This document shows, one piece after another, positions 1 to 64,000 of a DNA stretch of 64,000 bases. How positions within the stretch are numbered: position 1 is the stretch's first letter; each line of letters begins with the position of its first letter. A program made the position numbers and the translations under genes. The notes below the pieces were generated by a model, which worked only from the letters and a program-made list of their open reading frames with translations, had not been told where the DNA came from and searched no databases. The stretch is from a virus (Duplodnaviria > Heunggongvirae > Uroviricota > Caudoviricetes), in IMG/VR virus record IMGVR_UViG_3300028025_000093, positions 88,650 through 152,649 of that record. One strand, 5' to 3'.

Positions 1-1
1 C

Positions 2-391
2 CTTACAACTATTGGTGAATTCACTACAGCATTAACTGCAACTGCTAATACATCATTAACATTACCAACAACTGGTACACTAGCAACTCTTGCTGGAACA
101 GAAACATTAACTAATAAGACTATCACTGGTGCAGTTATCAGTGGTGGTTCTATTGATAATACCCCAGTCGGTGCAACTACTAGATCTACTGGTGCCTTTA
201 CATCTCTAGCAGCCAATGGTGCCGTAACATTCACTAGCACTACTGACTCTTCTGCTGTTGGTAATGGAGCTTTGGTTCTTTCTGGTGGCTTATCTGTTGC
301 CAAAGCAATGTTTATTGGTACTAATATTACTGGTGCTGGTGCAGCAACTTCTACCCTTGATGGATTTAACATCGATGGCGGCACTTATTAA
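2..391 (+). CDS. tail fibre protein, C-terminal fragment (5' end lies outside the window)
   Basis: Open frame from the window edge to TAA at 389-391. The translation is Thr/Gly/Ala-rich and contains a 'TLTNKTI' fibre-repeat motif also present in the next two fibre-like ORFs. Confidence 0.55.
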   Translation, partial: LTTIGEFTTALTATANTSLTLPTTGTLATLAGTETLTNKTITGAVISGGSIDNTPVGATTRSTGAFTSLAANGAVTFTSTTDSSAVGNGALVLSGGLSVAKAMFIGTNITGAGAATSTLDGFNIDGGTY

Positions 392-397
392 TATTGA

Positions 398-404
398 CTA
401 AATA
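398..404 (+). promoter_or_regulatory. CTAAATA late-promoter-like motif upstream of 457..1101
   Basis: The CTAAATA heptamer is the cyanomyovirus variant of the T4 late promoter TATAAATA. The same heptamer recurs 19-21 nt upstream of three other structural-gene starts. Confidence 0.3.
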
Positions 405-413
405 GAATTAGTC

Positions 414-447
414 GGCTGGGGTTTTTACCCCAGCTTTAACCTTTTTA
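414..447 (+). terminator. rho-independent terminator-like hairpin
   Basis: GGCTGGGG-ttttta-CCCCAGC stem-loop followed by a T-rich stretch, immediately after the stop of the upstream fibre gene. Confidence 0.5.
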
Positions 448-456
448 GGAAGATGA

Positions 457-1101
457 ATGAGTAACAAAATTATACTCAAGAAATCATCGGTCGTAGCGAA
501 AGTTCCGCTTACCAGTGATTTAGAATACGGTGAATTGGCATTAAACTATGCTGACGGCAAACTGTATTTCAAGAATTCTTCCAATGTAGTAAACTCGTTC
601 GCTGCGAACGTTGACCTGTCTTCATATGTCAGCTTGACAGGCACACAAACCCTCACCAACAAAACCCTCAGCAGTCCTGTACTAACAGGAACATTGACTG
701 CTGGTGGCAGCACAGGTATAAATGGACAAGTTTTAGTTTCCACTGGTACTGGCGTACAGTGGCAATCACTAGCTTCAAATACTCTAGATGGACTTACTGA
801 TGTTGTTATAAGTTCACCTCAAGCTCAGCAAGTTCTTAAGTTTAACGGAACTCAGTGGATTAACGCAAACAACGATGTTGCGGTAGCTTCTGCAGTTTTT
901 GCACCACAAGCAATGAGTGACTTAGGTTCAGTTACTGATTTAGTTATTAGCATATCTGAAGATCTTGGGCTTATCACTGAACTTGCTTATTTCGTTTATG
1001 ACATGGGACAATTACGTTTAGATGGTATTGTATCATTGAATAACTTGGATCAATCTGTTAAATCAGATTATATTACTTACGCAATTATTTTTGGATTTTA
1101 A
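457..1101 (+). CDS. tail fibre-like structural protein
   Basis: ATG preceded by AGGAAG. It carries a 'TQTLTNKTL' motif shared with the neighbouring fibre ORFs and has a Gly/Thr/Ser/Val-rich composition. Confidence 0.5.
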   Translation: MSNKIILKKSSVVAKVPLTSDLEYGELALNYADGKLYFKNSSNVVNSFAANVDLSSYVSLTGTQTLTNKTLSSPVLTGTLTAGGSTGINGQVLVSTGTGVQWQSLASNTLDGLTDVVISSPQAQQVLKFNGTQWINANNDVAVASAVFAPQAMSDLGSVTDLVISISEDLGLITELAYFVYDMGQLRLDGIVSLNNLDQSVKSDYITYAIIFGF

Positions 1102-1111
1102 AGGTTAAACT

Positions 1112-3973
1112 ATGGCTCGTCAATTAGCAGAAAAATATATTTTCACTCCAGGTGGTACAAATGCAGGCACAATTAAAATTCCAGGTAAGATTGATTTAAA
1201 CCAATTACTGGTTATCACCAATAAAACTACTCAAGAAAATATCTATGCTCTAGGTGATCCTACCAGAAGTGCATCATGCTCATTTAACGCAGACGATATT
1301 GATACTTTTAATACTGCCTTTGATGGCGTAACAACTATCACTTTGACTAAAGACACATCAGAGATGTTGTCTACACATTCTTTGGCAATCTACAGTGATG
1401 CTCCAGCTTATCAAGGTACTGTTGTTAAACCATACTTTTTCGGCACAGATGCCATTGAACGTATACGTATTGCAAATCCACAGGCCATGATTGACGCTGA
1501 CTTTGAGTATGGTCTACAAACTACAAAGTGGCAGAACTATTCTTCTATTAGAAACATTCCAGGTATCTATGAGAAACCAGGTCTTGACTTGTTTATTACC
1601 AACGTAACTACTGACGGAGCAACTCCTTCTATTATTACTGTTACTTGTTCAGCACCTCACGGTCTTGCAGTTGCAGATCCAGTAATTTTACATGGTCTTT
1701 CTGTAGTATCTAATTTTGGTCGTGCAGAAGGTGCATTTATTATCGCCACTGTTCCAAGTGCCACTACGTTTACTTATTATGCTAAAGGTATTGTTGGACA
1801 AAACGGACAAACTATGTACGGTAGTGCAACATATGGTCGTCGTGGAGGTTTTTACGCTGGTGCACAATTACCAGTAGCTTCAATTACATCTAATGGAGCA
1901 AACCCATCAAATATTACTGTAACATTATCTGCGAACCATGGTTTAATCCCAGGTTCTCCAATTTCAGTTATTGCCACTTCTAGTGGAACAAACCACAACT
2001 TAGCTTCTGGAAACTGGTTTTTAGAAACTATTTCTAGCCCAACAACATTCACTTATACTTCTCGAGTAGGTGGAGCAGTAGCTGCTGCAGGATTAACTGC
2101 CAAAGTATTTGTTCGCTCAGATGCTATTTCTATTCACAGACCATTCGATGGTGGTATTATTCTTGGTCCATTCAGTCCATCCAATGGCGCATCTGCTATC
2201 CGACAAACTAAAAAATATATTCGTTATCAATCTGGTAAGGGTATTATGTTTACATCGGGTGTTTTATTTTGCCCAGTACATAACTTAGACCAAATTTCAG
2301 CCAATGGAACTGCTCCAGGATCTGTTGTTACCGTAGTGTGTGAAAGTAACCATGGTTGTCAAGTTGGAGCAACAGTAACAATTGCTGGTGTTATCACTGA
2401 AGGATATAATGGTACGTATGGTGTTACTTCTATTATTAATGAACAGACATTTACATTCTCAGCTTCTAATACACTAGAAGCTGCCAATACAGTATTAACT
2501 GATTTACCACGTGTGTCAGTTGTTGGCTGGCATGGCTCTACTGTTCGCTGCGGTCCATTCGATGATCAGAATGGTGTTTACTGGGAATTTGACGGTCAAG
2601 AGTTGGCTGTTGGTAAGCGTTCAGGTACTTATCAATTATCTGGATTTGTTTCTTGTACTCCAAATTCTCAAGCAGTGACAGGGACGAATAGTAGATTTAC
2701 TCAGCAATTGCGTGCTGGTAATAATATTATTATTCGCGGAATGACATACAAAGTTGCATCTATCAGTAGTGATACAGCATTAACAATTAACCCACCATAT
2801 CGTGGTATCAATCCATCTAAACCAGTTAAGTATACAGTAATTAGAGATACACGTGTTACCCAAGCTCAATTTAATATTGATAAAATAGATGGAACTGGGG
2901 AATCTGGTTATAAAATGAATATCGCCAAGATGCAGATGATCGGAATTCAATTCTCATGGTATGGTGCTGGTTTTATTGATTGGATGATTCGTGGATCTGA
3001 TGGTAATATGATTCCTGTCCATAGAATGAAACAGAACAACGTAAACGATGAAGCGTATATGCGTACTGGTAACTCAACTATTCGTTATCAGGTTATTAAT
3101 GAAATTGGTGCATCTACATTAACTGAAGATGTAGATGCAACACAAACAACTATTCCAGTTAAAGATGCATCTAGATATCCAGCCACTGGTGGAGTACTTA
3201 ATCTTGAAGGTGAGTTAATTCCATTCACTGGTAAAACAGGAAATACATTAACTGGATGTACTCGTGGTGGTAGTATTACTCAATTCGTTGGTGGTTTAAA
3301 TAGAACTTTCACAGGTAGAGCAGCGTTTGCGCATAGCAAAGGTGTTGGACAACAAGGTGTTGGATTAATGAGTGTAACATGTTCACCACTAATTAACCAC
3401 TGGGGTTCATCATATATTATGGACGGTAACTTTGACCAAGATCGTGGTTACTACTTTAACTATGCTTCTTTGAATAATACAATTGCGGCAGGTGCTTCAA
3501 AAACCGTATTCTTTATTAGATTGGCTCCTTCAGTTTCCAACTCTATTGCTGGAGACTTTGGTGATCGAGATCTAATCAATCGTTCACAATTGCTACTTGA
3601 AAAACTACAGATTACTTCTGACCAATCGGTTCAGGTTTATGGTATGTTAAATCCAGGTAATATTGACGCATCATCATTAAGTTGGGAAAACGTCAATACA
3701 GCAGAGTTAGGTTCTCAGCCATCTTTTGCGCAAATTGCATTTGGTGGTTCTACTGTTGCCAGTCCAGGAGAACAGATTTTCTCAACTCTGGGACAACCAG
3801 GAGGTTTCTCTGAGATTGACTTGGTAAAACTAAAAGAGTTATCGAATTCGGCAATTGGTGGTTATAGTAATTATCCAGATGGTCCAGACATGTTGGCCAT
3901 TGTTGTTAGAAATTTAGGAACAGCTTCATCTAAGGTAAACGTAAACTTATTCTGGACAGAAGCTCAAGCCTAA
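1112..3973 (+). CDS. large baseplate / tail-fibre structural protein (953 aa) with three tandem internal domain repeats
   Basis: Long ORF in the structural module. It contains three about 55-aa repeats of pattern 'P(S)xITVTxSAxHGLxxGxxVxIxG…TTFTY' at about 1625-2432. There is no enzymatic motif. Confidence 0.5.
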   Translation: MARQLAEKYIFTPGGTNAGTIKIPGKIDLNQLLVITNKTTQENIYALGDPTRSASCSFNADDIDTFNTAFDGVTTITLTKDTSEMLSTHSLAIYSDAPAYQGTVVKPYFFGTDAIERIRIANPQAMIDADFEYGLQTTKWQNYSSIRNIPGIYEKPGLDLFITNVTTDGATPSIITVTCSAPHGLAVADPVILHGLSVVSNFGRAEGAFIIATVPSATTFTYYAKGIVGQNGQTMYGSATYGRRGGFYAGAQLPVASITSNGANPSNITVTLSANHGLIPGSPISVIATSSGTNHNLASGNWFLETISSPTTFTYTSRVGGAVAAAGLTAKVFVRSDAISIHRPFDGGIILGPFSPSNGASAIRQTKKYIRYQSGKGIMFTSGVLFCPVHNLDQISANGTAPGSVVTVVCESNHGCQVGATVTIAGVITEGYNGTYGVTSIINEQTFTFSASNTLEAANTVLTDLPRVSVVGWHGSTVRCGPFDDQNGVYWEFDGQELAVGKRSGTYQLSGFVSCTPNSQAVTGTNSRFTQQLRAGNNIIIRGMTYKVASISSDTALTINPPYRGINPSKPVKYTVIRDTRVTQAQFNIDKIDGTGESGYKMNIAKMQMIGIQFSWYGAGFIDWMIRGSDGNMIPVHRMKQNNVNDEAYMRTGNSTIRYQVINEIGASTLTEDVDATQTTIPVKDASRYPATGGVLNLEGELIPFTGKTGNTLTGCTRGGSITQFVGGLNRTFTGRAAFAHSKGVGQQGVGLMSVTCSPLINHWGSSYIMDGNFDQDRGYYFNYASLNNTIAAGASKTVFFIRLAPSVSNSIAGDFGDRDLINRSQLLLEKLQITSDQSVQVYGMLNPGNIDASSLSWENVNTAELGSQPSFAQIAFGGSTVASPGEQIFSTLGQPGGFSEIDLVKLKELSNSAIGGYSNYPDGPDMLAIVVRNLGTASSKVNVNLFWTEAQA

Positions 3974-3976
3974 ATA
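3970..3976 (+). promoter_or_regulatory. CTAAATA late-promoter-like motif
   Basis: The heptamer lies 21 nt upstream of the ATG at 3998. Confidence 0.4.
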
Positions 3977-3997
3977 TAAAAAAATTAGAGGAAAACC

Positions 3998-5773
3998 ATG
4001 GCAACACAAGTACAGTTTAGACGAGGTACAACTACTCAGAATAATGCGTTTACTGGCGCAGTCGGAGAACTAACATACGACACTGAAGTTAAAACTCTTA
4101 GAATTCACGATGGCGCAACTGCTGGTGGTGGTTCCATTGCTTTAACAACAAATGCAACGCAAACAGTTCTAAATAAAACTTTTAGTACTGGTTCTGTTTG
4201 GAATGGTGGTCCAGTCTCGTTACAATACGGTGGAACTGGAACTCCAATCAATCCAGTGGCTGGTGCTGTTGCGTATGGTACAGCTAATGGTATCCAATTA
4301 TCTGCAGCTGGTACTTCTGGTCAGGTTTTAATTTCTGGTGGTACTGCTGGTCCTTCATGGATTAACTCTACTGGTCTACAAACTGGTACTGCTGTTAACG
4401 CAACATTTGCATCTAACGTTGCAGGTGGATCTGCTGGTCAGTTAGTTATTCAGCAAGATTCTTCTTTAACTACATTTATTACTGCTGGTGCTGTTGGAAC
4501 ATTCTTGAAGTCCAATGGTGCTGGTTATGCTCCAGGTTGGGCAACTGCTGACATTACTATTGGTAGCACTGTTATTGATCTTGGATCTAGCACTACTTCA
4601 TTAGCTGGTTTAAACATTTTAGCTGCAACTGGAACTAGCCACTGGACATTACCAGTTGGTACTACTGCCCAACGTCCAGCATCTCCAGCAGTTGGTCAAG
4701 TTCGTTATAACTCTTCTCAATCTACGTTTGAGGGTTACTCATCTGGTGCATGGTCTTCACTTGGTGGTGTTAAATCTGTTGATGGTTTAACATACATTAT
4801 TGCTGAAACTTCAGCTGGAGCATCAAATGATGAATTAGAATTTTATGCTGCAACTGGTTCTTCAACTACAACTAAGGTTGGTGGTTGGAATTCCACTCGT
4901 TTGCTAGTTTCCAATAGCACTCAGTCTTCAAGCACTAGTACTGGTGCACTACAAGTTGTTGGTGGTGCTGGTATTGGTGGACACTTATATGTTGGTGGTA
5001 CTGTTAATATTACAGGAAACCTTACTGTTACAGGTACTACAACTACTACAAACAGCCAATCACTAACTGTTACAACTCCTCAGTTGTTCTTGGCTTCTGA
5101 TAATACTGGTAACACAACTGATATTGGTATTATTGGTGGTTACGTTAGTAGTGGCAATAAGAGAACTGGTCTTGTTAAACAAGCATCTTCTAACGAATGG
5201 CGTTTGTTCTCTAATACTACAGCAAACCCAGGAACAGTATATGATTTCACTGACGCAGTTTATGACAACCTACGTCTTGGTGGAATTATCGGTACTGGTA
5301 ATTCAAGTATCGGTGGCACATTAGCTGTAACTGGTGTAACAACACTAAGTTCTACACTTAGCGTTTCTGGTTTAATTACTTCTACTAGTGGTATTTCTGG
5401 TGGTCCAGCGTCTCATACTACTGGAACATTTAGTGGTGATATAACAGCTACTAGTGGTTCATTTAGTGGTGGTGTAACAGCCTCAGGTGGTTTCCAAACT
5501 TCTTCAGATGCTAGATTAAAGTCTAACATTCAAGATTCTTTATATGGTCTTGATACAGTTCTTGCTTTGCGCTCAGTTACATATACCAAAGATGGTAAGT
5601 CTGATGTAGGTCTTATTGCTCAAGAAGTTGAAGCTATAATTCCAGAATTTGTTGGTGAAAATAATGATGGCATGAAGACTGTTAACTACTCACAAATGGT
5701 TTCAGTTCTAATTAAAGCTGTTCAAGAATTAAAAGCAGAGGTAGATACTCTAAAAGCCAGACTAGGAGAATAA
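3998..5773 (+). CDS. tail fibre / neck-whisker-like protein with C-terminal intramolecular chaperone (peptidase S74-type) domain
   Basis: Gly/Thr/Ser-rich fibre with a 'TQTVLNKTF' motif. The C-terminus '…SSDARLKSNIQD…GLIAQEVEAIIPEFV…' matches the signature of the auto-cleaving intramolecular chaperone found at the ends of phage fibres and endosialidases. It lies directly upstream of the neck genes, the position that wac holds in T4. Confidence 0.6.
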   Translation: MATQVQFRRGTTTQNNAFTGAVGELTYDTEVKTLRIHDGATAGGGSIALTTNATQTVLNKTFSTGSVWNGGPVSLQYGGTGTPINPVAGAVAYGTANGIQLSAAGTSGQVLISGGTAGPSWINSTGLQTGTAVNATFASNVAGGSAGQLVIQQDSSLTTFITAGAVGTFLKSNGAGYAPGWATADITIGSTVIDLGSSTTSLAGLNILAATGTSHWTLPVGTTAQRPASPAVGQVRYNSSQSTFEGYSSGAWSSLGGVKSVDGLTYIIAETSAGASNDELEFYAATGSSTTTKVGGWNSTRLLVSNSTQSSSTSTGALQVVGGAGIGGHLYVGGTVNITGNLTVTGTTTTTNSQSLTVTTPQLFLASDNTGNTTDIGIIGGYVSSGNKRTGLVKQASSNEWRLFSNTTANPGTVYDFTDAVYDNLRLGGIIGTGNSSIGGTLAVTGVTTLSSTLSVSGLITSTSGISGGPASHTTGTFSGDITATSGSFSGGVTASGGFQTSSDARLKSNIQDSLYGLDTVLALRSVTYTKDGKSDVGLIAQEVEAIIPEFVGENNDGMKTVNYSQMVSVLIKAVQELKAEVDTLKARLGE

Positions 5774-5774
5774 G

Positions 5775-6512
5775 ATGGCTGTAACATCAAGAGATGGTTT
5801 GAAACAATATGCGCTGCGAGCACTTGGCGCACCTGTGCTTGAAATTAACGTAGATGATGATCAATTAGAAGATCGCATTGATGAAGCACTAGATTACTGG
5901 CGTCAGTATCACTGGGATGGTATCGAAAAGGTATACCTAAAACATCGTGTTACTCAGCAAGATATCACTAATAGATATTTGCCACTATCAGATTTAGTTT
6001 GGGGTGTTACTCGTGTAATTCCACTAACTATGGCATCATCGTCACAACAAATTTTTGATTTACAATATCAGTTGCGTTTACACGATTTGTATGACCTAAC
6101 ATCGGTATCAATGATTTATTACAACCAAGTAATGAGTCACTTAGCCTTGTTAAACGATCAATTGAATGGACCACAAACATTCCGTTTCAATAAATTGCAG
6201 AGCAAATTGTTCATTGAACTTAATTGGGGCACAGAAGCCAAGGTTGATGATTGGATCGTAGTTGAATGTTATCGTGTGCTAGATCCTGAAGAATATACCA
6301 AAGTATGGGGTGAGGCTTGGTTAAAGCATTATACCACTGCATTGTTTAAGAAACAGTGGGCGACCAATATTAAGAAATTCTCTGGCATTCAACTTCCAGG
6401 TGGCGTTACTCTAGATGGTAATGCACTGTACGATGAAGCTGTTGGAGAAATAAAAGAACTAGAAGATGAGCTAATGAATAAATCAGCTCCATTAGATATG
6501 TTCTTAGGATAA
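5775..6512 (+). CDS. neck protein (gp13-like)
   Basis: Position immediately upstream of the gp14/gp15/gp17 homologues. The N-terminus 'LRALGAPVLEINVDDDQL…YHWDG' resembles the T4-like gp13 N-terminus as I recall it. Confidence 0.5.
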   Translation: MAVTSRDGLKQYALRALGAPVLEINVDDDQLEDRIDEALDYWRQYHWDGIEKVYLKHRVTQQDITNRYLPLSDLVWGVTRVIPLTMASSSQQIFDLQYQLRLHDLYDLTSVSMIYYNQVMSHLALLNDQLNGPQTFRFNKLQSKLFIELNWGTEAKVDDWIVVECYRVLDPEEYTKVWGEAWLKHYTTALFKKQWATNIKKFSGIQLPGGVTLDGNALYDEAVGEIKELEDELMNKSAPLDMFLG

Positions 6513-6514
6513 GC

Positions 6515-7432
6515 ATGACCACAACTAATGTCTACTTTTCTCACGGTACTAAAAACGAACAATACCTAGTTGAGGATTTGATCATTGAATCGTTACGTAT
6601 GTACGGTAACGAAGTCTATTACATTCCAAGAACATTAGTTTCAAAAGACGAGATCTTAGGTGAAGATCGTTTGTCTGAATTTAAAACTGCATTTCCCATT
6701 GAAATGTACTTTGAAAACATAGACAACTTTGCTGGGCAAGGTGCGTTTATTCAAAAGTTTGGTCTTATGGTAGAACAGTCTGCCACTCTAGTAGTTGCAC
6801 GTCGTCGCTGGGATCAGTTTGTTGGTAGATATGAAGTTAGTATACTACCACACAGACCAGCTGAAGGTGATCTAATTTATTTCCCACTATCTAAAGGATT
6901 GTTTGAAATTAAGTTTGTTCAGCATCAAGACCCTTTCTATCAACTAGGTAAGTTATACGTTTATAAATTACAAGTTGAATTGTTCCAGTATAGTTCTGAG
7001 CGTATTGATACTGGTATTGCAGCTGTAGATAACTTTGAATCATTAAAATCATTCACCACAAACTTAACTAGAAGCAACTTTGGTGAAGTTACTGAAATTA
7101 ATATGGTTAATCGAGGTAGTGGGTACACAGCAGTTCCAGATGTTACCATAACTGGTGGTTCTGGTCGTGGCGCAACAGCAGTGGCTGTTATTGGAAGTGG
7201 CTCAGATTTGGGTAAAATTGTTAGAATTGATATTACTAATGGTGGAACTAGCTACAATTCTATTCCAACAGTTACAATATCTCCTCCAACCAGTGGTGTT
7301 ACTGCAACTGCAACAGCAGTAGTTGAAGTTGACATTGATAAAGTTGAATCGTTTGGTGACAACAATAAATTTAAAGAAGAATCTTCTGGTATTGTTTTCA
7401 ACGAGAATAATCCGTTTGGAGATGTAATTTAA
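6515..7432 (+). CDS. neck protein (gp14-like) with C-terminal 'GSGYT…PTVTI' repeat domain
   Basis: Synteny between the gp13-like and gp15-like genes. Its C-terminal part carries the same repeat motif that is inserted in the tail sheath. Confidence 0.45.
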   Translation: MTTTNVYFSHGTKNEQYLVEDLIIESLRMYGNEVYYIPRTLVSKDEILGEDRLSEFKTAFPIEMYFENIDNFAGQGAFIQKFGLMVEQSATLVVARRRWDQFVGRYEVSILPHRPAEGDLIYFPLSKGLFEIKFVQHQDPFYQLGKLYVYKLQVELFQYSSERIDTGIAAVDNFESLKSFTTNLTRSNFGEVTEINMVNRGSGYTAVPDVTITGGSGRGATAVAVIGSGSDLGKIVRIDITNGGTSYNSIPTVTISPPTSGVTATATAVVEVDIDKVESFGDNNKFKEESSGIVFNENNPFGDVI

Positions 7433-8178
7433 TGTTAAACAATCAAGTGTTTTATCACGGGATTATCCGTAAGACTATTGTTAGTTTTGGTCGTATGTTT
7501 AGCAATATTTACATTGATCGTAAGCAAGGTGACTCTGTTACAGGCACAACTATTCAAAGATTACAAGTTCCACTGGCATATGCTCCAAAAGAAAAGTGGT
7601 TGGTTAGAATTGATTCTGATCCAAACTTGGATAACAATACTTACATATCGTTGCCACGCATGTCATTTGAAATAACTGGATACTCTTATGATCCAGCAAG
7701 AAAATCAAATAGACTACAAAAGATTACTTGTGGTGCTGGAACAAACTCAATGAAAGCTGTATTTGCTCCAGTTCCATACAATATAGATATTACACTTTAT
7801 ATACTAACTAAAACTCAAGAAGATGGCTTGCAAATTCTTGAACAAATTCTTCCTACCTTTACACCAGAATATACTCTTGCAATTAAAGCTGTGGATGAAA
7901 TGAATATTGTTCAAGATGTGCCTGTTATCTTAAATAGCGTATCAGTTCAAGATGATTACGATGGTGATTTTCAAACTCGTAGATTTGTAACCCACACATT
8001 AAACTTTACGCTGAAAACAAACTTATTTGGTTCTACCAATACCCAAGGTGTTATTGATCAAGTTAATGCAAACGTTGGAGAAAATGAAAACTTCTCTAAT
8101 CCAAATAGAGTTTATGTTGCGCAAGGAAATCCTGCCACAGGAATAGTGACGCAGGAAAATTGGGAAGACAACTTTTAA
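7432..8178 (+). CDS. tail sheath stabiliser / tail completion protein (gp15-like)
   Basis: Immediately upstream of the terminase large subunit. The N-terminal 'FGRMFSNIYIDRK…VPLAYAPKEKWLVRI' matches my recollection of T4 gp15 ('LFSNIQIKR…VPITYASKEHFMMKL'). Start overlaps the upstream stop (TAATG). Confidence 0.5.
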   Translation: MLNNQVFYHGIIRKTIVSFGRMFSNIYIDRKQGDSVTGTTIQRLQVPLAYAPKEKWLVRIDSDPNLDNNTYISLPRMSFEITGYSYDPARKSNRLQKITCGAGTNSMKAVFAPVPYNIDITLYILTKTQEDGLQILEQILPTFTPEYTLAIKAVDEMNIVQDVPVILNSVSVQDDYDGDFQTRRFVTHTLNFTLKTNLFGSTNTQGVIDQVNANVGENENFSNPNRVYVAQGNPATGIVTQENWEDNF

Positions 8179-8181
8179 AAT

Positions 8182-9762
8182 ATGGCTCAAGTTTATAATG
8201 CTAATGCGAATCTAAAGGCTGCTGGGGTTTCAGTTCAGTTTACTCCTGAACAAGTTCAAGAGATTATTAAATGTACTGCAGACCCAATATACTTTATAGA
8301 AACGTATTGTCAAATCGTTTCGCTTGATCGTGGTTTAATTCCATTTAAGCTGTACGATTGTCAAAAAGAAAAAGTTAATATAATCCATAACAATCGCCGT
8401 GTGATTCTTATGGAAGGTCGTCAGCAAGGTAAGACAACTACCTCTGCTGCTTATATTCTTTGGTATACTATATTCCAAGAAAATAAAACTGTAGCTATTC
8501 TTGCTAACAAAGCTACTGCTGCTCGAGAAGTATTATCTCGTTATCAGTTAATGTTTGAGCACTTACCTGTGTGGTTGCAACAAGGTGTTACTACTTGGAA
8601 TAAAGGTGACATTGAACTAGAAAATGGCTCAAAAGTTTTTACAGCTGCAACATCAACGTCAGGTATTCGTGGTAAGTCTGTTAACATGCTTTACGTTGAC
8701 GAAACTGCTATTATTCCAAACACTGTTGCTGAAGAATTCTTTACGTCAGTGTACCCAACTATTTCAGCTGGTGAAACTACAAAGATTTTGTTGTCCTCTA
8801 CGCCACTAGGTTACAATCACTTTTGGAAGTATTGGAATGATGCTGAAAATGGTCGTAATGGTTTCGTTCCACTATTCATTCCTTACTGGAAAATTCCAGG
8901 TCGTGATGAGAAATGGGCAGCTGAACAAAAGGCAATGCTTGGTGAACTAAAATACAACCAAGAAGTATTATGTAAGTTTTTAGGTTCCAGCTTAACATTA
9001 GTTGCAGCAGATACTATTGCAAAAATGTCAATTGCTCAAACAGTGTTTAGTAAAGATGGGTTAGATATATATGAACACGTTAAAGAAGGTAATGTATACG
9101 TATTAGTGGCCGACACAGCTAAAGGTGTTGGTGGTGACTATTCGGCATTTTCTGTCATTGATATATCCGAAGTACCATATAAACTTGTGGCTAAGTATAG
9201 AAAGAATGATATTAGTCCACTTTTATATCCAAACATTATACATCACGTAGCAACACAATTTAATGAAGCATTTGTACTAATTGAGATTAATTCAAGTGAG
9301 CAAGTGCCTTATATTATACATAATGAACTAGAGTATGAGAACTTGATGTTTGTTAGTAGATCTGGTGGTATGCAAACTATTACTGGCGGATTTGGTGGCG
9401 GTACTACTCAGCTGGGAGTAAATACCGACAAACGAGTAAAACGAACTGGATGTCATAACTTTAAATCATTAGTTGAAGAAAATAAGTTAATCATCCAAGA
9501 CGCTGATACGATTTCTGAAATTTCCACGTTTATTGAAACACGTGGTTCTTATGCAGCTGACGATGGTTATCACGATGACTTAGTTATGACTTTAGTACTG
9601 TTTAGCTGGTTAACAGCAACACCGTATTTTAAAGACCTAAATAATGTAAACCTGAGACAAGTTATGTATGAGAAAAGAATCAAGGCATTGGAGGATGAAT
9701 TAACTCCATTTGGCTTCTTAGATAATGGCGACACAAGAGAAAAACCACTTTTGAACTTCTGA
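8182..9762 (+). CDS. terminase large subunit (gp17-like)
   Basis: Walker A-like 'GRQQGKTT', an ATPase plus nuclease domain organisation, and the expected position before the tail sheath and portal genes. Confidence 0.9.
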   Translation: MAQVYNANANLKAAGVSVQFTPEQVQEIIKCTADPIYFIETYCQIVSLDRGLIPFKLYDCQKEKVNIIHNNRRVILMEGRQQGKTTTSAAYILWYTIFQENKTVAILANKATAAREVLSRYQLMFEHLPVWLQQGVTTWNKGDIELENGSKVFTAATSTSGIRGKSVNMLYVDETAIIPNTVAEEFFTSVYPTISAGETTKILLSSTPLGYNHFWKYWNDAENGRNGFVPLFIPYWKIPGRDEKWAAEQKAMLGELKYNQEVLCKFLGSSLTLVAADTIAKMSIAQTVFSKDGLDIYEHVKEGNVYVLVADTAKGVGGDYSAFSVIDISEVPYKLVAKYRKNDISPLLYPNIIHHVATQFNEAFVLIEINSSEQVPYIIHNELEYENLMFVSRSGGMQTITGGFGGGTTQLGVNTDKRVKRTGCHNFKSLVEENKLIIQDADTISEISTFIETRGSYAADDGYHDDLVMTLVLFSWLTATPYFKDLNNVNLRQVMYEKRIKALEDELTPFGFLDNGDTREKPLLNF

Positions 9763-9843
9763 AAATGGGTTTTAAATAAATAAATTAGTGCTTTCAGTGC
9801 TCCTCGAAGCAAAACAGAATAACATGTAATAAGGAGAATTACA

Positions 9844-12033
9844 ATGCCTTTTCAACTTAGTCCTGGCGTTGCAGTTGTAGAAAAAGACTTCACATCAATC
9901 GTTCCAGCAGTATCTACTGCAGCTGGAGGTTTTGCTGGTGCGTTCCAATGGGGTCCATGTCTACAACCAGTGACAATTAACTCAGAAAACGATTTAGTAC
10001 GACGTTTCGGTAAGCCATCCGATGTATTATTTCAATCATTTTTTACAGCTGCCAACTTTTTAAGTTATACAAATAACTTACTAGTAGTTCGTGCTGATAC
10101 ATTATCTCACAGAAATGCTGTTGCTAGCGTATCTGGTACTCTACAAAGCGTAACAATGACCAACGTTGGTTCTGGTTATACCAGTGTCCCAACTGTTGCA
10201 TTTAGCGCACCTCAAATTCCTGGTGGCGTAACTGCTACTGGTACTGCTGTTTTATCTGGTGGTGGCGTAACTGCTGCTACTATTGCTAACCAAGGTAGTG
10301 GTTATATTAGTGCCTTAGTTACTTTTAGTGCACCACAAAATTCAAGTGGCGTACTTGCTACTGGTACTGCTACTATTGTTGGTGGTGCAATTACAGGTAT
10401 CTCAATCACTAATGCTGGTTCTGGTTATACTATCGCTCCTACTGTAACAATTACATCAGCAAGTGGTGTTGGTGCTACAGTTGGTGTTGTTACTATTCAA
10501 GCATCTACTGTTGTTGGTATTACTACTAATAATGGTGGTACTGGTTATACTACTGCTCCTACTGTAACAATTACTGGTGGTGGTGGAACTGCAGCAGCTG
10601 CAACAGCTTCTATTCAAGTTGGTGGCGTTAAGATTCTAAACGAAAACGATTACTTAGCTAACTGGGCTGCTGGCTCTGGTGTTAATGGTGAGTGGGCTGC
10701 AAAATACCCAGGAACTCTAGGTAACTCTATTAAAGTTTCTATGTGCGGTAATACTGCTGCATTTACAACTTGGGAATATAAAGCAGAATTTGATTCTGCA
10801 CCTGGAACTTCTGATTACGCTGCTAGCGTATCTGGTTCTAATGACGAATTACACGTTATCGTTATTGATAATGATGGTCGTTGGACAGGTCAGCCTGGAG
10901 CAGTTCTAGAAAAGTTTGCTTATGTTTCTAAAGCATCTGATGCTAAAAAATCTGATGGTACAAACAACTACTATAAAGATGTAATCAATGGTCGTTCAGA
11001 GTATATCTGGTGGACTGATTTCCCATTAAATACTGGTAACACAGCTCCAGTAACTGATTGGGGTATCATTGCTACTAATAATGCGTTTGATGATTGCGGT
11101 AATAAGACTTATATTTTAGCTGGTGGTGTTGATACAACTGTTCCTACAGATGGTCAGTTGATGACAGCATGGGATATCTATCGTGACGACAGTCGTTATG
11201 ATGTATCTCTAATGCCAATTGGTAAAGCAAGCACTACTGTTGCTAACTTTGTTATTGCAATAGCAGAAGAGCGCAAAGATTGTATGGTCTTTATTTCCCC
11301 ACAAGACGTTTCTAGTGGTGAGATTATCCAGAACAGTCAGTATCAAACTGGCGCAATTGAAAAGATTATTGCTTACCGTAATGCTCTACCATCAACTTCT
11401 TATGCTGCGCTAGACTCTGGTTACAAATATCAGTATGATCGCTATAACGACAAATATCGTTTTATTGCTCTAAATGGTGACGTTGCTGGTCTATGTGCTC
11501 GCACTGATTACACTAATGATCCTTGGTTCTCTCCAGGTGGTCTAAATCGTGGTCAAATCAAGAACGTAGTTAAGTTAGCAGTTCATCTACACAAGACTGA
11601 TCGTGATAACCTTTACAAAGCTGGTATTAACCCTGTTGTTAATTTCCCAGGAGAAGGTACTGTTCTATTCGGTGACAAGACTTTATTATCTAAGCCAAGT
11701 GCTTTTGATCGTATTAACGTACGTCGTCTATTCATCGTTATGGAAAAAGCAATTGCTACTGCTGCTAAATTCCAGTTGTTTGAATTCAACGATGGATTTA
11801 CTCGTGCTCAGTTCCGTAACTTAGTAGAGCCATTCCTACGTGATGTTCAAGGTCGTCGTGGTATTACTGATTTCGTAGTTAAGTGCGATGATTCTAACAA
11901 CACTGGTGAAGTTATTGATCGTAACGAATTTGTTGCTGACATCTTTATCAAGCCAAATCGTTCTATCAACTTTATCACTCTTAACTTTGTTGCTGCTCGC
12001 TCTGGAATTAACTTTTCAGAGATCGGTGCGTAA
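9844..12033 (+). CDS. tail sheath protein (gp18-like) with inserted repeat domain
   Basis: 729 aa with a strong AAGGAGA RBS. Sheath-like N- and C-terminal regions flank an insertion (about 10160-10610) of five 'GSGYTxxPTVTIT'-type repeats. Confidence 0.85.
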   Translation: MPFQLSPGVAVVEKDFTSIVPAVSTAAGGFAGAFQWGPCLQPVTINSENDLVRRFGKPSDVLFQSFFTAANFLSYTNNLLVVRADTLSHRNAVASVSGTLQSVTMTNVGSGYTSVPTVAFSAPQIPGGVTATGTAVLSGGGVTAATIANQGSGYISALVTFSAPQNSSGVLATGTATIVGGAITGISITNAGSGYTIAPTVTITSASGVGATVGVVTIQASTVVGITTNNGGTGYTTAPTVTITGGGGTAAAATASIQVGGVKILNENDYLANWAAGSGVNGEWAAKYPGTLGNSIKVSMCGNTAAFTTWEYKAEFDSAPGTSDYAASVSGSNDELHVIVIDNDGRWTGQPGAVLEKFAYVSKASDAKKSDGTNNYYKDVINGRSEYIWWTDFPLNTGNTAPVTDWGIIATNNAFDDCGNKTYILAGGVDTTVPTDGQLMTAWDIYRDDSRYDVSLMPIGKASTTVANFVIAIAEERKDCMVFISPQDVSSGEIIQNSQYQTGAIEKIIAYRNALPSTSYAALDSGYKYQYDRYNDKYRFIALNGDVAGLCARTDYTNDPWFSPGGLNRGQIKNVVKLAVHLHKTDRDNLYKAGINPVVNFPGEGTVLFGDKTLLSKPSAFDRINVRRLFIVMEKAIATAAKFQLFEFNDGFTRAQFRNLVEPFLRDVQGRRGITDFVVKCDDSNNTGEVIDRNEFVADIFIKPNRSINFITLNFVAARSGINFSEIGA

Positions 12034-12036
12034 CGA

Positions 12037-12043
12037 CTAAATA
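12037..12043 (+). promoter_or_regulatory. CTAAATA late-promoter-like motif
   Basis: The heptamer lies 20 nt upstream of the tail tube ATG and is followed by an AAGGAGA RBS. Confidence 0.4.
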
Positions 12044-12063
12044 AAGAGAACAAGGAGAATTAA

Positions 12064-12657
12064 ATGGCAAATATTAGCGATTTCAAAGCGCAAATGATTG
12101 GTGGCGGTGCTCGTCCCAATCAATTCCGTGTTGAATTAGTATTCCCTAGCTACGTACCACTAGGTATCGTAGCTGGTCAGCGTGCTCAGTTCTTGTGTAA
12201 AGCTGCACAGTTACCTGCTTCCACTATTGAGAACATTCAAGTTCTTTATAAAGGTCGTCAGATTAACTTTGCAGGTGAACGTAACTTTACACCTTGGACT
12301 GTAACAATCTATAACGATACAACTTTTAACATCCGCAACGCCATGGAACAATGGCAAGCTGGTATTCAAAGTTACTCAAGCACAGACGGTAGAACTAATC
12401 CACGTGATTATCAAGTAGATTTACAAGTTCATCAATTAGATCGTAGTGGTGCAATCATCAAGAGCTATAAGTTCGTTGATGCTTTCCCTACTAACATTGG
12501 TCCGATTGCGTTGGATTTTGACCAACAAAATCAGATCGAACAGTTTGACGTAGAATTCCAGTTTAATTACTTTACTTCTAACGCAACTGAGGGTGGTGGA
12601 ATCAATGTTAATGTTTCAGTTGATACACCAATCGGTAGCTTCCCACTACCTATCTAA
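12064..12657 (+). CDS. tail tube protein (gp19-like)
   Basis: Directly follows the sheath gene, as in T4-like phages. Size and beta-rich composition are consistent with a tube protein. Confidence 0.7.
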   Translation: MANISDFKAQMIGGGARPNQFRVELVFPSYVPLGIVAGQRAQFLCKAAQLPASTIENIQVLYKGRQINFAGERNFTPWTVTIYNDTTFNIRNAMEQWQAGIQSYSSTDGRTNPRDYQVDLQVHQLDRSGAIIKSYKFVDAFPTNIGPIALDFDQQNQIEQFDVEFQFNYFTSNATEGGGINVNVSVDTPIGSFPLPI

Positions 12658-12676
12658 CTAGGTTGACAATTTAATT

Positions 12677-14242
12677 ATGCAATTATTTGGATTCGAGATA
12701 ACACGTAAAACTGAAAAAGAGGTCGGAGCTGTAGTAACTCCGATCTCTGATGACGGCTCAACAGTTGTATCTTCCAATGCCACTTCCTATTATGGAATGG
12801 TTATGGATTTGGATACCATTGTTAAGAATGAGAACGATTTAATTAGACGTTATCGTGATACAGCAATGTACGCTGATTGCGATGCAGCCATTGAAGACAT
12901 TGTAAATGAAGCAATCATTTCAGAGTCTGATGATCAAGCTGTAAAGATTAACTTAGATAAAGTTAAGTTGTCTGAGTCTATTAAAAATAAGATTCGTGCA
13001 GAGTTTGACGAAATCTTACGTTTATATAATTTCGATGATAAAGGTCACGAAATTTTCCGTCAGTGGTATATTGATGGGCGTAGTTATTACAATATTCTTT
13101 TGGATGTTGAGAATCCAAAAGCTGGAATTCAAGAATTGCGTTATGTGGATCCTAGAAAGATTCGCAAGATTAAAAATGTGGAAAAGAAACGCAACCCACA
13201 AGGTATTGATATCGCTGTAAAGACTGAAGAGTATTACATTTACAACGATAAAGGAATCACTGAGGCACAAGTTGGTGGTGTTAAACTGTCTGTTGATTCT
13301 ATTGTCTACTGTCCTTCTGGATATGTAGACCACAATTCAGGTTTAATGCTTTCGTATTTACACAAAGCTATTAAGCCAACCAATCAATTAAAGATGATTG
13401 AAGATGCGGTTGTTATTTACCGTATTAGTCGTGCTCCAGAACGTAGAGTGTTTTATGTTGATGTTGGTAACTTGCCTAAATTAAAGGCTGAGCAATACGT
13501 TAATGATATTATGAACAAGTTTAAAAATAAAATTGTTTATGATGCAACTACTGGTGAAACACGTGACGATCGTCGCCATCTATCAATGATGGAAGATTTC
13601 TGGATGCCACGTCGTGAAGGTGGTAAGGGTACTGAAATTACCACATTACCAGGTGGACAGAATTTGGGTGACATTCAAGACATTCAATACTTCCAACAGA
13701 AGTTATATCAAGCATTGAATGTTCCACTATCAAGATTACAACCATCAACTGGGTTTGCACTTGGTAGATCTACTGAAATTACACGTGATGAAATTAAGTT
13801 TAATAAATTTATCCAACGTGTACGTAAAAAGTTTAGTACCCTATTTGGTGCAGCATTACGTGTTCAGTTGATTGCAAAGAATATTATTAAGCCAGAAGAA
13901 TGGAAAGGCTTAGAGCAGTTAATACAGTATGATTATCAGCAAGACAATAACTTTGCTGAATTAAAAGACAATGAACTTTTAATACAACGTGTAACTGCCC
14001 TGACTCAAATGGAACCATTCATTGGTAGATTTTATTCTGCCAAGTGGATTCGTAAAAATGTATTACATCAAACTGACGATGAGATCGAACAGTTGGATAA
14101 AGAAATGCAAGAAGATCGTGATACAGCTTTTGATGATGCTGAACACAAAGGTGCACTTGCTGGTACTACTCAAGTAGCACAACAGAAAGAATTATCAGAT
14201 AATGGATTTGGTGGTGATGAACAATCACCTAATGCACAATAA
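12677..14242 (+). CDS. portal vertex protein (gp20-like)
   Basis: 521 aa (T4 gp20 is 524 aa), in the expected position between the tube and prohead core genes. Confidence 0.85.
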   Translation: MQLFGFEITRKTEKEVGAVVTPISDDGSTVVSSNATSYYGMVMDLDTIVKNENDLIRRYRDTAMYADCDAAIEDIVNEAIISESDDQAVKINLDKVKLSESIKNKIRAEFDEILRLYNFDDKGHEIFRQWYIDGRSYYNILLDVENPKAGIQELRYVDPRKIRKIKNVEKKRNPQGIDIAVKTEEYYIYNDKGITEAQVGGVKLSVDSIVYCPSGYVDHNSGLMLSYLHKAIKPTNQLKMIEDAVVIYRISRAPERRVFYVDVGNLPKLKAEQYVNDIMNKFKNKIVYDATTGETRDDRRHLSMMEDFWMPRREGGKGTEITTLPGGQNLGDIQDIQYFQQKLYQALNVPLSRLQPSTGFALGRSTEITRDEIKFNKFIQRVRKKFSTLFGAALRVQLIAKNIIKPEEWKGLEQLIQYDYQQDNNFAELKDNELLIQRVTALTQMEPFIGRFYSAKWIRKNVLHQTDDEIEQLDKEMQEDRDTAFDDAEHKGALAGTTQVAQQKELSDNGFGGDEQSPNAQ

Positions 14243-14252
14243 GGAGATGAAA

Positions 14253-14462
14253 ATGACAGAATCAGTAAAGAACTTAATTAACGCAATATCAGCAGGGGAT
14301 GCTGTTGAAACTGAAAATGCGTTTCAATTAGCAATCGCAGATAAGATTTCAGCCAGACTTGATGATATGAAGATTGAAGTTGCAAAGGGTATGTTTGCGC
14401 AACAAGATTCAGCTGAAGCTGAACAAGAAGTAGAACAAGAAACTCAAACTACAGAAGAATAA
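14253..14462 (+). CDS. prohead core protein (gp67-like), small with acidic C-terminus
   Basis: AAGGAGA RBS followed by ATG at 14253. A small protein ending in 'EQEVEQETQTTEE', at the position of T4 gene 67. Confidence 0.4.
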   Translation: MTESVKNLINAISAGDAVETENAFQLAIADKISARLDDMKIEVAKGMFAQQDSAEAEQEVEQETQTTEE

Positions 14463-14890
14463 TGCATTACTCTAAGTTTATCAAAAGTATTAATTCTTCT
14501 GCTGCTCCAGTAGTAGCCGAAGAAACTACACTTGATGAAATAATCAAAGAGTCGTACGAAGATATTGAAGATGGTCGAATCGCTACTATCATACGAGAAC
14601 ACCACGATATTAAAGTTACAAATACGTTAATAGAATCATACAGAGAATTAGCTGCTTCTAAAATATTTACCGTTGATCCAATCGTACAAGAAATTAGAAA
14701 ATTAAACAAATTAGATTCGATCGTTGAAAATAAGATTCACTACACTTTGAATGATAATTCTGTTGTTGCAATAAATGAAGGTACACAAGAAGTCCTAAAT
14801 AATTTATTGTCAAAAGATAAAGAAGTTATTGAGTACATGCGAGAAAGCAAGAGTAATTTCTTTTATGTGCTTAAGAAAATTAAGGAATAA
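14462..14890 (+). CDS. prohead core protein (gp68-like)
   Basis: 142 aa (T4 gp68 is 141 aa), between the gp67-like and gp21 genes. Start overlaps the upstream stop (TAATG). Confidence 0.4.
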   Translation: MHYSKFIKSINSSAAPVVAEETTLDEIIKESYEDIEDGRIATIIREHHDIKVTNTLIESYRELAASKIFTVDPIVQEIRKLNKLDSIVENKIHYTLNDNSVVAINEGTQEVLNNLLSKDKEVIEYMRESKSNFFYVLKKIKE

Positions 14891-14892
14891 AG

Positions 14893-15324
14893 ATGGCATT
14901 AACTAAAACCATATTAAAGATGACAGAGACAGAAACTGTCGTTAAGGTTGCTGGTGCTGCTGGATCAGCCACTATTGACTTGCAAACAGATTTAGTTGAC
15001 ACAAATCAAGCTACATCAGGTGCAACTCAAACAGTTACTATTACTGGTGTTCGCTGGAATGGTGAACTTAGTAATACCCTTAATATAACAAGAAATAGCA
15101 TAAGAGTACTTACTCTGCCAACTGAGTTGGGTGATTACATTGCGTTTGATGGTCAAGAAATGCCACCAGAAAATACTGAAGCTACTTCTGATATTGTAAT
15201 CAGTCAAACTGGCACTGGTCAAGTAGAATTGTATTTAAAACTACGTAAAGTTTCTGGTTATGCACCTAAGGTTGAAACCACACAATTCAGCGTCTATGAT
15301 GACGTTAATACAGTAGGAAGCTAA
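14893..15324 (+). CDS. conserved hypothetical protein; paralog of 62358..62843
   Basis: The N-terminus ('ILKMTETETVVKV…') and C-terminus ('…PKVETTQFSVYDDVNTVGS') align with the ORF at 62358 ('ILKNTETEAVVKV…PKVETAQFGSYDNTTVVGS'). Confidence 0.5.
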   Translation: MALTKTILKMTETETVVKVAGAAGSATIDLQTDLVDTNQATSGATQTVTITGVRWNGELSNTLNITRNSIRVLTLPTELGDYIAFDGQEMPPENTEATSDIVISQTGTGQVELYLKLRKVSGYAPKVETTQFSVYDDVNTVGS

Positions 15325-15325
15325 A

Positions 15326-15979
15326 ATGAGACTAATCAAAGAAGTTTTCGACACAACAAACGTAATCGTTGAATCGAAGCTAGGTAAACCAAAACAATAT
15401 TTTATTGAAGGTGTTTTCCTTCAATCTGAATTGCAAAACCGTAACGGACGTATGTATCCAGAGAAAATTATGGATAAAGAAGTTAGCCGTTATATGGAAA
15501 GTTATGTTGCCAAGAATCGTGCTTATGGAGAACTAGGTCATCCAGATTCACCTTCTATTAATTTAGATCGTGTTTCTCACTTGATCGTAGATCTACGTAA
15601 AGAAGGCACTAACTACATCGGTCGAGCAAAAATTTTAGATACTCCAATGGGTCAAATCGCCAAAGGTCTTTTAGATGGTGGTGCTAACCTTGGTGTTTCT
15701 AGTCGAGCACTTGGTTCTTTACAAATGAACAAAGAAGGTGTTCAAGTGGTACAAGACGACTTCATGCTGTCAACAGCAGCAGATATCGTTGCGGACCCAT
15801 CCGCTCCAGATGCTTTCGTTCAAGGTATTATGGAAAGCAAAGAGTGGGTATTTGTTGATGGAAAGTTTGTGGAGAAGCATATTGAAGAGGCACGTAAGAG
15901 TATTATGAAAGCCACTTCCAAGAATCTAGATGAAGCGAAAATACTCGCTTTTCAGAATTTTCTGAGAGAAATCAGATAA
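15326..15979 (+). CDS. prohead core protease (gp21-like)
   Basis: The N-terminus and the 'GELGHPDSP…DRVSH' region match the T4 gp21 family. It sits immediately upstream of the scaffold and major capsid genes. Confidence 0.85.
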   Translation: MRLIKEVFDTTNVIVESKLGKPKQYFIEGVFLQSELQNRNGRMYPEKIMDKEVSRYMESYVAKNRAYGELGHPDSPSINLDRVSHLIVDLRKEGTNYIGRAKILDTPMGQIAKGLLDGGANLGVSSRALGSLQMNKEGVQVVQDDFMLSTAADIVADPSAPDAFVQGIMESKEWVFVDGKFVEKHIEEARKSIMKATSKNLDEAKILAFQNFLREIR

Positions 15980-16023
15980 ATAATAAATAATTACATAGAA
16001 CTAATCCAGTTAGGAGAAAAACG

Positions 16024-16941
16024 ATGTCAATCGAACAAAAAATCGCTGAGCTTCTTGCAGAATCTAAAGCTGCTCAATTAGAAGAACAAATTACTGAAGA
16101 GACTACTGAAGAAGTAGTATCAGAAGAAGTTGTTGAAGAAATTGCACAAGAACTCGATGAAGCAAAAAAGAAAGAAGTTTGCGAAGACGAGGAACTTAAA
16201 GAAGAAGAACTTACTGTTGACGTGTCAGCTGATGTTGCTGCACTAATCAATGGCGAAGAACTTACTGAAGAATTTAAAACTAAAGCTGCTACTATTTTTG
16301 AAGCAGCAGTAGTTAATCGAGTAAAGCAAGAAGTTGCTAAACTTGAAGAAGAATACGCAGCTCTTTTAATCAAAGAGTCTGAAGAAATTGCAGAGGGTCT
16401 TATTGAAAAGGTTGATGGATATCTCGACTACGTTGTCGAGCAGTGGATTGCACAGAATGAACTAGCCCTTGAGCATGGTATGAAGTCCGAAATCCTAGAA
16501 GGATTTGTTGCTGGACTAAAAGGTCTTTTCGAAGAACATTATATCGATATTCCTGAAGAGAAATTCGACGTAGTGGGCGTAATGGAAAGTACTATTGAAG
16601 AACTAGAAACTAAGTTAAATGAGCAAGTTGCTGCTAATGTTGAGCTAAACAAAACTGTTGGCGAAATGAAGCGTAGCGAGATCGTTGAGACAGCCTGTGA
16701 AGGTTTATCTGATACTGAAGTTGAGAAGTTCAAAGGTCTAGCTGAAGAGTTAGCATATGAAGATGTTGAAACTTTTACTACTAAAGTTCAAACTATTCGT
16801 GAAAGCTACTTCACTACCAAAGCACAATCAGATGTTGCATCTGTAGTTACTGATTCCCCTGTAGAAATGCTTGCTGAAGAAAAGAAATTAGATCCAGCAA
16901 TGGCACAATACTTGGCAGCAATTAATCAGTTCAAAAAATAA
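16024..16941 (+). CDS. prohead scaffold protein (gp22-like)
   Basis: Highly acidic, Glu-rich, coiled-coil-type protein located between gp21 and gp23. Confidence 0.7.
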   Translation: MSIEQKIAELLAESKAAQLEEQITEETTEEVVSEEVVEEIAQELDEAKKKEVCEDEELKEEELTVDVSADVAALINGEELTEEFKTKAATIFEAAVVNRVKQEVAKLEEEYAALLIKESEEIAEGLIEKVDGYLDYVVEQWIAQNELALEHGMKSEILEGFVAGLKGLFEEHYIDIPEEKFDVVGVMESTIEELETKLNEQVAANVELNKTVGEMKRSEIVETACEGLSDTEVEKFKGLAEELAYEDVETFTTKVQTIRESYFTTKAQSDVASVVTDSPVEMLAEEKKLDPAMAQYLAAINQFKK

Positions 16942-16964
16942 AATCTTTTTAAAAGGAAACTAAA

Positions 16965-18233
16965 ATGACAACTCGTCAAGAATTAATGGAAAAATGGGCA
17001 CCAGTATTAAATGCTGAAGCTGCTCCACAAATTAAAGATCAGTACCGTAGAGAAGTTACTGCTGTTCTTTTAGAGAACCAAGAACGCGAAGCTGCTAAGC
17101 AGAACCAAGTGTTCACTGAAGCTACTCATGCAAACGCTGGTGGTACTGGTGTTGCTTTAGGTGGTGCAGGTACTAACGCAAACATGGCTGGTTACGATCC
17201 AGTTCTTATCAATCTAGTACGTCGTGCTGCTCCACAGATGATCGCTTATGACATCGCTGGTGTTCAGCCAATGACTCAGCCAACTGGCTTGATCTTTGCA
17301 ATGAAGAGCAAGTATACTAGCCAAGCTGGCGCAGAAGCATTGTTCAATGAAGCTGATACAGACTTTGCTGGTACAGGTACTCACGCTGGTGCAAACCCAG
17401 TTGACGGTACTTATACTACTGGTACTGGTATGTCTACTGATACTGCTGAAGGTCTTGGCGATAGCACTGCTTTCGGTCAAATGGCTTTCTCTATCGAGAA
17501 GACTACTGTAACTGCTAAGACACGTGCTTTGAAAGCAGAATACACTGTTGAATTGGCTCAAGACTTACAAGCTGTTCACGGTCTAAACGCTGAAGCTGAA
17601 CTAAGCAACATCCTTTCAACAGAAATCACTGCTGAATTGAACCGTGAAGTTGTACGTACTGTTTACACTGCTGCTAAAGTTGGTGCTGAAATCGGTACTG
17701 CTACTGCTGGTACTTTTGACCTTGACGTTGACGCAAATGGTCGTTGGTCTGTTGAGAAGTTCAAAGGTCTATTGTTCCAAATCGAACGTGAAGCAAACGC
17801 TATTGCCCAGACTACTCGTCGTGGCCGTGGTAACTTCATCATCTGTTCTTCTGACGTAGCTTCTGCTTTGGCAATGGCTGGCGTACTTGACTATGCTCCT
17901 GCATTGTCAACTGGTTTGAACGTAGATGAGGCTTCTACTACTTTCGCTGGTGTTCTAAATGGTAAGTACAAAGTATATGTTGACCCATATTCTGCTAACC
18001 AATCTGCTAGCCAGTTCTTTGTAGTTGGTTACAAAGGTACTTCTGCGTTTGACGCTGGTTTGTTCTATTGCCCATACGTTCCACTACAGAAAGTAAACGC
18101 AATTGATCCAAACACTTTCCAGCCAAAAATTGGCTTCAAGACTCGCTACGGTATGGTTGCAAACCCATTCACTAGCTTGTCTTCAGGTGCTAACATCTAT
18201 TACCGTAAAGTTAAAGTTACTAACATTATGTAA
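16965..18233 (+). CDS. major capsid protein (gp23-like)
   Basis: Position after the scaffold gene, and composition typical of a gp23-family protein. A strong terminator follows it. Confidence 0.85.
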   Translation: MTTRQELMEKWAPVLNAEAAPQIKDQYRREVTAVLLENQEREAAKQNQVFTEATHANAGGTGVALGGAGTNANMAGYDPVLINLVRRAAPQMIAYDIAGVQPMTQPTGLIFAMKSKYTSQAGAEALFNEADTDFAGTGTHAGANPVDGTYTTGTGMSTDTAEGLGDSTAFGQMAFSIEKTTVTAKTRALKAEYTVELAQDLQAVHGLNAEAELSNILSTEITAELNREVVRTVYTAAKVGAEIGTATAGTFDLDVDANGRWSVEKFKGLLFQIEREANAIAQTTRRGRGNFIICSSDVASALAMAGVLDYAPALSTGLNVDEASTTFAGVLNGKYKVYVDPYSANQSASQFFVVGYKGTSAFDAGLFYCPYVPLQKVNAIDPNTFQPKIGFKTRYGMVANPFTSLSSGANIYYRKVKVTNIM

Positions 18234-18280
18234 TTCATAATGTTGGTTTCATAGAAACTGACGATAAGAAGCAGTGTTTA

Positions 18281-18310
18281 AGGGGAACAGAAATGTTCCC
18301 CTTTTTTATT
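18281..18310 (+). terminator. rho-independent terminator after the major capsid gene
   Basis: AGGGGAACA-gaaa-TGTTCCCCT perfect hairpin followed by TTTTTTATT. Confidence 0.8.
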
Positions 18311-18314
18311 TGTC

Positions 18315-18321
18315 CTAAATA
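18315..18321 (+). promoter_or_regulatory. CTAAATA late-promoter-like motif
   Basis: The heptamer lies 19 nt upstream of the ATG at 18341. Confidence 0.4.
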
Positions 18322-18340
18322 AAAGAAACGAGAACTGACT

Positions 18341-18877
18341 ATGACCAACAGAACATTAAGTTGCCCGATTCCTGATAACATTTCACCATTGTCACCAAAT
18401 GGGTTTCAGTTTGGCATTCAAAAATTACCACAACTTAGCTTCTTTTGCCAACAGGTAAATCTTCCAGGAATTACATTGGGATCACCAGAGTTTGGTAACC
18501 CATTTAACGTTGCACCAATTCCAGGTGATACGCTAACGTATGATACTTTATCTGTTCAGTTTTTGGTTGATGAAAATATGTCCAATTATAAAGCAATATA
18601 TAATTGGGTAGTTGCACTGGGTTTCCCAGAAACATATGAGCAATACTTGACTTTAATAAGTGGTGCTGATATTAATAGTTTAAGTGAACTTGCAAAGAAT
18701 TATTCCGATGCATCTTTAACAATATTGGGTGCGTCAAATAATCCTGTGCAAACAATTGAATTCTACGATTTGTTTCCTGTAACTATTGACTCATTAATGT
18801 TTCAGTCAACAAACCAAGACGTGCAATACTTAGTTGGGAATGCAACTTTTAGATACGCTTATTATAAATTTTTGTAA
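18341..18877 (+). CDS. putative tail completion / sheath stabiliser (gp3-like)
   Basis: 178 aa (T4 gp3 is 176 aa). In cyanomyoviruses it sits right after gp23 and before uvsY. The assignment rests on synteny and size only. Confidence 0.35.
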   Translation: MTNRTLSCPIPDNISPLSPNGFQFGIQKLPQLSFFCQQVNLPGITLGSPEFGNPFNVAPIPGDTLTYDTLSVQFLVDENMSNYKAIYNWVVALGFPETYEQYLTLISGADINSLSELAKNYSDASLTILGASNNPVQTIEFYDLFPVTIDSLMFQSTNQDVQYLVGNATFRYAYYKFL

Positions 18878-18883
18878 AATACT

Positions 18884-18911
18884 TGCTTTAAATTGCAAGG
18901 TGTAGTATAAT
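18884..18911 (+). promoter_or_regulatory. sigma70-like early promoter (TTGCTT-N16-TATAAT) upstream of uvsY
   Basis: 'aCTTGCTTTAAATTgcaaggtgtagTATAAT' belongs to the conserved CTTTACTTTAATT promoter family seen at seven other intergenic sites. Confidence 0.55.
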
Positions 18912-18937
18912 GATAGTTATGTCCATGTGAGGAAATT

Positions 18938-19375
18938 ATGACTTTAAATGAATTGCAAGAAATGTGGGAAACTGATGCTGGGATAGATGATAACTATCTT
19001 GGTGAAAGTTCTGTCGCCACTCCAAAACTCCACGCCAAATATATCAAACTGCTTGTCGGTGCAAAACTCAAGCACACTAAACTTCAATCAGATTATTTGC
19101 TACTGCGCAAAAACAAATTTCGTTTATATCGTGGCGAGTTATCTCGTGATGAATTAACAAATCTTGGTTGGGCTCAGTGGCAAGGTGTTAAGCCATTGAA
19201 GAATGAGATGGATGAATTTTTACAAGGTGACTCTGAGTTAGTCACTATTAAAGTAAAGATTGATTATCTTGAAACAATGATTTATTTTTTAGAATCCGTT
19301 CTAGGTCAAATCAAAGCCAGAGACTGGCAGATTAAAACTGCCGTGGAATGGAAACGATTCTTAGCTGGTATGTAA
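18938..19375 (+). CDS. uvsY: recombination mediator UvsY
   Basis: 145 aa, collinear with T4 UvsY. The C-terminus 'IKARDWQIKTAVEWKRFLAGM' matches T4 'IKSRGFAIKHIQDMRAFEAGK', and the gene is adjacent to uvsW. Confidence 0.7.
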   Translation: MTLNELQEMWETDAGIDDNYLGESSVATPKLHAKYIKLLVGAKLKHTKLQSDYLLLRKNKFRLYRGELSRDELTNLGWAQWQGVKPLKNEMDEFLQGDSELVTIKVKIDYLETMIYFLESVLGQIKARDWQIKTAVEWKRFLAGM

Positions 19376-20856
19376 TGATAAAAATTGAAAAACTAGACGA
19401 AGTCTATGTAAGAGTTTTTAGTGAAGGTTCAATTGAACAAGAACTATCAGACTTCTTTACGTATGAATATCCAGGTGCTAAATTTACACCACAGTTCCGT
19501 GCTAGATTGTGGGATGGTAAAGTACGTTTATACGATCAAATACGTAAAACCCTTTATGTTGGTCTAGTATCATACGTTGAAGAGTTTGCCACCCGCAATG
19601 GGTATGGTATTCAGTACGTTTCCCCAATACACAAAACAAATAATATTACTGCAGATCAAGTGCAAGATTACGCTGCTGCATTAGAACCAATGGGTCACGG
19701 TAAACCTATTGAGATACGTGACTACCAAATTGAAGCAGTGCAAACTGCACTAGATCGTGAAAGAGTATTACTACTATCACCAACAGCGTCAGGTAAGTCA
19801 TTTATTATTTACACAACAATGCGTTGGCATGTTGAGCAAAACCGCAAGTGTATTATTATTGTTCCAACTACTTCTCTTGTTGAGCAGTTGTATACTGATT
19901 TTGAAGACTATTCCTCAGCAAATGGTTGGGAACCATCTATTCACTGTCAAAAATTATATTCTGGGTTTACAAAAGACTTTACCAAGGATGTACTAATTAC
20001 AACTTGGCAATCAGTTTATCTGCAACCAAAATCTTGGTTTAAACAATTTGATGTTATCTTTGGCGATGAAGCACATCAGTTCAAAGCAAAGTCCTTAACC
20101 ACAGTTATGGAAAAGATGGATAATGTTCGTTATCGTATTGGCACAACAGGTACGCTTGATAATAAAAAGATTCATCGTTTAGTTCTTGAGGGTATGTTTG
20201 GTCCAGTGCATCGTGTCACTACAACTAAAGCCCTAATGGAAACCCAGAAGTTAGCCAAGCTAAATATAATGTGCGTGGTTCTTAAGTATAATGAAGAGAT
20301 TCGTAAGGGACGTAAAAATAACACATACCAAGAAGAAATGGATTGGCTTGTTTCTTGTGAACCAAGAAATAAATTTATCCGAAACTTGGCAGTAAAGTCT
20401 AAAGGTAATACGCTGGTACTTTTTCAATACGTTGAAAAACACGGCAAAGTCCTGTACGATCTTATCAAAGAAAAAGTTCATTCTGAAAGAAAAGTATTTT
20501 TCGTTTACGGTGGAACTGAGACTTCAGATAGAGAAGCAATAAGACATATTACAGAAGGTGAACCAGATGCTATTATTATTGCATCGTATGGAACATTTTC
20601 TACTGGAATTAATATACCTTCGATTGAAAACGTAATCTTTGCTAGCCCTTCAAAAAGCAAAATACGTAATCTCCAATCAATAGGTCGTGGGTTACGTTTA
20701 AAAAATGGTAAGACTGAGTGCAACTTATTTGATTTAGCAGATGACTTGCATTGGAAGTCTTGGAAAAACCATACATTAAATCATGCAGCGGAGCGTTACA
20801 AAACATACGCTGAAGAACAATTTGATTTAAAACTAGTAGAGGTTAATTTATGTTGA
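19376..20856 (+). CDS. uvsW: UvsW DNA/RNA helicase (SF2)
   Basis: N-terminal '…FRARLWDGKVRLYD…' followed by 'RDYQIEAVQ…LSPTASGKS' and 'DEAH'. ATG at 19376 overlaps the uvsY stop (ATGTAATGA). Confidence 0.8.
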
Positions 20857-21323
20857 TGGGCGATGAGCATTACGTTATTGTTAAGTTTACTTCAGGTGAA
20901 CAAGTTATGGCTGTCTTGTTAGAAGAAACTATTGAGGATTTAACTATTGTATATCCAATGCAAATTCGTTTGACTCCTATTCTAGATGCTGATGGTGCAA
21001 GAGAACACGTTACAGCAACTCCTTGGAATAAATTTGCAGATGATCCACAAGTGACAATTAATAAAAGAAATGTTCTCTTTATTAAAAATCTCCACCACGT
21101 ACTGATCCCGCATTATACACGTTTAGTTTCTGAGAATGAAGAAACGCAATTAGTGAATAAAAAAGAAAACAGAGCAGAAGATCTTTCTTGGGGAGATGAA
21201 GAGACACAGGAAGAAGTCGATGCATTAAGCAATGAAGAACTTCTAAAGAGAATAAGAATGCTAGAATCTATTGCGGAGAAGGAAGAAACAGTATTCGTTG
21301 AAGGAAACGATACAATTCACTAA
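20850..21323 (+). CDS. hypothetical protein (acidic C-terminus)
   Basis: ORF in line with its neighbours; no recognisable motif. Confidence 0.4.
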   Translation: MLMGDEHYVIVKFTSGEQVMAVLLEETIEDLTIVYPMQIRLTPILDADGAREHVTATPWNKFADDPQVTINKRNVLFIKNLHHVLIPHYTRLVSENEETQLVNKKENRAEDLSWGDEETQEEVDALSNEELLKRIRMLESIAEKEETVFVEGNDTIH

Positions 21324-21413
21324 CAGTTCCGATCAACCCTAACACAGTGAGTTTACCTGTTTTCAAAATAAAAGTAAACTCTAATTATATTGCAGCAATG
21401 CAAAAACTTTTAC

Positions 21414-21442
21414 TTGCCTTTAACTCACTATCAAGGTAAACT
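21414..21442 (+). promoter_or_regulatory. sigma70-like promoter (TTGCCT-N17-TAAACT) upstream of gene 55
   Basis: 'CTTTTACTTGCCTTTAACT…TAAACT' is a member of the conserved promoter family. Confidence 0.35.
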
Positions 21443-21478
21443 TATATTTGTAGCTGGTTCAACCAGATAGGATATATT

Positions 21479-22039
21479 GTGGCAAATTACATTAACAACG
21501 CTGACTTTTTAGCAGCAATTAAATTATACAAACAGTCTGTATTAGATGCAGAAGCAGCTGGGTTACCGAAACCACAGATTCCACGATATTTGGGAGAGTG
21601 TATTTTAAAGATTGCAACGCATCTTTCTTATAAACCTAACTTTATCAATTATACCTACAAAGATGATATGATTCTTGATGGTATTGAAAACTGCATTAAT
21701 TACTTTGACAACTTTGATCCCAATAAGTCCAGCAATCCGTTTGCGTACTTTACACAAATTATATTTTATGCTTTCTTGCGAAGAATCTCCAAAGAAAAGA
21801 AACACTCTTACATCAAGAACAAACTAATTCAAGATATGCCGTTTGATGCATTTGAATTACAACAACAAGATGAAGACGGACACTTTCATAATGCGTATAT
21901 TGATTTTATGCAAAGCAACAATAACTTTGATAACTCGTTTATCGAAAAGAAAAAAGTAAAGAGTAAAAAACAAAAGTCCAATCTAGATGATTTTATAGGT
22001 GATAGTGATGCACAAATCGATTCGGGATCTGATACGTAA
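21479..22039 (+). CDS. late-transcription sigma factor gp55
   Basis: GTG start with an AGGA RBS. 'NPFAYFTQIIFYAFLRRISKEKK' matches T4 gp55 '[23 protein letters not shown]'. The gene is followed by the gp47/gp46 homologues, as in T4. Confidence 0.8.
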   Translation: MANYINNADFLAAIKLYKQSVLDAEAAGLPKPQIPRYLGECILKIATHLSYKPNFINYTYKDDMILDGIENCINYFDNFDPNKSSNPFAYFTQIIFYAFLRRISKEKKHSYIKNKLIQDMPFDAFELQQQDEDGHFHNAYIDFMQSNNNFDNSFIEKKKVKSKKQKSNLDDFIGDSDAQIDSGSDT

Positions 22040-23189
22040 TTTAGGTGATAATGGTGTTGATTTTCAGCCAGCAATAGCAAGATCGACAAGTAGAGCCAGA
22101 AAAAGAGCACGTGTTCGCAATGGTAAGTTACTACGTAAGTTTACTTGGGACGCAACAGATGATCAGTTTAATTTGAAAGAAATTATGAATAACAGTGATA
22201 ACAAAATTTTCTTAGGTGTTTCAGATGTTGAAGACCTAGTTACAGCAGAGATTGTAAAGCGTCGCATTGAAGATGGACATACAACTGTTCAACGTGAGAC
22301 CACTGTTCTTTGTAATCGTGAACGCTGGGCAACTTGGGCAGAAGCCCATTATAAAACTATGCTTTATGTTCAAAGCAATTCTTCTTCTGGCTTTATCATT
22401 GAAGAAGAAACTGAAAACTTTATCAAGTTTGATGTAAACTCCAACTCAACTACTGTGCGTGCATACGGAGATGCTGTATTTGCAGAATGCATCGTTGCTG
22501 AAGTTGAAGCTACCTTTGATGTTGTTACATCTTATATTGAGTGGATTTATGGTAGTGATGGTAACTCTGTCAACGTGCCACTAAATCGTGATCGTATGCC
22601 TGTTGAAGAAATGTATCCATTCCTTAAAGGCGAATCCCTTGGTGATTACTACGATCGCTACATGGAATCTTCTGCCAACATTCTCCTACTAATTGGACCT
22701 CCAGGAACTGGTAAAACTACATTCATTCGTGGTTTACTTGCACACCGTAACGCATCTGCAATCGTAACATACGATGCACAGATTCTTGAGAAAGATGGTT
22801 TCTTTGCTCGCTTTATCGAAGATGATACTCAAGTTATGGTGCTTGAAGATTCTGATGCATTCTTGAAATCTCGTAGCGACGGTAACACAATGATGCATCG
22901 TTTCCTAAACGTAGGTGATGGTCTTGTGACAACTAAAGGTAAGAAAATGATTTTCTCTACTAACCTTCCATCTATCCGTGACATTGATTCTGCATTGATT
23001 CGTCCAGGACGTTGCTTTGACATCGTCACATTCGATGCACTAAATTATGCTGATGCCAAGAAACTTGGTGATAAACTCGGTGTTCCTGTTGATGCTGGAG
23101 CTTCTTCTTATTCTATTGCTGAAGTGTTCAACAAACAATCAGAGTTCAGCCAAAAGACACAATCAAATAGAAAGGTAGGTTTCATTTGA
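22008..23189 (+). CDS. classic AAA-family ATPase (Walker A 'GPPGTGKTT', second region 'RPGRCFD')
   Basis: AGGTGA RBS followed by ATG at 22008. The AAA signature 'IRPGRCFD' is present. The gene occupies the slot that a-gt/47.1 hold in T4, between gene 55 and gene 47. Confidence 0.6.
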   Translation: MHKSIRDLIRNLGDNGVDFQPAIARSTSRARKRARVRNGKLLRKFTWDATDDQFNLKEIMNNSDNKIFLGVSDVEDLVTAEIVKRRIEDGHTTVQRETTVLCNRERWATWAEAHYKTMLYVQSNSSSGFIIEEETENFIKFDVNSNSTTVRAYGDAVFAECIVAEVEATFDVVTSYIEWIYGSDGNSVNVPLNRDRMPVEEMYPFLKGESLGDYYDRYMESSANILLLIGPPGTGKTTFIRGLLAHRNASAIVTYDAQILEKDGFFARFIEDDTQVMVLEDSDAFLKSRSDGNTMMHRFLNVGDGLVTTKGKKMIFSTNLPSIRDIDSALIRPGRCFDIVTFDALNYADAKKLGDKLGVPVDAGASSYSIAEVFNKQSEFSQKTQSNRKVGFI

Positions 23190-24241
23190 AGGTAGCCATT
23201 ATTACTGACCAACACTTTGGTGCTAGGAATGACAGCATCGCATTCTTAGACTTCTATGAGAAATTCTATGAAAATACTTTCTTTCCTGCTCTTGATTCTG
23301 CTGGCATTACTACCGTACTTGTTCTTGGCGACACATTTGATAGACGCAAGTATGTAAATTTCTATGCACTTGACAGAGCCAAAAAAATGTTCTTTAATGA
23401 ATTAGAAGAACGTGGTATACAAGTACATATGCTGGCAGGTAATCATGACACGTATTTTAAAAATACCAATGACGTGAATTCACCTGACTTATTGCTGCGT
23501 GAGTATAGCAACATTAATGTAATTGATCACCCAACTACAATTAATGTAGATGGTACAGACATCTGTATGATGCCTTGGATTTGTCCTGAGAATTATCAAT
23601 CATCTCTTGACGAAATGAAAACAACAAAAGCTGAAATCTGTATGGGTCACTTTGAGATCGCAGGTTTTGCAATGTATAGAGGAATGGAGTCACATGAAGG
23701 ACTTTCTAAAGAAGTGTTTGATAAGTTTGATCTTGTCTTTTCTGGTCATTATCATCATAGAAGTGATGATAAGCACATCTACTATCTCGGGAATCCGTAC
23801 GAACTTACTTGGCAAGACTATAACGATCCCAGAGGGTTTCACTTGTTCGACACAACTACAAGAGGACTCGAGTTCATTTGCAATCCTTATACAATGTTCG
23901 CAAGAATCGAGTACGACGATAAGGAAAGCGAGCCCATCGAGATCGATGCCGTTGATTTAAAAGAAAAGTACGTTAAACTAATTGTAACAAATAAAACTGA
24001 CTTTTATAAATTTGACCGATTTATACAAAAGCTGTATAATAAAGGTTGCCATGAAATTAAGATATTGGAAGATATGTCTGAGTTTGAAGATGGCGAAGTT
24101 GGTGAAGAAATTAACTTAGAAGATACAGTTAGTGTTCTCTCGCATTATATTGATAGTATTCAAACTGATGTTGACAAAGAACAAATTAAGAATTATATGA
24201 GAACACTTTATACGGAAGCCGTGAACCAAGAGGTAGTATAA
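23186..24241 (+). CDS. recombination endonuclease subunit gp47 (Mre11-like)
   Basis: TTG start overlapping the upstream stop, with an AAAGGTAGG RBS. Calcineurin-like phosphoesterase motifs 'DQHFG', 'GDTFD' and 'GNHD' are present. Confidence 0.8.
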   Translation: MKVAIITDQHFGARNDSIAFLDFYEKFYENTFFPALDSAGITTVLVLGDTFDRRKYVNFYALDRAKKMFFNELEERGIQVHMLAGNHDTYFKNTNDVNSPDLLLREYSNINVIDHPTTINVDGTDICMMPWICPENYQSSLDEMKTTKAEICMGHFEIAGFAMYRGMESHEGLSKEVFDKFDLVFSGHYHHRSDDKHIYYLGNPYELTWQDYNDPRGFHLFDTTTRGLEFICNPYTMFARIEYDDKESEPIEIDAVDLKEKYVKLIVTNKTDFYKFDRFIQKLYNKGCHEIKILEDMSEFEDGEVGEEINLEDTVSVLSHYIDSIQTDVDKEQIKNYMRTLYTEAVNQEVV

Positions 24242-24552
24242 TGCAACAACTTAACATAGAGTATTTCTTTCCACTTACGGAACAGATTCCACTTGACTTA
24301 GATTTTACGCTAACTGAAAAGTATATTTTAGATAAGCGAAATGAGCAGTTAAATAATTGTGTTACCTTGTCTGCAGGGCAGGCATTGTGGGCATTTAATG
24401 GTGGAACAGTTACTATGGGCAACAATTTGGGTAATCCATCGTTTACTATCAACGTGGATCAAACACCAATTACTATTGTATCTAAAAAGAAACCCAACTT
24501 TATAAAGCAGTTCATTTATAAGTCTTTGGGTATGAAATGGAAAAGTGAATGA
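24241..24552 (+). CDS. hypothetical protein
   Basis: ORF overlapping the stops and starts of its neighbours (ATGA junctions). Confidence 0.35.
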   Translation: MQQLNIEYFFPLTEQIPLDLDFTLTEKYILDKRNEQLNNCVTLSAGQALWAFNGGTVTMGNNLGNPSFTINVDQTPITIVSKKKPNFIKQFIYKSLGMKWKSE

Positions 24553-26261
24553 TTGTATTTAAAAGTGTAGAGTGGTCTAACTTTTTATCGACTGGTAATT
24601 CTCCAAATAAAGTTTTACTTGATAAAGCACCAACAACTCTTATCATTGGTAAGAATGGTGAAGGTAAAAGCACAATCTTGGATGCATTGTGCTTTTCATT
24701 GTTTGGTAAACCATTCCGTAACATCAATAAGAATCAGTTGATCAATAGCATCAATGGTAAAAAGTGTTTGGTTACTGTTGAGTTTTCTATTAGTGGTCAT
24801 GACTACAAAGTAGTGCGTGGAATCAAACCAAACTTGTTTGAGATCTATCAAGATGACGAATTACTTAATCAAGATGCGGCATCTCGTGACTACCAAAAGA
24901 TTCTTGAGCAACAAATCTTAAAATTAAATTACAAGACATTTACTCAAGTAGTTATTCTTGGTTCAGCATCGTTTGTTCCATTTATGCAGTTACCATCAAA
25001 CCAACGAAGAGAAGTTATTGAAGATATTCTTGATATCCGTATTTTCTCAACAATGAACCAACTGTTGAAAGCCAAGGCACTGGAGACTAAAGATGCAATT
25101 ACAAGAATCGAAAATGAGATATCAAATGCAAAGACAAAGGTTGAATCTCAAACGCAACTTATTAAAACCATTAACGAAGCCAAAACGCAAAGCATTAACG
25201 CAATCCAATCAAAAATTACTGCTAACCTGTCTGAGATTTCTAAGACAGAGGGCGAGATCAGTGGCATCGTGGCGGAGATCGAAAGTCTTAAAGTCAGCAT
25301 CGCAAATAAGGAAAAGGTATCTGAAGACATCGACAAAGCCAAAACTATCAAGTCCAAGTTACTCCAGAAAATCGAAACTTGTGAGCACAACACAGAGTTT
25401 TTTAGCGAACACGATGTATGTCCAAGCTGTAACCAAGATATCGCAGAGGAATACAAAGAGAGTATTGTCAAAGATCTTAATGAGAAAATGTTGGATAACA
25501 ACAACAAGATTAATGAACTCGAAACCATACTCACTAATCTCAATGCGAATCTATCGAAAATTAACGAAGTGGTTGGGCAAATTACCGATAAGAACATTGA
25601 GTTATCTACAAGGAACTCTACTATCACCTTACTCAATAAACAAGTCAAAGAACTTGAAGCTGAGACCAAAAGGGTTGAATCTGACACAACTAACATCGAT
25701 GAAGAGAAGAGCAAGTTAAAGGAACTTGCCACTGATGCTATCTGTAAACTCAATACGAAAACTTCTCTGCAAGAGCATCGTAATCTAGAAGAAGTTGCAT
25801 CAATCTTGTTAAAAGATACTGGTATTAAAACAGCCATTATCCGTGAGTACTTGCCCATTATGAACAAGTTGATCAACAAGTACCTTGCTGCAATGGATGC
25901 TTATATCCACTTTGAATTGGATGAAGCATTCAATGAGATTGTTAAATCTCGTTATCGTGATGAGTTTACTTATGCAAGTTTTAGTGAAGGTGAAAAGATG
26001 CGCATTGACTTGGCTATTCTTTTTACTTGGCGTCAAATTGCAAAGATGAAAAACTCTGTGAACACAAACTTGCTTATCTTGGATGAGATCTTTGACTCAT
26101 CTCTTGATACAGCTGGCACGGATTACTTCTTAAATTTGATGAATCAACTTGGTGACAAGAGCAACATTTTTGTGATTTCACACAAAGGTGATCAGCTGTT
26201 TGATAAGTTTAGATCCGTGATTCGGTTTGAAAAACGTAGTGATTTCTCTGTTATCGTATAA
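24549..26261 (+). CDS. recombination endonuclease subunit gp46 (Rad50/SbcC-like)
   Basis: Walker A 'GKNGEGKST', a long coiled-coil, a 'CPSC' zinc hook, and 'LLILDEIFDSSLD' Walker B / D-loop. Confidence 0.85.
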   Translation: MIVFKSVEWSNFLSTGNSPNKVLLDKAPTTLIIGKNGEGKSTILDALCFSLFGKPFRNINKNQLINSINGKKCLVTVEFSISGHDYKVVRGIKPNLFEIYQDDELLNQDAASRDYQKILEQQILKLNYKTFTQVVILGSASFVPFMQLPSNQRREVIEDILDIRIFSTMNQLLKAKALETKDAITRIENEISNAKTKVESQTQLIKTINEAKTQSINAIQSKITANLSEISKTEGEISGIVAEIESLKVSIANKEKVSEDIDKAKTIKSKLLQKIETCEHNTEFFSEHDVCPSCNQDIAEEYKESIVKDLNEKMLDNNNKINELETILTNLNANLSKINEVVGQITDKNIELSTRNSTITLLNKQVKELEAETKRVESDTTNIDEEKSKLKELATDAICKLNTKTSLQEHRNLEEVASILLKDTGIKTAIIREYLPIMNKLINKYLAAMDAYIHFELDEAFNEIVKSRYRDEFTYASFSEGEKMRIDLAILFTWRQIAKMKNSVNTNLLILDEIFDSSLDTAGTDYFLNLMNQLGDKSNIFVISHKGDQLFDKFRSVIRFEKRSDFSVIV

Positions 26262-26288
26262 CCCTCAGTTCTTGAGGGTTATTTTTCC
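26260..26288 (+). terminator. terminator hairpin (AACCCTCA…TGAGGGTT + T-run)
   Basis: Follows the gp46 stop. The same 'TAACCCTCA…TTGAGGG' hairpin recurs at 56622. Confidence 0.6.
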
Positions 26289-26317
26289 CCTTTAAAATCA
26301 ACAACTTACGCAGTCGC

Positions 26318-26346
26318 TTTACTTTAATTCAGATCTAAGGCATAAT
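26318..26346 (+). promoter_or_regulatory. sigma70-like early promoter (TTTACT-N17-CATAAT); first copy of a promoter/5'UTR cassette
   Basis: 'TCGCTTTACTTTAATTCAGATCTAAGGCATAATTCTACTATTGAATGGAGATTA' is near-identical to 28784-28838. Confidence 0.55.
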
Positions 26347-26371
26347 TCTACTATTGAATGGAGATTATACT

Positions 26372-26536
26372 ATGGAAATGTGGAAAGACTTTAGCGACTT
26401 TGAAATTGCATCTCTTGCTGGAAGTTATGGCTTGGAAGACTTAATTGTTTTCAATAGCGATCTAACTCTTGCAAACCGCACACAGCTTGAAACTTTGATT
26501 GCGGAATTTGAAATTGACATGGCATTTGGAGAATAA
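26372..26536 (+). CDS. small hypothetical protein (about 55 aa)
   Basis: First ATG after the conserved GGAGA RBS of the cassette. Confidence 0.35.
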   Translation: MEMWKDFSDFEIASLAGSYGLEDLIVFNSDLTLANRTQLETLIAEFEIDMAFGE

Positions 26537-28727
26537 TATGAACTCTAAAATAAATGCAGTTGACTTAACAGCAAAACTTCTTGCCACAGAAAACCTAAGC
26601 GTACGTCGTGCTCGATCACGTACTGCATCTTTTGATATTAAATCTCGGGTGCTAACTCTTCCAATGTGGAAAGACATGACACCAGAAGTTGAGGGTATGT
26701 TGGTTGGTCACGAAGTTGGTCATGCTCTATGGACTGGCGATGAGTACATGAAACCGATCCAAGAAAACCCAAAGATGCATTCTTACTTGAATGTGTTGGA
26801 AGACGTACGTATTGAGAAATTGCTCAAACGTAAATATCCAGGTATTCGTAAGACCATGAATGAGGGTTACAAACAACTCAACGAAAAGGACTTCTTTGGT
26901 GTTGGTAAAACTGATCTGACTTTAATCAATCTTATTGACAGAATTAACCTTTATTACAAAGCAGGTTTTACTTGTGGTGTTCAGTTTACACCTGAAGAAA
27001 AGTCATTCGTAGTTCGTGCTGAAAAGACAGAAACTATTGATGAGGTAGTTACCCTTGCCAAAGAAATTTATGAATACTCTCTGGAGCAAGCAAAAAAGAA
27101 TGCTGGTCAACGTATGCTCGAAGAACAACAAGAGCGAGAAGAAGACGATGAGGAATCGGGTGAGTATGATGACCTAGATGAAATTGATGAAGACTTCGAT
27201 AACATCGATGATTCAGATATGGACAAGACAGGTGAAACTCAAGACGAAGATGCTTTTGAGGGTGAAGAAAAGAAACAATCTTCTTTGGGCAAAACCAAAA
27301 CTGAAGAAGAAAAGAAACAAGAAATTGTTGACAAAGAAATGGAATCCGTGACGGATAAAACTCTGGAAGAGAAACTTGCTGAATTGGCAGATGAATCAAC
27401 TGAGTTCCACTACCATCAGCTGGACAGCGATTATGTCGTTGACCACGTTATTGGTTACAAAAAGATTTTGTCTGATGTTGCCGAGTCGTTTGTAAATATG
27501 GAACACAATGTTAAATCTATTGATGACTTTAAACCAGAATCTTCACGTATCGTGAATTATCTCATCAAAGAATTTGAGATGAAAAAGTCTGCAACAATGT
27601 ATAAACGTGCTCAGACTTCAAAGATGGGTTCTTTGGATATGAAGAAAGTTTGGTCTTACAAGTTGAATAGCGATTTGTTCAAACGTGTAACTACTTTCCC
27701 GCAAGGTAAAAATCACGGTATGATTTTCTTGCTTGACTGGTCAGGTTCGATGGATATGATGTTGGATGACACTATCAAACAAGTTGTTACCTTGGCAATG
27801 TTCTGTCAACGTGCTCAGATCCCGTATCAGGTATTTGCCTTTAGTAGTCAATACGACATCTTTACTCAGCACACTGATGCATATAGTAAAATGCGTGCCA
27901 AGCAGACTGCTATCTACGCAACTGAAGATACTAAGATTCTGAATAATGCTGTGAACAACTTTGCTTTACTTGAGTTGTTTAGCAACAAGATGAGTAATGT
28001 TGAGTTCAACACAATGTGTAAGTATGTGATGGATCGTTACTTCCGCTACGCCAGAAATGGTGAATACAATACTGGTGGTACTCCACTAAATGAAGCATTG
28101 GCATATATGGTTGATTATATTCCAAAATTCATCAAAGCCCACAACGTTGAGAAAATGTCATTCATTACTCTGACGGATGGTGAGGGTGCAGCTTTGTATC
28201 CTGTGTATCGTCAATCTCTCGATTCAGTACGCAATGAACGTGTCCTTGACGAAAAGACTGGTGAGTACAGATACAATCGTATTCAGATGAAACACTTCTT
28301 ACAAGATCCTATGACTAAAAAGTCTTATGAATTGCCTAAGCATGGTAGTGGTCAAAGCGAAGTATTGTTGCGTATGATTAAAGATCGTTACAATGTTAAT
28401 AGCGTTGGATTTTATATCGTGCCAAATACACGTCGTTACTTGTGTCAAGCAGTTCGTGCAAACTTGCCTGGATTTGCTGGTTCTGAATATAACCTTGTTG
28501 ACGTATGGCGTAAAGAGTTCCGTGACAATGGATTTGCATCTGTTAAAAACACTGGACGTGATGACTTGTTTATTATCCCTCAGAATAAACTTGCTGTTGA
28601 AAATGAACAACTTGAAATTCTTGCAAACCAAACGGCAAAGCAAATTTCAAATAAGTTCAGTAAAATGATGTCCTCCAAGAAGACTAGCCGAGTGCTGCTC
28701 AACAAGTTTATTGGTTACGTTGCGTAA
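26537..28727 (+). CDS. CobT-like von Willebrand factor A domain protein
   Basis: MIDAS motif 'LLDWSGSM' and an acidic central region. It is paired with a downstream CobS-like MoxR ATPase, as in marine T4-like phages. ATG at 26537 follows a GGAGAATAAT RBS. Confidence 0.7.
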
Positions 28728-28740
28728 GTCATTGATTTAT

Positions 28741-28767
28741 AAGGGGAAAATAATCCCCTTATTTTTG
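28741..28767 (+). terminator. rho-independent terminator (AAGGGGA-aaataa-TCCCCTT + TTTTT)
   Basis: Hairpin plus a T-run after the CobT-like stop. It is part of the repeated element 'CATTGATtTATAAGGGGAAAATAATCCCC', which is also found at 37891-37920. Confidence 0.7.
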
Positions 28768-28788
28768 GTAGGGAATGCAAGAAATCGC

Positions 28789-28817
28789 TTTACTTAAATT
28801 CAGATATCAGGCATAAT
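28789..28817 (+). promoter_or_regulatory. sigma70-like early promoter (TTTACT-N17-CATAAT); second copy of the cassette
   Basis: Near-identical to 26314-26366, including the GGAGATTA RBS. Confidence 0.55.
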
Positions 28818-28841
28818 TATACTATTGAATGGAGATTAATT

Positions 28842-29039
28842 ATGAATGAATTTACTACGTTTTCTGCTGGTGTTGCTGACGCTACTCTTGACTTGTTGGC
28901 TGGTCCTGTGTTCGCTGGTGGTCCTACTGAAAAACCTGAATTGGCGTCGCTTGACTTTATCGTGAATGAATTTCGTTTACGTTTAGGTTGTTCTGATGCT
29001 TATCTTGCTGGTTATTTGTCTGTGCTGTTCTCTGAATGA
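28842..29039 (+). CDS. small hypothetical protein (65 aa)
   Basis: ATG 6 nt after the cassette's GGAGA RBS. Confidence 0.35.
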   Translation: MNEFTTFSAGVADATLDLLAGPVFAGGPTEKPELASLDFIVNEFRLRLGCSDAYLAGYLSVLFSE

Positions 29040-29073
29040 TGTTGAGTTTTAATTTTATTATGAAAGTGAGTGA

Positions 29074-30210
29074 ATGATGTCAAACGAACAAACTGTTTTT
29101 GAAACCAAAATGTATGAGATGTTTCCCGATATTCAAACCAAAGGTACTGTTGAAAATTCTCAGCTACTTGCAGTAATGAAAGAATTGGGTACTAAGAAAT
29201 CACCACGTTGGTTGATGGTGGATAAAGTTGGTCGTGGTCTTTACGCAATTCCAGGTGGAAAGATTGTTGGTAATACTGCTTTGAAAGAAGAGCCTGTTAT
29301 GGAATCGTTTAATGTCGACTACTCCAATATTGAGTCTTTGATCCCCAAGAAAGATGCAAACTTTGTACCATTTGGTAACTATACTGATCTAGAGAATATT
29401 ATCAAGTCAGGTATCTTTTATCCTTCTTACATCTCAGGTCCAACTGGGAATGGTAAGTCAACGATGGTCGAGCAGATTTGTGCCAAACATAAAAAGCCAC
29501 TCATTCGTGTAAACTTAAACATGATGACTGACGAAGAGCAATTGATTGGTTCCAAGACCCTAGAGAATGGTAATGTGGAGATTGTAGAGGGTCCAGTTCT
29601 TATTGCAATGCGCAATGGTACTACTATGTTGCTTGACGAGATTGATGCTGGTTCAGCAAATACTCTGTTGTGCTTGCAACCAATTCTTGAGGGTAAGCCA
29701 TACTACTTTAAACTCAAGAATGAGATGATTGTTCCTGCCAAGGGATTCAACATCATCGCCACTGCAAATACAAAGGGTAAAGGTTCAGACGATGGTCGTT
29801 ACATTGGTACCAACGTATTGAACGAAGCATTCTTGGAGCGATTCGCTGTTACATTTGAACAGGAATATCCAGCTGCAAAAGTTGAGATCAAGATTATCAA
29901 GAATCTTATGGAATCATATGGATGTGTTGATGAAGAATTTGCCGATACATTAGTTAAATGGGCAGAGTCTATCCGTCGCACGTTTGATGATGGTGGAGTA
30001 GACGAAACTATTACAACTCGTCGTATGACACATATTGTTCGTGCCTTTGCAATCTTTAAGAATCGTAGCAAAGCAGTTGAACTTTGTTGCAATCGTTTTG
30101 ACTCTGCAACAAAACTTGCATTTATTGACTTGTACGATAAGGTATCAAACCCTGTTCCTGAAGTCGTTGCTCCAGTAATGCAAGAAACATCTAGTGAAGT
30201 GCCGTTTTAA
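29074..30210 (+). CDS. CobS-like MoxR-family AAA+ ATPase
   Basis: Walker A 'GPTGNGKST' and Walker B 'MLLDEID'. MoxR/CobS-like architecture, paired with the vWA protein upstream. Confidence 0.7.
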   Translation: MMSNEQTVFETKMYEMFPDIQTKGTVENSQLLAVMKELGTKKSPRWLMVDKVGRGLYAIPGGKIVGNTALKEEPVMESFNVDYSNIESLIPKKDANFVPFGNYTDLENIIKSGIFYPSYISGPTGNGKSTMVEQICAKHKKPLIRVNLNMMTDEEQLIGSKTLENGNVEIVEGPVLIAMRNGTTMLLDEIDAGSANTLLCLQPILEGKPYYFKLKNEMIVPAKGFNIIATANTKGKGSDDGRYIGTNVLNEAFLERFAVTFEQEYPAAKVEIKIIKNLMESYGCVDEEFADTLVKWAESIRRTFDDGGVDETITTRRMTHIVRAFAIFKNRSKAVELCCNRFDSATKLAFIDLYDKVSNPVPEVVAPVMQETSSEVPF

Positions 30211-30211
30211 C

Positions 30212-30240
30212 TTTACTTTAATTATGAATCGTAGTAAACT
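30212..30240 (+). promoter_or_regulatory. weak sigma70-like promoter (TTTACT-N17-TAAACT)
   Basis: 'AACTTTACTTTAATTAT…TAAACT' is a member of the conserved promoter family. Confidence 0.3.
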
Positions 30241-30278
30241 AATGGTTGTGAATTAAATACTTGAAAAGGAAATATATT

Positions 30279-30680
30279 ATGTTGAAATTTAATGATCTGT
30301 CTAAGTCTCAGAAGAAATGTATCATTGCTTTGATTGAAGCTAACCCTGCCCTGAAAACCACAGGAAAGATTAGTTTGAAAGAAGTTGTAGCTATTACCCA
30401 AGATCTTGCTGCCAAACGTACTGCTGGTGCACCAAAGATTGGTTACCCAAATTGGTTGTTTAAGCACAACAAGATTGAGCGTGGTATGTATGAACTTCCA
30501 CTTCCAACTGAGCAAGATCTTTCTGATTATGCGCAAGGTTCCGTAAAGCAACCTAAGGTGTCTAAATCTAAAGCTGCTGCTGCAACTCGCCTAGAGAAAA
30601 TCATTGAGTCATCCCCTGTTCATACTCAGGATGTTGAAGACTTCAATGCGATCTTACGTGAGAATGGTATCACAGTATAA
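30279..30680 (+). CDS. hypothetical protein
   Basis: ATG preceded by the repeated translation-initiation sequence TTGAAAAGGAAATATATTATG. Confidence 0.4.
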   Translation: MLKFNDLSKSQKKCIIALIEANPALKTTGKISLKEVVAITQDLAAKRTAGAPKIGYPNWLFKHNKIERGMYELPLPTEQDLSDYAQGSVKQPKVSKSKAAAATRLEKIIESSPVHTQDVEDFNAILRENGITV

Positions 30681-30698
30681 TTTAATTTTGTAGTATCG

Positions 30699-30734
30699 GG
30701 TTGGGGACTGCCATCTCCCAACTCGATTTTTTTC
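30699..30734 (+). terminator. rho-independent terminator
   Basis: GTTGGGGA…TCTCCCAAC hairpin followed by TCGATTTTTTT. Confidence 0.6.
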
Positions 30735-30763
30735 GATGGCGTTTTTTAACATGGAGATATTAT

Positions 30764-31033
30764 ATGTCTAAGCAAGCAAAGTTGTTGTCTCATCTGCAAG
30801 CTGGTAATGAGTTGACTGCAAAACAGATCAAAGGTTCTTTCGGTATTGCTCATCCTGCGTCAGCAGTTCGTAACTTGCGTGAAAAGGGTTACTGTGTTTA
30901 TTCAAACGCAGCTAAACTTGCAGACGGTACACCTACTGTAAAGTATCGTATCGGCATGCCAAGCAAGCGTATGGTTGCTATTGTAAATGCAGTTGTTGGC
31001 GCATCTGCCTTCACAGCACAGCGTACACGCTAA
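30764..31033 (+). CDS. hypothetical small protein
   Basis: First ATG downstream of the terminator. The ORF-track start at 30701 would lie inside the terminator hairpin. Confidence 0.4.
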   Translation: MSKQAKLLSHLQAGNELTAKQIKGSFGIAHPASAVRNLREKGYCVYSNAAKLADGTPTVKYRIGMPSKRMVAIVNAVVGASAFTAQRTR

Positions 31034-31089
31034 GCAGTAAGTGTATGGGCATTCTCTGAGTGCCTATACGCATTACTGTTGGAGAAAAT

Positions 31090-31431
31090 ATGGCAACTAA
31101 AGAAGATATTAAAAAGTCGCAGAATGCCACTACTGGTGGACGTAAGTTTGATGGTAACAAAATTCAATATGGATTGTTACCTCCACTTGCACTAAAAGCT
31201 ACTGCAGAAATTCTAACATTTGGGGCGGAGAAATACGAACCAGATAATTGGAAGTTTGTTCCTGACTCAAAACGTAGATACTTTGACGCAATGCAAAGAC
31301 ATCTCTGGGCATGGAAAGAGGGTGAGCAAAACGATCCCGAGACTGGTAAGAATCACCTAGCACACGCAATGTGTTGTCTAATGTTTCTTTATGAGCATGA
31401 TGTAAAGTATTCAAAGGATTCAAATGTTTAA
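31090..31431 (+). CDS. putative dATP/dGTP pyrophosphohydrolase-like protein
   Basis: 'KIQYGLLPPLALKATAEILTFGAEKYEPDNW' resembles the N-terminal domain of phage dATP/dGTP diphosphohydrolases as I recall it. An RBS precedes ATG 31090. Confidence 0.35.
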   Translation: MATKEDIKKSQNATTGGRKFDGNKIQYGLLPPLALKATAEILTFGAEKYEPDNWKFVPDSKRRYFDAMQRHLWAWKEGEQNDPETGKNHLAHAMCCLMFLYEHDVKYSKDSNV

Positions 31432-31600
31432 AATGTTAATTACATTTATATTTCTTTTCGTTATATTCTATACGGGAATTGAAATCTTCCGTAAGTTTAG
31501 TGGCAAAGAGAAATGGGAAGTTGCAAAGACTACCATTTATAGCGTGACGATCGCTCTTCTCGTTATTGTGTTTCTTACTATTGTCGTTGTTTTATTTTAA
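31424..31600 (+). CDS. small membrane protein (two predicted TM helices)
   Basis: Unlisted 58-codon ORF 'MFKMLITFIFLFVIFYTGIEIF…IALLVIVFLTIVVVLF'. It is strongly hydrophobic and overlaps the upstream stop. Confidence 0.35.
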   Translation: MFKMLITFIFLFVIFYTGIEIFRKFSGKEKWEVAKTTIYSVTIALLVIVFLTIVVVLF

Positions 31601-31609
31601 GGATTGATT

Positions 31610-32404
31610 ATGAAAAAAGTTTTTACCATCGGTGTTTTAGCTGCAGCAATTCTTGCTACAGGTTGTACTCGTATTGAGACTGGCGAGGTAGGTGTTCGTG
31701 TTGGTTTTGACAAGCAAGTTCAGCAAGGTGAGTTGCTTCCAGGTTCTTTCAATCAAGTGCTAATTGGTGATGTTCTTACATTCCCCATCAAAGACGTTAA
31801 TGTTAAACTTGATGATATGACTCCAGTTGCTCGAGATAACTCAACTATGAAAGACTTTGACGCAGTAGTTATCTACAACATCAATCAAGCACAAGTCGCT
31901 GAACTGTATAGCCAAAAGAGTCAAGCATTTCATGCTCGTCACAATGGCGATATCTACTTGATGTATAACTACATCGTTCAAGCTACACGAAATGCTATCT
32001 ACAAAGAAGCACGTAAGTATGAAGCGTTGGATATGGCAGACAATCGTACCTCAATGGAACAAGCAATCAAAGAACAGATTCAAAAATCTTTGGCTGACGA
32101 AAAACTGGACGGCAGTCTTGTTGTTGGACAGGTTCTTATTCGTAACATTGTACCAGCGGACTCAGTTGTTGCAAGTGCCAATGAATTGGTTCGTGCCAAG
32201 AATGAGTTGAAGCAGAAGGAAGTTGAAGTAAAGACTGCCAAGATGGAAGCTGAACGTATGCAAGCACTTTCCAATCAAGGTGCCCAAAGTATTGCTTATA
32301 TGCAAGCTCAAGCAATGATCAATATCTCTGAAGGTATTAAACAAGGTAAGGTTCAAACTATTGTTGTTCCTGCCAACTTTAATGCACTGATGATGCCAAA
32401 ATAA
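31610..32404 (+). CDS. SPFH/band-7 (prohibitin-like) domain lipoprotein
   Basis: Signal peptide with lipobox 'LATGC'. The remainder of the protein resembles HflC/QmcA-type SPFH domains. Confidence 0.55.
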   Translation: MKKVFTIGVLAAAILATGCTRIETGEVGVRVGFDKQVQQGELLPGSFNQVLIGDVLTFPIKDVNVKLDDMTPVARDNSTMKDFDAVVIYNINQAQVAELYSQKSQAFHARHNGDIYLMYNYIVQATRNAIYKEARKYEALDMADNRTSMEQAIKEQIQKSLADEKLDGSLVVGQVLIRNIVPADSVVASANELVRAKNELKQKEVEVKTAKMEAERMQALSNQGAQSIAYMQAQAMINISEGIKQGKVQTIVVPANFNALMMPK

Positions 32405-32470
32405 ATTTGACATATACCTCATTTTGGGGTATAATGTATTATACATAGTTAATATGAACAGGAGAAGTGA

Positions 32471-33130
32471 ATGAAATTATCTAAAGAAACCGTAGCCGTT
32501 ATTAAGAACTTTGCTGGTATCAACAGCAATCTTCTTTTGAAATCAGGCAGCAAAGTAGCAACAATCTCGTCACAAAAGAATGTGATGGCAGATACAACTG
32601 TAACTGAATCATTCCCAAGTGATTTTGGTATCTATGACCTCAACGAGTTCTTGGGTGCCATGTCTTTGTTTGAAGATCCAGAGTTGGAATTCAGCGAAAA
32701 GTTTGTTACTATCAAACAAGGTGGTATGAGCATTAAGTATTATGCTGCTGCCGCAGATGTCTTGGTTGCCCCAACTAAGAGTATCACTTTCCCAGATGCA
32801 GAAATCAATTTTAATATCACAGCTTCCCAGCTTGATATGATTCGCAAGACTGCTGGTGTATTGCGTAGTGAAGACGTTTCTATTGTTGGTGATGGTAGCA
32901 AAATTGCTGCTGTTGTTGGTGACAAGAAAAACTCTACGTCAAACTCTTTCAATCAAGCAGTTGGTACAACTGACAAGACATTTAAAGTTAATCTAAAGGT
33001 AGAAAACCTAAAGATGATTCCAGGTGATTATGCAGTTAGCATTTCGTCAAAGAAAATCTCTCGCTTTAAAGGTTCTGGGGATTTAGTTTATTACGTAGCT
33101 GTTGAGGCAGATTCTACATTCGAAGGATAA
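32471..33130 (+). CDS. sliding clamp gp45
   Basis: 'MKLSKETVAVIKNFAGINSNLLLKSG…' is collinear with T4 gp45 'MKLSKDTTALLKNFATINSGIMLKSG…'. The C-terminal 'YYVAVEADSTFEG' matches T4 'YVVALEADSTHDF'. Confidence 0.85.
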   Translation: MKLSKETVAVIKNFAGINSNLLLKSGSKVATISSQKNVMADTTVTESFPSDFGIYDLNEFLGAMSLFEDPELEFSEKFVTIKQGGMSIKYYAAAADVLVAPTKSITFPDAEINFNITASQLDMIRKTAGVLRSEDVSIVGDGSKIAAVVGDKKNSTSNSFNQAVGTTDKTFKVNLKVENLKMIPGDYAVSISSKKISRFKGSGDLVYYVAVEADSTFEG

Positions 33131-33139
33131 TTCCTTTTT

Positions 33140-33790
33140 ATGAAGCGTACAAATATATTCAGTTGCCCTATATGGGAATGGGATAATCTTCCAATAGATA
33201 ATTCCAAACTTGAACAACATGTGTATACTTTAATGGAACGTGATCCAGAGTTTAGAAACCCTGAAGGATATAGTGGACTTATATTAAAGTGGAAGAGTTA
33301 TAACCTAACATCAAAAGACTTTTTGGCTTTTCCTGAAACTGGTAAACTAATCGCTTTAATTAAAGAATTAGTAGTTCCTTGTATCGCTGAATTAAATCCA
33401 CGGGATTCTGCTACTTTTGTTTTACAAGAAGTGTGGTTCAATGTTTACCCACCACTTGCTTCATTGGAAAGTCACCCACACGTAGGTAATGTTTTGTCTG
33501 GAACATACTACATCAAAGCCAAACCAAACTGTGGTGACTTGGCATTTTTAACAGGTGATAATAGCACATACTATAACTTTGCTGCTAAGTACTTTCATAA
33601 CAGAAATGACATAACTGCAATTAAACATCTAGTGAAACCTGTGGAAAATTCTATGATAGTTGCACCCTCGCATTTAATGCATGCTGTAAAAGAGAATCGC
33701 TCAGAAGAGGATAGAATTTCTCTTTCCTTTAATTTTAAAGTTGTTAGTGATAACACATACACACCAAACGACAAGTATTTTAAAATTTAA
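33140..33790 (+). CDS. putative 2OG-Fe(II) oxygenase superfamily protein
   Basis: Candidate metal ligands 'SHPHVG' and 'SHLMH', plus 'RISLSF' (an RxS 2-oxoglutarate-binding motif). Such genes are common in marine T4-like phages. Confidence 0.45.
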   Translation: MKRTNIFSCPIWEWDNLPIDNSKLEQHVYTLMERDPEFRNPEGYSGLILKWKSYNLTSKDFLAFPETGKLIALIKELVVPCIAELNPRDSATFVLQEVWFNVYPPLASLESHPHVGNVLSGTYYIKAKPNCGDLAFLTGDNSTYYNFAAKYFHNRNDITAIKHLVKPVENSMIVAPSHLMHAVKENRSEEDRISLSFNFKVVSDNTYTPNDKYFKI

Positions 33791-33810
33791 CTATATTATG
33801 AAAGTTTATT

Positions 33811-34764
33811 ATGATTGAATCTCGTGACGAGTTGTTTCTGTGGGTTGAGAAGTATCGTCCACAAACTATTGATGAGTGTGTACTTCCAGAGTCATTGAAG
33901 AAAACTTTCAAGGACTACGTATCTAAAGGTCAACTACCTACATTCTTGTTATGTGGTACTGCTGGTGTTGGTAAAACTACCATTGCCAAAGCACTGTGTA
34001 ATGAGGTAGGTGCTGATTACATTATGATTAACGGATCTGACGAAGGTCGTTCCATTGATACCCTGCGCACAACCATCAAGAACTTTGCTTCAACAGTATC
34101 TCTAACTGATGCTAAAAAGGTAGTTATCGTTGATGAAGCAGACTATATGAACAGTGACTCTGTTCAACCTGCTCTGCGCAACTTTATCGAACAGTTCTCT
34201 GGTAATTGTTCCTTTATCTTTACTTGTAATTTTAAGAATCGTATTATTGAGCCACTTCACTCTCGTTGTGCAGTGATTGAATTTAAGATTGATAGTAAAG
34301 ACAAGCAAGAGATTGCTGCTACTTTCTTTAAGCGAGCAACCACTATCCTCAAGCAAGAGGGTATTGAATTTGATCCCAAAGTTGTTTCTGAACTTATAAT
34401 CAAACACTTTCCTGACTATCGTCGTATCTTAAATGAACTTCAACGATATTCTGTATCTGGTAAAATCGATACAGGCATCTTAGTTAATTTGGGTCAAGAA
34501 TCCTTTAAACAATTAGTCAAGGATATGAAGGAAAAGGATTTCCCAGAAGTTCGTAAATGGGTATCAAAGAATTCTGAACTTGGAACTGCCCAAATCTTCC
34601 GTGAATTATATGACAACGCATCTGTTGTAATGCAAGATATTAGTATCCCGCAACTTGTATTAATCTTGGCTGAATATCAGTATAAGTCTGCTTTTGTGGC
34701 AGATCAAGAGATAAATATAATGGCAGCATTAACAGAAGTAATGTCTCAATGTAAATTTAAGTAA
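33811..34764 (+). CDS. clamp loader large subunit gp44 (RFC-like AAA+)
   Basis: 'KYRP' box, Walker A 'GTAGVGKTT', Walker B 'VIVDEAD' and the SRC motif 'HSRCAV'. Confidence 0.85.
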   Translation: MIESRDELFLWVEKYRPQTIDECVLPESLKKTFKDYVSKGQLPTFLLCGTAGVGKTTIAKALCNEVGADYIMINGSDEGRSIDTLRTTIKNFASTVSLTDAKKVVIVDEADYMNSDSVQPALRNFIEQFSGNCSFIFTCNFKNRIIEPLHSRCAVIEFKIDSKDKQEIAATFFKRATTILKQEGIEFDPKVVSELIIKHFPDYRRILNELQRYSVSGKIDTGILVNLGQESFKQLVKDMKEKDFPEVRKWVSKNSELGTAQIFRELYDNASVVMQDISIPQLVLILAEYQYKSAFVADQEINIMAALTEVMSQCKFK

Positions 34765-34773
34765 GAGGTTTGT

Positions 34774-35103
34774 ATGGAAGGTCTCTATATTCTTGTAGGG
34801 TTTTTACTTTGGGTTTGGGGTATTATTATTGGATGGCGAGCACGTGAGGTTCACGCAAAGCAACAAGTAGAAAAGTTGCTGGCAGAAAATGTTGATGTCC
34901 CAGAAACAGATGAAGAAACACGAATTAAAATTAAAATCGAAAAAGATGAAAACGGATTTTTCGTTTATGATTGCATAACAAATGAGTTTATGGCACAGGG
35001 TACAACTCGTAACCAAGTGGAACTGGCTCTAGCGAAAAGATATCCTGGTAAGCAGTTTGCTGCCACCCCAACCAATCTACATGAAACAGGATTTACATTA
35101 TGA
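34774..35103 (+). CDS. hypothetical membrane-anchored protein
   Basis: N-terminal TM helix 'LYILVGFLLWVWGIIIGW' followed by a soluble domain. Confidence 0.4.
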   Translation: MEGLYILVGFLLWVWGIIIGWRAREVHAKQQVEKLLAENVDVPETDEETRIKIKIEKDENGFFVYDCITNEFMAQGTTRNQVELALAKRYPGKQFAATPTNLHETGFTL

Positions 35104-35285
35104 TGCCAATACTAAGTAACTATCAAGAAGGTACACGTAACGCCAAGGTATATAAAACTGCCACTGGTGAATATGGTGTTCTTGTATATGATGCTGATGA
35201 CGACTATAATGGGTTTGATTCTTTTAGTGATATAGACACAGCAGAAGATTTTGCTGAGGATTGGGTATTGAGAGCAGGGCGATGA
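35100..35285 (+). CDS. hypothetical small acidic protein
   Basis: ORF with an ATGA-overlapping start. Confidence 0.3.
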   Translation: MMPILSNYQEGTRNAKVYKTATGEYGVLVYDADDDYNGFDSFSDIDTAEDFAEDWVLRAGR

Positions 35286-35659
35286 CTCCTTTTGACTTTA
35301 TCAATGCTATCAATACTAGCAAAGAAAACTTGTTTCGCGACCCACAAGCAAACAAGGATTATAATGCGTGGATTGTAAATAAAGGGTTGTCTTATTTTCC
35401 AGACACCGTATTGTACGCCAATGAGATGAATTTTCACCGTAGTATACCCAAAGAATGGCAATTCCAGTTTCTACTAAATAGTATACCCAAGAAAAAGCGA
35501 TTTAGTAAGTGGTCTAAAAAAGACACTCGTACTGAAACCTTGTCCTTGGTTATGGAGTATTTTGGGTATTCTGAAGAGAAAGCTAAACAAGCATTAAGCA
35601 TTCTCAGTAGTGACCAATTGACTATGATACAAGAAAAATTATACAAAGGTGGAAAATAA
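35282..35659 (+). CDS. clamp loader small subunit gp62-like
   Basis: 'LLNSIPKKKRFSKWSK' matches T4 gp62 'MAAVPRGKRYGKWAK'. It sits between gp44 and regA, as in T4. Confidence 0.5.
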   Translation: MTPFDFINAINTSKENLFRDPQANKDYNAWIVNKGLSYFPDTVLYANEMNFHRSIPKEWQFQFLLNSIPKKKRFSKWSKKDTRTETLSLVMEYFGYSEEKAKQALSILSSDQLTMIQEKLYKGGK

Positions 35660-36078
35660 TGACTGTGGAAATGATTTACTACGACTGGACGGCAGAGTCC
35701 ATGCTTGAGGTGACACTCCCAGAACCAGACAATTTTTTAAAGGTTCGTGAGACTCTAACTCGCATTGGTATTGCATCCCGTAAAGAAAATACATTATATC
35801 AATCTTGCCATATTTTACATAAGCAAGGTAGATATTTCATTGTCCATTTCAAAGAACTATTTGCTTTGGATGGAAAAGAATCGAATATCACATCAGGTGA
35901 TATCGAGCGTAGAAATGCCATTGCTAGTTTGTTGCAGGATTGGGAATTGTTAAAGATTCTAGATCCTAAACGTGCCGAGCAAAAAGCATCTCTATCGCAA
36001 ATTAAGGTGGTCTCTTATAAAGAAAAAGACCAGTGGGAATTAGTTCCAAAATATAACATAGGAAAGAAACTGAAATGA
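35659..36078 (+). CDS. regA: translational repressor RegA
   Basis: 'FLKVRETLTRIGIASRKENTLYQSCHILHKQGRYFIVHFKE' matches T4 RegA 'FLKVKETLTRMGIANNKDKVLYQSCHILQKKGLYYIVHFKE'. Confidence 0.85.
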   Translation: MTVEMIYYDWTAESMLEVTLPEPDNFLKVRETLTRIGIASRKENTLYQSCHILHKQGRYFIVHFKELFALDGKESNITSGDIERRNAIASLLQDWELLKILDPKRAEQKASLSQIKVVSYKEKDQWELVPKYNIGKKLK

Positions 36079-36257
36079 TTAAACTTGAATTGACTATCGA
36101 TGAGTGCAATACTATTCTTCGTGTATTGGGCAAACACCCATTTGAGGAAGTTGTAACAATTATTCAAAAGATTAAATCACAAGGCGAGCCACAAGTGGTC
36201 GCACTTGAAGCAGAAGCAGCAAAGCAAGCAGAGTTGCCAGCTGCACCTGCTGCGTAA
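36075..36257 (+). CDS. hypothetical small protein
   Basis: ORF with an ATGA overlap to regA. Confidence 0.3.
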   Translation: MIKLELTIDECNTILRVLGKHPFEEVVTIIQKIKSQGEPQVVALEAEAAKQAELPAAPAA

Positions 36258-36340
36258 AGAATTCACCTTAGGACCGCTAAGTTACGAATCGTGGTAAAGC
36301 TGACAGTACGTTAAGCTGTCGCTGGAACTAGTAACCAGCA

Positions 36341-36385
36341 TTAATGATATGCCTTCGGGGTATCAATTTTATTTTAACTCGCTTA
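36341..36385 (+). terminator. terminator-like hairpin with UUCG tetraloop
   Basis: GATATGCC-TTCG-GGGTATC followed by AATTTTATTTT. It is preceded by two further hairpins (GACAG…CTGTC and GCTGG…CCAGC) in a 140-nt non-coding region. Confidence 0.45.
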
Positions 36386-36398
36386 ATAGGAGCACACA

Positions 36399-36617
36399 AT
36401 GCTACAACAATTAAACACGTTCATTGACACCGTACAGGATGCCAAGAAACAAATCGTCAAGACATTCGTTCAAGACAAAACCCTAGCAGAAACCATCAAC
36501 GACTTTGTAGAGTCACAACGCACTTTTAGCAAGCAAATTGCTAAGACTACATTTGAAGTTGCAACTGAGTCTGCTAAACAAGCAGCTAAGTTTGATCTGT
36601 CAAAGGTGAAACTATGA
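36399..36617 (+). CDS. hypothetical protein
   Basis: ORF; no recognisable motif. Confidence 0.35.
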   Translation: MLQQLNTFIDTVQDAKKQIVKTFVQDKTLAETINDFVESQRTFSKQIAKTTFEVATESAKQAAKFDLSKVKL

Positions 36618-37090
36618 CATCAAATTTTATCCCCACATTCTGGACTACCAAAGATCTAGATAAATTCTTTGTTGGCTTTGATGATCAGTTTAAAACTCTT
36701 CAAAAACTACATGATGATGTCACAAAGAACATCCCTAACTACCCTCCATATAACATCAAGAAAATTGATGATACTCACTATACCATTGAGTTGGCTGTAG
36801 CAGGTTTCGGTCAAAACGAAATCGACATTGAGATTGATGGAGCTAAGTTAGTTGTTAAAGGTAATGTAGCTACTCAAGAAGCTGAAGATAATTTCTTGTT
36901 TAGAGGAATTGCTGCACGTGCCTTTACTCGTACCTTTGCCCTTAACGATCAAGTAGAAGTTAAGGATGCAGAACTATTCAACGGTATGCTTAAGATTGCT
37001 CTGGAGCGTATGATTCCAGAAGAAAAGAAACCAAAGAAAGTTCTAGTAAAAGCAAAAGGCGAGAAGCAATTATTGAATGAGGGTAACTAA
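36614..37090 (+). CDS. small heat-shock protein (Hsp20 / alpha-crystallin family)
   Basis: Alpha-crystallin domain with the C-terminal signature 'AELFNGMLKIALERMIPEE'. Confidence 0.75.
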   Translation: MTSNFIPTFWTTKDLDKFFVGFDDQFKTLQKLHDDVTKNIPNYPPYNIKKIDDTHYTIELAVAGFGQNEIDIEIDGAKLVVKGNVATQEAEDNFLFRGIAARAFTRTFALNDQVEVKDAELFNGMLKIALERMIPEEKKPKKVLVKAKGEKQLLNEGN

Positions 37091-37270
37091 ATGAAACTCT
37101 TAAAAAAAGTTTTTAATTTTATTGTTACCATGTCAGATTCTTTGCATGAAGCAAAAGAAATGCAAAGAAAATCAAAAAGGATCCCATAATGAACTACTGG
37201 ATCCCAATGACTGAAGATGATGTTGATTGGGTAAACGGTAAAACCGTACCAACCAATAAGTGAAATAAGG

Positions 37271-37305
37271 GGAGGAAACTCCCCTTGCCAGTTTTATTGA
37301 TACCT
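37271..37305 (+). terminator. rho-independent terminator (AAGGGGAG-gaaa-CTCCCCTT + TTTTATT)
   Basis: Perfect hairpin plus a T-run. Confidence 0.65.
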
Positions 37306-37523
37306 AAATATAGGTATGATGAAAGCAAGAGTTTCCCCAAATTTAATCTCATTCGTTACGATACGTCGTGGGGATTGGATTATGAAAATATCTGTCTACA
37401 AGACAAAAGATATTTTACTCGTCGCACAACATTATTTTGAAAATGAAAAATTTCAGGTAGTACATTTTTCAAATCAAGATGATGCTGCGATCTACATTGA
37501 CAAATTAGCAGAAGAGGTTTAAC

Positions 37524-37826
37524 ATGAGCGTGAAAGTTTTTAAATTGATCAATGGTGAAGAATTGATTGCAACAGTATCAGCACAAAGTGATACAGAGTA
37601 TCATCTCACTGATCCAACAACCATTGTTATGCAGCAAACTGAACGTGGTGTTGGTGTTGCTCTAATGCCATATATGCCATACGCTGGCAAACAAGTTACA
37701 CTCAATAAGAGTGCCGTTGCTTCTGAGGGTTCTCCTCTAGTAGAAATGCAAAACGAATATAGTCGAGTCACTGGGTCAGGAATCCAGATTGTCTCGTCTT
37801 CAGCCCTTGCTGGGCTTAGTTCTTAA
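37524..37826 (+). CDS. hypothetical protein
   Basis: ORF with a GAGG RBS; no recognisable motif. Confidence 0.35.
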   Translation: MSVKVFKLINGEELIATVSAQSDTEYHLTDPTTIVMQQTERGVGVALMPYMPYAGKQVTLNKSAVASEGSPLVEMQNEYSRVTGSGIQIVSSSALAGLSS

Positions 37827-37843
37827 GCCAGTAAATCCCCCTA

Positions 37844-37870
37844 AGACCCTCTCTAGTAGAGGGTCTTTTT
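37844..37870 (+). terminator. rho-independent terminator (AGACCCTCT-ctagt-AGAGGGTCT + TTTTT); first of a tandem pair
   Basis: Perfect 9-bp stem plus a T-run. Confidence 0.7.
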
Positions 37871-37901
37871 CATTGTAGGACTGCCTAAGTCATTGATCTA
37901 T

Positions 37902-37925
37902 AAGGGGAAATAATCCCCCCATTTC
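37902..37925 (+). terminator. second terminator of the tandem pair (AAGGGGAAATAATCCCCCC + ATTT); copy of the 28741 module
   Basis: Shares 'CATTGATcTATAAGGGGAAATAATCCCC' with 28731-28760. Confidence 0.55.
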
Positions 37926-37949
37926 CTGAGGGTTACTTTGCAAAATACC

Positions 37950-37978
37950 TTGCCTTTAATTCATATCACTGGTATAAT
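37950..37978 (+). promoter_or_regulatory. sigma70-like early promoter (TTGCCT-N17-TATAAT)
   Basis: 'CTTGCCTTTAATTcatatcactggTATAAT' is a member of the conserved promoter family. Confidence 0.55.
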
Positions 37979-38008
37979 AGTCTTATGATGATTGAAAAGG
38001 AAATGAAA

Positions 38009-38263
38009 ATGATTGTAAAAACTGGTGATGTGATTCGTTCTTATGACTTTAAGCCAATGGTTGGTCGTGAAGATTGTTTCGTTGAAGGTGTTGTTGAGCG
38101 TGAGACAAATGAGCAAGGTTACGATGCTTACAAAATTACCGTGACCAAAGATTCTTGGTCTGATGCGACTGATAAAGGTCGTCTTGGTAAAATTGTTTAT
38201 GTACCTAAGCGTGTTTCGTTTATGGAATATTCTGGTCGCATTATCAACTTGTCACGTATCTAA
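38009..38263 (+). CDS. hypothetical protein
   Basis: ATG after 'TTGAAAAGGAAATG'. The ORF-track start at 37985 would fall at or before the predicted transcription start. Confidence 0.35.
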   Translation: MIVKTGDVIRSYDFKPMVGREDCFVEGVVERETNEQGYDAYKITVTKDSWSDATDKGRLGKIVYVPKRVSFMEYSGRIINLSRI

Positions 38264-38281
38264 TTGAAAAGGAAATATATT

Positions 38282-38518
38282 ATGAAAAACAAACAAATCG
38301 TTGCAACAATTTACAATCGCCCAGTTCAAACTAAATCTGAGGCACGTGCTGAATCTGAGAAAGCACTGAAGGCATTCTTGAAGTCTGGTGGAGTAATTCA
38401 AGAAAGTAAATCCCGTCGTAATCCAAAGAGCAAGATGTCTGGGAAAAGTTCCCGTGGGTTTATCTGTGGTACTTCTGGTTTCGCTACTGGTTTTCCTAGA
38501 CGTACGATGGGTGCTTGA
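38282..38518 (+). CDS. hypothetical small basic protein
   Basis: ATG preceded by the exact 21-mer TTGAAAAGGAAATATATTATG that is also found at 30259. Confidence 0.35.
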   Translation: MKNKQIVATIYNRPVQTKSEARAESEKALKAFLKSGGVIQESKSRRNPKSKMSGKSSRGFICGTSGFATGFPRRTMGA

Positions 38519-38553
38519 CTTTAATTCGCAAATAAAGTATAATTGTTTATATA

Positions 38554-38901
38554 ATGGAGAATGTGATGAACTACGAAAAAATGAGTACTGATGAATTGGG
38601 TGGGTTGTTTTCTGATTACTACAAAGACACGCACGGCAGTCGTCCTCGTTTCGTAGACTTCAACGATCGCGAAGAACTTATTCGTCAGTTAGATCTCCTG
38701 AACAATTACCACGACAAAATGCAGGAAACTTTTGAAAGTCGTGAGCAACTCCGTGAAGATGGTTGGATCATCCACGAAACTGATCCTGAGATGCAGAAGA
38801 TGGCTTACTTCCTCGCCAAAGAGCGTGACAAGTGGAAGTTGGATAACTGGGGTGAGGAATTCAACGAAGCACGTTACTATGAGCCAAAGGTGGCAGCATG
38901 A
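38554..38901 (+). CDS. hypothetical protein
   Basis: ORF; no recognisable motif. Confidence 0.35.
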   Translation: MENVMNYEKMSTDELGGLFSDYYKDTHGSRPRFVDFNDREELIRQLDLLNNYHDKMQETFESREQLREDGWIIHETDPEMQKMAYFLAKERDKWKLDNWGEEFNEARYYEPKVAA

Positions 38902-39107
38902 TTCTGGCGAAAGAGGTGACTGTCTGGGATTGTGAAGTTGGACAACCAAACCATACTTACTTAATGTCAGATACTAAAAGTAAGATCTATGGTTACTTTA
39001 AGTTTCACAACCCCAAAGAATTTACAATGTTTAAAAAGCCGATTCGTATTGATACACGATATCGCAAGTTTGATGTAATACAAAAGAATATTAAGGATAT
39101 AGAATGA
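38898..39107 (+). CDS. hypothetical protein
   Basis: ORF with an ATGA overlap. Confidence 0.3.
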   Translation: MILAKEVTVWDCEVGQPNHTYLMSDTKSKIYGYFKFHNPKEFTMFKKPIRIDTRYRKFDVIQKNIKDIE

Positions 39108-39403
39108 ATAAATTTGTGAGTAATAAAATTAAAAATGAGTCAGATCAAGAAATTCTTTTGATCACTCAAGAAGAATGTGCTGAAGTTACACAAGCAATAA
39201 GTAAAGTGTTTAGGTTCGGCATGGATGACGAACACAATGGTGTAACAAATAGAGAGCATCTTGAAGAAGAACTGGGTGACTTACTTTGTATGATTGAGTT
39301 GCTAATTGCAAGCGAAATGGTTGACGAGATGACTGTCTATCGTGCCAAGAATGCTAAAATGGCTAAACTTGCTAAGTGGTCAAATATTAAACAGGTAGCT
39401 TAA
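39104..39403 (+). CDS. MazG-like nucleotide pyrophosphohydrolase (small single-domain)
   Basis: 'EECAEVTQAI' and 'EEELGDLLCMIELL' match the EExxE…ExxD MazG signature. Confidence 0.6.
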   Translation: MNKFVSNKIKNESDQEILLITQEECAEVTQAISKVFRFGMDDEHNGVTNREHLEEELGDLLCMIELLIASEMVDEMTVYRAKNAKMAKLAKWSNIKQVA

Positions 39404-40717
39404 ATGAATATACATAAGTTTTTCGAGAGTCTTGCGGCAAACCCTTCACGGAATTTCAAAATCGAGCAACTAACTGCACATAGCGATAACGAAATGTTAC
39501 GTGAGGTAGTTCGCTTGGCTCTCGACCCATTCACTCAATTCTATCAGAGAAAGATTCCTGAGTATGAATTCGTAGGCGAAGAGTCTGAGCATCAAACATG
39601 TCTAGAGATGGCTATACAGAATCTTTCTTATCTGTCAAATAGACAAGTAACTGGTAATGCTGCCATTGCTCATCTGCGTGCTATTCTATCAGGACTATCT
39701 CCTGATGATGCTAAAGTGATTGAGCGTATCATTGATAAGAGTCTTGATTGTGGCGTTCAAGTGTCAAGTGCCAATGCAGTTTGGCCAGGATTGATTAAAG
39801 AATATCCTGTCATGCTTTGCTCACAATTCGAGCAGAAGCTGGTTGATAAAATTAAATTCCCAGCATATGCTCAGCTAAAGATGGATGGCATGCGATTCAA
39901 TGCAATCGTTAGGAATGGAGCAGTTGAATATCGTAGTCGTAATGGCAAAGAAATTAACCTGTTAGGAAATCTTGATGACCAATTTTTGGCAATGGCTGCT
40001 GGCGATGAGTACGTGTTTGATGGTGAGCTCATGGTTATGTTCGATGGAGACTCTCAGTTCGCAGATCGTCAAACTGGTAATGGGATCTTAAACAAAGCAA
40101 ACAAAGGTACTATCTCAGAGAAAGAAGCATCACAAGTGCACGCAACTGTCTGGGATGTTATTCCATACGCATTATTTTGTGATGCATATTGTGCAACTCC
40201 GTACAGTAGACGATTCAATGATCTGCGTAAGATGGTTGAAAATGTAAAGGTTCGTGGTAAACGTATCTGGTTGGTTACAAGTGATACTGTTGAAACCATG
40301 GAAGATGCCAACGCAAAGTTCGAAGAATATCTTGGACTTGGTCTTGAAGGTATTATTCTTAAAGATGGTTCTGGTGTTTGGGAAGATAAACGTGCAAAGC
40401 ATCAGATCAAGATGAAGGGTGAACTGGAATGCGATCTTAAGATTGTTGCAATCGAAGAAGGTACTGGTAAGTATGCAGGAATGCTTGGTGCAATTCTTTG
40501 TGAGTCTGCAGATGGTGTTGTAAAGGTAAGTGTTGGTTCTGGCTTTAAAGATGAGCATCGCAAGAACTATGGTCAAGAATTAGTTGACAAAATTGTGGCA
40601 GTAAAGTATAATATGAGAATACGAAATAAATCTGGTGAGGAAAGTTTGTTCCTACCAATCTTTATTGAGATTCGTGATGATAAAAATGTTGCAGATTCTA
40701 GTGAGGTTATAAAATGA
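39404..40717 (+). CDS. ATP-dependent DNA ligase (gp30-like)
   Basis: Adenylation motif I 'LKMDGMR', and a nucleotidyltransferase plus OB-fold domain organisation. Confidence 0.8.
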   Translation: MNIHKFFESLAANPSRNFKIEQLTAHSDNEMLREVVRLALDPFTQFYQRKIPEYEFVGEESEHQTCLEMAIQNLSYLSNRQVTGNAAIAHLRAILSGLSPDDAKVIERIIDKSLDCGVQVSSANAVWPGLIKEYPVMLCSQFEQKLVDKIKFPAYAQLKMDGMRFNAIVRNGAVEYRSRNGKEINLLGNLDDQFLAMAAGDEYVFDGELMVMFDGDSQFADRQTGNGILNKANKGTISEKEASQVHATVWDVIPYALFCDAYCATPYSRRFNDLRKMVENVKVRGKRIWLVTSDTVETMEDANAKFEEYLGLGLEGIILKDGSGVWEDKRAKHQIKMKGELECDLKIVAIEEGTGKYAGMLGAILCESADGVVKVSVGSGFKDEHRKNYGQELVDKIVAVKYNMRIRNKSGEESLFLPIFIEIRDDKNVADSSEVIK

Positions 40718-40920
40718 TTTTAGCTCTAAATGTCAAACAGAAACGAATCTTCAGTGTTAAATCTAAAGAAGATATGAGTATTGCCAAGAAATTTTTTCAG
40801 TCTTGGTCATGGGGTGGAAATGGTTGCCCATTTATTCTGGAACAACCTTATACGAATATTCCTGATATGATGCGTGAGAAAATTATTTACGGTATGTTTA
40901 AAATCACTATTGGAGAATAA
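40714..40920 (+). CDS. hypothetical protein
   Basis: ORF with an ATGA overlap. Confidence 0.3.
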   Translation: MILALNVKQKRIFSVKSKEDMSIAKKFFQSWSWGGNGCPFILEQPYTNIPDMMREKIIYGMFKITIGE

Positions 40921-40921
40921 C

Positions 40922-41347
40922 GTGAAAGTAGTAATCAATAAATGTTATGGTGGTTTTAGTTTGAGTCACCAAGCAGTAATGCGTTACTTTGAAATCAAAG
41001 GTATCACTGTATACCCAGAACAAGGTAAGGACTACTGGCAGTTCTGGACATACTGGACAGTCAAGCCAGAAGATCGTATTGAATCTAAAGAAGGTAAAGA
41101 CTTCTACAATATGCCGATTGAAGAACGTCGAGTATACAACAAAGCATATTCTGAGCAAACTATCTACGAAAGAGATATTGCACGTGATGACCCAGCTTTG
41201 GTCCAAGCAGTTGAAGAACTTGGTGCTGCAGCTTGTGGTGCTCATGCTGAACTGTCAGTTGTAGAAATTCCAGATGGTGTTGAATATACAATCGAAGAAT
41301 ATGACGGAAAAGAACATATCGCAGAAAAACATAGGACTTGGGGTTAA
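40922..41347 (+). CDS. hypothetical protein
   Basis: Probable GTG start after a GGAGAATAA RBS; no recognisable motif. Confidence 0.3.
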   Translation: MKVVINKCYGGFSLSHQAVMRYFEIKGITVYPEQGKDYWQFWTYWTVKPEDRIESKEGKDFYNMPIEERRVYNKAYSEQTIYERDIARDDPALVQAVEELGAAACGAHAELSVVEIPDGVEYTIEEYDGKEHIAEKHRTWG

Positions 41348-41349
41348 TT

Positions 41350-41904
41350 ATGAATGAACTTGACGCACACGATAACTTTGCCAAGAAAATGGCAGAAAAA
41401 TACCCTCGTTACTTTGGTGAAGATAAACGATATGGTGGGTTTGCCATTGGTGAAGGTTGGTATCCTATTATCGAATCATTGGTTGGACAGATTGATCACT
41501 ACACCAAATGGCGACGCAATATGCGTGCCAATGACTTGCGCAAACAACGTGCCAAAGATAAAGGTATGGAAGCACTGATCCAGTTTATGGTTGGTAAGAG
41601 AGGTAGAGAACCATCTGACTGGGATATTGAACGAGCCGAAGAAGCCATGGAGAATGACATCGCTATTACTCCAAAGGTTAATTGGATTGAGATTCAGCAG
41701 ATCAAAGAGAAGTTTGGTGGGCTACGATTCTATTACGATGGTGGTGATGAACGCATCTCTGGTATGGAAACTATGGCTGAAATCTGGGCAGGTCGTACTT
41801 GTGAGACTTGCGGTAACGTAGGTAAGCAACGAGGTGGTGGTTGGATCCGCACATTGTGTGATGAACACGAAGCTCAATATCAAGCAAGGAAAAATAATGA
41901 GTAA
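41350..41904 (+). CDS. hypothetical protein with C-terminal CxxC…CxxH zinc-binding-like motif
   Basis: 'CETCGNVGKQRGGGWIRTLCDEH'. Confidence 0.35.
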   Translation: MNELDAHDNFAKKMAEKYPRYFGEDKRYGGFAIGEGWYPIIESLVGQIDHYTKWRRNMRANDLRKQRAKDKGMEALIQFMVGKRGREPSDWDIERAEEAMENDIAITPKVNWIEIQQIKEKFGGLRFYYDGGDERISGMETMAEIWAGRTCETCGNVGKQRGGGWIRTLCDEHEAQYQARKNNE

Positions 41905-42232
41905 TTATACACCAGATAAATGGGTAGTAGTAAAGATTACTGGTAATGGGAATCCACCCATCCATAAAGTCTTTGCTTGTTGGTATGGTGGATACGCTGG
42001 ATCAGATTCTTGGAAGCTAAACAGTGGCATTACCAAAGTTACCTATGAAGGATATGTTTATTCCTTTGAAGGTTCTTCTGGTTCTGTCTATGAATGTCAC
42101 GCAGATTGTTATGGCACAAACTTTTACGGTATGAGTGTGCTGTCTAATATGATTGACATCGCAAAAGAAAATGGTATCACTATTGAGATACTACCAGAAG
42201 AAACTATTTTCACGGAGATTGAATATGAGTAA
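41897..42232 (+). CDS. hypothetical protein
   Basis: ATG after 'AGGAAAAATA'. Confidence 0.35.
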   Translation: MSNYTPDKWVVVKITGNGNPPIHKVFACWYGGYAGSDSWKLNSGITKVTYEGYVYSFEGSSGSVYECHADCYGTNFYGMSVLSNMIDIAKENGITIEILPEETIFTEIEYE

Positions 42233-42533
42233 GTTTGTATTGGTAGAAACTATTCTTCAATATCGTATGCGTTATGTTATTGAAGTTCCAGATACACATA
42301 ACGATGGTGAGTATCCTTGTACTGCTGAACAGTGGGCAGCAGACACAGTTACTTCTGAAGAGATGGTAGAGTTTTCTCAATTGTATCTTGGAGAAAATAT
42401 TCTTAGCACTCGTGAGATTGCCAAGGAAGAAATTATTCCAATGTGTGATGCAGACAATGGATACCTGCAAGGTTGGACTGAAGAACAGAAAATGAAATTG
42501 GTAACCCCAATTGGTTATAAGAGGGATTGGTAA
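42225..42533 (+). CDS. hypothetical protein
   Basis: ATG overlaps the upstream stop. Confidence 0.35.
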   Translation: MSKFVLVETILQYRMRYVIEVPDTHNDGEYPCTAEQWAADTVTSEEMVEFSQLYLGENILSTREIAKEEIIPMCDADNGYLQGWTEEQKMKLVTPIGYKRDW

Positions 42534-43099
42534 TGTTTGTATTTGACGTAGAAACTCTTGGAGTAGAATCAACTTGTGTTGTTCTTTCTGCAGCTATGGT
42601 GCACTTTGATCCAGAGTTGCGACCAACATATCAAGACTTGCTAGATAATGCTTGCTTTGTAAAGTTTGATGTCAAAGAACAGATGAGTGTTGGTCGAAGT
42701 GCATCAAAGTCTACTCTGGAGTGGTGGAAATCTCAGCATGAGTACGTTCGCAAAGTATCTCTAGATCCATCTCGTGAAGACATGACTGTGGAAAATGGAA
42801 TGCAAAAGTTCTATGACTATATGGCTAAGTTTCCAAATGCAAAAAAACAAACAATGTGGGCACGTGGTTCTCTTGATCAAATGGCAATAGATTCTCTGGC
42901 AGTTAAATTTGACTTAGAAGAACTTACAGGGTATAATGTATGGAGGGATGTTAGAACAGCAGTCGATATCCTATACGGAACTACTAATGGATACGTTGAA
43001 GTAGTGCACCCACTATTTTCTAGACACGAAGTTATTAAGCATCATCCCGTACACGACTGTGCCCTTGACGCAATGCAATTAATGTATGGAAAACAATAA
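42533..43099 (+). CDS. DEDDh 3'-5' exonuclease (DexA-like), separate from and immediately upstream of the DNA polymerase
   Basis: Exo I 'FDVETLG' and Exo III 'HPVHDCALDAMQL'. TAATG start overlap. Confidence 0.65.
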   Translation: MFVFDVETLGVESTCVVLSAAMVHFDPELRPTYQDLLDNACFVKFDVKEQMSVGRSASKSTLEWWKSQHEYVRKVSLDPSREDMTVENGMQKFYDYMAKFPNAKKQTMWARGSLDQMAIDSLAVKFDLEELTGYNVWRDVRTAVDILYGTTNGYVEVVHPLFSRHEVIKHHPVHDCALDAMQLMYGKQ

Positions 43100-45588
43100 T
43101 GATTTTTTATTCGCACGTATTCCCATTCGGCAACAAAATGTGTGTCCGTGGGTACGAGAATGGTAAACCCTTTCAACGCAAGATTGACTTTTATCCAACT
43201 CTGTATGTAAACGCAAAAACTCCAAACACTGAATGGAGTACTCTCACAGGACAAGCTGTTGAAGAAATCAAACCTGGAACAGTAAAAGAAACACGAGAGT
43301 TTGTTAAGAACTATGAAGATGTCAGTGGCTTTGACATCTATGGTAACACCAACTACGTTTGTCAATATCTTAGCGACACTTATGAAAGTGATATTCGTTG
43401 GGACATGGAACAGATCAAAGTGTTTACCATCGACATTGAGACGGCAACAGAAAATGGATTCCCAGATATTAAATCTGCCAATGAAGAGATCCTATTAATT
43501 ACCATCAAAGATCTGCAGTCCAAGCGTATTATTACGTTTGGATCACGTGCATTCGTTCATGGTCGCGATGACGTAATCTACATTCACTGTAAAGATGAAC
43601 TTCACTTACTCAAAGAGTTTATGATTTGGTGGCAGCAAAACTATCCAGATGTTTTGACTGGTTGGAATATTAACTTCTTTGACGTGCCGTATTTGATCAA
43701 GCGTGTTTCTCGTGAACTTGGCGAAACGATCGCCAATAAGTTTTCACCATGGGGTTATATCAATGAGCGTAAGATCTTTGTTAAAGGTAACGAAGAAATC
43801 ACATACGATATCCATGGTGTATCTCAGCTAGACTATCTTGACTTGTATAAAAAGTTTACGTATCAAAAGCAAGAATCGTATCGTCTAGATTATATTGCAG
43901 GTGAAGAACTTGGTGATGCCAAGAAAGAAAATCCAGGTGATACCTTCAAAGACTTTTATACCAATCACTGGCAAGAATTTGTTGAGTATAATATTCACGA
44001 CGTAGAGTTGGTTGATAAACTTGAAGACAAGATGCGATTGATTGAGTTATGCCTAACTATGGCATACAACGCAAAGATTAACTATGAAGATGTATTTTCT
44101 CAAGTGCGTATGTGGGATGCCATTATCTACAATCACTTGCGTAAGAGAAAAATTGCGATTCCAACAAAGACTGGTTCAAGTAAAAATGAACAGTTTGAGG
44201 GTGCGTATGTAAAAGATGTTTTGGTTGGTGCTCACAAATGGGTAGCTTCCTTTGACTTGAACTCACTATACCCGCATTTGATTATGCAGTATAATATCTC
44301 GCCAGAAACTCTTACATCAGAAAAGATCAGCGTAACTGTTGATAAATTGCTCAACAAAGAAGTTGATACATCATACGCCAAACGTAGAGATCTGGCTCTA
44401 ACTGCCAATGGTTGGACTTATCGCAGAGACATCAAAGGGTTTATGCCTGAGTTGATGGAAAAGATGTATGCGGATCGTTCAAAGTTTAAAAAGCAGATGT
44501 TGAAGATTGAACAAGAATATCAAAACGACAAAACGCAAAAACACTTGTTAAAAGATATTTCTCGTTTGAATAATCTGCAGATGGCTATGAAGATTGCCCT
44601 AAACTCTGCTTATGGTGCCATGGGTAATCAGTACTTCCGATACTTTGATATTCGTATGGCTGAGGGTATTACTACCAGTGGTCAACTATCAATTCGTTGG
44701 ATGGCGAACAAGTTGAATGCATTCTTGAATAAAACTCTCAAGACTGAAGGTAAAGACTTTGTTATTGCAATTGACACTGACTCAATCTATCTTACACTTG
44801 AGCACTTGGTCGAGAAAGTCTGCGAAGGTAAAGATACTGCGGCAAAGATAAAGTTTATGGACAAGATCTGTGAAGATGTTTTCCAACCATTCATTGATCA
44901 AGGTTATCAAGAACTAGCCGAGTATATGAATGCACATAGTCAAAAGATGATTATGAAGCGTGAGGTTCTGGCTGACAAAGGTATCTGGACTGCCAAGAAA
45001 CGATATATCCTTAACGTGCATAACTCTGAGGGTGTTCAATACGCAAAGCCCAAGCTAAAGGTAATGGGTCTTGAGATGGTTAAGTCAAGTACTCCTGCAG
45101 CAATTCGTGATAAGCTACGAGAATCTATTGATGTAATTCTTAAAGGTAATGAAGCTGACTTGCACGCATACATTGAAACATTCCGTGCTGAGTTTAACCA
45201 AATGCCAGTTGAAGCCATTGCATTCCCTCGTGGTGTTAATGGTTTGCGTCAGTATTCTGGTTCTCCGATCTATTCAAAGGGCACACCGATTCACGTGCGT
45301 GGTTCTTTGCTGTATAATCACTACGTTAAAAAGTTTGGACTAGATAGAAAGTACCAGCTAATTAAAGAAGGTGACAAGATTAGGTTTATCTACGTCAAGA
45401 AACCAAATCCATTTAATGAGGATGTCATTGCATTCCCGCAATCTATTCCTAAAGAGTTTGGACTTGAAGAGTTTATTGATTATGAACTTCAATTTAAAAA
45501 GACTTTCCTTGACGCAATGCAAACTGTAATTGAACCACTTGGTTGGAAAGTTGAACATCAATCATCATTGGAAGACTTCTTTGGATAA
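43099..45588 (+). CDS. family B DNA polymerase gp43 (with its own N-terminal 3'-5' exonuclease domain)
   Basis: Exo I 'FTIDIETAT', pol motif A 'DLNSLYPH' and motif C 'IAIDTDSIY'. 829 aa. Confidence 0.9.
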   Translation: MIFYSHVFPFGNKMCVRGYENGKPFQRKIDFYPTLYVNAKTPNTEWSTLTGQAVEEIKPGTVKETREFVKNYEDVSGFDIYGNTNYVCQYLSDTYESDIRWDMEQIKVFTIDIETATENGFPDIKSANEEILLITIKDLQSKRIITFGSRAFVHGRDDVIYIHCKDELHLLKEFMIWWQQNYPDVLTGWNINFFDVPYLIKRVSRELGETIANKFSPWGYINERKIFVKGNEEITYDIHGVSQLDYLDLYKKFTYQKQESYRLDYIAGEELGDAKKENPGDTFKDFYTNHWQEFVEYNIHDVELVDKLEDKMRLIELCLTMAYNAKINYEDVFSQVRMWDAIIYNHLRKRKIAIPTKTGSSKNEQFEGAYVKDVLVGAHKWVASFDLNSLYPHLIMQYNISPETLTSEKISVTVDKLLNKEVDTSYAKRRDLALTANGWTYRRDIKGFMPELMEKMYADRSKFKKQMLKIEQEYQNDKTQKHLLKDISRLNNLQMAMKIALNSAYGAMGNQYFRYFDIRMAEGITTSGQLSIRWMANKLNAFLNKTLKTEGKDFVIAIDTDSIYLTLEHLVEKVCEGKDTAAKIKFMDKICEDVFQPFIDQGYQELAEYMNAHSQKMIMKREVLADKGIWTAKKRYILNVHNSEGVQYAKPKLKVMGLEMVKSSTPAAIRDKLRESIDVILKGNEADLHAYIETFRAEFNQMPVEAIAFPRGVNGLRQYSGSPIYSKGTPIHVRGSLLYNHYVKKFGLDRKYQLIKEGDKIRFIYVKKPNPFNEDVIAFPQSIPKEFGLEEFIDYELQFKKTFLDAMQTVIEPLGWKVEHQSSLEDFFG

Positions 45589-45628
45589 TATTCGTATCAT
45601 CAAAACAGGAATCAATGTTTCAAAGATT

Positions 45629-46132
45629 ATGAAACAATTGCAAGAGAATCCACAGGATTGGGGTTCTCAGAAAAACATTGAAGGTGTTAAAGACTTAGTC
45701 ACAGATTATGATGCTTTAAAGTTTTTGCAAATGGATGTTGGTGCTTTGCAATTAGTTATGGGTGTGGTTTCCAGCAAAGAAGAATTTGTTGGAGACAGTG
45801 AAATATCCAGACCAACGCCAGCATATGACAGACACACAGAAGTCGTTAGATTCTTAAAACGCAATTTTAAGAAATTTGACAGATGTGGATTTTTATCATT
45901 ACCGATAGGTGGTATTGTTGGTCAGCATATTGATATGGGTAGTTACTATCAGACCAGAGATAGATACCATCTTGCAATTCAAGGCACATACATATACACA
46001 GTTGGTGGTGAATCTGTTACAGTTGAACCTGGAACTCTACTTTGGTTCAACAATAAACTACCTCACGGGACACAAAATATTGGAGATTGCGTTCGCATAA
46101 CATTTGTGTTTGATGTACCTCACAAGAAATAA
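45629..46132 (+). CDS. cupin-fold protein, possibly an Asp/Asn beta-hydroxylase-like 2OG oxygenase
   Basis: 'GQHIDMG' followed by 'LPHGTQNIG' gives an HxD…H pattern. The start is ambiguous: the frame is open from 45530, overlapping the polymerase gene. Confidence 0.35.
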   Translation: MKQLQENPQDWGSQKNIEGVKDLVTDYDALKFLQMDVGALQLVMGVVSSKEEFVGDSEISRPTPAYDRHTEVVRFLKRNFKKFDRCGFLSLPIGGIVGQHIDMGSYYQTRDRYHLAIQGTYIYTVGGESVTVEPGTLLWFNNKLPHGTQNIGDCVRITFVFDVPHKK

Positions 46133-46135
46133 AAC

Positions 46136-46164
46136 TTTACTTATATACATATATCACGTATAAT
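46136..46164 (+). promoter_or_regulatory. sigma70-like promoter (TTTACT-N17-TATAAT) upstream of uvsX
   Basis: 'AACTTTACTTATATAC…TATAAT' is a member of the conserved promoter family. Confidence 0.45.
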
Positions 46165-46192
46165 AATTATTGAAACTCAACGAAAGGCTAAA

Positions 46193-47263
46193 ATGAGCAT
46201 TCTAGATAAAATTAAAAAGAACAGTACGATTAAAGAATCTGCTATTCTATCACAATCAAAGTTCTTTCAAAAGAAAGATATGATTCCTACTTCAGTCCCA
46301 ATGATCAATGTGGCTCTTTCTGGTCGTCTTGATGGTGGTCTAACTCCTGGACTGACAATGTGGGCTGGTCCAAGTAAACACTTTAAGACAGCATTCTCTT
46401 TGTTAATGGCAAAAGCATATATGGAAAAGTATGAAGATGCTGTCTTGCTATTTTATGATTCAGAGTTTGGTACTCCTCAGTCTTACTTTGATTCATTTGG
46501 TATTGATACTGAGCGTGTTATTCATACTCCAATCACTGACGTTGAGCAATTGAAGTTTGACATTATGAATCAGCTTGGTGGTATTGAACGTGGTGATCAC
46601 GTAATTATCGTTGTAGATTCTATTGGTAATCTAGCTTCGAAGAAAGAAGTTGATGATGCACTTGATCAAAAGTCTGTTGGTGATATGACTCGTGCAAAAC
46701 AAATGAAGTCGTTGTGGCGTATGGTTACTCCCCATCTAAACCTTAAAGACATTCCTTGTGTGGTTGTGAACCATACTTATATGGAAATTGGTTTATATCC
46801 AAAAGCAATCGTTGGTGGTGGTACTGGTTCTTACTACTCTGCTGACAATATTTTTATTCTTGGTCGTCAGCAAGAAAAAGAAGGAACTGAGATTGTTGGT
46901 TACAATTTTATTATTAACGTAGAGAAGTCAAGATATGTGCGAGAAAAATCTAAGATCCCTGTTAGCGTATCTTTCGATGGTGGTATTAGCCGTTGGTCTG
47001 GCTTACTCGATGTTGCTCTTGAATCTGGACATGTCATCAAACCTAGCAATGGTTGGTATCAAAAGGTAGATAAAGAAACTGGTGAGATGGATGATAAAAA
47101 GTATCGCATCAAAGAAACTGATACTAAAGAGTTTTGGATGCCAGTTCTAAAGCAGAAATCTTTTATTGACTTTGTCAAAGGTAAGTATACCGTTGCATCT
47201 ACTGATATCTTAAAAGATGAAGACATCGATGCAGAACTTGCATTAATTGATGATGAAGAATAA
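46193..47263 (+). CDS. uvsX: RecA-like recombinase UvsX
   Basis: Collinear with T4 UvsX. RecA-fold Walker A 'GPSKHFKT'. Confidence 0.85.
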   Translation: MSILDKIKKNSTIKESAILSQSKFFQKKDMIPTSVPMINVALSGRLDGGLTPGLTMWAGPSKHFKTAFSLLMAKAYMEKYEDAVLLFYDSEFGTPQSYFDSFGIDTERVIHTPITDVEQLKFDIMNQLGGIERGDHVIIVVDSIGNLASKKEVDDALDQKSVGDMTRAKQMKSLWRMVTPHLNLKDIPCVVVNHTYMEIGLYPKAIVGGGTGSYYSADNIFILGRQQEKEGTEIVGYNFIINVEKSRYVREKSKIPVSVSFDGGISRWSGLLDVALESGHVIKPSNGWYQKVDKETGEMDDKKYRIKETDTKEFWMPVLKQKSFIDFVKGKYTVASTDILKDEDIDAELALIDDEE

Positions 47264-47582
47264 ACCTTACGTTGTCGTTGAAAACAAGCAAGGGTTTGAT
47301 GCGATAAAGTTGACCGAAAATCCATTTGAGGGTATAATTTATACTTATGGTAGAGTTTCCTTTGATGAAGATGACGCAACTGGGTACATCAAGCTGAAGT
47401 TTGATTACGAGATTTTAGATTATGCGGATAAGGTAATTACTAATAAACAACCATTTGAAAAATACATTGGTGATATATTACAAGAACTTATTCACGAAGG
47501 TATTGAAAATAACAATTTAACATACGCAGGTGGTATTGATGAGAATAGAACAGGCGATCCTATCGAACCTGATTCACAATGA
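47247..47582 (+). CDS. hypothetical protein
   Basis: ORF between uvsX and the gene 41 homologue. Confidence 0.35.
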   Translation: MMMKNKPYVVVENKQGFDAIKLTENPFEGIIYTYGRVSFDEDDATGYIKLKFDYEILDYADKVITNKQPFEKYIGDILQELIHEGIENNNLTYAGGIDENRTGDPIEPDSQ

Positions 47583-48936
47583 AGAATATTGCCGTAAGGT
47601 AGTTCCTCATTTAAAGAAAGAGTATTTCTCCGATAGAAAAGAAGCAGCAATCGTTATGATTCTGCTTAATTTCTTTGAGCAATACAATAAGCCAGCAAGT
47701 CCTGAAGTTGTTCAGATTGAATTGTCTAATCTTAACGGATTCACGGATAAAGAGATTCCTGAGATGCAGGAATACGCCAAGACTTTACAAGCTGATGCTG
47801 CTACCAATCAAGATTGGTTGATTGAAAATAGTGAGAAGTTTTGTAAAGATCGTGCTGTGTATAATGCCATTCTGGATTCAATTAAGATTATTGAAGGTAG
47901 AGATAAGGTACATACTCAAGATGCCATCCCAACAATTCTTTCTGAAGCACTTGGTGTGTGTTTTGATAATCACGTTGGTCATGATTACCTACAAGATGCG
48001 CAATCTCGATTTGACTTTTATCATAGGGTTGAAGAAAAGGTTGCCTTTGACCTAGAGATGTTTAACAAGATTACCAAAGGTGGTTTGTCAAAGAAAACTC
48101 TAAACATTGCGTTGGCTGGTACTGGTGTTGGTAAGTCGTTGTTTATGTGTCACGTTGCTGCTGGTGTTCTTATGCAAGGTAAGAATGTTCTATACATTAC
48201 TATGGAAATGGCTGAAGAACGTATCGCTGAACGTATTGACGCAAACTTGTTGAACCTTACTATGGATGAGTTAAAGGTAGTTGACAAAGATATCTTTGAC
48301 TCACGTCTAGCAAAGATTGCCAATAAAACCAAAGGTACGTTGATTGTAAAAGAATATCCAACTGCAAGTGCTCACGCTGGTCACTTCCGTGGCTTGCTTG
48401 AAGAACTTAAATTAAAGCGTGAGTTTGCCCCAGATATTATTATGATTGACTATCTTAATATTTGCGCATCTTCTAGAATGAAGCAAGGTGCAAATGTAAA
48501 CTCTTATACATATGTAAAGAGTATTGCTGAAGAGTTACGTGGTCTTGCCGTTGAGTATAATGTACCCATTCTTAGTGCAACTCAAACTACTCGTTCTGGA
48601 TTTACTAATTCAGATCCAGGACTTGAAGATACGTCAGAGTCGTTTGGTTTGCCAGCCACAGCTGACTTGATGTTTGCTCTAGTGAGTAATGAAGAACTTG
48701 AGCAGTTGAATCAGATTATTGTAAAGCAGTTAAAGAATCGTTACAATGATCCAGGTTTTTATAAACGATTTGTTATTGGTATTGATCGTAGTAAAATGAA
48801 ACTGTATGACGTTGAGATCTCTGCACAAAGCGGATTATCTGATGCAGGTACTAAAGATGATAAGCCTATGTTCGATAAAAGTGAATTTGGTAAACGTATA
48901 CATAATGAAGATAACTTTAGTGGGTTTAAGTTTTAA
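47530..48936 (+). CDS. replicative DnaB-like helicase gp41
   Basis: N-terminal 'ILSNLIHNEEYCRKVVPHLKKEYF' matches T4 gp41 'ILSHLIFDQAYFSKVWPYMDSEYF'. Walker A 'GTGVGKS'. The start could instead be the ATG at 47539. Confidence 0.85.
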   Translation: MVLMRIEQAILSNLIHNEEYCRKVVPHLKKEYFSDRKEAAIVMILLNFFEQYNKPASPEVVQIELSNLNGFTDKEIPEMQEYAKTLQADAATNQDWLIENSEKFCKDRAVYNAILDSIKIIEGRDKVHTQDAIPTILSEALGVCFDNHVGHDYLQDAQSRFDFYHRVEEKVAFDLEMFNKITKGGLSKKTLNIALAGTGVGKSLFMCHVAAGVLMQGKNVLYITMEMAEERIAERIDANLLNLTMDELKVVDKDIFDSRLAKIANKTKGTLIVKEYPTASAHAGHFRGLLEELKLKREFAPDIIMIDYLNICASSRMKQGANVNSYTYVKSIAEELRGLAVEYNVPILSATQTTRSGFTNSDPGLEDTSESFGLPATADLMFALVSNEELEQLNQIIVKQLKNRYNDPGFYKRFVIGIDRSKMKLYDVEISAQSGLSDAGTKDDKPMFDKSEFGKRIHNEDNFSGFKF

Positions 48937-48945
48937 GGAGCCGAA

Positions 48946-50253
48946 ATGGTAAAAATTGTTGTAGCAGAAAACAAGTATGATGCCAAACATATGTTGGGAC
49001 AATTTCCAACTGAAGCAGATTACGATCTTTTAATTGAAGAAGATATGGACGTTTATATGCCTGAAGTTCCAGGACATCCTGAACTGACATATACCGAAGA
49101 ACGTATTGTTCTGAAGTTTCGCAAGAACTACTTTACAAAAGAACAACAAGAGCAAGCATACGTTGGTTTGAGAGAAGCTGCGGTTGAATCTCAGAATCGT
49201 GGTATTGCTGCTGGTCCACGTCAAGGTTCATTGGGTAATCGCCAGTGGGTAACAGATTACGAATACGATATGCTTGACGTATTCCTAAAGCCAACTGAAA
49301 ACTTGTTTGGTGACGATCCTGTTGAGGTTGTTCGTAACAAACATAAGAACATTACTGCCAGTGCTTCTAATCGTGCACGTGTTTGGTCAGTAGATGGTGT
49401 CAAGAAAGAGAACTTTGTATTTGACACTTGGGTTGATACTATTCGTAAGATGACACCTGATGCTGCCAAACAAGAAGCAGAACGTGTAGCTGAAGATCTT
49501 ATCTGTGCCACAACTTACGCAAACTCAGTTCACTCTGGCATTGCTGGTTGGTTCGATCGTTATCCACGCATTCCGTATGGTCGTGCCACAAGTTATACTC
49601 GTGATAATTTTGACAAGTTTAAGATGGCGTTTCCTTTCTTACAAACTCTATCGCAAGGTTTCAAAGAATTGTTACCTTGGAGATACGGCAATCAAATGGC
49701 TGCAGCCAATAAACTAGATCCAAACTATTTGGTTCCAGGTACACCATTTACCACAATTACCGTAAACAAAACTTTCCGTACTGCTTGCCATTATGATGCT
49801 GGTGATTTAACCACAGGTTTGTCTAATCTACTAACCTTGTCAAATACTGGTAACTATTCTGGTTGTTATCTGGTTGCACCTGAGTATCGTGTGGCAGTTA
49901 ATGTACGTCCAGGAGATTTGTTGTTGATTAACAATCACGAAGTTATGCACGGCAATACTGAAATTAAAGTGCACGATGAAATCTCAGAACGCATTAGCTT
50001 GGTTTGCTACTTCCGTGAAAAGATGCTTGAGCTAGGTTCCAAAGAATACGAAGATACCAGATATCAATTCGTTGAAGATCGTCGCAAGAATAAAGAACAT
50101 CCTGAACACAGAGCATTGTGGAATGGTGTATCTCCAGGTATGTGGGAGTCTGACGAGTGGTACGATTACCTACGTCATAAACTTGGTGAAGACCAACTGG
50201 TGAAGTATCACCCAGAATCACAAAAGGCTAACTCACTAGAAAGTTTCTTTTAA
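48946..50253 (+). CDS. 2OG-Fe(II) dioxygenase (DSBH fold); candidate DNA-base (thymine) hydroxylase
   Basis: 'ACHYDAGD' (His-282, Asp-284), a distal 'NHEVMHGNTE' (His-331/335) and 'ERISLVCY' (RxS). It is the first gene of a cluster with a kinase, a transferase and an amidoligase. Confidence 0.5.
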   Translation: MVKIVVAENKYDAKHMLGQFPTEADYDLLIEEDMDVYMPEVPGHPELTYTEERIVLKFRKNYFTKEQQEQAYVGLREAAVESQNRGIAAGPRQGSLGNRQWVTDYEYDMLDVFLKPTENLFGDDPVEVVRNKHKNITASASNRARVWSVDGVKKENFVFDTWVDTIRKMTPDAAKQEAERVAEDLICATTYANSVHSGIAGWFDRYPRIPYGRATSYTRDNFDKFKMAFPFLQTLSQGFKELLPWRYGNQMAAANKLDPNYLVPGTPFTTITVNKTFRTACHYDAGDLTTGLSNLLTLSNTGNYSGCYLVAPEYRVAVNVRPGDLLLINNHEVMHGNTEIKVHDEISERISLVCYFREKMLELGSKEYEDTRYQFVEDRRKNKEHPEHRALWNGVSPGMWESDEWYDYLRHKLGEDQLVKYHPESQKANSLESFF

Positions 50254-50930
50254 TGTGCGCAGTCATTGGAGCCATCCTGCAGAAACCAACTCTGCAGGAT
50301 TTTACTATGTTGCATCGTGTATTCCTAGAGTCCAAGATTCGAGGTATGCACGCCACTGGAATATCCTATGTCAAGAATGACCGAGTTGTTACTGAGAAGC
50401 ACCCTGTTCCTGCCAATGAGTTTCCTTTTAATTTTGCAGAGTATGTTAATGAAGATGGGAATCTCTACCTTATTGGTCACTGTCGTTACAGCACTAGCGA
50501 TCTTGAGTTTAATCAGCCAATTGGTAATGATAAACACTCAATAGTTCACAATGGAGTTATCACTCAAGAACTACCAGAACGCTGGAAAGAATTATATAAT
50601 TATGAGTGCACGACCAAGAATGATAGTGAGTTAGTCTTACACTCTGATTCGCCACTTGAAGAGTTTCCTGATATGTCTATGGGTGTTTGTGAATTAACCA
50701 GTGACAAGAAACTACTTGCTTATCGTAATGGCAAACGTCCATTATACTTGACTAGTATTTCAAATGGGTGTATAATTACTTCTACTGCTGATATTATTAA
50801 ACGTGCAGAAGTGGAAGGGTTTCCTATTAACCTTTTATCAAATCATTACACTACATTTGATAGTGACCTAACTATGATTGTTGAAAAGGTTAATATTGAT
50901 GCTGTTGATTACCAACTAATAGGTGACTGA
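50253..50930 (+). CDS. class-II (Ntn) glutamine amidotransferase domain protein
   Basis: N-terminal catalytic 'MCAVIG', plus 'IRGMHATG', 'GHCRYSTSD' and 'VHNGVITQ', which match the PurF/GlmS/AsnB GATase-II signatures. Confidence 0.75.
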   Translation: MCAVIGAILQKPTLQDFTMLHRVFLESKIRGMHATGISYVKNDRVVTEKHPVPANEFPFNFAEYVNEDGNLYLIGHCRYSTSDLEFNQPIGNDKHSIVHNGVITQELPERWKELYNYECTTKNDSELVLHSDSPLEEFPDMSMGVCELTSDKKLLAYRNGKRPLYLTSISNGCIITSTADIIKRAEVEGFPINLLSNHYTTFDSDLTMIVEKVNIDAVDYQLIGD

Positions 50931-51805
50931 TGAATTATCCAAAAGAAAAATTTACATACGGTATGGAAATAGAGTGGGGTGATGTTCCTCGCTCTTTTTC
51001 AATTCCAGAACATCTTGGTACTTGGGAATACTCCGAGCGAGATATTATTAACCTACGAGATCCATACAAGAACGTATGTGCAGATCCGTTGGGTGAAGAT
51101 CCGCCATTTGGTGGAGAGATTAATACCAAGCCAACTCGTACTTGGGCTGGTCAAGTAGAACGATACTTTGAACTACAGAAACTGTTTGAAGATGCTGGTC
51201 ATCCACCAACAGTAGGTGTTACTGCACATACACACATACACTGTCGCATTCCTGGATTGCGTGATGATATCGATGCACTAAAACGATTGACCAAATACAT
51301 CAAAGAAAACCAAGCAACAACAGTTGATCGTGTTTATGGTTTCTATGACCACAATCAAATGAAAGGTGCCAAAGGTGCCAAGATGTATCTAAAGTTTGAT
51401 GGTGGTCGTACAATGCCAGATTATATGAGCGATAATATTATCAATCTAGCCACTGACTTCAACTCTTTCATTAAGATGCACGCTGCAGGTAAAGATGGTG
51501 TTTCAATGGGTCGCCCATTCCGATATGCCATTAATATGTACGCACTCAAACACATTGATACTGTGGAGTTTCGTTTATTCCGTGGTACACTGGATAAAGT
51601 AGAATTGGAATCTTGCTTCCGTTTCGTTGAAGACTTCCTTGATGCTGCGCTAAATGATGGACCAAGTGTTGACGATCTGATCAATACCAATGGTTATAAG
51701 TTTCCACCGATGCAGTGGGATCTTGCTCAATTCATTGGATGGGAAAAGACAAAGCACCCAGAAGATCGTGGTGAGAAAGTGAGAACTCTTGTTGAGGTTG
51801 AGTAA
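50930..51805 (+). CDS. glutamine-synthetase-like amidoligase family protein
   Basis: 'FTYGMEIEW' N-terminal region and overall size typical of phage and bacterial amidoligases. Assigned from my recollection of family signatures. Confidence 0.5.
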   Translation: MNYPKEKFTYGMEIEWGDVPRSFSIPEHLGTWEYSERDIINLRDPYKNVCADPLGEDPPFGGEINTKPTRTWAGQVERYFELQKLFEDAGHPPTVGVTAHTHIHCRIPGLRDDIDALKRLTKYIKENQATTVDRVYGFYDHNQMKGAKGAKMYLKFDGGRTMPDYMSDNIINLATDFNSFIKMHAAGKDGVSMGRPFRYAINMYALKHIDTVEFRLFRGTLDKVELESCFRFVEDFLDAALNDGPSVDDLINTNGYKFPPMQWDLAQFIGWEKTKHPEDRGEKVRTLVEVE

Positions 51806-51887
51806 ATGTTCAAGATGTGATTTTGTAAATAGTATATCTACCGATAAGGGAGATAACTTTGCAAAGACATTTATTGCCAAAGCAGAT

Positions 51888-52340
51888 ATGCAAGACCAAT
51901 GGGAGTATTGCATAGGTGCTTGGGATGGTAGCGAATTAACAGCTGCCATTATAACTACCATATCCAAGAATAAACCCCACGTGGCTAACCTACAACTCTT
52001 GCATACCTTTGTAAAACACCGAGGAAAGGGAGCTGCCAGGATCCTCTGCGAGGACTCTTTAAAGCGTGCTAGAGCGTCTGGAGCGACTTACTTTAGGGTA
52101 TCCTCAGAGAAGTCTGCCGTAGGCTTCTACGAGCGTCTAGGGTTCCGATTCTGGGGTTCCCAAAAGAGTGGTTGCCAGCTATCCATCTTTAGGATAGGGG
52201 GAGATACCTTCCTACAGGGCGACTACGACCTTTCTGACACCACCATCAATAAAGCGGTCAACCGAAAGGGTAAGGGAGGTTGTACGACCCTCTACGACCT
52301 TGCAAAGAGCCAAAATGGGGTCAAAATAGACGATTTTTGA
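51888..52340 (+). CDS. GNAT-family N-acetyltransferase with anomalous GC-rich composition
   Basis: 'FVKHRGKGAARIL' acetyl-CoA-binding motif followed by 'GFYERLGF'. About 50% GC with rare AGG/CGA/GGG codons, against about 37% GC for the rest of the window. The ORF track uses TTG at 51789; the first ATG is at 51888. Confidence 0.55.
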   Translation: MQDQWEYCIGAWDGSELTAAIITTISKNKPHVANLQLLHTFVKHRGKGAARILCEDSLKRARASGATYFRVSSEKSAVGFYERLGFRFWGSQKSGCQLSIFRIGGDTFLQGDYDLSDTTINKAVNRKGKGGCTTLYDLAKSQNGVKIDDF

Positions 52341-52354
52341 GTCAAATTTAGCTT

Positions 52355-52382
52355 TACTTTAATTGCAAAATAAGGTATAATA
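52355..52382 (+). promoter_or_regulatory. sigma70-like promoter (TTTACT-N16-TATAAT) driving the HNH gene
   Basis: 'AGCTTTACTTTAATTgcaaaataaggTATAAT' is a member of the conserved promoter family. Confidence 0.5.
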
Positions 52383-52408
52383 AAGGTTGGATAATTGAGG
52401 AATTTATT

Positions 52409-52945
52409 ATGAGAAATTTAAACCTTGAAGAACTAATAGAATTTAATTTTAATTCTGACTTGGTGAACCAAGAAGAATCAAGACGTGAGTACATATCTGA
52501 AAAAAATCAAGAAAATCATAAGACTTGGGGTGATACTAAAGAGCGTTGGATAAAGCGACATCTTTATAAAGGGACACAAAGTAATGCTAGAGAAAAGAAA
52601 GTAGCCAATACTTTATCTCCAGTAGCCTTAAGTAAAATGTGGGATTTACAAAAAGGTAAATGTGCTATTAGTGGAGTGGAGTTAGTTTGGGGTGAAACTG
52701 ATAACATCCGAAGAGCATCAGTTGATCAAATATATCCATCAGGTGGCTATACATTAGAAAATACATGGCTAGTTTGTTCAGGAATAAATTTTTTGAAAAA
52801 TAAATTTTCACTGACAGATCTTCTTGAGATATACCCACAAGCAATAAAATCTTCTTTATTTAACGAGGTATATGAAGCTACTTTAAATGATAAAGTACCT
52901 ACACACAATAGTCCTATTATAAACGACCTTCAATTACTCACTTAA
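52409..52945 (+). CDS. putative HNH-family homing endonuclease
   Basis: 'GKCAISGVEL…SVDQIYPSGGYTLENTWLVCSGINFLKNK' resembles the HNH_3-type core. AT-rich, with its own promoter, inserted inside a functional gene cluster. Confidence 0.4.
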   Translation: MRNLNLEELIEFNFNSDLVNQEESRREYISEKNQENHKTWGDTKERWIKRHLYKGTQSNAREKKVANTLSPVALSKMWDLQKGKCAISGVELVWGETDNIRRASVDQIYPSGGYTLENTWLVCSGINFLKNKFSLTDLLEIYPQAIKSSLFNEVYEATLNDKVPTHNSPIINDLQLLT

Positions 52946-53964
52946 TGGACTATAGACTATCACAAAATCGTAGAGAAGCATTCATACGCTGGTATGCGTG
53001 GTCGTTGAAGTATGACGACTGCGACCCAGCAGTATGGGCGACTAACTATATAAACGATCGTTACGAGCATAATGACGAGCAGAAACTTTGGTTGTGCTGG
53101 CTATACGGTAATACATACTATCTTCCAACTGCTTGGGTATTGATGAACGAGTTTCCCGACTATGAACTGGCAACTGTTGATCGTATGACTCAGTGGAATA
53201 CTACCAACTACAAGCGACTGCGTTATCAAACTGACACAAAGTGGAACAAGGGACATTTGCCAACCATGTTCGAATCTTATCAAAAGTATATTGGCAATCA
53301 AACTCAACGAGAAAAGATAGAGTCATTATATGGAAACAATGAGAAGGCAAACTTTGATAACTTGTGGGAGAGCGTTAAGTCTAGCTTGCATAAGTTTGGT
53401 CGTTACAGTACTTGGTTTTATCTTCAGCATCTTAAGCATACCGCTGGTGTTCGGATCGATCCTACTTCTCTCATGCTGGACGATTATGATGGCTCTCGCT
53501 CTCATCGTAATGGATTACTTTATGCCCTCGGACAAGAAGACAGTGTGGATAGAAAACTCACTGCAATGGAGTATGCAAATCTTGAGTCACAAGCCCAAGA
53601 GATTCTTGCAGAGACGAAAGCAAGATTTCCAGAACTCATATCGTCAATAGATTATTTCACTATGGAAACGTGTCTGTGTTCTTATAAGAAAATCTTTAGA
53701 GAACACCACGGAAGATACCTTGGGTATTACCTAGATCGTCAAGCTGAAGAGATTATCAAAGTTGAAGGCGATGGATGGTATGGAATTGATTGGGATGTGC
53801 TTTGGCAATCCCGAGAAGAAACTATTGATTTACGTCTAGATCACAAACGTGGTATAGACAAAGAAAAGTTTAAGTATTTTATCAATACAGGTAAACTTGA
53901 TAATCTCGAGTGGATGTTTGATGATGAACAGCGACAACTTATTGGACTAGAGGAATTTTTATGA
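52945..53964 (+). CDS. hypothetical protein; candidate aGPT-pyrophosphorylase-like transferase of the base-modification cluster
   Basis: Assigned from gene context only: it is translationally coupled (ATGA) to the downstream small P-loop kinase and sits in a cluster with a dioxygenase, a GATase and an amidoligase. I recognise no sequence motif with confidence. Confidence 0.3.
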   Translation: MDYRLSQNRREAFIRWYAWSLKYDDCDPAVWATNYINDRYEHNDEQKLWLCWLYGNTYYLPTAWVLMNEFPDYELATVDRMTQWNTTNYKRLRYQTDTKWNKGHLPTMFESYQKYIGNQTQREKIESLYGNNEKANFDNLWESVKSSLHKFGRYSTWFYLQHLKHTAGVRIDPTSLMLDDYDGSRSHRNGLLYALGQEDSVDRKLTAMEYANLESQAQEILAETKARFPELISSIDYFTMETCLCSYKKIFREHHGRYLGYYLDRQAEEIIKVEGDGWYGIDWDVLWQSREETIDLRLDHKRGIDKEKFKYFINTGKLDNLEWMFDDEQRQLIGLEEFL

Positions 53965-54500
53965 GAAAATTGATTGCAGTTGGTGGTTCTCCAGGAACAG
54001 GTAAAACTACCTTATTCCGTAAGTTTATGGAAGGTAAAACTTGGGAGCGAGTTGAGCCCAAGAAAATGTTACCTGCACTCTACTGTGCAGAATTGGATTT
54101 GTATATCCTAGGTAAGTACGAAGATGGCGAAACATTCGCTGGCACAGATCGTTTAAGTATGGCTGTTCAACCAGTGGCTCAGGAATTCGTCAAGGAAACT
54201 ACTTCAAACATCTTATTTGAAGGCGACCGAATCTTTAACCAGTCTTTCCTAGAGTTTGCCATGGGATTGCCCGATACTGATCTACAAGTGATTTTCCTAA
54301 AGGTTCCCAAGGAAATGCTTGAGCAAAGGTATAAGGATCGTGGATCCGACCAATCGGAGATATTCCTAAAGGGTCGCAATACTAAATATAATAACCTATT
54401 GTCTAATTTTGAGTTGATGCCATATATTACTGAGTTTGTGAATACTAACTTAGAGGAGCAGGGGAAAGTTCTAACCTTTTTAGAAGGTCAATTAGGATAA
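53961..54500 (+). CDS. small P-loop kinase; candidate 5-hydroxymethyluracil DNA kinase (5-HMUDK-like)
   Basis: Walker A 'GGSPGTGKTT', about 180 aa. The assignment as a DNA-base kinase is from context. Confidence 0.45.
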   Translation: MRKLIAVGGSPGTGKTTLFRKFMEGKTWERVEPKKMLPALYCAELDLYILGKYEDGETFAGTDRLSMAVQPVAQEFVKETTSNILFEGDRIFNQSFLEFAMGLPDTDLQVIFLKVPKEMLEQRYKDRGSDQSEIFLKGRNTKYNNLLSNFELMPYITEFVNTNLEEQGKVLTFLEGQLG

Positions 54501-54502
54501 GG

Positions 54503-55228
54503 ATGGAACTTTCTAGGGATATGAATTACCTAGAAACCGCAGACTTCAATTGGATGGAAATGCTCAATTTCTATGAGCAGCCATTTAGAGCTAAACTCAT
54601 TCCATCAAAAGTGTGGCGAGATCTCGACAAGTATAAAAATGATAGCGTAGGTCTAGCCAACTATACTAAAAAGTGGCGTACCAAAATAGAGTTTAGAAAA
54701 GCACCATCTAAGGCAAAGATCTGGAAAACCTACACATCAATTGGTGGTGAATATTCCCCAGATGAACGTCAGTGTACCCTACAAATCTACACGCTAGAAT
54801 TTGATAAATTCCCTTTCACTAAAGTATCTTGGGATAGATTTAAGTATCGCTTTATTCAAACTCTGATGCACGAGTTGATTCACTTTATGCAGTACGATCG
54901 TCGTGGTGATGAGTGGAGCAATTACGTACTACCACATAAGAAAGTTGGTCAAGCCAAGAAAGACGCTGAGCGTAAATACCTTTCTGAGTTTGATGAGATA
55001 CAAGCATACGCTCATTGTGTTTATCTGGACTTTAAAATGTTCCGTCCAAGATTAGAAGTAGAAACACTAATGAACCGAGCAGGACAATATACAGATTCAA
55101 AGACTCTACATTACTTTCTAAAGACATTCAACTACGACTACAAGAATAACGCTGCAATTCCAAAGATAATGCAGCAGATTATTAAGTGGGACAACAAGTA
55201 TCAACGATACGTCAATAAGCCTAAATAG
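54503..55228 (+). CDS. HExxH motif protein (putative zincin-like metallohydrolase)
   Basis: 'TLMHELIHFMQYD' followed by 'SEFDEIQAY'. Confidence 0.35.
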   Translation: MELSRDMNYLETADFNWMEMLNFYEQPFRAKLIPSKVWRDLDKYKNDSVGLANYTKKWRTKIEFRKAPSKAKIWKTYTSIGGEYSPDERQCTLQIYTLEFDKFPFTKVSWDRFKYRFIQTLMHELIHFMQYDRRGDEWSNYVLPHKKVGQAKKDAERKYLSEFDEIQAYAHCVYLDFKMFRPRLEVETLMNRAGQYTDSKTLHYFLKTFNYDYKNNAAIPKIMQQIIKWDNKYQRYVNKPK

Positions 55229-55246
55229 TAGTCTAATGGGATTACT

Positions 55247-56623
55247 ATGGCAACAGATTACTCAAAACTAGCAGCATCCGCCAAAAAGATGGTAGATTAT
55301 CTTTCCACCAAAGGTGTTAAGGTAACTTTAAAATCTTCAAGGTATCAAGCTCAAATTAAAGCAGTTGAGATTGCATTCTCAGGCACACTTGACGCATTCT
55401 TAAAAAGTGTTGGTATAACTGCAACAGTTACTGATCTTAGTGTCACTGAAGAAAAAGCAATTTCTGGTAAGTACAAAGCCAAGCTAATGACTCTTACCAA
55501 AGTACTCGGCACTATTGCCAAGGGCGAAACCTTTTACATTGTAAATACCTATACTGAAAAGGGTACGCTAAAAACAAAAGATTTAGCACCAGAAAAGTTT
55601 AATCTCACTACTAGCAAATATACAACGCTAGAATCTCTAGACAAAGCTGTGTTGAATGGTATCAAAGAAAACGCTACCCTAGCAGCAGACATTAAAGTTG
55701 TTCTAACAGAATTATATAAAACAGTTAGCACAAACAAAAACCCCAAAGATATTATTCCAATGACTGCGCCAGCAAAGAAATCATTTGCTGGAGTTAAGCC
55801 ACAAGACAAACAAGCTATTGGTAAAGACTTTGGTGAAGTTCTTTCTATGCGTTGGTACTTGACTCAACCATTTGCTTCTACTTGGCAACAAGCATTCTTT
55901 TCAGATATTAGTAATGAAGCATTGGTAGACTTTGTTGTTATGAAGAAATCTGGCAAAGAAACTATTCGTACTGATATATCAGCAAAGTTTGAAGAAGGTG
56001 CTGCACCATCCATTGGTGCCATTGTTGATAATATTGATAAAGTTTACAAAGCTCCAAATAAAGAAGAAGCTGTTGTAATTAACGTACTAAAAGCATTGGC
56101 TGGCAAAAACGATAATACATCAACTAAGATTTTAGCTGCCATGAAATCTCTTAATCTGCCAGCGTATACCACATTAAAGAAAACTATTGGTGCTAAAGGC
56201 AACTTTACTATTCAAGATATTTCTGCGCATATTCAACAGATTGCCAAAGTAGGTAAAACTGATAAAGCAAGAATTAAATTATTTAAATCTACATATGAAG
56301 AGTTTTATAATGTGCTTGGTAAAAACGCAAGTGATGATTCTGTTAATATTGTAATGACACCAACTACATATAAAAAGTATTATTCATTGGTAATGGCACC
56401 TATGGGTTATGCGTTAGTTGATTATATGAATAAACAACCACAATATCAAGAAGTGTTAAATAAGATTAGTCAGCATATGAAAACTGAACAAGTATATCTA
56501 TACTTCTCTGGTGATAATCTAGAGTTTAAGAAAAAGTTATTTTCAAAAGCTGAGTTTAAATTTGCTTACGGAGCCAACGCCAAAGACTCTGATAATACAG
56601 GCATCAAGTTCTTTATGAAATAA
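55247..56623 (+). CDS. hypothetical Lys-rich protein (458 aa)
   Basis: Long ORF; no recognisable motif. Confidence 0.4.
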   Translation: MATDYSKLAASAKKMVDYLSTKGVKVTLKSSRYQAQIKAVEIAFSGTLDAFLKSVGITATVTDLSVTEEKAISGKYKAKLMTLTKVLGTIAKGETFYIVNTYTEKGTLKTKDLAPEKFNLTTSKYTTLESLDKAVLNGIKENATLAADIKVVLTELYKTVSTNKNPKDIIPMTAPAKKSFAGVKPQDKQAIGKDFGEVLSMRWYLTQPFASTWQQAFFSDISNEALVDFVVMKKSGKETIRTDISAKFEEGAAPSIGAIVDNIDKVYKAPNKEEAVVINVLKALAGKNDNTSTKILAAMKSLNLPAYTTLKKTIGAKGNFTIQDISAHIQQIAKVGKTDKARIKLFKSTYEEFYNVLGKNASDDSVNIVMTPTTYKKYYSLVMAPMGYALVDYMNKQPQYQEVLNKISQHMKTEQVYLYFSGDNLEFKKKLFSKAEFKFAYGANAKDSDNTGIKFFMK

Positions 56624-56645
56624 CCCTCACTATTTGAGGGGAATA
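56622..56645 (+). terminator. terminator-like hairpin (CCCTCA-ctattt-TGAGGG), related to the 26260 module
   Basis: Shares 'TAACCCTCA…TTGAGGG' with the hairpin at 26260. The T-run is weak. Confidence 0.4.
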
Positions 56646-56655
56646 CATAAATCGC

Positions 56656-56684
56656 TTGACTTTAATTGCAAGATAGGGTATAAT
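56656..56684 (+). promoter_or_regulatory. consensus sigma70 promoter (TTGACT-N17-TATAAT)
   Basis: 'CGCTTGACTTTAATTgcaagatagggTATAAT' is the best match to the consensus within the promoter family. Confidence 0.65.
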
Positions 56685-56690
56685 AAAGGT

Positions 56691-57920
56691 ATGAAGTTGA
56701 AAAGTTTAAAGGGTTTTATAGTCGAAGAAAAGAATACCCATATGGAACATCTAGAAGATCTAGTGTTCAATGAAGGTACAGTCGGCACTCAAAAAGCCAT
56801 CAACTTTATCAAAGACCTCCGTGATATGTTGGCAGGTCACAGCAAAACAAAAATCTCAGCCACGGTAAAGTGGGATGGTGCACCAGCTATCTTTGCTGGT
56901 ATCGATCCAAGAGATGGTAAGTTCTTTATCGCCAAAAAAGGTGTCTTCAATAAAGAACCAAAGATTTATAAAACTGCTGCAGAGATCGATGCTGATACTG
57001 ATGGCGATCTAGCCGCAAAATTTAAAGTTGCTCTTACCGAGTTCAAGAAACTTGGTATCAAGTCTGGTGTTTACCAAGGCGATCTAATGTTTACCAAAAA
57101 TGATTTAAAGAAACAAGTCATTGATGGTGAATCATACATTACCTTCCATCCAAACACTATCGTTTATGCTGTTCCAGAAAACAGCGATCTAGCCACAAAA
57201 GTCAAGAAAGCAAAGATTGGTGTTGTTTGGCATACGACTTATACTGGAACTTCATTTGAAACAATGAAAGCATCTTTTGGTAAAGGTATCGTTGAGCACT
57301 TAGTTGCTTCACCAAGTATCTGGATGGATGACGCCACATACAAAGATTATTCTGGCACTGCTTCTTTTACTGCCGATGAAACAGTGAAACTAAATTCTAT
57401 TATTACGTCAGCTCAAGCCAAGTTAAATAGTATTACGCCAGCAGCTTTAAATTCTATTAGTCAAAACGAAGAACTATTACTTCAGATTAAAACATACAAC
57501 AATACAAAGATTCGTTCTGGTGAAGGATTCTCAAATACCCGAGAACATGTTAAAGGATTGTTTGATTATATCCACGCTAAATTAGAACCAAAGCAAAAGA
57601 CCGAAAAGGGTAAAGCTACTGGTGAAGCCAAGCGTAAAGAAGTATTAAAATACTTTGCTGAAAATAAACCAAGTGACGTTCAAGCAATCTTTGATCTAGT
57701 TAATATTCTTACTGATGCCAAAGAAATGGTTGTCAACAAGATGAATCAAGCTGGTCATATTTCTACGTTTCTTAAAACTGCAAGTGGATTTAAAACAACT
57801 AGCGTTGAGGGATTTGTTGCTATTGATAGACTAAAGGGTGGTGCTGTTAAGGTTATCAATCGTATGGAATTCAGTCGTTCAAATTTCTCTGCTGATATTA
57901 TCAAAGGATGGCAACGATGA
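56691..57920 (+). CDS. putative ATP-dependent polynucleotide ligase (RNA ligase-like) of the nucleotidyltransferase superfamily
   Basis: The ATG at 56691 follows the promoter and RBS. Candidate motif I 'TVKWDGAP' (KxDG). The ORF-track start at 56634 lies upstream of the promoter. Confidence 0.4.
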   Translation: MKLKSLKGFIVEEKNTHMEHLEDLVFNEGTVGTQKAINFIKDLRDMLAGHSKTKISATVKWDGAPAIFAGIDPRDGKFFIAKKGVFNKEPKIYKTAAEIDADTDGDLAAKFKVALTEFKKLGIKSGVYQGDLMFTKNDLKKQVIDGESYITFHPNTIVYAVPENSDLATKVKKAKIGVVWHTTYTGTSFETMKASFGKGIVEHLVASPSIWMDDATYKDYSGTASFTADETVKLNSIITSAQAKLNSITPAALNSISQNEELLLQIKTYNNTKIRSGEGFSNTREHVKGLFDYIHAKLEPKQKTEKGKATGEAKRKEVLKYFAENKPSDVQAIFDLVNILTDAKEMVVNKMNQAGHISTFLKTASGFKTTSVEGFVAIDRLKGGAVKVINRMEFSRSNFSADIIKGWQR

Positions 57921-58255
57921 AATATACTTTATTGGCTGCACTATTTTTAAGTGGGTGTTCAGTAATACTACCAATTAAACACGACCCAGCAATGTTCGAT
58001 AATCTGGTTCAAGTTAAGGTTGCTGTAGATAAACTAAAATGTGATAACAAAGACTGGACAGATGCACAAAATAAGATTACGCATCTAAAGGTTTATACTG
58101 AAATGAGAAAAGACCCACAAGCTAATTCTGTGAGTCAACTTGGTGAAGCAATCGAGAAAGCAAAACAATCTAATAACAAGACGTTTTGCGAGTCACTTCT
58201 AAGAATCAACAAGACTCGTATTGACGTTATCACTGACGCATGGAGAGGCAGATGA
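57917..58255 (+). CDS. lipoprotein (signal peptide with lipobox LSGC)
   Basis: 'MKYTLLAALFLSGCSV…'. The ATG at 57917 overlaps the upstream stop. Confidence 0.55.
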   Translation: MKYTLLAALFLSGCSVILPIKHDPAMFDNLVQVKVAVDKLKCDNKDWTDAQNKITHLKVYTEMRKDPQANSVSQLGEAIEKAKQSNNKTFCESLLRINKTRIDVITDAWRGR

Positions 58256-58485
58256 TTCTAGAACAATTAAGAGAAGTGGCTGGAGTAGGTGGACCAGCTG
58301 CACAATTAGCCAACGAACTATTAGTATTAACAGATAAAAAAGCCATTGGTGAATTAAACCAAGAAGAGTTTGAATATCTAGTTAGAGAAATCGCTGATGT
58401 TCGTGCTCAACAAGATTTATCCAATGATGAGATCGCTTGTCGTTGGATCGTTGCTGCGGCACAGGCTGTTCTTGCAGTAGTGTAG
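58252..58485 (+). CDS. hypothetical small protein
   Basis: ATGA overlap with the lipoprotein stop. Confidence 0.3.
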   Translation: MILEQLREVAGVGGPAAQLANELLVLTDKKAIGELNQEEFEYLVREIADVRAQQDLSNDEIACRWIVAAAQAVLAVV

Positions 58486-58540
58486 GAGATAAAGAAACGC
58501 TAAATAATAGGTTGAAACTACAATTTTATAGATGGATTAA

Positions 58541-61500
58541 ATGAAGAAATACAGACAATTAATAAAAGAACTTCCTACAAAGAAAGTAGTATTTGCCTTT
58601 GGTCGATTCAATCCACCAACGACAGGTCACGAATTGCTTGTAAAGACAGTCAAAAAGCTGGCTAGCACTGGTAGTGCTGACCACGCCATCTATGCTTCAA
58701 AAACTCAAGATGCTAAAAAGAATCCACTCTCAGTGGATAAAAAAGTTCAATACCTTGGCAAAATGTTCCCAAGCACAAAGTTTGTGGCTGCCAACCAAAA
58801 CGTAAGAACTTACATCGAAGCAGTTAAAGAACTCAATAAAAAATACAAAAACCTTGTTATGGTCGCAGGTAGTGATCGTGTTCAAGCGTATCAAGAATTA
58901 CTAAACAAATACAACGGCAAAGAATTTCACTTTGATACTATTGAAGTAGTATCTGCAGGTGAGCGTGATCCAGACGCAGATGATGCTTCTGGTATGTCTG
59001 GAACAAAGATGCGTAGTCTAGCTGCAAAAGGTGACTACGCTACATTCAAGAAAGGTCTTCCTTCTACTCTACGTGACATTGACGGTAAGCGTTTGATGAA
59101 TGACGTGCGTCTAGGTATGGGTATTGAAGCATTGAAAGAACAAGTTCGTTTTGACATTGATGCTCTACGTGACGAATTCTTTAAGGGTAAGATCTACACA
59201 GTTGGTCAATTTGTTGAGTCAGACAATCAACGTTACGAAATCATTGATCGTGGTAGTAACTATCTTGTACTAGTTAATAGCACAGGAGAAACTTGTAAGA
59301 AGTGGATTCAAGATGTTACATTATCTGAAGACCAATTACAAGAAGATGTTACAGGTGGAACTGCACCAGAACAAATTACATTCAAAGGTTACACAACCAA
59401 AAACTTTGCTCGCACTGCTGATGCAGCAAAAGCATTCCAAGATACAATCTCTCGTGCTTCAGAAAAAGATCCAGTGGCAGTTTTGAATGCTCTAAAGGCA
59501 ACTGATACTTATATGGGTATCAATGATCGTCACATTGCTGGCGAAGAATTAACTGATGCTGAGATTACTCAGTGGAAAGAAGCCAGAGTTAAAGCACAAG
59601 AATCATTGGCTCGTGTTGGAGAATTTATGCATCATATGGATTACTTCCATACGCATGAACACGAACTAGAAGGTCTATTAACAAATTTCAAAGATAGTGG
59701 TAAAGGCGAATTCATGGAAGCGTTATCAGATAAAACATTACGTCCAACAGACAAGATTAAAGTGGCACGTATTATTGCTACTATGTTGGGAGTTGATAAA
59801 GTTGAAGCAACTTCAAATCCAGAGTTGTTGGTTAATACTGCATTGCGTAGAATTAAAACCAAGACGCTAAATCCTGAAGCACTTAACATTGTAAATAAGA
59901 TGTTGGCTTTGGCTAATGAAATGGGTATTGATTACGATACAAACCTTATCCCACAGAAATTACAAGTTACAGAAGATGCTGTGGTTAAGTTTGATCCAAA
60001 GAAAACAAATAATATCGCTCAAGGTATTATGACGTTTGACGATTATCAAAAGTTAAAGAACATGACCAATAAAGCTGGTCATAGTCTTGGGCATACCGAT
60101 AATGACAACTTGCGTAAGATGAAAGTCAAGCACATGACTGAAGCCAGTGCATTGGAAAGATTCCGTGCCGCAGCTGCTGAGCGTGAAAAGAAACACGATG
60201 AGATTGAGCGTAAGCGTAAAGAAGCTGCTGCCCAAGGCAAAGAAAACATGTCTGGTGCCATTGATCGTTTAGAAAAGCATCTAAACAAAGAAGGTCTAGA
60301 TGAAATTGCAATGTACGATTTGCCAAACAATGATCGTATGGATAAAAAAGGTATTGCGGTAAATCCATTCCGCAAAGAAAAAACTGCTTCAGATTTGGCT
60401 AGAATTGCTAAAGCAAAGGCAGCAGAAAAGAATCAAAAGGGCATATACAAACCACAATCTGCAGGGCAAAGAAAAGCTACTGTCAACGACTTAATGAAAT
60501 TGGTTAAGCACATTGGGGAAAGTGCCCATGTAGAATTTCGCATCGACAATCGTGATAAAGTAAGTGGTGACCATAAGTCTACGTTTGCAGATCACGAAGC
60601 AAAAGTATCAGATACAACTGATAAAGCAACTTACGTAAAAGTACCATCTCATAAAGCAGATTCATTTAAATCTGCCATGAAATCTAAGCATGGGGTTCGT
60701 GTAGAGTTGGCTGAATCACGTGGACTTGCCGATAAGTATTACAGCATGGCTCAGGATCGTAAAGAAACTGCGCATGAAAACAAAGGCAATCACGAAGTAT
60801 ATCATACACATATGGCAGATCATCATGACGCCATGAGTCGTTACCATGAAGAACTTGGTCAGCATTCTCTTGCTCAAGCCCATGCTGATAAAGCAGAAAT
60901 TCACCATGAAAAGTCTATGGAGAAACCTAAAAAAGGTTTAGCTGAATCTGCTTGGGGTAAGGATAAAATGACTAACCTACGTCAAGCCCACGATCGTCAT
61001 ATGGAAAAGGCACTGGCTGCAAATAAAGCTGGTGATGATGAAGCAGTTAAAACTCACCAAAGAAAAATGCAGACGATCCAGACTCAGATGCAGAAACTTA
61101 AACAGAACGAAGAAGTAGATAATATTCAAGAAGATGAAATAGATACTACGGATTATAAGTTATCCCCAAGTGGTCGTAAAGTTCGTGCTCATCGTATCAA
61201 AGTTGGTGACAATAAAAAAGATGACGATGTGGAAGATATGAAAGAAGCTACCATGTCTGATGCAGATATGAAAGAGCGTGAGCGTATCGTTAAGGGTATG
61301 AAAAAGAATATCGCTGGTTTTAAAGCACGTTATGGTAAAGATGCTGAATCAGTAATGTACGCCACTGCCACTAAAGCAGCAATGAAAGAAGAAACAGAGC
61401 AGTTCGAAGAAGTTGATATGTCTCATATTGAAGACCATAAAGATCAGCAAGAACAAAACATAGAAGACCAGTTAATGGCTGAGTTAGATTTAACTGATGA

Positions 61501-61987
61501 ACAAATCGATCACATTGTTGATTCCGCTCAAGAAGATGACTTTATCGAACAGTATGATGATGAAGAATTGGCAATTGTTGATGAAGAAAGTGGCGAAGAA
61601 ATTGAAGAAGAACAAGTTAATGAACAAACATTAATGGAAGTTCTATCCAAAGTAGAACGTATCCGTGCTCGTTTACGTTTTGCTAAAACCAAAGGTAAGC
61701 GTGAGCGCAAAGCACAAATTGCCCTAAAGACACGTTCAACAAATGCCGTTGCAAATAAACGTGCACGTCGTCTGGCAATTAAGTTAATGAAGAATCGTTT
61801 ACTGCGTGGTCGTGATGCAAACAAAATCTCTATCGGTGAGAAAGAACGCATTGAACGCATAATCCAAAAACGTAAAGTAATCGTTGGACGTATCGCCATG
61901 AAGTTGGTACCACGCATCCGTCAGATTGAGAAGTCACGTTTATCACATACTAAATTTACAAAGGGTGCTCCAAATGTTGCGTTTTAA
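58541..61987 (+). CDS. 1148-aa protein with an N-terminal (H/T)xGH nucleotidyltransferase (NMNAT/cytidylyltransferase-like) domain fused to a very long charged, His-rich low-complexity region
   Basis: 'FGRFNPPTTGHELLV' (HxGH-type motif) and 'SGMSGTKMR' (ISST-type motif) within the first 170 aa. The remaining 950 aa are K/E/D/A/M-rich, with His-rich stretches such as 'HTHMADHHDAMSRYHEELGQH'. Confidence 0.6.
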   Translation: MKKYRQLIKELPTKKVVFAFGRFNPPTTGHELLVKTVKKLASTGSADHAIYASKTQDAKKNPLSVDKKVQYLGKMFPSTKFVAANQNVRTYIEAVKELNKKYKNLVMVAGSDRVQAYQELLNKYNGKEFHFDTIEVVSAGERDPDADDASGMSGTKMRSLAAKGDYATFKKGLPSTLRDIDGKRLMNDVRLGMGIEALKEQVRFDIDALRDEFFKGKIYTVGQFVESDNQRYEIIDRGSNYLVLVNSTGETCKKWIQDVTLSEDQLQEDVTGGTAPEQITFKGYTTKNFARTADAAKAFQDTISRASEKDPVAVLNALKATDTYMGINDRHIAGEELTDAEITQWKEARVKAQESLARVGEFMHHMDYFHTHEHELEGLLTNFKDSGKGEFMEALSDKTLRPTDKIKVARIIATMLGVDKVEATSNPELLVNTALRRIKTKTLNPEALNIVNKMLALANEMGIDYDTNLIPQKLQVTEDAVVKFDPKKTNNIAQGIMTFDDYQKLKNMTNKAGHSLGHTDNDNLRKMKVKHMTEASALERFRAAAAEREKKHDEIERKRKEAAAQGKENMSGAIDRLEKHLNKEGLDEIAMYDLPNNDRMDKKGIAVNPFRKEKTASDLARIAKAKAAEKNQKGIYKPQSAGQRKATVNDLMKLVKHIGESAHVEFRIDNRDKVSGDHKSTFADHEAKVSDTTDKATYVKVPSHKADSFKSAMKSKHGVRVELAESRGLADKYYSMAQDRKETAHENKGNHEVYHTHMADHHDAMSRYHEELGQHSLAQAHADKAEIHHEKSMEKPKKGLAESAWGKDKMTNLRQAHDRHMEKALAANKAGDDEAVKTHQRKMQTIQTQMQKLKQNEEVDNIQEDEIDTTDYKLSPSGRKVRAHRIKVGDNKKDDDVEDMKEATMSDADMKERERIVKGMKKNIAGFKARYGKDAESVMYATATKAAMKEETEQFEEVDMSHIEDHKDQQEQNIEDQLMAELDLTDEQIDHIVDSAQEDDFIEQYDDEELAIVDEESGEEIEEEQVNEQTLMEVLSKVERIRARLRFAKTKGKRERKAQIALKTRSTNAVANKRARRLAIKLMKNRLLRGRDANKISIGEKERIERIIQKRKVIVGRIAMKLVPRIRQIEKSRLSHTKFTKGAPNVAF

Positions 61988-62354
61988 AGAATACATCCAA
62001 GAATCAAAGACATGTAACTGTTGGAATGGTTACAAACGTGTTCCAGGTACTAAGCCATGTGAACCAGGTTCTTGTGTAAAAGAAGAAGTTATGGATGAAG
62101 CTGCAGTTGACGCCAAAGGACACAAAAGTTCTACTGGTGGTTTAACTCAAAAGGGTCGTGATGCTTATAATGCCAAAGGTGCCAATCTACAAGCACCAGT
62201 TACTACCCCACCATCAAAGTTAAAGGCTGGTAGCAAAGCATATAATCGTCGTAAGTCTTTCTGTGCTCGTATGAGTGGCGTAGATGGTCCAATGAAAGAC
62301 GAAAAGGGTCGCCCAACTCGCAAAGCGTTGGCACTACGTAAGTGGAATTGCTAA
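61974..62354 (+). CDS. hypothetical Cys-containing small protein
   Basis: 'CNCWNGYKRVPGTKPCEPGSC'. The ATG at 61974 overlaps the upstream gene. Confidence 0.35.
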   Translation: MLRFKEYIQESKTCNCWNGYKRVPGTKPCEPGSCVKEEVMDEAAVDAKGHKSSTGGLTQKGRDAYNAKGANLQAPVTTPPSKLKAGSKAYNRRKSFCARMSGVDGPMKDEKGRPTRKALALRKWNC

Positions 62355-62357
62355 TAA

Positions 62358-62843
62358 ATGTCTAAAATTCACATACTTAAAAATACAGAAACTGAAGCAG
62401 TTGTAAAAGTTTACACAACTGAACCTTCTGGTGAGTCTATTGATATTGATTTAGAAACATGGTTGACTACATCTAAACAAGTTTATGTTGCTGGTGCAAA
62501 TGATTCTGCAGAAACAGATGGTCACTTTGCTCAATATACTGGTTCTCATGTATTCATCACTGGTATCTGGTGGGGTCTTAAGAAAGACAAACAGTTAGAT
62601 ATTACACGTATTATCAATCCAGTTGGACCAGTACTTCATAGCCATTATTATCTAATTAATGGCGGACAATATGAGTTTGACCACCATGGTTTTGCCGATA
62701 GAATTTATGCGCATATGGATTTGAGATTAACATTTGATGGTCCAGGACATTGCATTTTGAAGTTACGTAAAATAGGTTGGCTACCAAAAGTTGAGACTGC
62801 TCAATTTGGTTCTTATGATAACACTACTGTGGTTGGAAGTTAA
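62358..62843 (+). CDS. conserved hypothetical protein; paralog of 14893..15324
   Basis: Shared N- and C-terminal segments with the ORF at 14893. Confidence 0.5.
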   Translation: MSKIHILKNTETEAVVKVYTTEPSGESIDIDLETWLTTSKQVYVAGANDSAETDGHFAQYTGSHVFITGIWWGLKKDKQLDITRIINPVGPVLHSHYYLINGGQYEFDHHGFADRIYAHMDLRLTFDGPGHCILKLRKIGWLPKVETAQFGSYDNTTVVGS

Positions 62844-62845
62844 TA

Positions 62846-63295
62846 ATGGAAGAATTAAAATTATCCCTCAAAATAACATTGGCAAATACATTCTTAATGT
62901 ATTTCAAAACACAATCCTATCACTGGAATGTTGAAGGTATGTTGTTTCCAATGTTCCACGATTTCTTTGGTGAGATCTACCAAGAAGTTTACGGAGCAGT
63001 TGATCATCTCGCAGAAGAAATTCGTAAACTTGATGATTACGCTCCGATGTCTCTTGATGAGTTGCACAGTACTGCAACTGTTAAAGAAGATGTAGTAAGA
63101 CCAGTACTATTGAGAGATATGCTGGAGAACTTGCAACAAGCCAACCAAGAAGTCTTGGATAGCCTAAATAAAGTGTTCGATCTAGCCACAGCAGAAAAAG
63201 AGCAAGGACTTGCTGATTTTGCTGGCAGCAGAATAGATGCTCATAAGAAACATGCTTGGATGATTCGTTCAAGTCTTAAAAAGATAGAGGAATAA
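62846..63295 (+). CDS. Dps-like ferritin-superfamily protein
   Basis: 'QSYHWNVEGMLFPMFHDFFGE…DHLAEEIRKL' matches the Dps signature 'AHWN(V/M)(K/R)G.NF..(L/V)HE…D.(I/L)AER'. Confidence 0.6.
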   Translation: MEELKLSLKITLANTFLMYFKTQSYHWNVEGMLFPMFHDFFGEIYQEVYGAVDHLAEEIRKLDDYAPMSLDELHSTATVKEDVVRPVLLRDMLENLQQANQEVLDSLNKVFDLATAEKEQGLADFAGSRIDAHKKHAWMIRSSLKKIEE

Positions 63296-63296
63296 A

Positions 63297-64000
63297 ATGA
63301 AGTTTAAAACATTTTTAGAGATGGTTAATAAGTCTGACATCCCAGCGTACTTACGCAAGAATGACAAGATGACCACTAAGGATCTAGAAAAAGAACGTAC
63401 AAAGAATCGTTCCCATCCAGAAACTATTAAAAAGATTAACGGCACTGTTCAAGAAGAAGTTCTTGACGAAGCCAACCATCGCGAGTTTGCTTCTCAAGGT
63501 AAGATGCACCCAGACATGGCTAAGCACATGAAGACTGGTGAGCATATGGATTACTATGAGCCAAAGACTGGTGACAAAGTACATGGTAAAGTAATGAAGA
63601 ACGATGGTAAAGAAGTTCACGTTAAACAAACCCATGACTCTTACGATCCAAAAAAAGTTGGAACTGTTCATAAGTTCACTATTGCTTCTAAGTTAGAAGA
63701 AGGTTACTACGAAAAGCCAGCTTCTGCTTATCGTCGTAAGGGTGATGAAATCGGTGGTGGTTCTTCTAAGAATGATGTTCCATTCGATGGACCATACACA
63801 AAGACTCCAGCAACTACAAAAGACAAGTCTGGTGCAGTTCACACAGCAATGAGTCGTGCAAAGCACCTAGCTAAACAAGCTATGAAGAACGTCAAAGAAG
63901 AAGCAGAACAAATTGATGAGATCTCAAAGAAAACAGTTGACGATTATAAAACAATGGTTGCTATCCGCACATTATCTGCAATTCAAAAAGGTGAAACTGA
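63297..64000 (+). CDS. hypothetical Lys-rich protein, N-terminal fragment (3' end lies outside the window)
   Basis: Open frame from ATG 63297 to the window edge, preceded by a GAGGAATAAA RBS. Confidence 0.4.
   Translation, partial: MKFKTFLEMVNKSDIPAYLRKNDKMTTKDLEKERTKNRSHPETIKKINGTVQEEVLDEANHREFASQGKMHPDMAKHMKTGEHMDYYEPKTGDKVHGKVMKNDGKEVHVKQTHDSYDPKKVGTVHKFTIASKLEEGYYEKPASAYRRKGDEIGGGSSKNDVPFDGPYTKTPATTKDKSGAVHTAMSRAKHLAKQAMKNVKEEAEQIDEISKKTVDDYKTMVAIRTLSAIQKGET

Follow-up and report, generated by a model that had tools for sequence, protein, structure and literature searches.

The gene cluster at positions 48946-55228 of the window (the whole 64-kb stretch of viral DNA analysed, from a genome of ~160 kb) likely encodes, judging by homology, a post-replicative thymidine hypermodification pathway of an uncultured T4-like phage, in which a TET/JBP-family dioxygenase would replace the dUMP hydroxymethylase. 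The predicted route, leading from T through 5hmU and a phospho-ester to an amino-acid adduct and its tailoring, is well supported by computation, since the HMM matches expected in an earlier note on this DNA were all obtained (Tet_JBP, GATase_6/7, aGPT-Pplase2 (ADDT), a DNA-modification-type P-loop kinase and, via relatives, Amidoligase_2), and the 64 kb yielded no C5-methyltransferase, ThyA-like hydroxymethylase or ParB. Likewise, none of the sequence findings listed in that note as speaking against its reading turned up.

The earlier note had also regarded the dioxygenase-fed route as unusual and possibly undescribed, a status ruled out by Lee et al. 2022 (PMC8989533), Burke et al. 2021 (PMC8256090) and O'Toole et al. 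2026 (PMC13229309). Metagenomic contigs in which TET_JBP replaces the dUMP hydroxymethylase beside 5-HMUDK, aGPT-Pplase2, amidoligase and glutaminotransferase were already presented by Lee et al. 2022, the same replacement was noted by Burke et al. 2021, and the linkage of phage T-dioxygenases to GATases, P-loop kinases and AADTs was noted by O'Toole et al. 2026. Our analysis adds the swappable nature of the cassette (45 loci), the fusions of the amidoligase family found elsewhere, and the placement of the kinase in clade 3.

Organization and recurrence of the cluster

All six + strand genes named previously are present and tightly coupled, with coordinates as first given, and the motifs read from them (HxD…H…RxS, Cys-2, HExxH) are real and invariant in homologues. 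The count of six has to be corrected, as the interval holds eight ORFs; a GNAT gene and an endonuclease-VII/HNH-like ORF (o178) had been overlooked (Table 1). Overlaps of 1 nt join the TET and GATase genes, the GATase and amidoligase genes, and o178 and the AADT gene, while the AADT stop and the kinase start are joined as ATGA and a gap of 2 nt separates the kinase from the HExxH gene. The TET start codon is preceded, at a distance of 7 nt, by an AGGAG ribosome-binding site.

Table 1. Features of the cluster (positions in the window)
Feature	Position	Strand	Length	Basis or remark
TET/JBP-family (5mYOX) Fe(II)/2OG dioxygenase	48946..50253	+	435 aa	Tet_JBP E 7e-26
Stand-alone class-II (Ntn) glutamine amidotransferase domain (GATase)	50253..50930	+	225 aa	GATase_6 E 1.2e-8
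Glutamine-synthetase-like amidoligase (Amidoligase_2 family, divergent)	50930..51805	+	291 aa	via relatives
GNAT-family N-acetyltransferase	51789..52340	+	183 aa	Acetyltransf_10 E 1.4e-11, Acetyltransf_1 E 2.2e-8
Promoter-like motif TTTAATTGCAAAATAAGGTATAATAAAGG	52358..52386	+	29 bp	inside cluster
Endonuclease-VII/HNH-like ORF	52409..52945	+	178 aa	phrog_3322 'endonuclease' E 9e-14
Amino acid:DNA transferase (AADT, formerly aGPT-Pplase clade 2)	52945..53964	+	339 aa	Pfam ADDT PF18724
Small P-loop kinase, Ploopntkinase3 clade	53961..54500	+	179 aa	PF18751 E 3.2e-8
HExxH protein	54503..55228	+	241 aa	constant 3' flank of variable modification cassette

Dozens of metagenomic contigs, independent of each other, repeat the gene order of the cluster with proteins 55-98% identical, and such recurrence indicates that the cluster is more than a chance assembly. 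In 45 related loci, the TET and HExxH genes bracket a swappable cassette, which is either of an amino-acid type or of a glycosyltransferase type. GATase, AADT and kinase occur together in all 34 related loci having AADT plus kinase, and in the glycosyltransferase-type loci (n=11) all three are gone together. In 80/80 loci, the cassette opens with TET. The promoter-like motif overlaps a sigma-70-like match at 52353-52381; its second copy, with 2 mismatches, is located at 56661-56689, against 0 matches expected by chance, and the motif is also found in the equivalent slot of a related locus (L005).

The dioxygenase and the predicted source of 5hmU

The dioxygenase is predicted to convert thymine in DNA into 5hmU by oxidation. 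Its catalytic motif (H282-x-D284, H335 and R349-x-S351) is invariant in homologues, and the best structural matches of its model are TET2, NgTET1 and CcTet. Phage 5mYOX enzymes of this kind were shown biochemically to be T-dioxygenases, and those linked to GATase, kinase and AADT required a ParB partner (O'Toole et al. 2026, PMC13229309). ParB_N proteins are encoded within the same cluster in 6 relatives. In the window itself, Pfam searches of the ORFs between 18 and 64 kb revealed no C5-MTase, ThyA-like enzyme or ParB, and searching all 64 kb by tblastn and by motif gave negative results too; nor was a C5-MTase found next to TET in those relatives whose cassette ORFs were scanned. The suggestion that a dioxygenase leads the pathway instead of a dUMP hydroxymethylase agrees with both the Tet_JBP match and the lack of a ThyA-like gene in the 64 kb, while a hydroxymethylase or methyltransferase could be encoded elsewhere in the genome.

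The transferase and the kinase

The AADT matches PF18724 with E 1.1e-22 and 81.3 bits (cutoff 26.2). With ViI gp247, a validated serine:DNA transferase, it shares 28% identity over 294 aa (E 5e-28), while with M6 gp51 it has the Pfam family in common and no detectable pairwise similarity (E 0.47). In a tblastn search, 379 phage records were matched, mostly from ViI-like phages.

The adjoining kinase, with the Walker A motif GSPGTGKT, is predicted to be a 5-hmdU DNA kinase (PF18751 33.8 bits, cutoff 27; phrog_800 E 2.6e-16), and shares 40% identity with a Cr30 protein whose gene lies near the TET and AADT of that phage. It falls outside both Pfam families with validated 5-HMUDKs, among them PF18748, the family of the validated M6 gp54, and shares the P-loop alone with M6 gp54 and ViI gp243; it is a member of the unvalidated clade 3. 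A kinase of the Ploopntkinase3 clade would probably be missed by the tblastn screen of Lee et al., which used the M6, ViI and PhiW-14 kinases. The kinase, AADT and acetyltransferase steps were validated in that study, and the validated AADTs and 5-HMUDKs all use 5hmU (Lee et al. 2022, PMC8989533).

Amidotransferase, amidoligase and acetyltransferase

The GATase reaches 35.5 bits for GATase_6 (cutoff 27) and also matches GATase_7 (E 4e-5, Pfam). Its Cys2, R78, N100-G101 and D124 are invariant among 12 homologues and presumably align, in E. coli GlmS, with Cys1, Arg73, Asn98-Gly99 and Asp123. The amidoligase's own Pfam match is sub-threshold (E 0.063), and its assignment comes from an exhaustive HMMER search, in which 50 of 89 relatives matched Amidoligase_2 (best E 3.7e-13) with no rival family; residues G11, E13, E15, E63, R198, E213 and R215 are invariant. 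Furthermore, relatives of the amidoligase occur as fusions with 5-hmdU DNA kinases of the HMUDK_HMUD1 and HMUD2 families, with GNAT, with GATase_6 and with the TET-associated glycosyltransferase (TAGT), and these fusions place the amidoligase, as well as GATase and GNAT, within the chemistry of hmU-DNA. GNAT is kept beside the amidoligase in 10/10 type-A loci.

The HNH-like ORF and the HExxH protein

Two genes of the interval seem to stand outside the pathway. The HNH-like ORF matches phrog_1035 'endonuclease VII' (E 1.3e-13, PHROG) and nothing in Pfam. It is missing from 80/80 related loci, including loci 93% identical in DNA, which hold an unrelated small ORF in its place, and its GC content is 0.32 vs 0.40 for the cluster. 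It probably represents a mobile insertion rather than an enzyme of the pathway. The HExxH protein, whose H123-E-x-x-H127 motif is invariant in homologues, matched no peptidase family or solved fold, and its gene is found equally beside glycosyltransferase-type cassettes without AADT, kinase or GATase. On these grounds, a part in trimming the amino-acid adduct is not supported; the protein is a constant neighbour of the dioxygenase, probably outside the chemistry.

Proposed pathway and alternative explanations

According to the proposed pathway, the TET/JBP enzyme would first hydroxylate thymine in phage DNA at its 5-methyl group, generating 5hmU, a step suggested by the family, the intact catalytic residues, the lack of a C5-MTase or ThyA-like gene and the published activity of related phage enzymes. 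The P-loop kinase would then phosphorylate the hydroxymethyl group to give 5-PmdU, as its family and its translational coupling to AADT suggest. Subsequently, AADT would exchange the phosphate for a nucleophile, most likely a free amino acid or, alternatively, glutamine-derived ammonia. Among validated enzymes, the ViI serine:DNA transferase is the closest relative of this AADT, and its product retains a free amine and a free carboxylate. In the last step, the GATase and the amidoligase could act as an ATP- and glutamine-dependent amide-forming pair that amidates a carboxylate or ligates an acid to an amine, while GNAT could N-acetylate a free amine, like PaMx11 gp48. Steps one to three are backed by homology to families characterised by experiment; step four and the identity of the final base we infer. 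If true, the pathway would yield a bulky thymine derivative of lower charge that shields the DNA from host nucleases.

We consider it unlikely that only the dioxygenase, kinase and AADT form the DNA-modifying core, with GATase, amidoligase and GNAT being a separate module that acts on a small molecule, nucleotide or protein and merely shares the variable island. In cultured LUZ24-/tf-like phages, GATase relatives adjoin Amidoligase_2, COOH-NH2 ligase, ATP-grasp and AIG2/BtrG genes without TET, AADT or kinase, so the function of such pairs is not necessarily tied to DNA. Also, 24 of 34 relatives have the GATase and no amidoligase, and no amidoligase or GATase is known to act on DNA; Lee et al. 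2022 (PMC8989533) describe their functions as 'not yet known'. Against a separate module, however, stand the fusions described above, the strict co-occurrence of GATase with AADT plus kinase and its loss together with both, and the translational coupling of these genes to the dioxygenase.

Two further explanations concern the base itself. The dioxygenase might act on 5-methylcytosine made by a host methyltransferase or one encoded outside the window, with kinase and AADT leading to a hypermodified cytosine, which we regard as improbable. Phage TET clades A and B do oxidise 5mC, and phosphorylation of 5hmC by a P-loop kinase was raised as a possibility (Burke et al. 2021, PMC8256090); some phage T-dioxygenases oxidise 5mC too, according to O'Toole et al. 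2026 (PMC13229309), and our searches covered 64 kb of the genome. Yet neither in the window nor beside TET in the scanned relatives was a C5-MTase domain or motif found, and the validated enzymes of both downstream families use 5hmU. An adjacent C5-MT is typical of phage 5mC-dioxygenases and accompanies only 6% of the mined 5mYOX pathways (O'Toole et al. 2026, PMC13229309). Most improbable of all is a pre-replicative origin of 5hmU, through a dUMP hydroxymethylase outside the window in the style of SP10, ViI and M6, with TET/JBP serving for oxidation to 5fU/5caU or for regulation. The window is less than half of a T4-like genome, O'Toole et al. 2026 (PMC13229309) describe iterative oxidation by phage enzymes, and the C5 carboxylate of 5caU would be a conceivable amidoligase substrate. 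However, no ThyA-like sequence was found in the window, TET invariably opens the cassette, the contigs with TET_JBP in Lee et al. 2022 (PMC8989533) were without the hydroxymethylase, and kinase and AADT need an alcohol, not an acid. Oxidation of thymine in the phage DNA is the reading that we prefer.

Comparison with known systems

The closest systems are the metavirome clusters of Lee et al. NAR 2022 (Fig. 2 sequences 22-25, PMC8989533) and the Clade C1 5mYOX neighbourhoods of O'Toole et al. PNAS 2026 (PMC13229309). There too, TET/JBP replaces the dUMP hydroxymethylase and adjoins a P-loop kinase and aGPT-Pplase2/AADT, GATase and amidoligase genes are present, a C5-MTase is not adjacent, and the sequences are IMG/VR-type metagenomic phage contigs. 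Unlike in those clusters, no ParB partner was found in the window (6 relatives have one), the dioxygenase, at 435 aa, exceeds the characterised enzymes (about 290-300 aa) by some 140 aa, the kinase belongs to the Ploopntkinase3 clade, and the genes directly follow the gp41 helicase in a T4-like replication module.

The ViI pathway (5-NeOmdU) employs a dUMP hydroxymethylase, the 5-HMUDK gp67/gp243, the serine:DNA transferase gp247 and the PLP decarboxylase gp226. The kinase-then-transferase logic and the AADT resembling gp247 are common to both, whereas here 5hmU would come from a dioxygenase acting on DNA and not from the nucleotide pool, the kinase has just its P-loop similar to gp243, and tailoring would fall to GATase, amidoligase and GNAT in place of a PLP decarboxylase. 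In the PaMx11 pathway (5-AcNmdU), the 5-HMUDK gp49 and the glycine:DNA transferase gp46 are followed by the FAD lyase gp47 and the GNAT acetyltransferase gp48. The GNAT beside AADT and kinase is a shared trait, and PaMx11 offers a precedent for N-acetylating an amine carried on DNA; GATase and amidoligase are found here instead of an FAD enzyme, and the AADT has no detectable pairwise similarity to the M6/PaMx11 glycine-transferase type, as the comparison with M6 gp51 indicates.

The modules of LUZ24-/tf-like Pseudomonas phages likewise hold a class-II GATase-like gene beside Amidoligase_2 within a replication-gene region, but differ in the company described above and in a GATase of 531 aa with an extra C-terminal part (225 aa here). 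Phage GATase/Amidoligase_2 modules of this kind agree with what Iyer et al. reportedly predicted from comparative genomics in 2009. Finally, in the kinetoplastid base J pathway, to which phage TET plus TAGT clusters are akin, JBP1/2 oxidise T in DNA before a glucosyltransferase acts. In-situ oxidation of thymine by a TET/JBP enzyme would be the priming step in both, while the downstream chemistry predicted here is of the kinase/AADT/amidoligase kind and not glycosylation; in sister loci of this phage lineage, a TET-associated glycosyltransferase replaces the amino-acid cassette.

Organization of the cluster

The cluster at 48946-55228 consists of eight consecutive ORFs on the + strand, located directly 3' of a gp41-type helicase gene and joined by 1-17 nt overlaps or 2-nt gaps, with a 68-nt spacer 5' of the HNH-like ORF as the sole exception. 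It is real, intact and conserved. The six genes listed in the earlier note are all present with their motifs, while two further members, a GNAT and an HNH-like ORF, had been overlooked there. The surroundings represent a T4-like replication and recombination module with polB, UvsX, gp41, clamp, clamp loader, RegA, UvsY, UvsW, gp46/47-like proteins and ligase, whose polymerase shares about 55% identity with its cyanomyovirus counterparts. Comparison of the cluster DNA with 50,697 phage genomes by megablast gave no match.

Coordinates of the cluster genes and of other features in the window and in related genomes
Feature	Sequence	Position	Strand	Length (aa)
gp41-type helicase	window	47530-48936		
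Dioxygenase (TET/JBP)	window	48946-50253	+	435
GATase	window	50253-50930	+	225
Amidoligase	window	50930-51805	+	291
GNAT	window	51789-52340	+	183
HNH-like ORF	window	52409-52945	+	178
AADT	window	52945-53964	+	339
Kinase	window	53961-54500	+	179
HExxH protein	window	54503-55228	+	241
Promoter-like motif, first copy	window	52358-52386		
Promoter-like motif, second copy	window	56661-56689		
Highly charged protein	window	58541-61987		1148
2OG-FeII_Oxy_5 protein	window	33140-33790		
Asp/Arg-hydroxylase/cupin	window	45530-46132		
dATP/dGTP diphosphohydrolase N-terminal domain protein	window	31060-31431		
Homologue of the 121-aa ORF of L079	window	30261-30680 (ORF 30279-30677)		
PF18909-homologous domain	L002 (Cr30)	11196-11723		
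ORF directly 3' of dioxygenase	L079	11679-12044		121
TAGT cassette	L041	2596-3396		
335-aa protein and HAD-like protein	L018	11320-12773		335 and 149
Radical-SAM enzyme	L054	6881-8392		503
~130-aa ORF	L031	14320-14715		~130
ParB N-terminal domain protein	L022	9127-10422		431
gp54, 5-hmdU DNA kinase	L084 (M6)	16686-17249		

A 29-bp promoter-like motif, TTTAATTGCAAAATAAGGTATAATAAAGG, occurs within the cluster 5' of the HNH-like ORF and again, with 2 mismatches, 5' of a DUF6267 gene, at a chance expectation of 0. It is also found in the equivalent slot of the closest relative (L005), and probably represents a phage promoter by which the cluster is divided into two transcription units.

Several other genes were observed around the cluster. 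A highly charged protein with a weak N-terminal cytidylyltransferase-like match (E 0.0016) is kept 3' of the cluster in relatives. The replication module holds, outside the cluster, two more genes of oxygenase type, for a 2OG-FeII_Oxy_5 protein (E 4e-17) and an Asp/Arg-hydroxylase/cupin between polB and uvsX. Located 18 kb 5' of the cluster is a gene whose product contains a dATP/dGTP diphosphohydrolase N-terminal domain (PF18909, E 2e-34), and a homologous domain lies between the dioxygenase and the amino acid:DNA transferase (AADT) of Caulobacter phage Cr30. In three related loci (L079, L081, L083) a 121-aa ORF directly 3' of the dioxygenase is 40% identical to a window ORF distant from the cluster.

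The dioxygenase and its substrate

The dioxygenase matches Tet_JBP (PF12851) with 90.8 bits (gathering cutoff 34.9, E 7e-26) and the phage family phrog_24024 over its full length (E 1e-156). In the DSBH core, the iron triad H282-x-D284 and H335 and the 2OG-binding R349 are invariant among 38 homologues, and in the alignment of the homologue profile these positions pair with catalytic residues of human TET2, namely H1382/D1384, H1881 and R1896. The fold is of the TET type as opposed to that of a generic 2OG oxygenase, judged from an AF2 model of moderate confidence (pLDDT 63, shallow alignment) used for the fold class only, an assignment that covers the part beyond the N-terminal ~190 aa. About 75 residues extend beyond the R349-x-S351 strand and include the invariant W392, W400, W405 and H422.

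Pfam searches of + strand ORFs between 18 and 64 kb of the window found no C5-cytosine methyltransferase (C5-MT), thymidylate-synthase-family enzyme or ParB, the ParB_N domain included. The ThyA-like protein of phage M6 had no tblastn match in the whole window, ParB proteins of three relatives likewise gave nothing at E<0.5, and motif scans of the whole window found neither C5-MT motif I nor motif IV; window positions 1-18 kb were covered by these two kinds of search. Since the window is less than half of a genome of ~160 kb, the absence of ThyA, C5-MT and ParB is shown only locally. With no C5-MT in the window, and with downstream enzymes of the thymidine-pathway type, the dioxygenase is predicted to oxidise thymine rather than 5mC.

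For T-dioxygenases associated with GATase, kinase and AADT, a requirement for a ParB activator has been published (O'Toole et al. 2026, PMC13229309). An echo of these ParB-dependent enzymes is found among the relatives of the window, as the cluster of L022 encodes, between GNAT and AADT, a protein whose N-terminal domain is of the ParB type (PF02195, E 5e-8), and its homologues were detected by tblastn in L024 and L034-37. ParB is patchy within one closely related dioxygenase clade: 6 relatives carry it and the window does not, with dioxygenase identity of ~72% either way. The window dioxygenase may be ParB-independent, or it may be partnered by a protein encoded elsewhere.

AADT and kinase

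The 339-aa protein, described as unknown in the earlier note, matches the Pfam ADDT family of amino acid:DNA transferases, previously named aGPT-Pplase clade 2 (PF18724), with 81.3 bits (cutoff 26.2, E 1.1e-22), a model also matched by the validated M6 gp51. In pairwise comparison it is 28% identical to ViI gp247 over 294 aa (E 5e-28), and its similarity to M6 gp51 is not significant (E 0.47). ViI gp247 is an experimentally validated serine:DNA transferase (PMC8989533). At 28% identity, the nucleophile used by the window AADT may be serine, a different amino acid or ammonia.

The AADT gene overlaps the kinase gene as ATGA, and the pair co-occurs in 34 of 34 loci. The kinase, with its Walker A GSPGTGKT at residues 9-16, exceeds the threshold for a single family, Ploopntkinase3, a sister clade of those with validated kinases (PF18751; 33.8 bits, cutoff 27, E 3.2e-8). 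Neither of the families of validated kinases, HMUDK_HMUD1 (PF18748) and HMUD2 (PF18747), was matched at E<=0.1 in Pfam; the validated kinase M6 gp54 matches PF18748 at E 8e-18 and thus belongs to a different family. As the window kinase falls in Ploopntkinase3 only, and resembles M6 gp54 and ViI gp243 in pairwise comparison just at the P-loop, it is like a 5-hmdU DNA kinase (5-HMUDK) by context and not by membership in a validated family. A 5-HMUDK function is accordingly a prediction from genomic context, and we infer phosphorylation of 5hmU from that context only. A small-molecule nucleotide kinase was considered and rejected, with generic kinase families all below their cutoffs and Ploopntkinase3 above.

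In RefSeq, M6 gp54 is labelled "terminase small subunit", and so is phrog_800, which is matched by the window kinase; an erroneous annotation seems to have been propagated here.

GATase, amidoligase and GNAT

The GATase is a bare class-II glutaminase domain (GATase_6 above the Pfam cutoff). Its N-terminus reads MCAVIG, with the nucleophile C2 right after the initiator Met and invariant in 12 homologues, as are R78, N100-G101 and D124 of the glutamine-binding and oxyanion positions. The latter align with R73, N98-G99 and D123 of E. coli GlmS, its positions for binding free glutamine. As for an acceptor domain, the GATase gene is adjoined by the overlapping amidoligase gene, and the two domains are fused in one amidoligase relative (P0333), yet in 24 of 34 loci no amidoligase accompanies the GATase.

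The match of the amidoligase itself to Amidoligase_2 (PF12224) is below threshold and covers the C-terminal 35 residues only (13.6 bits, cutoff 22, E 0.063). When 1.8 billion representative proteins were searched exhaustively with HMMER, 298 relatives were recovered at E<=1e-3, and 50 of the 89 that were aligned match PF12224 (best E 3.7e-13) without competition from another family. Among the aligned relatives, E13, E15, E63, R198, E213 and R215 are invariant and H102 and H104 nearly so. Such a pattern of acidic, His and Arg residues is expected of glutamine-synthetase-like carboxylate-amine ligases. The protein is linked to Amidoligase_2 through intermediate sequences with a conserved core. 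Alignment profiles of GATase and amidoligase found nothing usable among PDB sequences, and no solved structure matches the amidoligase by sequence. The GNAT is assigned to its family unambiguously from sequence (Acetyltransf_10, 44.9 bits, cutoff 23.6; Acetyltransf_1, 34.8 bits, cutoff 20.7).

Among relatives of the amidoligase, the longer proteins have several domains fused, namely amidoligase, GNAT and HMUDK_HMUD1 kinase (P0244), GNAT, amidoligase and HMUD2 kinase (P0262), amidoligase and HMUD2 kinase (P0260, P0287), GATase_6 and amidoligase (P0333), TET-associated glycosyltransferase (TAGT) and amidoligase (P0376), and amidoligase, LMW phosphatase and TAGT (P0359). These fusions place the amidoligase family, and with it GNAT and GATase, in 5-hmdU DNA kinase pathways. 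On the other hand, LUZ24- and tf-like Pseudomonas phages carry GATase/Amidoligase_2 pairs with ATP-grasp and AIG2 and without TET, AADT or kinase, which counts against a link of the tailoring enzymes to DNA chemistry.

HNH-like ORF and HExxH protein

The HNH-like ORF matches PHROG endonuclease and endonuclease-VII families. It is missing in all 80 related loci, and its GC content is 0.32, compared with 0.40 in the cluster; a role as a pathway component was rejected on these grounds, and the ORF is best read as a mobile insertion. The same slot, between GNAT and AADT, holds an unrelated ~100-aa Cys-rich ORF in the closest relative (L005, 93% identical in DNA) and a ParB_N protein in L022 and L034-37. 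It is a gene-insertion hotspot.

In the HExxH protein, H123, E124 and H127 are invariant, and so are E165 and H171 on a later helix, as in an HExxH motif followed further on by a third ligand. The protein, modelled by AF2 with high confidence (pLDDT 86.8), matches neither a peptidase family nor a solved zincin fold, and no homologues were found in 50,697 phage genomes. The gene accompanies every cassette type, which speaks against a function confined to amino-acid adducts.

Related loci and exchangeable cassettes

Relatives of the dioxygenase are present on 318 IMG/VR contigs, many apparently from freshwater metagenomes, and 80 of these loci, at 68-97% dioxygenase identity, were retrieved. The gene order polB, (cupin), uvsX, gp41, TET is common to them; the cupin is present in most loci that reach it and absent in L039, L051, L079 and L081.

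The complete TET-to-HExxH interval, covered by 45 loci, is a cassette existing in distinct versions. The most frequent version (24 loci) contains GATase, a different GNAT, AADT, a conserved 130-aa ORF and kinase, with a 242-aa ORF added in 3 loci and a radical-SAM enzyme in 1. The window's type, composed of GATase, amidoligase, GNAT, AADT and kinase, is found in 10 loci, 3 of them with a ParB_N-domain protein in the slot of the HNH-like ORF. Five loci carry TAGT alone (PF20691, E 5e-19; L041 is an example, with the gene between those of the dioxygenase and the HExxH protein), while 6 carry a 335-aa unknown protein with a small HAD-like protein, which in L018 has an N-terminal DIDGVLA motif and no Pfam match. 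The radical-SAM enzyme (L054) is an addition to a locus of the amino-acid type. GATase, AADT and kinase always occur as a set or not at all (34/34 loci). The ~130-aa ORF, without a Pfam match, lies between AADT and kinase in most relatives (L031 and 34 other loci); the window lacks it and has a direct overlap of the two genes.

Three more distant T4-like phages, either cultured or with a full genome sequence, also encode this 430-aa dioxygenase family, under the erroneous annotation "SNF2 DNA repair protein". Next to or near the dioxygenase gene, Caulobacter phage Cr30 has an AADT (E 1e-52), a kinase 40% identical to that of the window, a weak TAGT-like match and an inositol-1-phosphate synthase, Stenotrophomonas phage DLP_6 (L001) has a TAGT, and phage C48C1 (L003) has a UDP-galactopyranose mutase. 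The DNA of all three phages may be hypermodified.

Possible pathway and comparison with known systems

In the pathway that we propose, the TET/JBP enzyme would oxidise T in DNA to 5hmU, the kinase would form a phosphate ester, and the AADT would replace the phosphate with a nucleophile. As predictions, these three steps are well supported by homology to characterised families and by published chemistry (PMC8989533, PMC13229309). The simplest reading of the tailoring enzymes is a glutamine- and ATP-dependent formation of an amide on the adduct by GATase and amidoligase, suggested by the intact free-glutamine site of the GATase and by its fused or adjacent arrangement with the amidoligase, which mirrors class-II amidotransferases. 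If the AADT transfers serine via the hydroxyl, like its ViI relative, the carboxylate would be left free for amidoligase and GATase, and the amine for the GNAT.

Alternatively, since the GATase occurs without amidoligase in 24 of 34 loci and always with AADT, ammonia derived from glutamine could itself be the AADT nucleophile, by analogy with PurF. GATase, AADT and kinase would then act as a split PurF-like amidotransferase on DNA, in which ammonia displaces the phosphate of 5-phosphoryloxymethyl-dU (5-PmdU) and gives 5-aminomethyl-dU with no amino-acid intermediate, and the cassettes would diversify the amine. GNAT alone, as in the 24 loci, would yield 5-acetylaminomethyl-dU by a route unlike that of PaMx11, and in the window the amidoligase would couple the amine with a carboxylic or amino acid, with the GNAT capping it. 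We regard such a course as rather unlikely; if it were true, the window would yield an as yet undescribed thymidine hypermodification. The sequence data suit amide formation on an AADT adduct and the PurF-like course alike. Overall, thymidine hypermodification is a likely function of the cluster, and its product is very probably a chemically unidentified base.

The central idea of the earlier note, a route in which a dioxygenase feeds a kinase and a transferase, proved correct, but it cannot count as an undescribed variant because it is already published. Lee et al. (2022, PMC8989533) described metagenomic contigs in which TET_JBP takes the place of the dUMP hydroxymethylase and is accompanied by "amidoligase and glutaminotransferase domains" with no known function, and Burke et al. 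(2021, PMC8256090) included contigs that combine TET, a P-loop kinase and aG/PT-PPlase in a list. O'Toole et al. (2026, PMC13229309) proved that phage 5mYOX enzymes (TET/JBP-type dioxygenases) oxidise T after replication, and reported one subclass "consistently linked with" GATases, P-loop kinases and AADTs.

The cluster overturns no concept. Hypermodified thymidines shield phage DNA from restriction and CRISPR nucleases and are a source of useful DNA-modifying tool enzymes, and the TET-fed branch with GATase, amidoligase and GNAT tailoring has been flagged in the literature as uncharacterised. The lineage represents a natural experiment, in which one dioxygenase is combined with at least four interchangeable downstream cassettes. 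Since Cr30 is cultured and carries TET, AADT and kinase, the chemistry is directly testable. The cluster is a well-defined target for a new hypermodified thymidine and for the first DNA-directed GATase/amidoligase chemistry, with Cr30 and the sister cassettes as tractable entries. Compared with the published TET-fed clusters, that of the window is distinguished by a longer dioxygenase, a clade-3 kinase and no ParB in the window, as well as by its amidoligase-plus-GNAT cassette and a lineage-specific HExxH neighbour.

Follow-up and report, generated by a model that had tools for sequence, protein, structure and literature searches.

The window, as we call the whole 64-kb stretch of phage DNA that was analysed (64,000 nucleotides), contains a T4-like phage hypermodification cluster, in which a domain search found TET_JBP, GATase, amidoligase, ADDT and Ploopntkinase3. 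The TET/JBP dioxygenase gene lies at 48946-50253. Downstream, on the plus strand, an amidoligase-like gene (291 aa, 50930-51805; weak match to Pfam Amidoligase_2, E = 0.063) runs into the gene for a GNAT-fold N-acetyltransferase (183 aa, 51789-52340), which starts with TTG and has a 17-nt overlap with the amidoligase stop. GNAT is followed on the same strand by a sigma-70-like promoter (52353-52381), a conserved leader (52382-52408) with the ribosome-binding site GAGGA (52397-52401), and the gene for a 178-aa nuclease assigned to the PacI-type, or His-less, His-Me finger class (52409-52945). The nuclease stop overlaps, within TAATG, the start of the amino acid:DNA transferase gene (ADDT, alias aGPT-Pplase; 52945-53964, plus strand; Pfam PF18724, E = 1.1e-22), which is the conserved right border of the slot occupied by the nuclease gene, and a P-loop kinase gene (53961-54500; PF18751 Ploopntkinase3, E = 3.2e-8) belongs to the same operon as ADDT. 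The ORFs and coordinates of GNAT and the nuclease given by a first-pass annotation were correct on re-check. The region is largely ordinary, and only the nuclease gene is swappable. INPHARED phages gave no match to the cluster by megablast and none to GNAT by tblastn, and the cultured TET/JBP-bearing relatives DLP_6, Cr30 and C48C1 are without this cluster layout.

The promoter between the two genes had been described as TTTACT-N16-TATAAT. It is present, non-random and invariant in relatives, but its spacer is 17 nt, not 16, with TTTACT at 52353-52358 and TATAAT at 52376-52381. A consensus promoter scan of the region returned 30 sites, against 29.9 expected from shuffled sequence; a 28-nt copy of this promoter with two mismatches, for which the chance expectation is 0, lies at 56662-56689 within a second promoter element (56656-56689, plus strand) upstream of an ORF at about 56691 whose product starts MKLKS. 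Similar promoters are found at 38515 and 46136. The motif GCTTTACTTT.ATT...GTATAAT does not vary among relatives whose slot holds a ParB gene, an HNH gene or a zinc-ribbon ORF, or is empty, and L084, L172, L108, L121 and L114 have the same or almost the same leader despite unrelated downstream ORFs. The nuclease cassette thus brings no expression signals of its own, the promoter and leader being conserved without it, and one nuclease homologue (L162) has no promoter upstream. To judge from these alignments, the promoter is a conserved native element of the locus, outside any insert, and the earlier view of it as part of an insert has to be given up, because it is kept whatever follows it, even an empty slot.

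GNAT is compositionally the most unusual gene in the window. It had been put at about 50% GC; the whole ORF has 45.7%, and only a 300-nt peak at 52000-52299 reaches 52%. The ORF mean is 38.0 ± 2.9% (z = +2.6) and the mean of the 64-kb window is 38.0%. GC3 is 47.3% versus 30.2 ± 6.1% (z = +2.8), and a CAI-like index, with all other ORFs as reference, is 0.473 versus 0.697 ± 0.048 (z = -4.6), the most atypical value among 63 ORFs; the proposed sliding-window GC and codon-adaptation check therefore does bring out a deviation. The four codons said to be rare elsewhere are all enriched in GNAT: AGG makes up 36% of its Arg codons versus 2% elsewhere, and the corresponding figures are 27% versus 10% for CGA, 18% versus 4% for GGG and 21% versus 5% for CTC. 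Embedded RNA structure was considered as the cause of the high GC and rejected, the folding z-scores of -2.7 to -3.7 being unexceptional because the background of the window (-1.27 ± 1.41) reaches down to -4.8; there are no Rfam matches in 50000-55000 and no ORF overlaps 52000-52340. GC3 is 0.39-0.50 in every GNAT copy at least 80% identical, as opposed to 0.22-0.34 in the flanking genes, and it persists despite near-saturated synonymous divergence. This composition may go back to an ancient event in which the allele was replaced by that of a GC-richer phage, since in a sister GNAT clade (62-69% identical) GC3 equals that of the flanks.

Such a composition had suggested a recent foreign acquisition of GNAT, and the comparison with relatives contradicts this. 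GNAT lies directly 3′ of the amidoligase gene in 96 of the 99 amidoligase-bearing IMG/VR loci; among 74 non-redundant ADDT loci the two genes co-occur in 46/46 and neither is found alone, and their adjacency is kept even in L168, where identity is only 50%. An insert-free arrangement, with the amidoligase gene directly adjoining the transferase gene, had been anticipated in related phages and was seen in no relative. The divergence of GNAT (pS about 0.55-0.65, dN about 0.11) matches that of amidoligase and ADDT and places its dN/dS far below 1, so that GNAT, on these estimates, is co-diverging with its flanks under purifying selection, and blastn alignments with relatives run unbroken across amidoligase, GNAT and promoter. 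Bacterial-host-like best matches, also expected, did not appear: a scan of 185,579 species genomes with GNAT gave two matches, both MAG contigs bearing the same phage cluster, and a bacterial origin was rejected. GNAT homologues form >513 clusters, and the GNAT-less variants of the gene cluster (L021) carry an alternative GNAT that is no close relative of this one. Of the marks of a foreign gene, GNAT thus shows atypical composition; it is not missing from relatives and its divergence is not discordant. The same GNAT does stand at the same place in related phages, a finding named beforehand as evidence against recent insertion, but its odd composition is common to the closest clade and in that sense not native. 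Taken together, the comparisons indicate that GNAT is an old, conserved pathway member despite its odd GC. A strong compositional anomaly can thus mark an old, vertically inherited gene without recent gene capture, and where GC and codon usage are the sole evidence, DNA should be called foreign with caution.

The nuclease gene has a different distribution. Upstream, a close relative, L084, has 93% nucleotide identity to the window across 8.4 kb, and downstream 92% across 7 kb, but in place of the nuclease, precisely in the interval 52412-52944, it has a zinc-ribbon ORF of 99 aa; colinearity breaks at these two positions and resumes at the ADDT ATG. Another genome, L172, has the nuclease and matches L084 without a difference over the 175 nt that lead to the ATG of the cassette. 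When 50 distinct GNAT-ADDT intervals were compared, a ParB-like gene was present in 30 and a zinc-ribbon ORF in 4; 13 were empty, and the other three had a canonical HNH gene, a distant PacI-like gene and an unknown gene, respectively. The nuclease gene occurs in none of 159 IMG/VR loci, and its homologues form only 10 clusters. Those that are 61-88% identical occupy the same slot in L160, L161 and L172, or lie just downstream of a different ADDT (L162), whereas those that are 37-46% identical, in other T4-like contigs, have the sliding-clamp gene on one side, the clamp-loader gene on the other and no ADDT next to them. From L160 to L162 the nuclease has diverged about as far as TET and kinase have, a degree that would fit long vertical inheritance of the nuclease and its later loss in the L084 lineage. 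Near the ADDT start, just two synonymous differences separate nuclease-plus from nuclease-minus genomes, too few for a target-site interpretation.

A sporadic cassette with ORF-precise boundaries is typical of a freestanding homing-type endonuclease, and on sequence grounds we infer such a role, DNA cleavage included, for the window nuclease. The slot before ADDT would be a hot spot headed by the conserved promoter and leader, in which the cassette would swap ORF-for-ORF between near-identical genomes via recombination in the conserved flanks or, alternatively, with the swap promoted by the nuclease itself, which would cleave alleles that lack it. T4-like phages have freestanding homing endonucleases such as the Seg GIY-YIG and Mob HNH genes. 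The likeness to these as a class lies in a small nuclease ORF placed between conserved genes, sporadic among near-identical genomes, and with relatives that, in other T4-like contigs, separate the gp45 homologue from that of gp44; the differences are a motif of the His-less PacI type with no canonical HNH, and a promoter that belongs to the host locus and lies outside the mobile unit. The slot appears as a promoter-headed recombination hot spot, where ParB activators and nuclease genes of several classes are exchanged among phages.

The first-pass annotation had gone further and read GNAT, promoter and HNH-like gene as one recent homing-endonuclease insertion bringing foreign, GC-rich cargo. 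This reading draws on the fact that the strongest codon-usage outlier of the window adjoins a sporadically distributed nuclease gene, and its homing-endonuclease half survives in the nuclease cassette; GNAT, however, was not cargo. It occurs without the nuclease in 96/96 GNAT-bearing IMG/VR loci and diverges along with its flanks, the indel boundaries against L084 enclose the nuclease ORF only, relatives with an empty slot keep the promoter, the 185,579 species genomes hold no donor-like bacterial homologue, and the nuclease moves without GNAT in L162, L177 and L179. As far as sequence comparison goes, a joint insertion is refuted, and we regard it as extremely improbable. It is instead likely that the two genes have unrelated histories, GNAT being a long-standing tailoring enzyme and the nuclease a selfish homing-type cassette.

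The nuclease had been called an AT-rich, HNH-like endonuclease. Its ORF is AT-rich indeed (32.0% GC, GC3 20%), with phage-typical codon usage (z = 0.0). It has matches to endonuclease families, PHROG 3322 and 1035 (about 1e-13) and 3118, which are its only curated-type matches; Pfam HNH and NCBIfam models gave none and the catalytic His is missing, so that the protein is HNH-like only distantly. In a PDB profile search the best match was PacI (E = 2.5e-4, 24 bits), followed by the Cas9 HNH domain (1.7e-3). Residues C85, D106, G113, Y114 and N127 are invariant in 24 diverse members of the family, and the active-site-like D106, Y114 and N127 are so throughout a superfamily with about 7,000 cluster representatives. 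Gln107, invariant in the close family, aligns with the His of the Cas9 D-H pair, and in profile alignments Y114, in the omega loop, aligns with the Tyr of the PacI 'EGY'. The CxxC zinc pairs are reduced, C85 and C123 being kept while the second positions are Ser88 and Ile126. In PacI itself a Tyr substitutes for the His (PMC5714182). AF2 modelling of the nuclease from an alignment of 10 sequences gave a pLDDT of 47, too low for use in a fold search, and the assignment of a beta-beta-alpha-metal fold accordingly comes from sequence profiles with modest E-values. On this basis the protein would be a PacI-type His-Me finger, with Tyr as presumed nucleophile and Gln standing for the general-base His. 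With PacI (PDB 3ldy/3m7k; His-Me group 20, PMC5714182), its best sequence match of solved structure, it shares the motif (S/V)D(R/Q)..(x)GY...N..L.C...N..K, the absence of a catalytic His and an omega-loop Tyr at the aligned position. It differs in having Gln for the PacI Arg, single Cys residues where PacI has both CxxC zinc pairs, and another N-terminal helical region; moreover, PacI is a bacterial restriction enzyme, whereas the window nuclease is phage-encoded and cassette-like.

Since it has no catalytic His and, unlike PacI, no Zn-binding Cys pairs, the nuclease family may not cleave DNA, and the ORF could encode a dead, domesticated or decaying His-Me finger that serves as a DNA-binding protein or is the remnant of a homing endonuclease. 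The D-Q that falls on the Cas9 D-H, the loss of one Cys from each zinc pair and the silence of all Pfam HNH models would fit this, and His-Me groups lacking both His and Tyr are regarded as inactive (PMC5714182). Yet the window nuclease does have the PacI-type Tyr, which with the metal-ligand Asp and the Asn is invariant in those roughly 7,000 representatives, every homologue has an intact ORF of full length, and a family dN/dS of 0.08-0.30 bespeaks purifying selection and argues against decay, so we hold this explanation to be very unlikely. The purifying selection would suit another alternative as well, in which the nuclease does work within the modification system: it would cut unmodified T-containing DNA, destroying that of host or competitor while the phage's own hypermodified thymines are protective, or it would distort DNA as an accessory factor and so replace a ParB-like activator, such as some phage T-dioxygenases require on dsDNA (PMC13229309). 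All homologues at least 61% identical are inside hypermodification clusters and adjoin ADDT, in two architectures, which could mean a functional link rather than selfishness. The nuclease also has the same promoter, leader and slot as the ParB-like gene of 30 of the 50 relatives, and a profile built from 30 slot proteins detected no ParB-like gene elsewhere in the 64-kb window or in L160-L165, which bear the nuclease too. Against a working partnership stand the rarity of the nuclease family (10 homologue clusters versus >513 for GNAT), the unrelated nucleases in the same slot, the relatives between clamp and clamp-loader genes far from ADDT, and the 13 empty intervals, from which it follows that no slot occupant is required; the possibility, in either version, seems to us a slim one. 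If true, the nuclease would be either a 'restriction' partner that a phage carries alongside its hypermodification pathway or a nuclease-like protein that gives DNA-modifying enzymes access to duplex DNA. Under the favoured reading as a homing-type cassette, the nuclease still belongs to a large superfamily of uncharacterised phage proteins with a PacI-like, His-less His-Me finger, which are candidate site-specific nucleases.

For GNAT, the acetyltransferase fold is clear. Pfam gave matches to PF13673 (Acetyltransf_10; 44.9 bits, E = 1.4e-11, cut-off 23.6), PF00583 (34.8 bits, E = 2.2e-8, cut-off 20.7) and PF13508 (28.5 bits, cut-off 27). The acetyl-CoA pyrophosphate-binding motif A, sought as R/Q-x-x-G-x-G/A, is R78-G79-K80-G81-A82-A83, with R78 and G81 invariant in 22 family members, and the family also has an invariant C-terminal KGKGGC motif. 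The AF2 model (pLDDT 92.9, pTM 0.87) found 694 PDB matches at E <= 1e-3 with Foldseek (best E = 4e-8), and the top matches listed are all GNAT-type N-acetyltransferases. Kinship with Mu Mom was tried and rejected, with no detectable similarity (hhalign probability 0.8%).

Its function is best read, by analogy, as that of a tailoring N-acetyltransferase of a thymidine hypermodification pathway, like gp48 of phage PaMx11, and the alternative offered at first, that GNAT could acetylate an amino group of the modified base, has become its better-supported reading. PaMx11 gp48 is a demonstrated 5-NmdU N-acetyltransferase from a kinase/AADT cluster, gp46-gp49, that encodes AADT, FAD-lyase, acetyltransferase and kinase (PMC8989533). 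In the window, too, a GNAT-fold enzyme gene lies between amino acid:DNA transferase and 5-hmdU DNA kinase genes, both of which (AADT/aGPT-Pplase, PF18724, and the kinase, PF18751) are encoded in the GNAT operon, and the two acetyltransferases have a profile match in the acetyl-CoA-binding core (hhalign 89.5%, E = 1.9e-6, 65 columns). They are nevertheless not orthologues, BLASTP identity being 29% over just 58 residues, and the window GNAT has an extra 45-residue C-terminal extension containing KGKGGC. Its partners are GATase and amidoligase, the domain search of the cluster ORFs having found no FAD oxidoreductase domain or flavin-dependent lyase, whereas gp48 is partnered by the flavin lyase; 5-hmU is made via a dUMP hydroxymethylase in PaMx11, and would be made via the TET/JBP dioxygenase on DNA in the window phage. 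The substrate amine is therefore probably different. The missing lyase partner, the confinement of the gp48 similarity to those 65 columns and the generic character of the Foldseek matches (Nalpha-acetyltransferases, serotonin/polyamine NATs and others, TM about 0.5-0.58) leave some room for GNAT to act elsewhere, acylating a protein, a polyamine or a pathway precursor, or transferring an aminoacyl group; one DNA modifier with a GNAT fold, Mu Mom, is known to be tRNA-dependent. Such a role is unlikely for GNAT, given that it strictly accompanies and adjoins amidoligase (46/46) in a DNA-modification operon, that its acetyl-CoA motif is whole and invariant, and that similarity to Mom is undetectable.

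With GNAT taken as the tailoring enzyme, the locus has the genes of a conserved route, the chemistry of which would be as follows, by analogy with PaMx11 gp48. The TET/JBP dioxygenase would oxidise T in DNA to 5-hmU post-replicatively, the P-loop kinase would phosphorylate 5-hmU, and ADDT would swap the 5-hmU phosphate for an amino acid. The GATase-amidoligase-GNAT module would then remodel the appended group, with GNAT capping a free primary amine using acetyl-CoA. In thymidine hypermodification clusters of the TET/JBP type the genes of this module are always found together, and the product is therefore likely a new acetylated, probably amidated, thymine derivative. Virome clusters with TET_JBP, kinase, aGPT-Pplase, amidoligase and GATase have been described as uncharacterised (PMC8989533; PMC13229309). 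The metavirome TET_JBP/5mYOX clusters have the same set as the window, namely TET_JBP, GATase, amidoligase, AADT/ADDT and Ploopntkinase3; they often include ParB, and roughly half of the close relatives have a ParB/Noc-like gene at this slot, whereas the window phage has its nuclease gene at the ParB position.

The window derives from a T4-like phage, and the translations of three of its genes look like a DNA polymerase (43099–45588), a UvsX-like recombinase (46193–47263) and a DnaB/gp41-like helicase (47530–48936), the last assignment resting also on DnaB_C matches of the homologues in three related phage loci (L160–L162). Downstream of the helicase-like gene, seven co-directional genes form an operon, which consists of a TET/JBP dioxygenase (48946–50253; PF12851, E = 7e-26), a class-II glutamine amidotransferase (GATase; 50253–50930), an amidoligase-like protein (50930–51805), a GNAT (51789–52340), a nuclease-like ORF (52409–52945), an amino acid:DNA transferase (ADDT, aGPT-Pplase; 52945–53964; PF18724, E = 1e-22) and a P-loop nucleotide kinase (53961–54500) in this order. 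This gene content is that of post-replicative thymidine hypermodification clusters. Clusters with such a gene set are known from viromes, where the amidoligase and GATase still have no assigned role (PMC8989533; PMC13229309). Two conserved ORFs located 3′ of the kinase accompany the cluster in relatives: a 241-aa ORF (54503–55228) with only a faint match to SprT-like zinc proteases (E = 0.053), and a 458-aa ORF (55247–56623) with no match in Pfam or NCBIfam.

The first-pass annotation regarded the GNAT, the following promoter and the HNH-like gene as one recent foreign insertion that splits the modification cluster. The observation itself is confirmed with small corrections; its interpretation holds for the nuclease and fails for the GNAT and the promoter. 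Of these three elements, the nuclease ORF is the sole variable one. The closest IMG/VR relative, L084 (IMGVR_UViG_3300008119_000039), shares 93% identity with the window along the 8.4 kb that end at 52412 and 92% along the 7 kb that start at 52944, and between the equivalents of these positions it has an unrelated 99-aa zinc-ribbon ORF. Another locus, L172, has a nuclease gene 88% identical to that of the window, matches L084 base-for-base across the 175 nt that precede the ATG of the cassette, and is nearly identical to L084 at the 5′ end of the ADDT gene. Because the L084 flanks match the window around a different ORF and the L172 upstream region equals that of L084, an ORF-precise swap between near-identical genomes is demonstrated.

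A survey of 50 distinct GNAT–ADDT intervals, all from IMG/VR, shows how varied the content of this slot is. A ParB-like protein of 413–513 aa is encoded in 30 of them (e.g. L099:9458–10768 and L114:9468–10766, and 28 other loci), and 13 are empty (11–47 nt). Four hold a zinc-ribbon ORF, in one case together with a 2OG oxygenase, and one interval each is occupied by a canonical HNH, a distant relative of the window nuclease-like protein and a 221-aa ORF of no assigned kind. The ParB-like protein combines a GIY-YIG-like N-terminus (phrog_314, 1.7e-8) with a ParB/Noc-type N-domain and among PDB entries is closest to Noc (E = 2.4e-5); it probably corresponds to the ParB activator that was described for phage T-dioxygenases in 2026 (PMC13229309). 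No ParB-like gene was found within the 64 kb of the window. The zinc-ribbon ORF is a conserved protein of 99–112 aa with two Cys pairs (CKxC...CCxC), found in L084 (9473–9756), L110, L059 and L117; it is similar to the zinc ribbon at the N-terminus of phage HNH/Endo VII proteins (PHROG E about 1e-3) and lacks a nuclease domain.

The nuclease-like ORF is AT-rich (32% GC), yet its codon usage is exactly phage-typical (z = 0.0). Its product is matched by PHROG endonuclease families and by none of the HNH models of Pfam and NCBIfam, and all close homologues have S-V-D-Q-I at the position of the D-H of HNH enzymes. In place of each CxxC pair of Endo VII and PacI, the window protein and its close homologues show a single Cys. 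Among 1.84 billion cluster representatives, 6,986 were picked up as relatives by a profile search (E ≤ 1e-3); a large share of these have two tandem domains, and C85, D106, G113, Y114 and N127 are invariant among 24 diverse members of the superfamily. Among solved structures, PacI is the best match (E = 2.5e-4), followed by a Cas9 HNH domain (E = 1.7e-3), whose D-H aligns to D106-Q107. PacI is a His-Me finger enzyme without the His, in which the omega-loop Tyr does its job (PMC5714182), and Y114 aligns with this Tyr. The invariant residues are thus those needed by a PacI-type active site. Given this conservation and a dN/dS of 0.08–0.30, the window protein is likely to be an active nuclease, although its zinc site is lost and its AF2 model is poor (pLDDT 47). 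The His-less ‘D-R/Q ... GY ... N ... K’ superfamily comprises about 7,000 cluster representatives (e.g. P0137–P0280), of which apparently no member except PacI has been characterised.

Two readings of this nuclease can be weighed. Its distribution is patchy: none of the 159 related IMG/VR loci collected in two scans, with the ADDT and the amidoligase as queries, carries the window nuclease protein, and a collection of 5.8 billion proteins contains only 10 homologue clusters of it versus more than 513 of the GNAT. Relatives of 37–46% identity lie between the sliding-clamp and clamp-loader genes on other T4-like contigs, with no ADDT gene adjacent. Insertion flanked by conserved essential genes, patchy distribution and ORF-precise edges are how freestanding homing-type endonucleases behave, in line with the initial proposal for this gene. 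A functional tie between the nuclease and the modification system is possible but less likely; under this reading, modified thymines in the DNA of the phage itself might block the nuclease, or the protein might replace the missing ParB. Homologues with 61–88% identity always adjoin an ADDT gene, occupying the same GNAT–ADDT slot in L160, L161 and L172 and, in L162–L165, lying immediately 3′ of a different ADDT (29% identical). The cluster of L162–L165 has no GATase, amidoligase or GNAT, and there no promoter precedes the nuclease gene. The nuclease may have been long resident in the window lineage and replaced in the L084 lineage, because its divergence from the L160–L162 homologues about equals that of the TET/JBP and kinase genes and its codon usage is native.

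The promoter belongs to the locus rather than to the inserted unit. The TTTACT and TATAAT elements described initially are present at 52353–52381, with a spacer of 17 nt and not 16 nt. The motif GCTTTACTTT(A/T)ATT...GTATAAT directly 3′ of the GNAT stop codon is invariant in relatives. It is kept in front of ParB-like, canonical HNH, zinc-ribbon and ADDT genes alike, which refutes its assignment to the insertion. In occupied slots, unrelated ORFs also have the leader and ribosome-binding site in common. A near-identical copy of the promoter is found at 56656–56689, and similar ones at 38515 and 46136; all three are intergenic and on the + strand. The promoter at 38515 (TTGACTTTAATTCGCAAATAAAGTATAAT) precedes a 115-aa ORF (38554–38901; region 38515–38901) with the top GC3 of the window (0.517, z = +3.5). 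In the empty-slot relatives L105, L116, L053 and L091, the ADDT ATG lies just 6 nt past the conserved −10 TATAAT (window 52376–52381), and an ADDT transcript from this promoter would be leaderless unless the gene relies on upstream read-through.

The proposal that the GNAT is a recent foreign acquisition is contradicted by its linkage, alignment and divergence. It directly follows the amidoligase gene with a few-codon overlap in 96 of 99 amidoligase-bearing loci. Of 74 non-redundant loci whose upstream part is long enough, 46 have both genes and the remaining 28 have neither (linkage, 46/46). Blastn alignments with relatives of about 75% identity extend without a break from the amidoligase gene across the GNAT into the promoter. 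Compared with seven relatives that have a GNAT of at least 80% identity, the GNAT has a pS of 0.53–0.66 and a dN of about 0.11 (Nei–Gojobori), the same as the amidoligase and ADDT, with dN/dS far below 1. In species genomes of bacteria and archaea, 185,579 in all, a pattern scan detected only two GNAT relatives; both MAG contigs are binned phage DNA, since they carry the same GATase/amidoligase/GNAT/ADDT cluster.

The anomalous composition of the GNAT is genuine, and GC alone understates it. Its GC is 45.7%, peaking at 52% in one 300-nt window, its GC3 is 47% versus 30 ± 6% for 63 ORFs of the window, its codon index is the most extreme in the window at 4.6 sd under the mean of the other ORFs, and AGG makes up 36% of its Arg codons versus 2% elsewhere. 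Every copy at least 80% identical has a GC3 of 0.39–0.50, versus 0.22–0.34 in the TET/JBP, GATase and amidoligase genes, and high GC3 and rare codons are kept despite near-saturated synonymous sites (e.g. L103, L108, L122, L160 and L161). A sister clade (62–69% identical) has the GC3 of its flanks. Because the gene is conserved in place, diverges with its flanks, keeps its high GC3 and matched no bacterial donor in the genome scan, this composition is a long-standing feature kept within one clade and not a mark of recent import. As to its cause, RNA folding is not exceptional against the window background, and searches for an Rfam match, an overlapping ORF and a donor lineage found none. In the public gene calls of L169 (1397–2001), whose contig has the same sequence as the window, the GNAT ORF is omitted entirely, likely owing to the TTG start codon and unusual codon choice, and the family may therefore be under-annotated.

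Acetylation of the modified base, offered initially as an alternative, is the best-supported reading of GNAT function. The AF2 model (pLDDT 92.9) matches GNAT N-acetyltransferases in Foldseek (E = 4e-8), the acetyl-CoA motif R78-G-K-G81-A-A is invariant, and a family-specific C-terminal extension bears an invariant KGKGGC motif. The cofactor core is similar (hhalign probability 89.5%) to that of PaMx11 gp48, which turns 5-aminomethyl-dU in DNA into 5-acetylaminomethyl-dU and is encoded in an AADT/kinase cluster (PMC8989533). The window GNAT is not its orthologue, and the flavin-lyase partner of gp48 is missing from the window cluster. No similarity to Mu Mom was detected. Since the GNAT is strictly linked to the amidoligase, the GATase–amidoligase–GNAT module would remodel the amino acid installed by ADDT, with the GNAT adding an acetyl cap to a free amine.

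About one third of related ADDT loci have neither the amidoligase nor the window-type GNAT. One such variant, L021 (6687–8002), still encodes a different GNAT-domain protein (213 aa) after the GATase, together with a 242-aa ORF of no assigned role, and L162 (2926–4985) has a 341-aa protein of no assigned role and an ADDT only 29% identical; therefore, the tailoring part of the cluster is exchanged as modules. The ADDT–kinase interval is a second variable position, holding a radical-SAM gene (498 aa) and a 139-aa ORF in some relatives, among them L161 (6553–8468) and L103 (~10468–12470).

Follow-up and report, generated by a model that had tools for sequence, protein, structure and literature searches.

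Gene locus and reading frame

The window, by which we mean the whole 64,000-nucleotide stretch of phage DNA analysed here, carries on its plus strand an open reading frame at 58541-61987 that runs from ATG to stop and encodes a protein of 1148 aa (130 kDa, pI 8.8). The gene's setting is that of a replication module and not a structural one, with DNA polymerase, UvsX, gp41 helicase and DNA-modification genes. Its conserved upstream partner is a DUF6267 gene (56691..57920, plus strand, Pfam E-value 1.4e-104), and downstream a DUF6321 gene (61974..62354, plus strand), which probably begins with the ATG at 61974, overlaps the 3' end of the long reading frame by 14 nt. DUF6267 adjoins the nucleotidyltransferase (NTase) gene in cyanophages, lies just upstream of it in HTVC008M, Methylophilales phage Melnitz and Stenotrophomonas phage DLP_6, as in the window, and in phrog_455 occurs as a fusion with the NTase domain. 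The gene that comes before DUF6267 (458 aa here) does not match the Melnitz gene at that position, nor do the DLP_6 and Melnitz genes match; only those of HTVC008M and Melnitz match mutually. This gene is not conserved across relatives and is therefore outside the conserved core. The motifs 'KWDG' and 'EGFV' had made us suspect DUF6267 of being a ligase or capping-type covalent nucleotidyltransferase, and this is unsupported: an AF2 model (pLDDT 74, poor at both motifs) searched with Foldseek against the PDB gave probabilities of 0.10 or lower throughout, and phmmer against the PDB returned nothing. A canonical ATP-dependent DNA ligase is separately encoded by the phage.

A reading frame of this size could be produced by a frameshifted assembly that unites separate genes, a worry raised in the initial sequence-only reading. 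This can be practically dismissed. The identical 1148-aa protein is found in three independent assemblies (JGI, Logan and ENA contigs, the longest 161.9 kb), and cultured phages with finished genomes carry fused versions as well. A query with the tail alone gave 494 homologs, and the best 120 of these 494, which are 600-1464 aa long, retain both ends in one frame without exception (120/120). It is true that the tail is a separate gene in some relatives and that a frameshift disrupts the NTase part of one metagenomic relative, L010. The splitting of the gene among related phages, which had been named as a sign of an artefact, thus does occur, but the break coincides with a domain boundary and represents natural fission. 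The 1148-aa reading frame is a real gene. No near-identical DNA was found among GenBank phages, no PADLOC defence model matched, and a literature search on the terms 'cytitidyltransferase' and 'DUF6267' found nothing.

The nucleotidyltransferase domain

Structural modeling identifies residues 15-195 (58583..59125, plus strand) as a Rossmann domain of the HxGH nucleotidyltransferase superfamily, NMNAT/PPAT-like and closest to NadM and the archaeal NMNATs. Foldseek matched the model, which has the Rossmann-like alpha/beta fold of NMNAT, PPAT and GCT, to NadD, NMNAT, PPAT and FAD synthetase with a probability of 1.0 and target-relative TM scores of 0.5-0.68, so that the proposed NTase fold was recovered. 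The two motifs on which that proposal had been built are both present, 'TTGHELL' at aa 27-33 and 'SGTKMR' at aa 153-158. The first belongs to an (H/T)xGH signature after beta1 (P25-P26-T27-T28-G29-H30) in which G29 and H30 are invariant, and the second (S153-G-T-K-M-R158) is of the ISSTxxR or KMSKS-like kind, with S153, M157 and R158 invariant in the homolog alignment. Across cyanophage, pelagiphage, methylophage and Stenotrophomonas-phage homologs the forms FGRxNPP(T/H)xGH and SxTKMR are invariant, the first signature residue being T in the window protein and H in cyanophages. The protein also matches phrog_3041 (E-value 7e-68) and phrog_395 (5e-54).

The enzyme part is larger than the 170 aa first allotted to it. 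The Rossmann domain has a constant companion, a small beta-barrel domain at aa 220-260 (59198..59320, plus strand) with AF2 strands at 224-255 (pLDDT 82-87), and this conserved beta domain, which extends the enzyme part to about aa 260, is also present in P-SSM2, S-SZBM1, HTVC008M, Melnitz and S-RIM2.

The predicted chemistry should be the transfer of a nucleotidyl group to a phosphorylated acceptor, with AMP from ATP as the most likely donation, and the leading candidate reaction would be the conversion of NMN or NaMN to NAD(+) or NaAD. The NadM-type and archaeal NMN adenylyltransferases (PDB 2qjt and 1f9a) match it in the first motif, GRF(N/Q)P..xGH, and in the second, S-x-T-x-x-R, at a sequence identity of 13-14%, and the phage protein does not have their Nudix or kinase partner domain. 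We take the 'GRFxP' form of the motif to be a resemblance to the NadM/archaeal NMNAT subgroup in particular. The structural scores themselves are near-equal for PPAT, NadD and NMNAT and do not discriminate substrate specificity. Several observations weigh against the enzyme assignment. Pfam CTP_transf_like (PF01467) scores 19.1 bits (E-value 0.0016), under its gathering cut-off of 21; the NCBIfam matches are all far under their cut-offs; PDB sequences, queried with the protein and with its profile, gave at best marginal results, with only poly-Q, low-complexity and meaningless S-layer CWB2 and Hsp70 matches; and no NAD-salvage partner (NAMPT, Nudix, RNK) is among the annotated genes of the 64-kb window. 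Many homologs do have a precomputed match to PF01467.

Anatomy of the tail

Between the enzyme part and the tail is a linker, LSEDQLQE (aa 261-268, 59321..59344, plus strand), which holds two (L/I)-x-E sites and is the place where the gene is split in other lineages; 44 of 59 homologs have (L/I)xE there, and the relatives that have no enzyme begin at 'M..EDIQPGYAP'. It is followed by a helical domain at aa 290-470 (59408..59950, plus strand; pLDDT 80-92) with a His cluster (H331, H364, H365, H370, H372 and H374) conserved at 78-100%. The middle, aa 566-965 (60236..61435, plus strand), is a hypervariable mosaic of an alpha/beta module (660-725), a His-rich helical bundle (726-858) and disordered spacers, about 30% of it being disordered. 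AF2 confidence is high at aa 740-790 (pLDDT 90-96) and below 50 at aa 581-647, 858-905 and 931-973. This middle differs even where both ends of the relatives compared agree at 99-100% identity, and relatives of 720-756 aa lack it. On sequence comparison, the middle evolves fast by gain and loss of modules and both ends stay fixed. The conserved C-terminal module consists of an acidic segment (aa 961-1040, 61421..61660, plus strand; net charge -28, pI 4.05) and an Arg/Lys-rich helical domain (aa 1041-1148, 61661..61984, plus strand; net charge +29, pI 12.0) in which many Arg and Glu are invariant. Searching with a profile built on this module recovered 1448 cluster representatives, always with the module at the extreme C-terminus. 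It has no similarity to the phage's own scaffold (gp22) and core protein.

The tail had initially been described as a low-complexity region without globular-looking motifs, disordered or coiled-coil. Its composition is as described, dominated by K (11.6%), A (10.8%), E (9.7%), D (7.9%) and M (4.0%) over aa 271-1148, with 4.1% H. This part holds 36 of the 39 His of the protein and no Cys. The remainder of the description fares less well, and a globular enzyme with a disordered, His-rich, possibly metal-binding or phase-separating tail is a very unlikely account of the protein. In its favor, when the tail is divided into 88 blocks of ten residues, 24 of them (about 27%) have a pLDDT below 50, there are five disordered stretches of 23-48 residues each, and His reaches 10% at aa 701-860. 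However, 47 of the 88 blocks (53%) have a pLDDT of at least 70, the predicted helix content is 58%, packed as bundles or hairpins, and the Shannon entropy in 40-aa windows is 3.2-3.9 bits, which is near normal and not low complexity in the strict sense. The conservation is also domain-like, 23 of the last 140 residues being invariant. According to these models the tail is a series of folded modules with flexible spacers, several of the modules being strongly conserved. The conserved His clusters would still be compatible with metal binding.

This anatomy also bears on the idea that the protein is mainly a structural one inside the head, acting like the T4 internal proteins in DNA condensation, core assembly or ejection, and that its NTase fold is a non-catalytic module for binding nucleotides or DNA. 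Such a role would suit the pI of 12 of the C-terminal 108 aa, the occurrence of the C-terminal module in many proteins without an NTase, the few homologs with degenerate catalytic motifs (for example 'CYSEFQPPTVVHEQL') and the variable middle, which recalls the published rapid turnover of T4 internal-protein genes. We nevertheless consider it quite unlikely, given the complete Rossmann model, which superposes on active enzymes, and the catalytic signatures, which are invariant from cyanophages to the Stenotrophomonas phage at only 38-50% overall identity to the window protein and therefore argue for selection on catalysis.

Leader, prohead protease and promoter

The first ten residues of the protein, MKKYRQLIKE (58541..58570, plus strand), lie outside the Rossmann fold because beta1 starts at aa 15, and they resemble the capsid-targeting sequence (CTS) of T4, MKTYQEFIAE. 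In T4, residues 4 and 7 are needed for targeting and residues 8 and 10 for processing. The two leaders share 5 of 10 identities and are alike at these functional positions, with Y4 and L7 as targeting determinants and I8-K9-E10 as a gp21-type (L/I)-x-E site. The leader is present in 66 of 69 homologs, with Y (59), F (4) or L (3) at position 4, L (46), F (18) or V (2) at position 7, I (30), L (22) or V (14) at position 8, and E in 62 at position 10. CTS-like leaders are also found in P-SSM2, P-SSM4, S-RIM2, S-SZBM1, Melnitz and DLP_6, and the homolog of the jumbo phage RaK2, which is outside the T4-like group, has none. When every Met of the plus-strand reading frames of the window was scanned with a strict CTS pattern, only the starts of the NTase-tail gene and of DUF6321 (MLRFKEYIQE) matched, and a relaxed pattern applied to 64 genes of four related contigs picked out almost only NTase-tail, DUF6267 and DUF6321 genes. 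DUF6267 of this clade has its own CTS-like leader, which in relatives reads 'MKTLKSFIAEE'. The window further encodes a gp21-type prohead serine protease (15326..15979, plus strand; Pfam Peptidase_S77, E-value 2.5e-37), the expected leader-cleaving enzyme, and a gp22 core scaffold (16024-16941).

A late-promoter-like motif, CTAAATAATA, is located at 58500..58509 on the plus strand, 41 nt 5' of the start codon. Its CTAAATA core has 14 copies in the window, all on the coding strand, including sites 26-59 nt upstream of tail-fibre, tail-tube and tube-like genes, and it is kept at -28 to -41 in the diverged relatives L008, L009 and L010. The canonical T4 late promoter TATAAATA is absent within the window, and CTAAATA appears, from its distribution, to be the late motif that this phage uses. 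The promoter of DUF6267 is sigma70-type and early-looking. The gene goes unnamed in the expression supplements for P-HM2.

Related phages and their virions

Cyanomyophages encode a family of 'cytitidyltransferase' or NMNAT-like proteins, T4-GC190, with the members P-SSM2_194, P-SSM4_155, S-SZBM1_140, S-SCSM1 ORF91, S-CREM2 ORF154 and S-RIM2 SWTG_00144. Their NTase and beta-domain are homologous to those of the window protein at 34-44% identity, and they share with it the DUF6267 upstream neighbor and the CTS-like leader. Most cyanophage versions are 360-425 aa long, the equivalent of the tail being a separate downstream gene, but in S-RIM2 a long charged tail is likewise fused (1021 aa). The His-cluster helical domain and the acidic/basic C-terminal module of the window clade are undetectable in the cyanophage tails. 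An NTase with a C-terminal extension in one gene is also found in HTVC008M gp130 (596 aa), Melnitz gp18 (650 aa) and DLP_6 gp068 (722 aa), and in the two marine phages among these, HTVC008M and Melnitz, the gene comes after the gp41 helicase. These proteins are shorter than that of the window and their tails are largely unrelated to it by sequence; DLP_6 has the conserved basic module, but directly after the NTase instead of at the C-terminus. The first impression that no such architecture is known among T4-like proteins is thus corrected by proteins of 596-722 aa in these three phages and of 1021 aa in S-RIM2.

Products of the T4-GC190 family have been detected in virion preparations. Homologs were found in four cyanophage virion proteomes, namely S-SM1 (T4-GC190), S-SZBM1 (S-SZBM1_140 and its downstream neighbor _139), S-SCSM1 (ORF91) and S-CREM2 (ORF154), and a fifth detection, in S-CBWM1, is known to us through a citation in another paper. 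DUF6267 is not among the proteins detected in the S-SZBM1 virions. The authors of the proteomic papers caution that a virion preparation can be contaminated by soluble proteins of high abundance.

That caution is one reason to consider a cytoplasmic protein, an auxiliary metabolic NMNAT or other small-molecule NTase that works in the infected cell during replication, anchored by its tail to DNA or the replisome, and whose detection in virions is carry-over. The replication genes around it, the early-type promoter of its partner DUF6267 and a basic C-terminal domain that could bind nucleic acid would all agree with this. Against it speaks a CTS-like leader that is kept at functionally mapped positions, is common to three unrelated neighboring families and is missing in homologs of phages outside the T4-like group. 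The conserved late-type promoter and the repeated virion detections also speak against it, and we regard it as rather unlikely.

A probable head-packaged cargo enzyme

The explanation we favor, at a probability of roughly 55%, is that the protein is a cargo enzyme inside the head of a T4-like marine myophage that is packaged, processed by protease and injected. It would be transcribed from the late-type promoter, and the ten-residue leader would then steer the protein into the prohead scaffolding core, where the gp21-type protease would cut the leader off after I8-K9-E10. A second possible target of this protease is the (L/I)-x-E linker at aa 261-268, and cleavage there would separate enzyme and tail. 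The protein would remain in the filled head, where the highly basic C-terminal domain may touch DNA, and would enter the host cell along with the DNA. A virion-internal or injected enzyme had already been guessed in the sequence-only reading, and the guess has gained backing from the leader, the promoter and the proteomes of the homologs. The fold, the motifs, the modular build, the pattern of conservation, the likeness of the leader, the promoter motif and the protease gene are direct observations; packaging, cleavage, injection, the substrate and the role of the tail are inferred. There are also points against packaging: the location in a replication module, the early-looking promoter of DUF6267 and its absence from the S-SZBM1 list, a leader likeness limited to five identities, the carry-over caveat, and a mass of 130 kDa, far larger than that of T4 internal proteins.

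The comparison with T4 helps to place the protein. Like the window locus, the T4 internal proteins come from several leader-bearing genes of unrelated sequence with variable protein bodies, and their ten-residue leaders likewise place an aromatic or hydrophobic residue at 4 and 7 and end in I/L-x-E (8-10). They are, however, small (8-20 kDa), basic and non-enzymatic, and the IPI-III family is defined by being small, highly basic and non-enzymatic, whereas the window protein is large, has an enzyme domain and is only mildly basic. It is thus not a member of this family by comparison, and may act like an internal protein or like Alt. T4 Alt is a head-packaged ADP-ribosyltransferase of the prohead core, which gp21 trims and which acts on the host after injection. 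The concept of a large head-packaged enzyme would be shared, but Alt, an NAD-consuming ART, is unrelated to the NTase in fold and chemistry, and its propeptides differ from the IP-type CTS.

Implications

Comparable fusion architectures were known from cultured phages; what is new here are the CTS-like leaders at the NTase-tail gene, DUF6267 and DUF6321, and the late-type promoter, together with the gp21-type protease of the window and the virion detections of homologs. We tentatively propose, as a possibility that we would not yet count on, that marine T4-like phages keep a fast-evolving 'internal-protein locus' whose products all have T4-type CTS leaders and include a pre-loaded enzyme that makes NAD or transfers nucleotidyl groups. 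In the window its products may be the NMNAT-fold enzyme with its tail, DUF6267, DUF6321 and a large gene at 63297. If this is true, a pre-loaded enzyme would act as soon as the DNA enters the cell, ahead of all phage gene expression, and could be used for blunting NAD-depleting abortive-infection defences or for nucleotidylating a host target. The hypervariable middle of the tail would then record an arms race, as has been suggested for T4's internal proteins.

Ocean cyanomyophages, and relatives of theirs infecting SAR11, OM43 and other heterotrophs, have this enzyme family among their core genes. The family has recurred in virion proteomes without explanation, and a T4-type leader would explain how it enters the particle. 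The C-terminal module, with its 1448 protein clusters, and DUF6267 are sizeable uncharacterised families, and the locus links them to the biology of the head. By means of the leader, foreign proteins could also be loaded into the heads of marine phages. Should the cargo prove to be an active NMNAT, a metabolic or counter-defence enzyme would be carried pre-packaged by viruses that are among the most abundant on Earth.

The ORF and its nucleotidyltransferase domain

The NTase-tail ORF (58541-61987, + strand) runs from ATG to stop as a single protein of 1148 aa, in which a nucleotidyltransferase (NTase) domain is followed by a long tail. The sequence-only reading had raised the worry that so long an ORF was a product of a frameshift or of misassembly. 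This was not borne out, as three contigs from JGI, Logan and ENA data (the longest of 161.9 kb) encode the identical product, and a query with the tail alone found 494 proteins, the best 120 of which, 600-1464 aa long, all carry the N-terminal domain as well.

Of the motifs quoted in that reading, TTGHELL occupies aa 27-33 and SGTKMR aa 153-158. The sequence evidence alone makes a weak to moderate case for NTase identity. Pfam CTP_transf_like matches at E 0.0016 and 19.1 bits, under the 21-bit threshold, the NCBIfam matches to cyt_tran_rel, NadR-NMNAT, NadD and CoaD are all sub-threshold, and in a search of PDB sequences with a profile of diverse homologs NadR reaches E 0.013, PPAT and NMNAT come near E 1, and spurious matches are mixed in. 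The phage families phrog_3041 and phrog_395, both named 'cytidyltransferase', match the domain unambiguously (E 7e-68 and 5e-54). The question of the fold is settled by the predicted structure. With 69 homologs as input, AlphaFold2 gives a model with a pLDDT of 76-92 across aa 11-200, and Foldseek matches it to NadD, NMNAT, PPAT and FAD synthetase at probability 1.0, in agreement with the fold first proposed. The signature residues of FGRxNPP(T/H)xGH and S-x-(S/T)-(K/R)-M-R do not vary among homologs that range from those of cyanophages to that of a Stenotrophomonas phage. Because of the modeled fold match and these invariant residues, we place the protein in the HxGH nucleotidyltransferase superfamily; its nearest subgroup is predicted to be NMNAT. 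A small beta-barrel at aa 220-260 always accompanies the enzyme domain. A few aligned homologs have degenerate catalytic motifs, with deletions near the second signature (e.g. 'CYSEFQPPTVVHEQL'), and since these still hold the ten-residue leader, the beta domain and the tail, they hint that catalysis may be dispensable in some lineages.

A leader resembling the T4 capsid-targeting sequence

The first ten residues, MKKYRQLIKE, resemble the capsid-targeting sequence (CTS) of T4, MKTYQEFIAE, in which residues 4 and 7 hold the targeting information and residues 8 and 10 the information for processing by the prohead protease gp21, which cleaves after (L/I)-x-E. This leader is found in 66 of the 69 homologs, where position 4 is Y in 59, F in 4 and L in 3, position 7 is L in 46, F in 18 and V in 2, position 8 is I in 30, L in 22 and V in 14, and position 10 is E in 62, Q in 2 and A in 2. 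The leader sits ahead of beta1 of the Rossmann fold in the model, and the homolog of the jumbo phage RaK2, which has no leader, begins directly at beta1. Leaders of distant homologs include MKSFSQFLTE (P-SSM2), MKKFSAFLKE (P-SSM4), MKKFSAFLTE (S-RIM2), MRFRQFIIE (S-SZBM1), MKKFSEIIE (Melnitz) and MKNIKDILE (DLP_6). A prohead protease of the gp21 family (Peptidase_S77, E 2.5e-37) is encoded within the window itself.

Two neighboring families start in a similar way. Relatives of the upstream DUF6267 protein begin with MKTLKSFIAEE, identical to the T4 CTS at 7 of 10 positions, and DUF6321 proteins begin with M(I/L)xFKxY(I/L)xE. The DUF6321 gene of the window (61926-62354, + strand, likely start 61974) overlaps the end of the NTase-tail ORF and has the CTS-like leader MLRFKEYIQE; its product also has a Cys-rich 'CNCWNGYKRVPGTKPCEPGSC' motif, which it shares with the tails of some NTase relatives and with S-SZBM1_139, a protein detected in virions. 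When a strict CTS pattern was applied to every Met of the + strand ORFs of the window, it matched at 58541 and 61974 only, and of 10 matches to a relaxed pattern among the 64 genes of four related contigs, 9 fell in the NTase-tail, DUF6267 and DUF6321 families. The large gene that runs past the end of the window (63297-64000, + strand, 537-711 aa in relatives) starts with MKFKTFLE, a possible further capsid-targeting leader, and for this reason the region may be an internal-protein locus. Relatives of this gene start with MQFKSFME or MKSFKDILE. A literature search linking the capsid targeting sequence with cyanophage returned a T4 review only, and recognition of a T4-type leader on the NTase family and its neighbors, by sequence likeness, appears to be new.

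A putative late-type promoter and the genomic setting

The promoter motif CTAAATAATA lies 41 nt upstream of the NTase-tail start codon. CTAAATA is also found ahead of the tail-fibre, tube and tube-like genes, at a distance of 26-59 nt, and the sheath and scaffold genes are preceded by T/ATAAATA variants. All 14 copies of CTAAATA in the whole window are on the coding strand and 7 of them have a start within the next 100 nt, for which the binomial probability is of the order of 1e-5 on our own estimate that about 7% of window positions are so placed. Relatives with an otherwise different spacer sequence still have the motif at -28 to -41. The canonical T4 TATAAATA occurs 0 times in the window against 4.7 expected; CTAAATA, and not TATAAATA, seems to be what this phage uses as its late promoter consensus. 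The putative late-type promoter of the NTase-tail gene likewise appears new.

The window comes from a T4-like myophage with a single coding strand for all genes. Genes for tail fibre, sheath, tube, portal, gp21 protease, gp22 scaffold and gp23 major head protein lie in bases 1-24,000, and UvsW, gp46/47-like, clamp loader, ATP-dependent DNA ligase, gp43 polymerase, UvsX and gp41 helicase genes from about 19 kb onwards. The NTase-tail gene sits in the replication module, which counts against reading its product as head cargo. A Tet/JBP-type DNA base-hypermodification cassette (48946-55228, + strand), directly after the gp41 helicase, separates that gene from the NTase-tail locus. It encodes a Tet/JBP dioxygenase (E 7e-26), ADDT, an amino-acid:DNA transferase (E 1e-22), a glutamine amidotransferase, a GNAT acetyltransferase, an EndoVII/HNH-like nuclease, P-loop nucleotide kinase 3 and two unknown genes. 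The cassette looks like an insertion, because HTVC008M and Melnitz have none in this place, and in them the DUF6267-NTase cassette directly follows gp41. Genes for ADDT and the P-loop kinase occupy the same position in the related contigs L005, L008 and L010, and a Tet/JBP gene does so in L009.

The local order of a variable gene, DUF6267, small genes in some cases, NTase-tail, DUF6321, a ferritin-like gene and the large gene is retained in diverged metagenomic relatives. The variable gene (55247-56623, + strand) here encodes a 458-aa protein without a family match; its counterparts in relatives are 240-458 aa, and a conserved CTAAATA late-type motif (55221-55227 in the window) is always about 26-40 nt upstream. 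Between the DUF6267 and NTase genes lies a gene for a small putative lipoprotein (57908-58255, + strand; signal MKYTLLAALFLSGC, lipobox LSGC), shared by L005. The ferritin/Dps-like gene (62846-63295, + strand; Pfam Ferritin E 4.5e-24) is conserved, closely following the locus in every relative examined.

DUF6267 (56634-57920, + strand, probable true start 56691) is very conserved and extremely common in metagenomic data, with at least 8000 matches at E<=1e-5. Its invariant 'KWDG' and 'EGFVAID' motifs recall covalent nucleotidyltransferases; a search of its AF2 model against the PDB gave no fold match. A hairpin (CCCTCA-CTATT-TGAGGG) and then a near-consensus sigma70-type promoter, TTGACT-17-TATAAT, precede the gene (56624-56684, + strand) and are conserved in L005, L009 and L010. 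As the promoter ends only 7 nt ahead of the ATG, the arrangement implies an early and nearly leaderless transcript, though the protein has a head-targeting-like leader. This conserved promoter, and the fact that DUF6267 is missing from the S-SZBM1 virion proteins, also argue against head cargo; the S-SZBM1 DUF6267 is itself without the leader.

Anatomy of the tail, fusion and fission

The tail had been described as low-complexity, rich in K/E/D/A/M and His, and without globular-looking motifs. The composition holds in outline, with K 11.6%, A 10.8%, E 9.7%, D 7.9%, H 4.1% and M 4.0% over aa 271-1148, a stretch that has no Cys and 36 of the 39 His of the whole protein (up to 10% His in aa 701-860). 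Its entropy, 3.2-3.9 bits in 40-residue windows, is too high for a low-complexity region in the strict sense. Nor does it lack globular parts, since the AlphaFold2 model and the alignment agree on discrete modules, and we defined the parts of the tail where they do. These are a helical domain (aa 290-470, pLDDT 80-92) with a His cluster (H331, H364, H365, H370, H372, H374) conserved at 78-100%, a spacer of low pLDDT (aa 475-521), a predicted long helix (aa 522-564), a mosaic middle (aa 566-965), an acidic segment (aa 961-1040, net charge -28) and an Arg/Lys-rich helical domain (aa 1041-1148, net charge +29, pI 12). The mosaic middle comprises an alpha/beta module (660-725), a His-rich helical bundle (726-858, pLDDT up to 96) and disordered stretches (581-647, 858-905 and 931-973). 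Helix makes up 58% of the modeled tail, and the pLDDT is at least 70 in 47 of its 88 ten-residue blocks and below 50 in 24. On this model the tail is modular, not amorphous. Fold searches with each tail domain returned generic helical proteins only.

The mosaic middle differs even among relatives with both ends 99-100% identical and is wholly missing in relatives of 720-756 aa. The most conserved part is the last ~150 residues, with 23 invariant positions. A profile search for this C-terminal module across 1.84 billion proteins matched 1448 cluster representatives, and in every case the module forms the very C-terminus. Most of these proteins have the NTase, some start exactly at the helical-domain boundary ('M..EDIQPGYAP'), and some have other N-terminal regions.

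The architecture, for which the first reading knew of no parallel among T4-like proteins, has several. HTVC008M gp130 (596 aa), Melnitz gp18 (650 aa) and DLP_6 gp068 (722 aa) are likewise an NTase with an extension and have DUF6267 upstream, and the cultured cyanophage S-RIM2 has a 1021-aa protein annotated 'cytidyltransferase'. The S-RIM2 tail includes a segment that P-SSM4 and P-SSM2, whose NTases are only 383-424 aa, carry as a separate gene directly downstream. Such splitting, which had been regarded as grounds for rejecting the long ORF, is natural fission at a domain boundary. The downstream S-SZBM1_139 contains a small module common to Melnitz gp18 and the 'His' region of relatives, and repeats the acidic-then-basic layout. 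By sequence comparison, fusion and fission of enzyme and charged tail are recurrent, which speaks for a joint action of the two. In DLP_6 the small gene that lies between DUF6267 and the NTase gene (L001 4263-4766) weakly resembles the helical domain of the window protein (E 5e-6), and the one in Melnitz (L003 4600-5001) weakly resembles the C-terminal module (E 6e-4), which suggests module shuffling between adjacent genes. In L010 (5535-6001) a frameshift splits the NTase gene in two, leaving an N-terminal piece of 121 aa and a remainder of 1056 aa; this reflects a sequencing error or a pseudogene.

Virion association and proposed role

By its sequence the protein belongs to the phage family T4-GC190 / phrog_3041, for which virion association has already been reported. 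Proteomics of purified virions found homologs in S-SM1 ('putative citidylyltransferase, T4-GC190'; PMC3037559), S-SZBM1 (PMC9146016; the tail-like S-SZBM1_139 was there too), S-SCSM1 (PMC9602691) and S-CREM2 (PMC10665884), and S-CBWM1 is a further case cited second-hand. The proteomic papers themselves caution that abundant soluble proteins may carry over into virion preparations.

Alongside the observed fold, motifs, leader similarity, promoter motif and phage protease, we infer packaging, cleavage, injection, a substrate and a tail function. The gene would be transcribed late, and the CTS-like leader would bring the protein into the prohead core, where gp21 would remove the leader after E10. 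The protease might also cut the linker at LSE/LQE (aa 261-268), an (L/I)-x-E site kept by 44 of 59 homologs and the place where other lineages split the gene. The protein would then be retained in the DNA-filled head and delivered into the cell along with the DNA, where the NTase could use ATP to convert NMN to NAD, or catalyze some related transfer of an adenylyl group. The proposed mode of action, with the protein carried in the head and addressed there by a cleavable leader, is like that of T4 Alt and the internal proteins (IPs). The protein is not a member of either family, since it differs in size, charge and fold. Its size, well beyond that of the T4 internal proteins, and the failure to find a NAD-salvage partner gene in the 64-kb window both count against the cargo reading.

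The defined tail anatomy, including the very widespread C-terminal module, also appears to be new. Reading the leader as a capsid-targeting signal supplies a mechanism, open to direct test, for a proteomic observation that has recurred without explanation.
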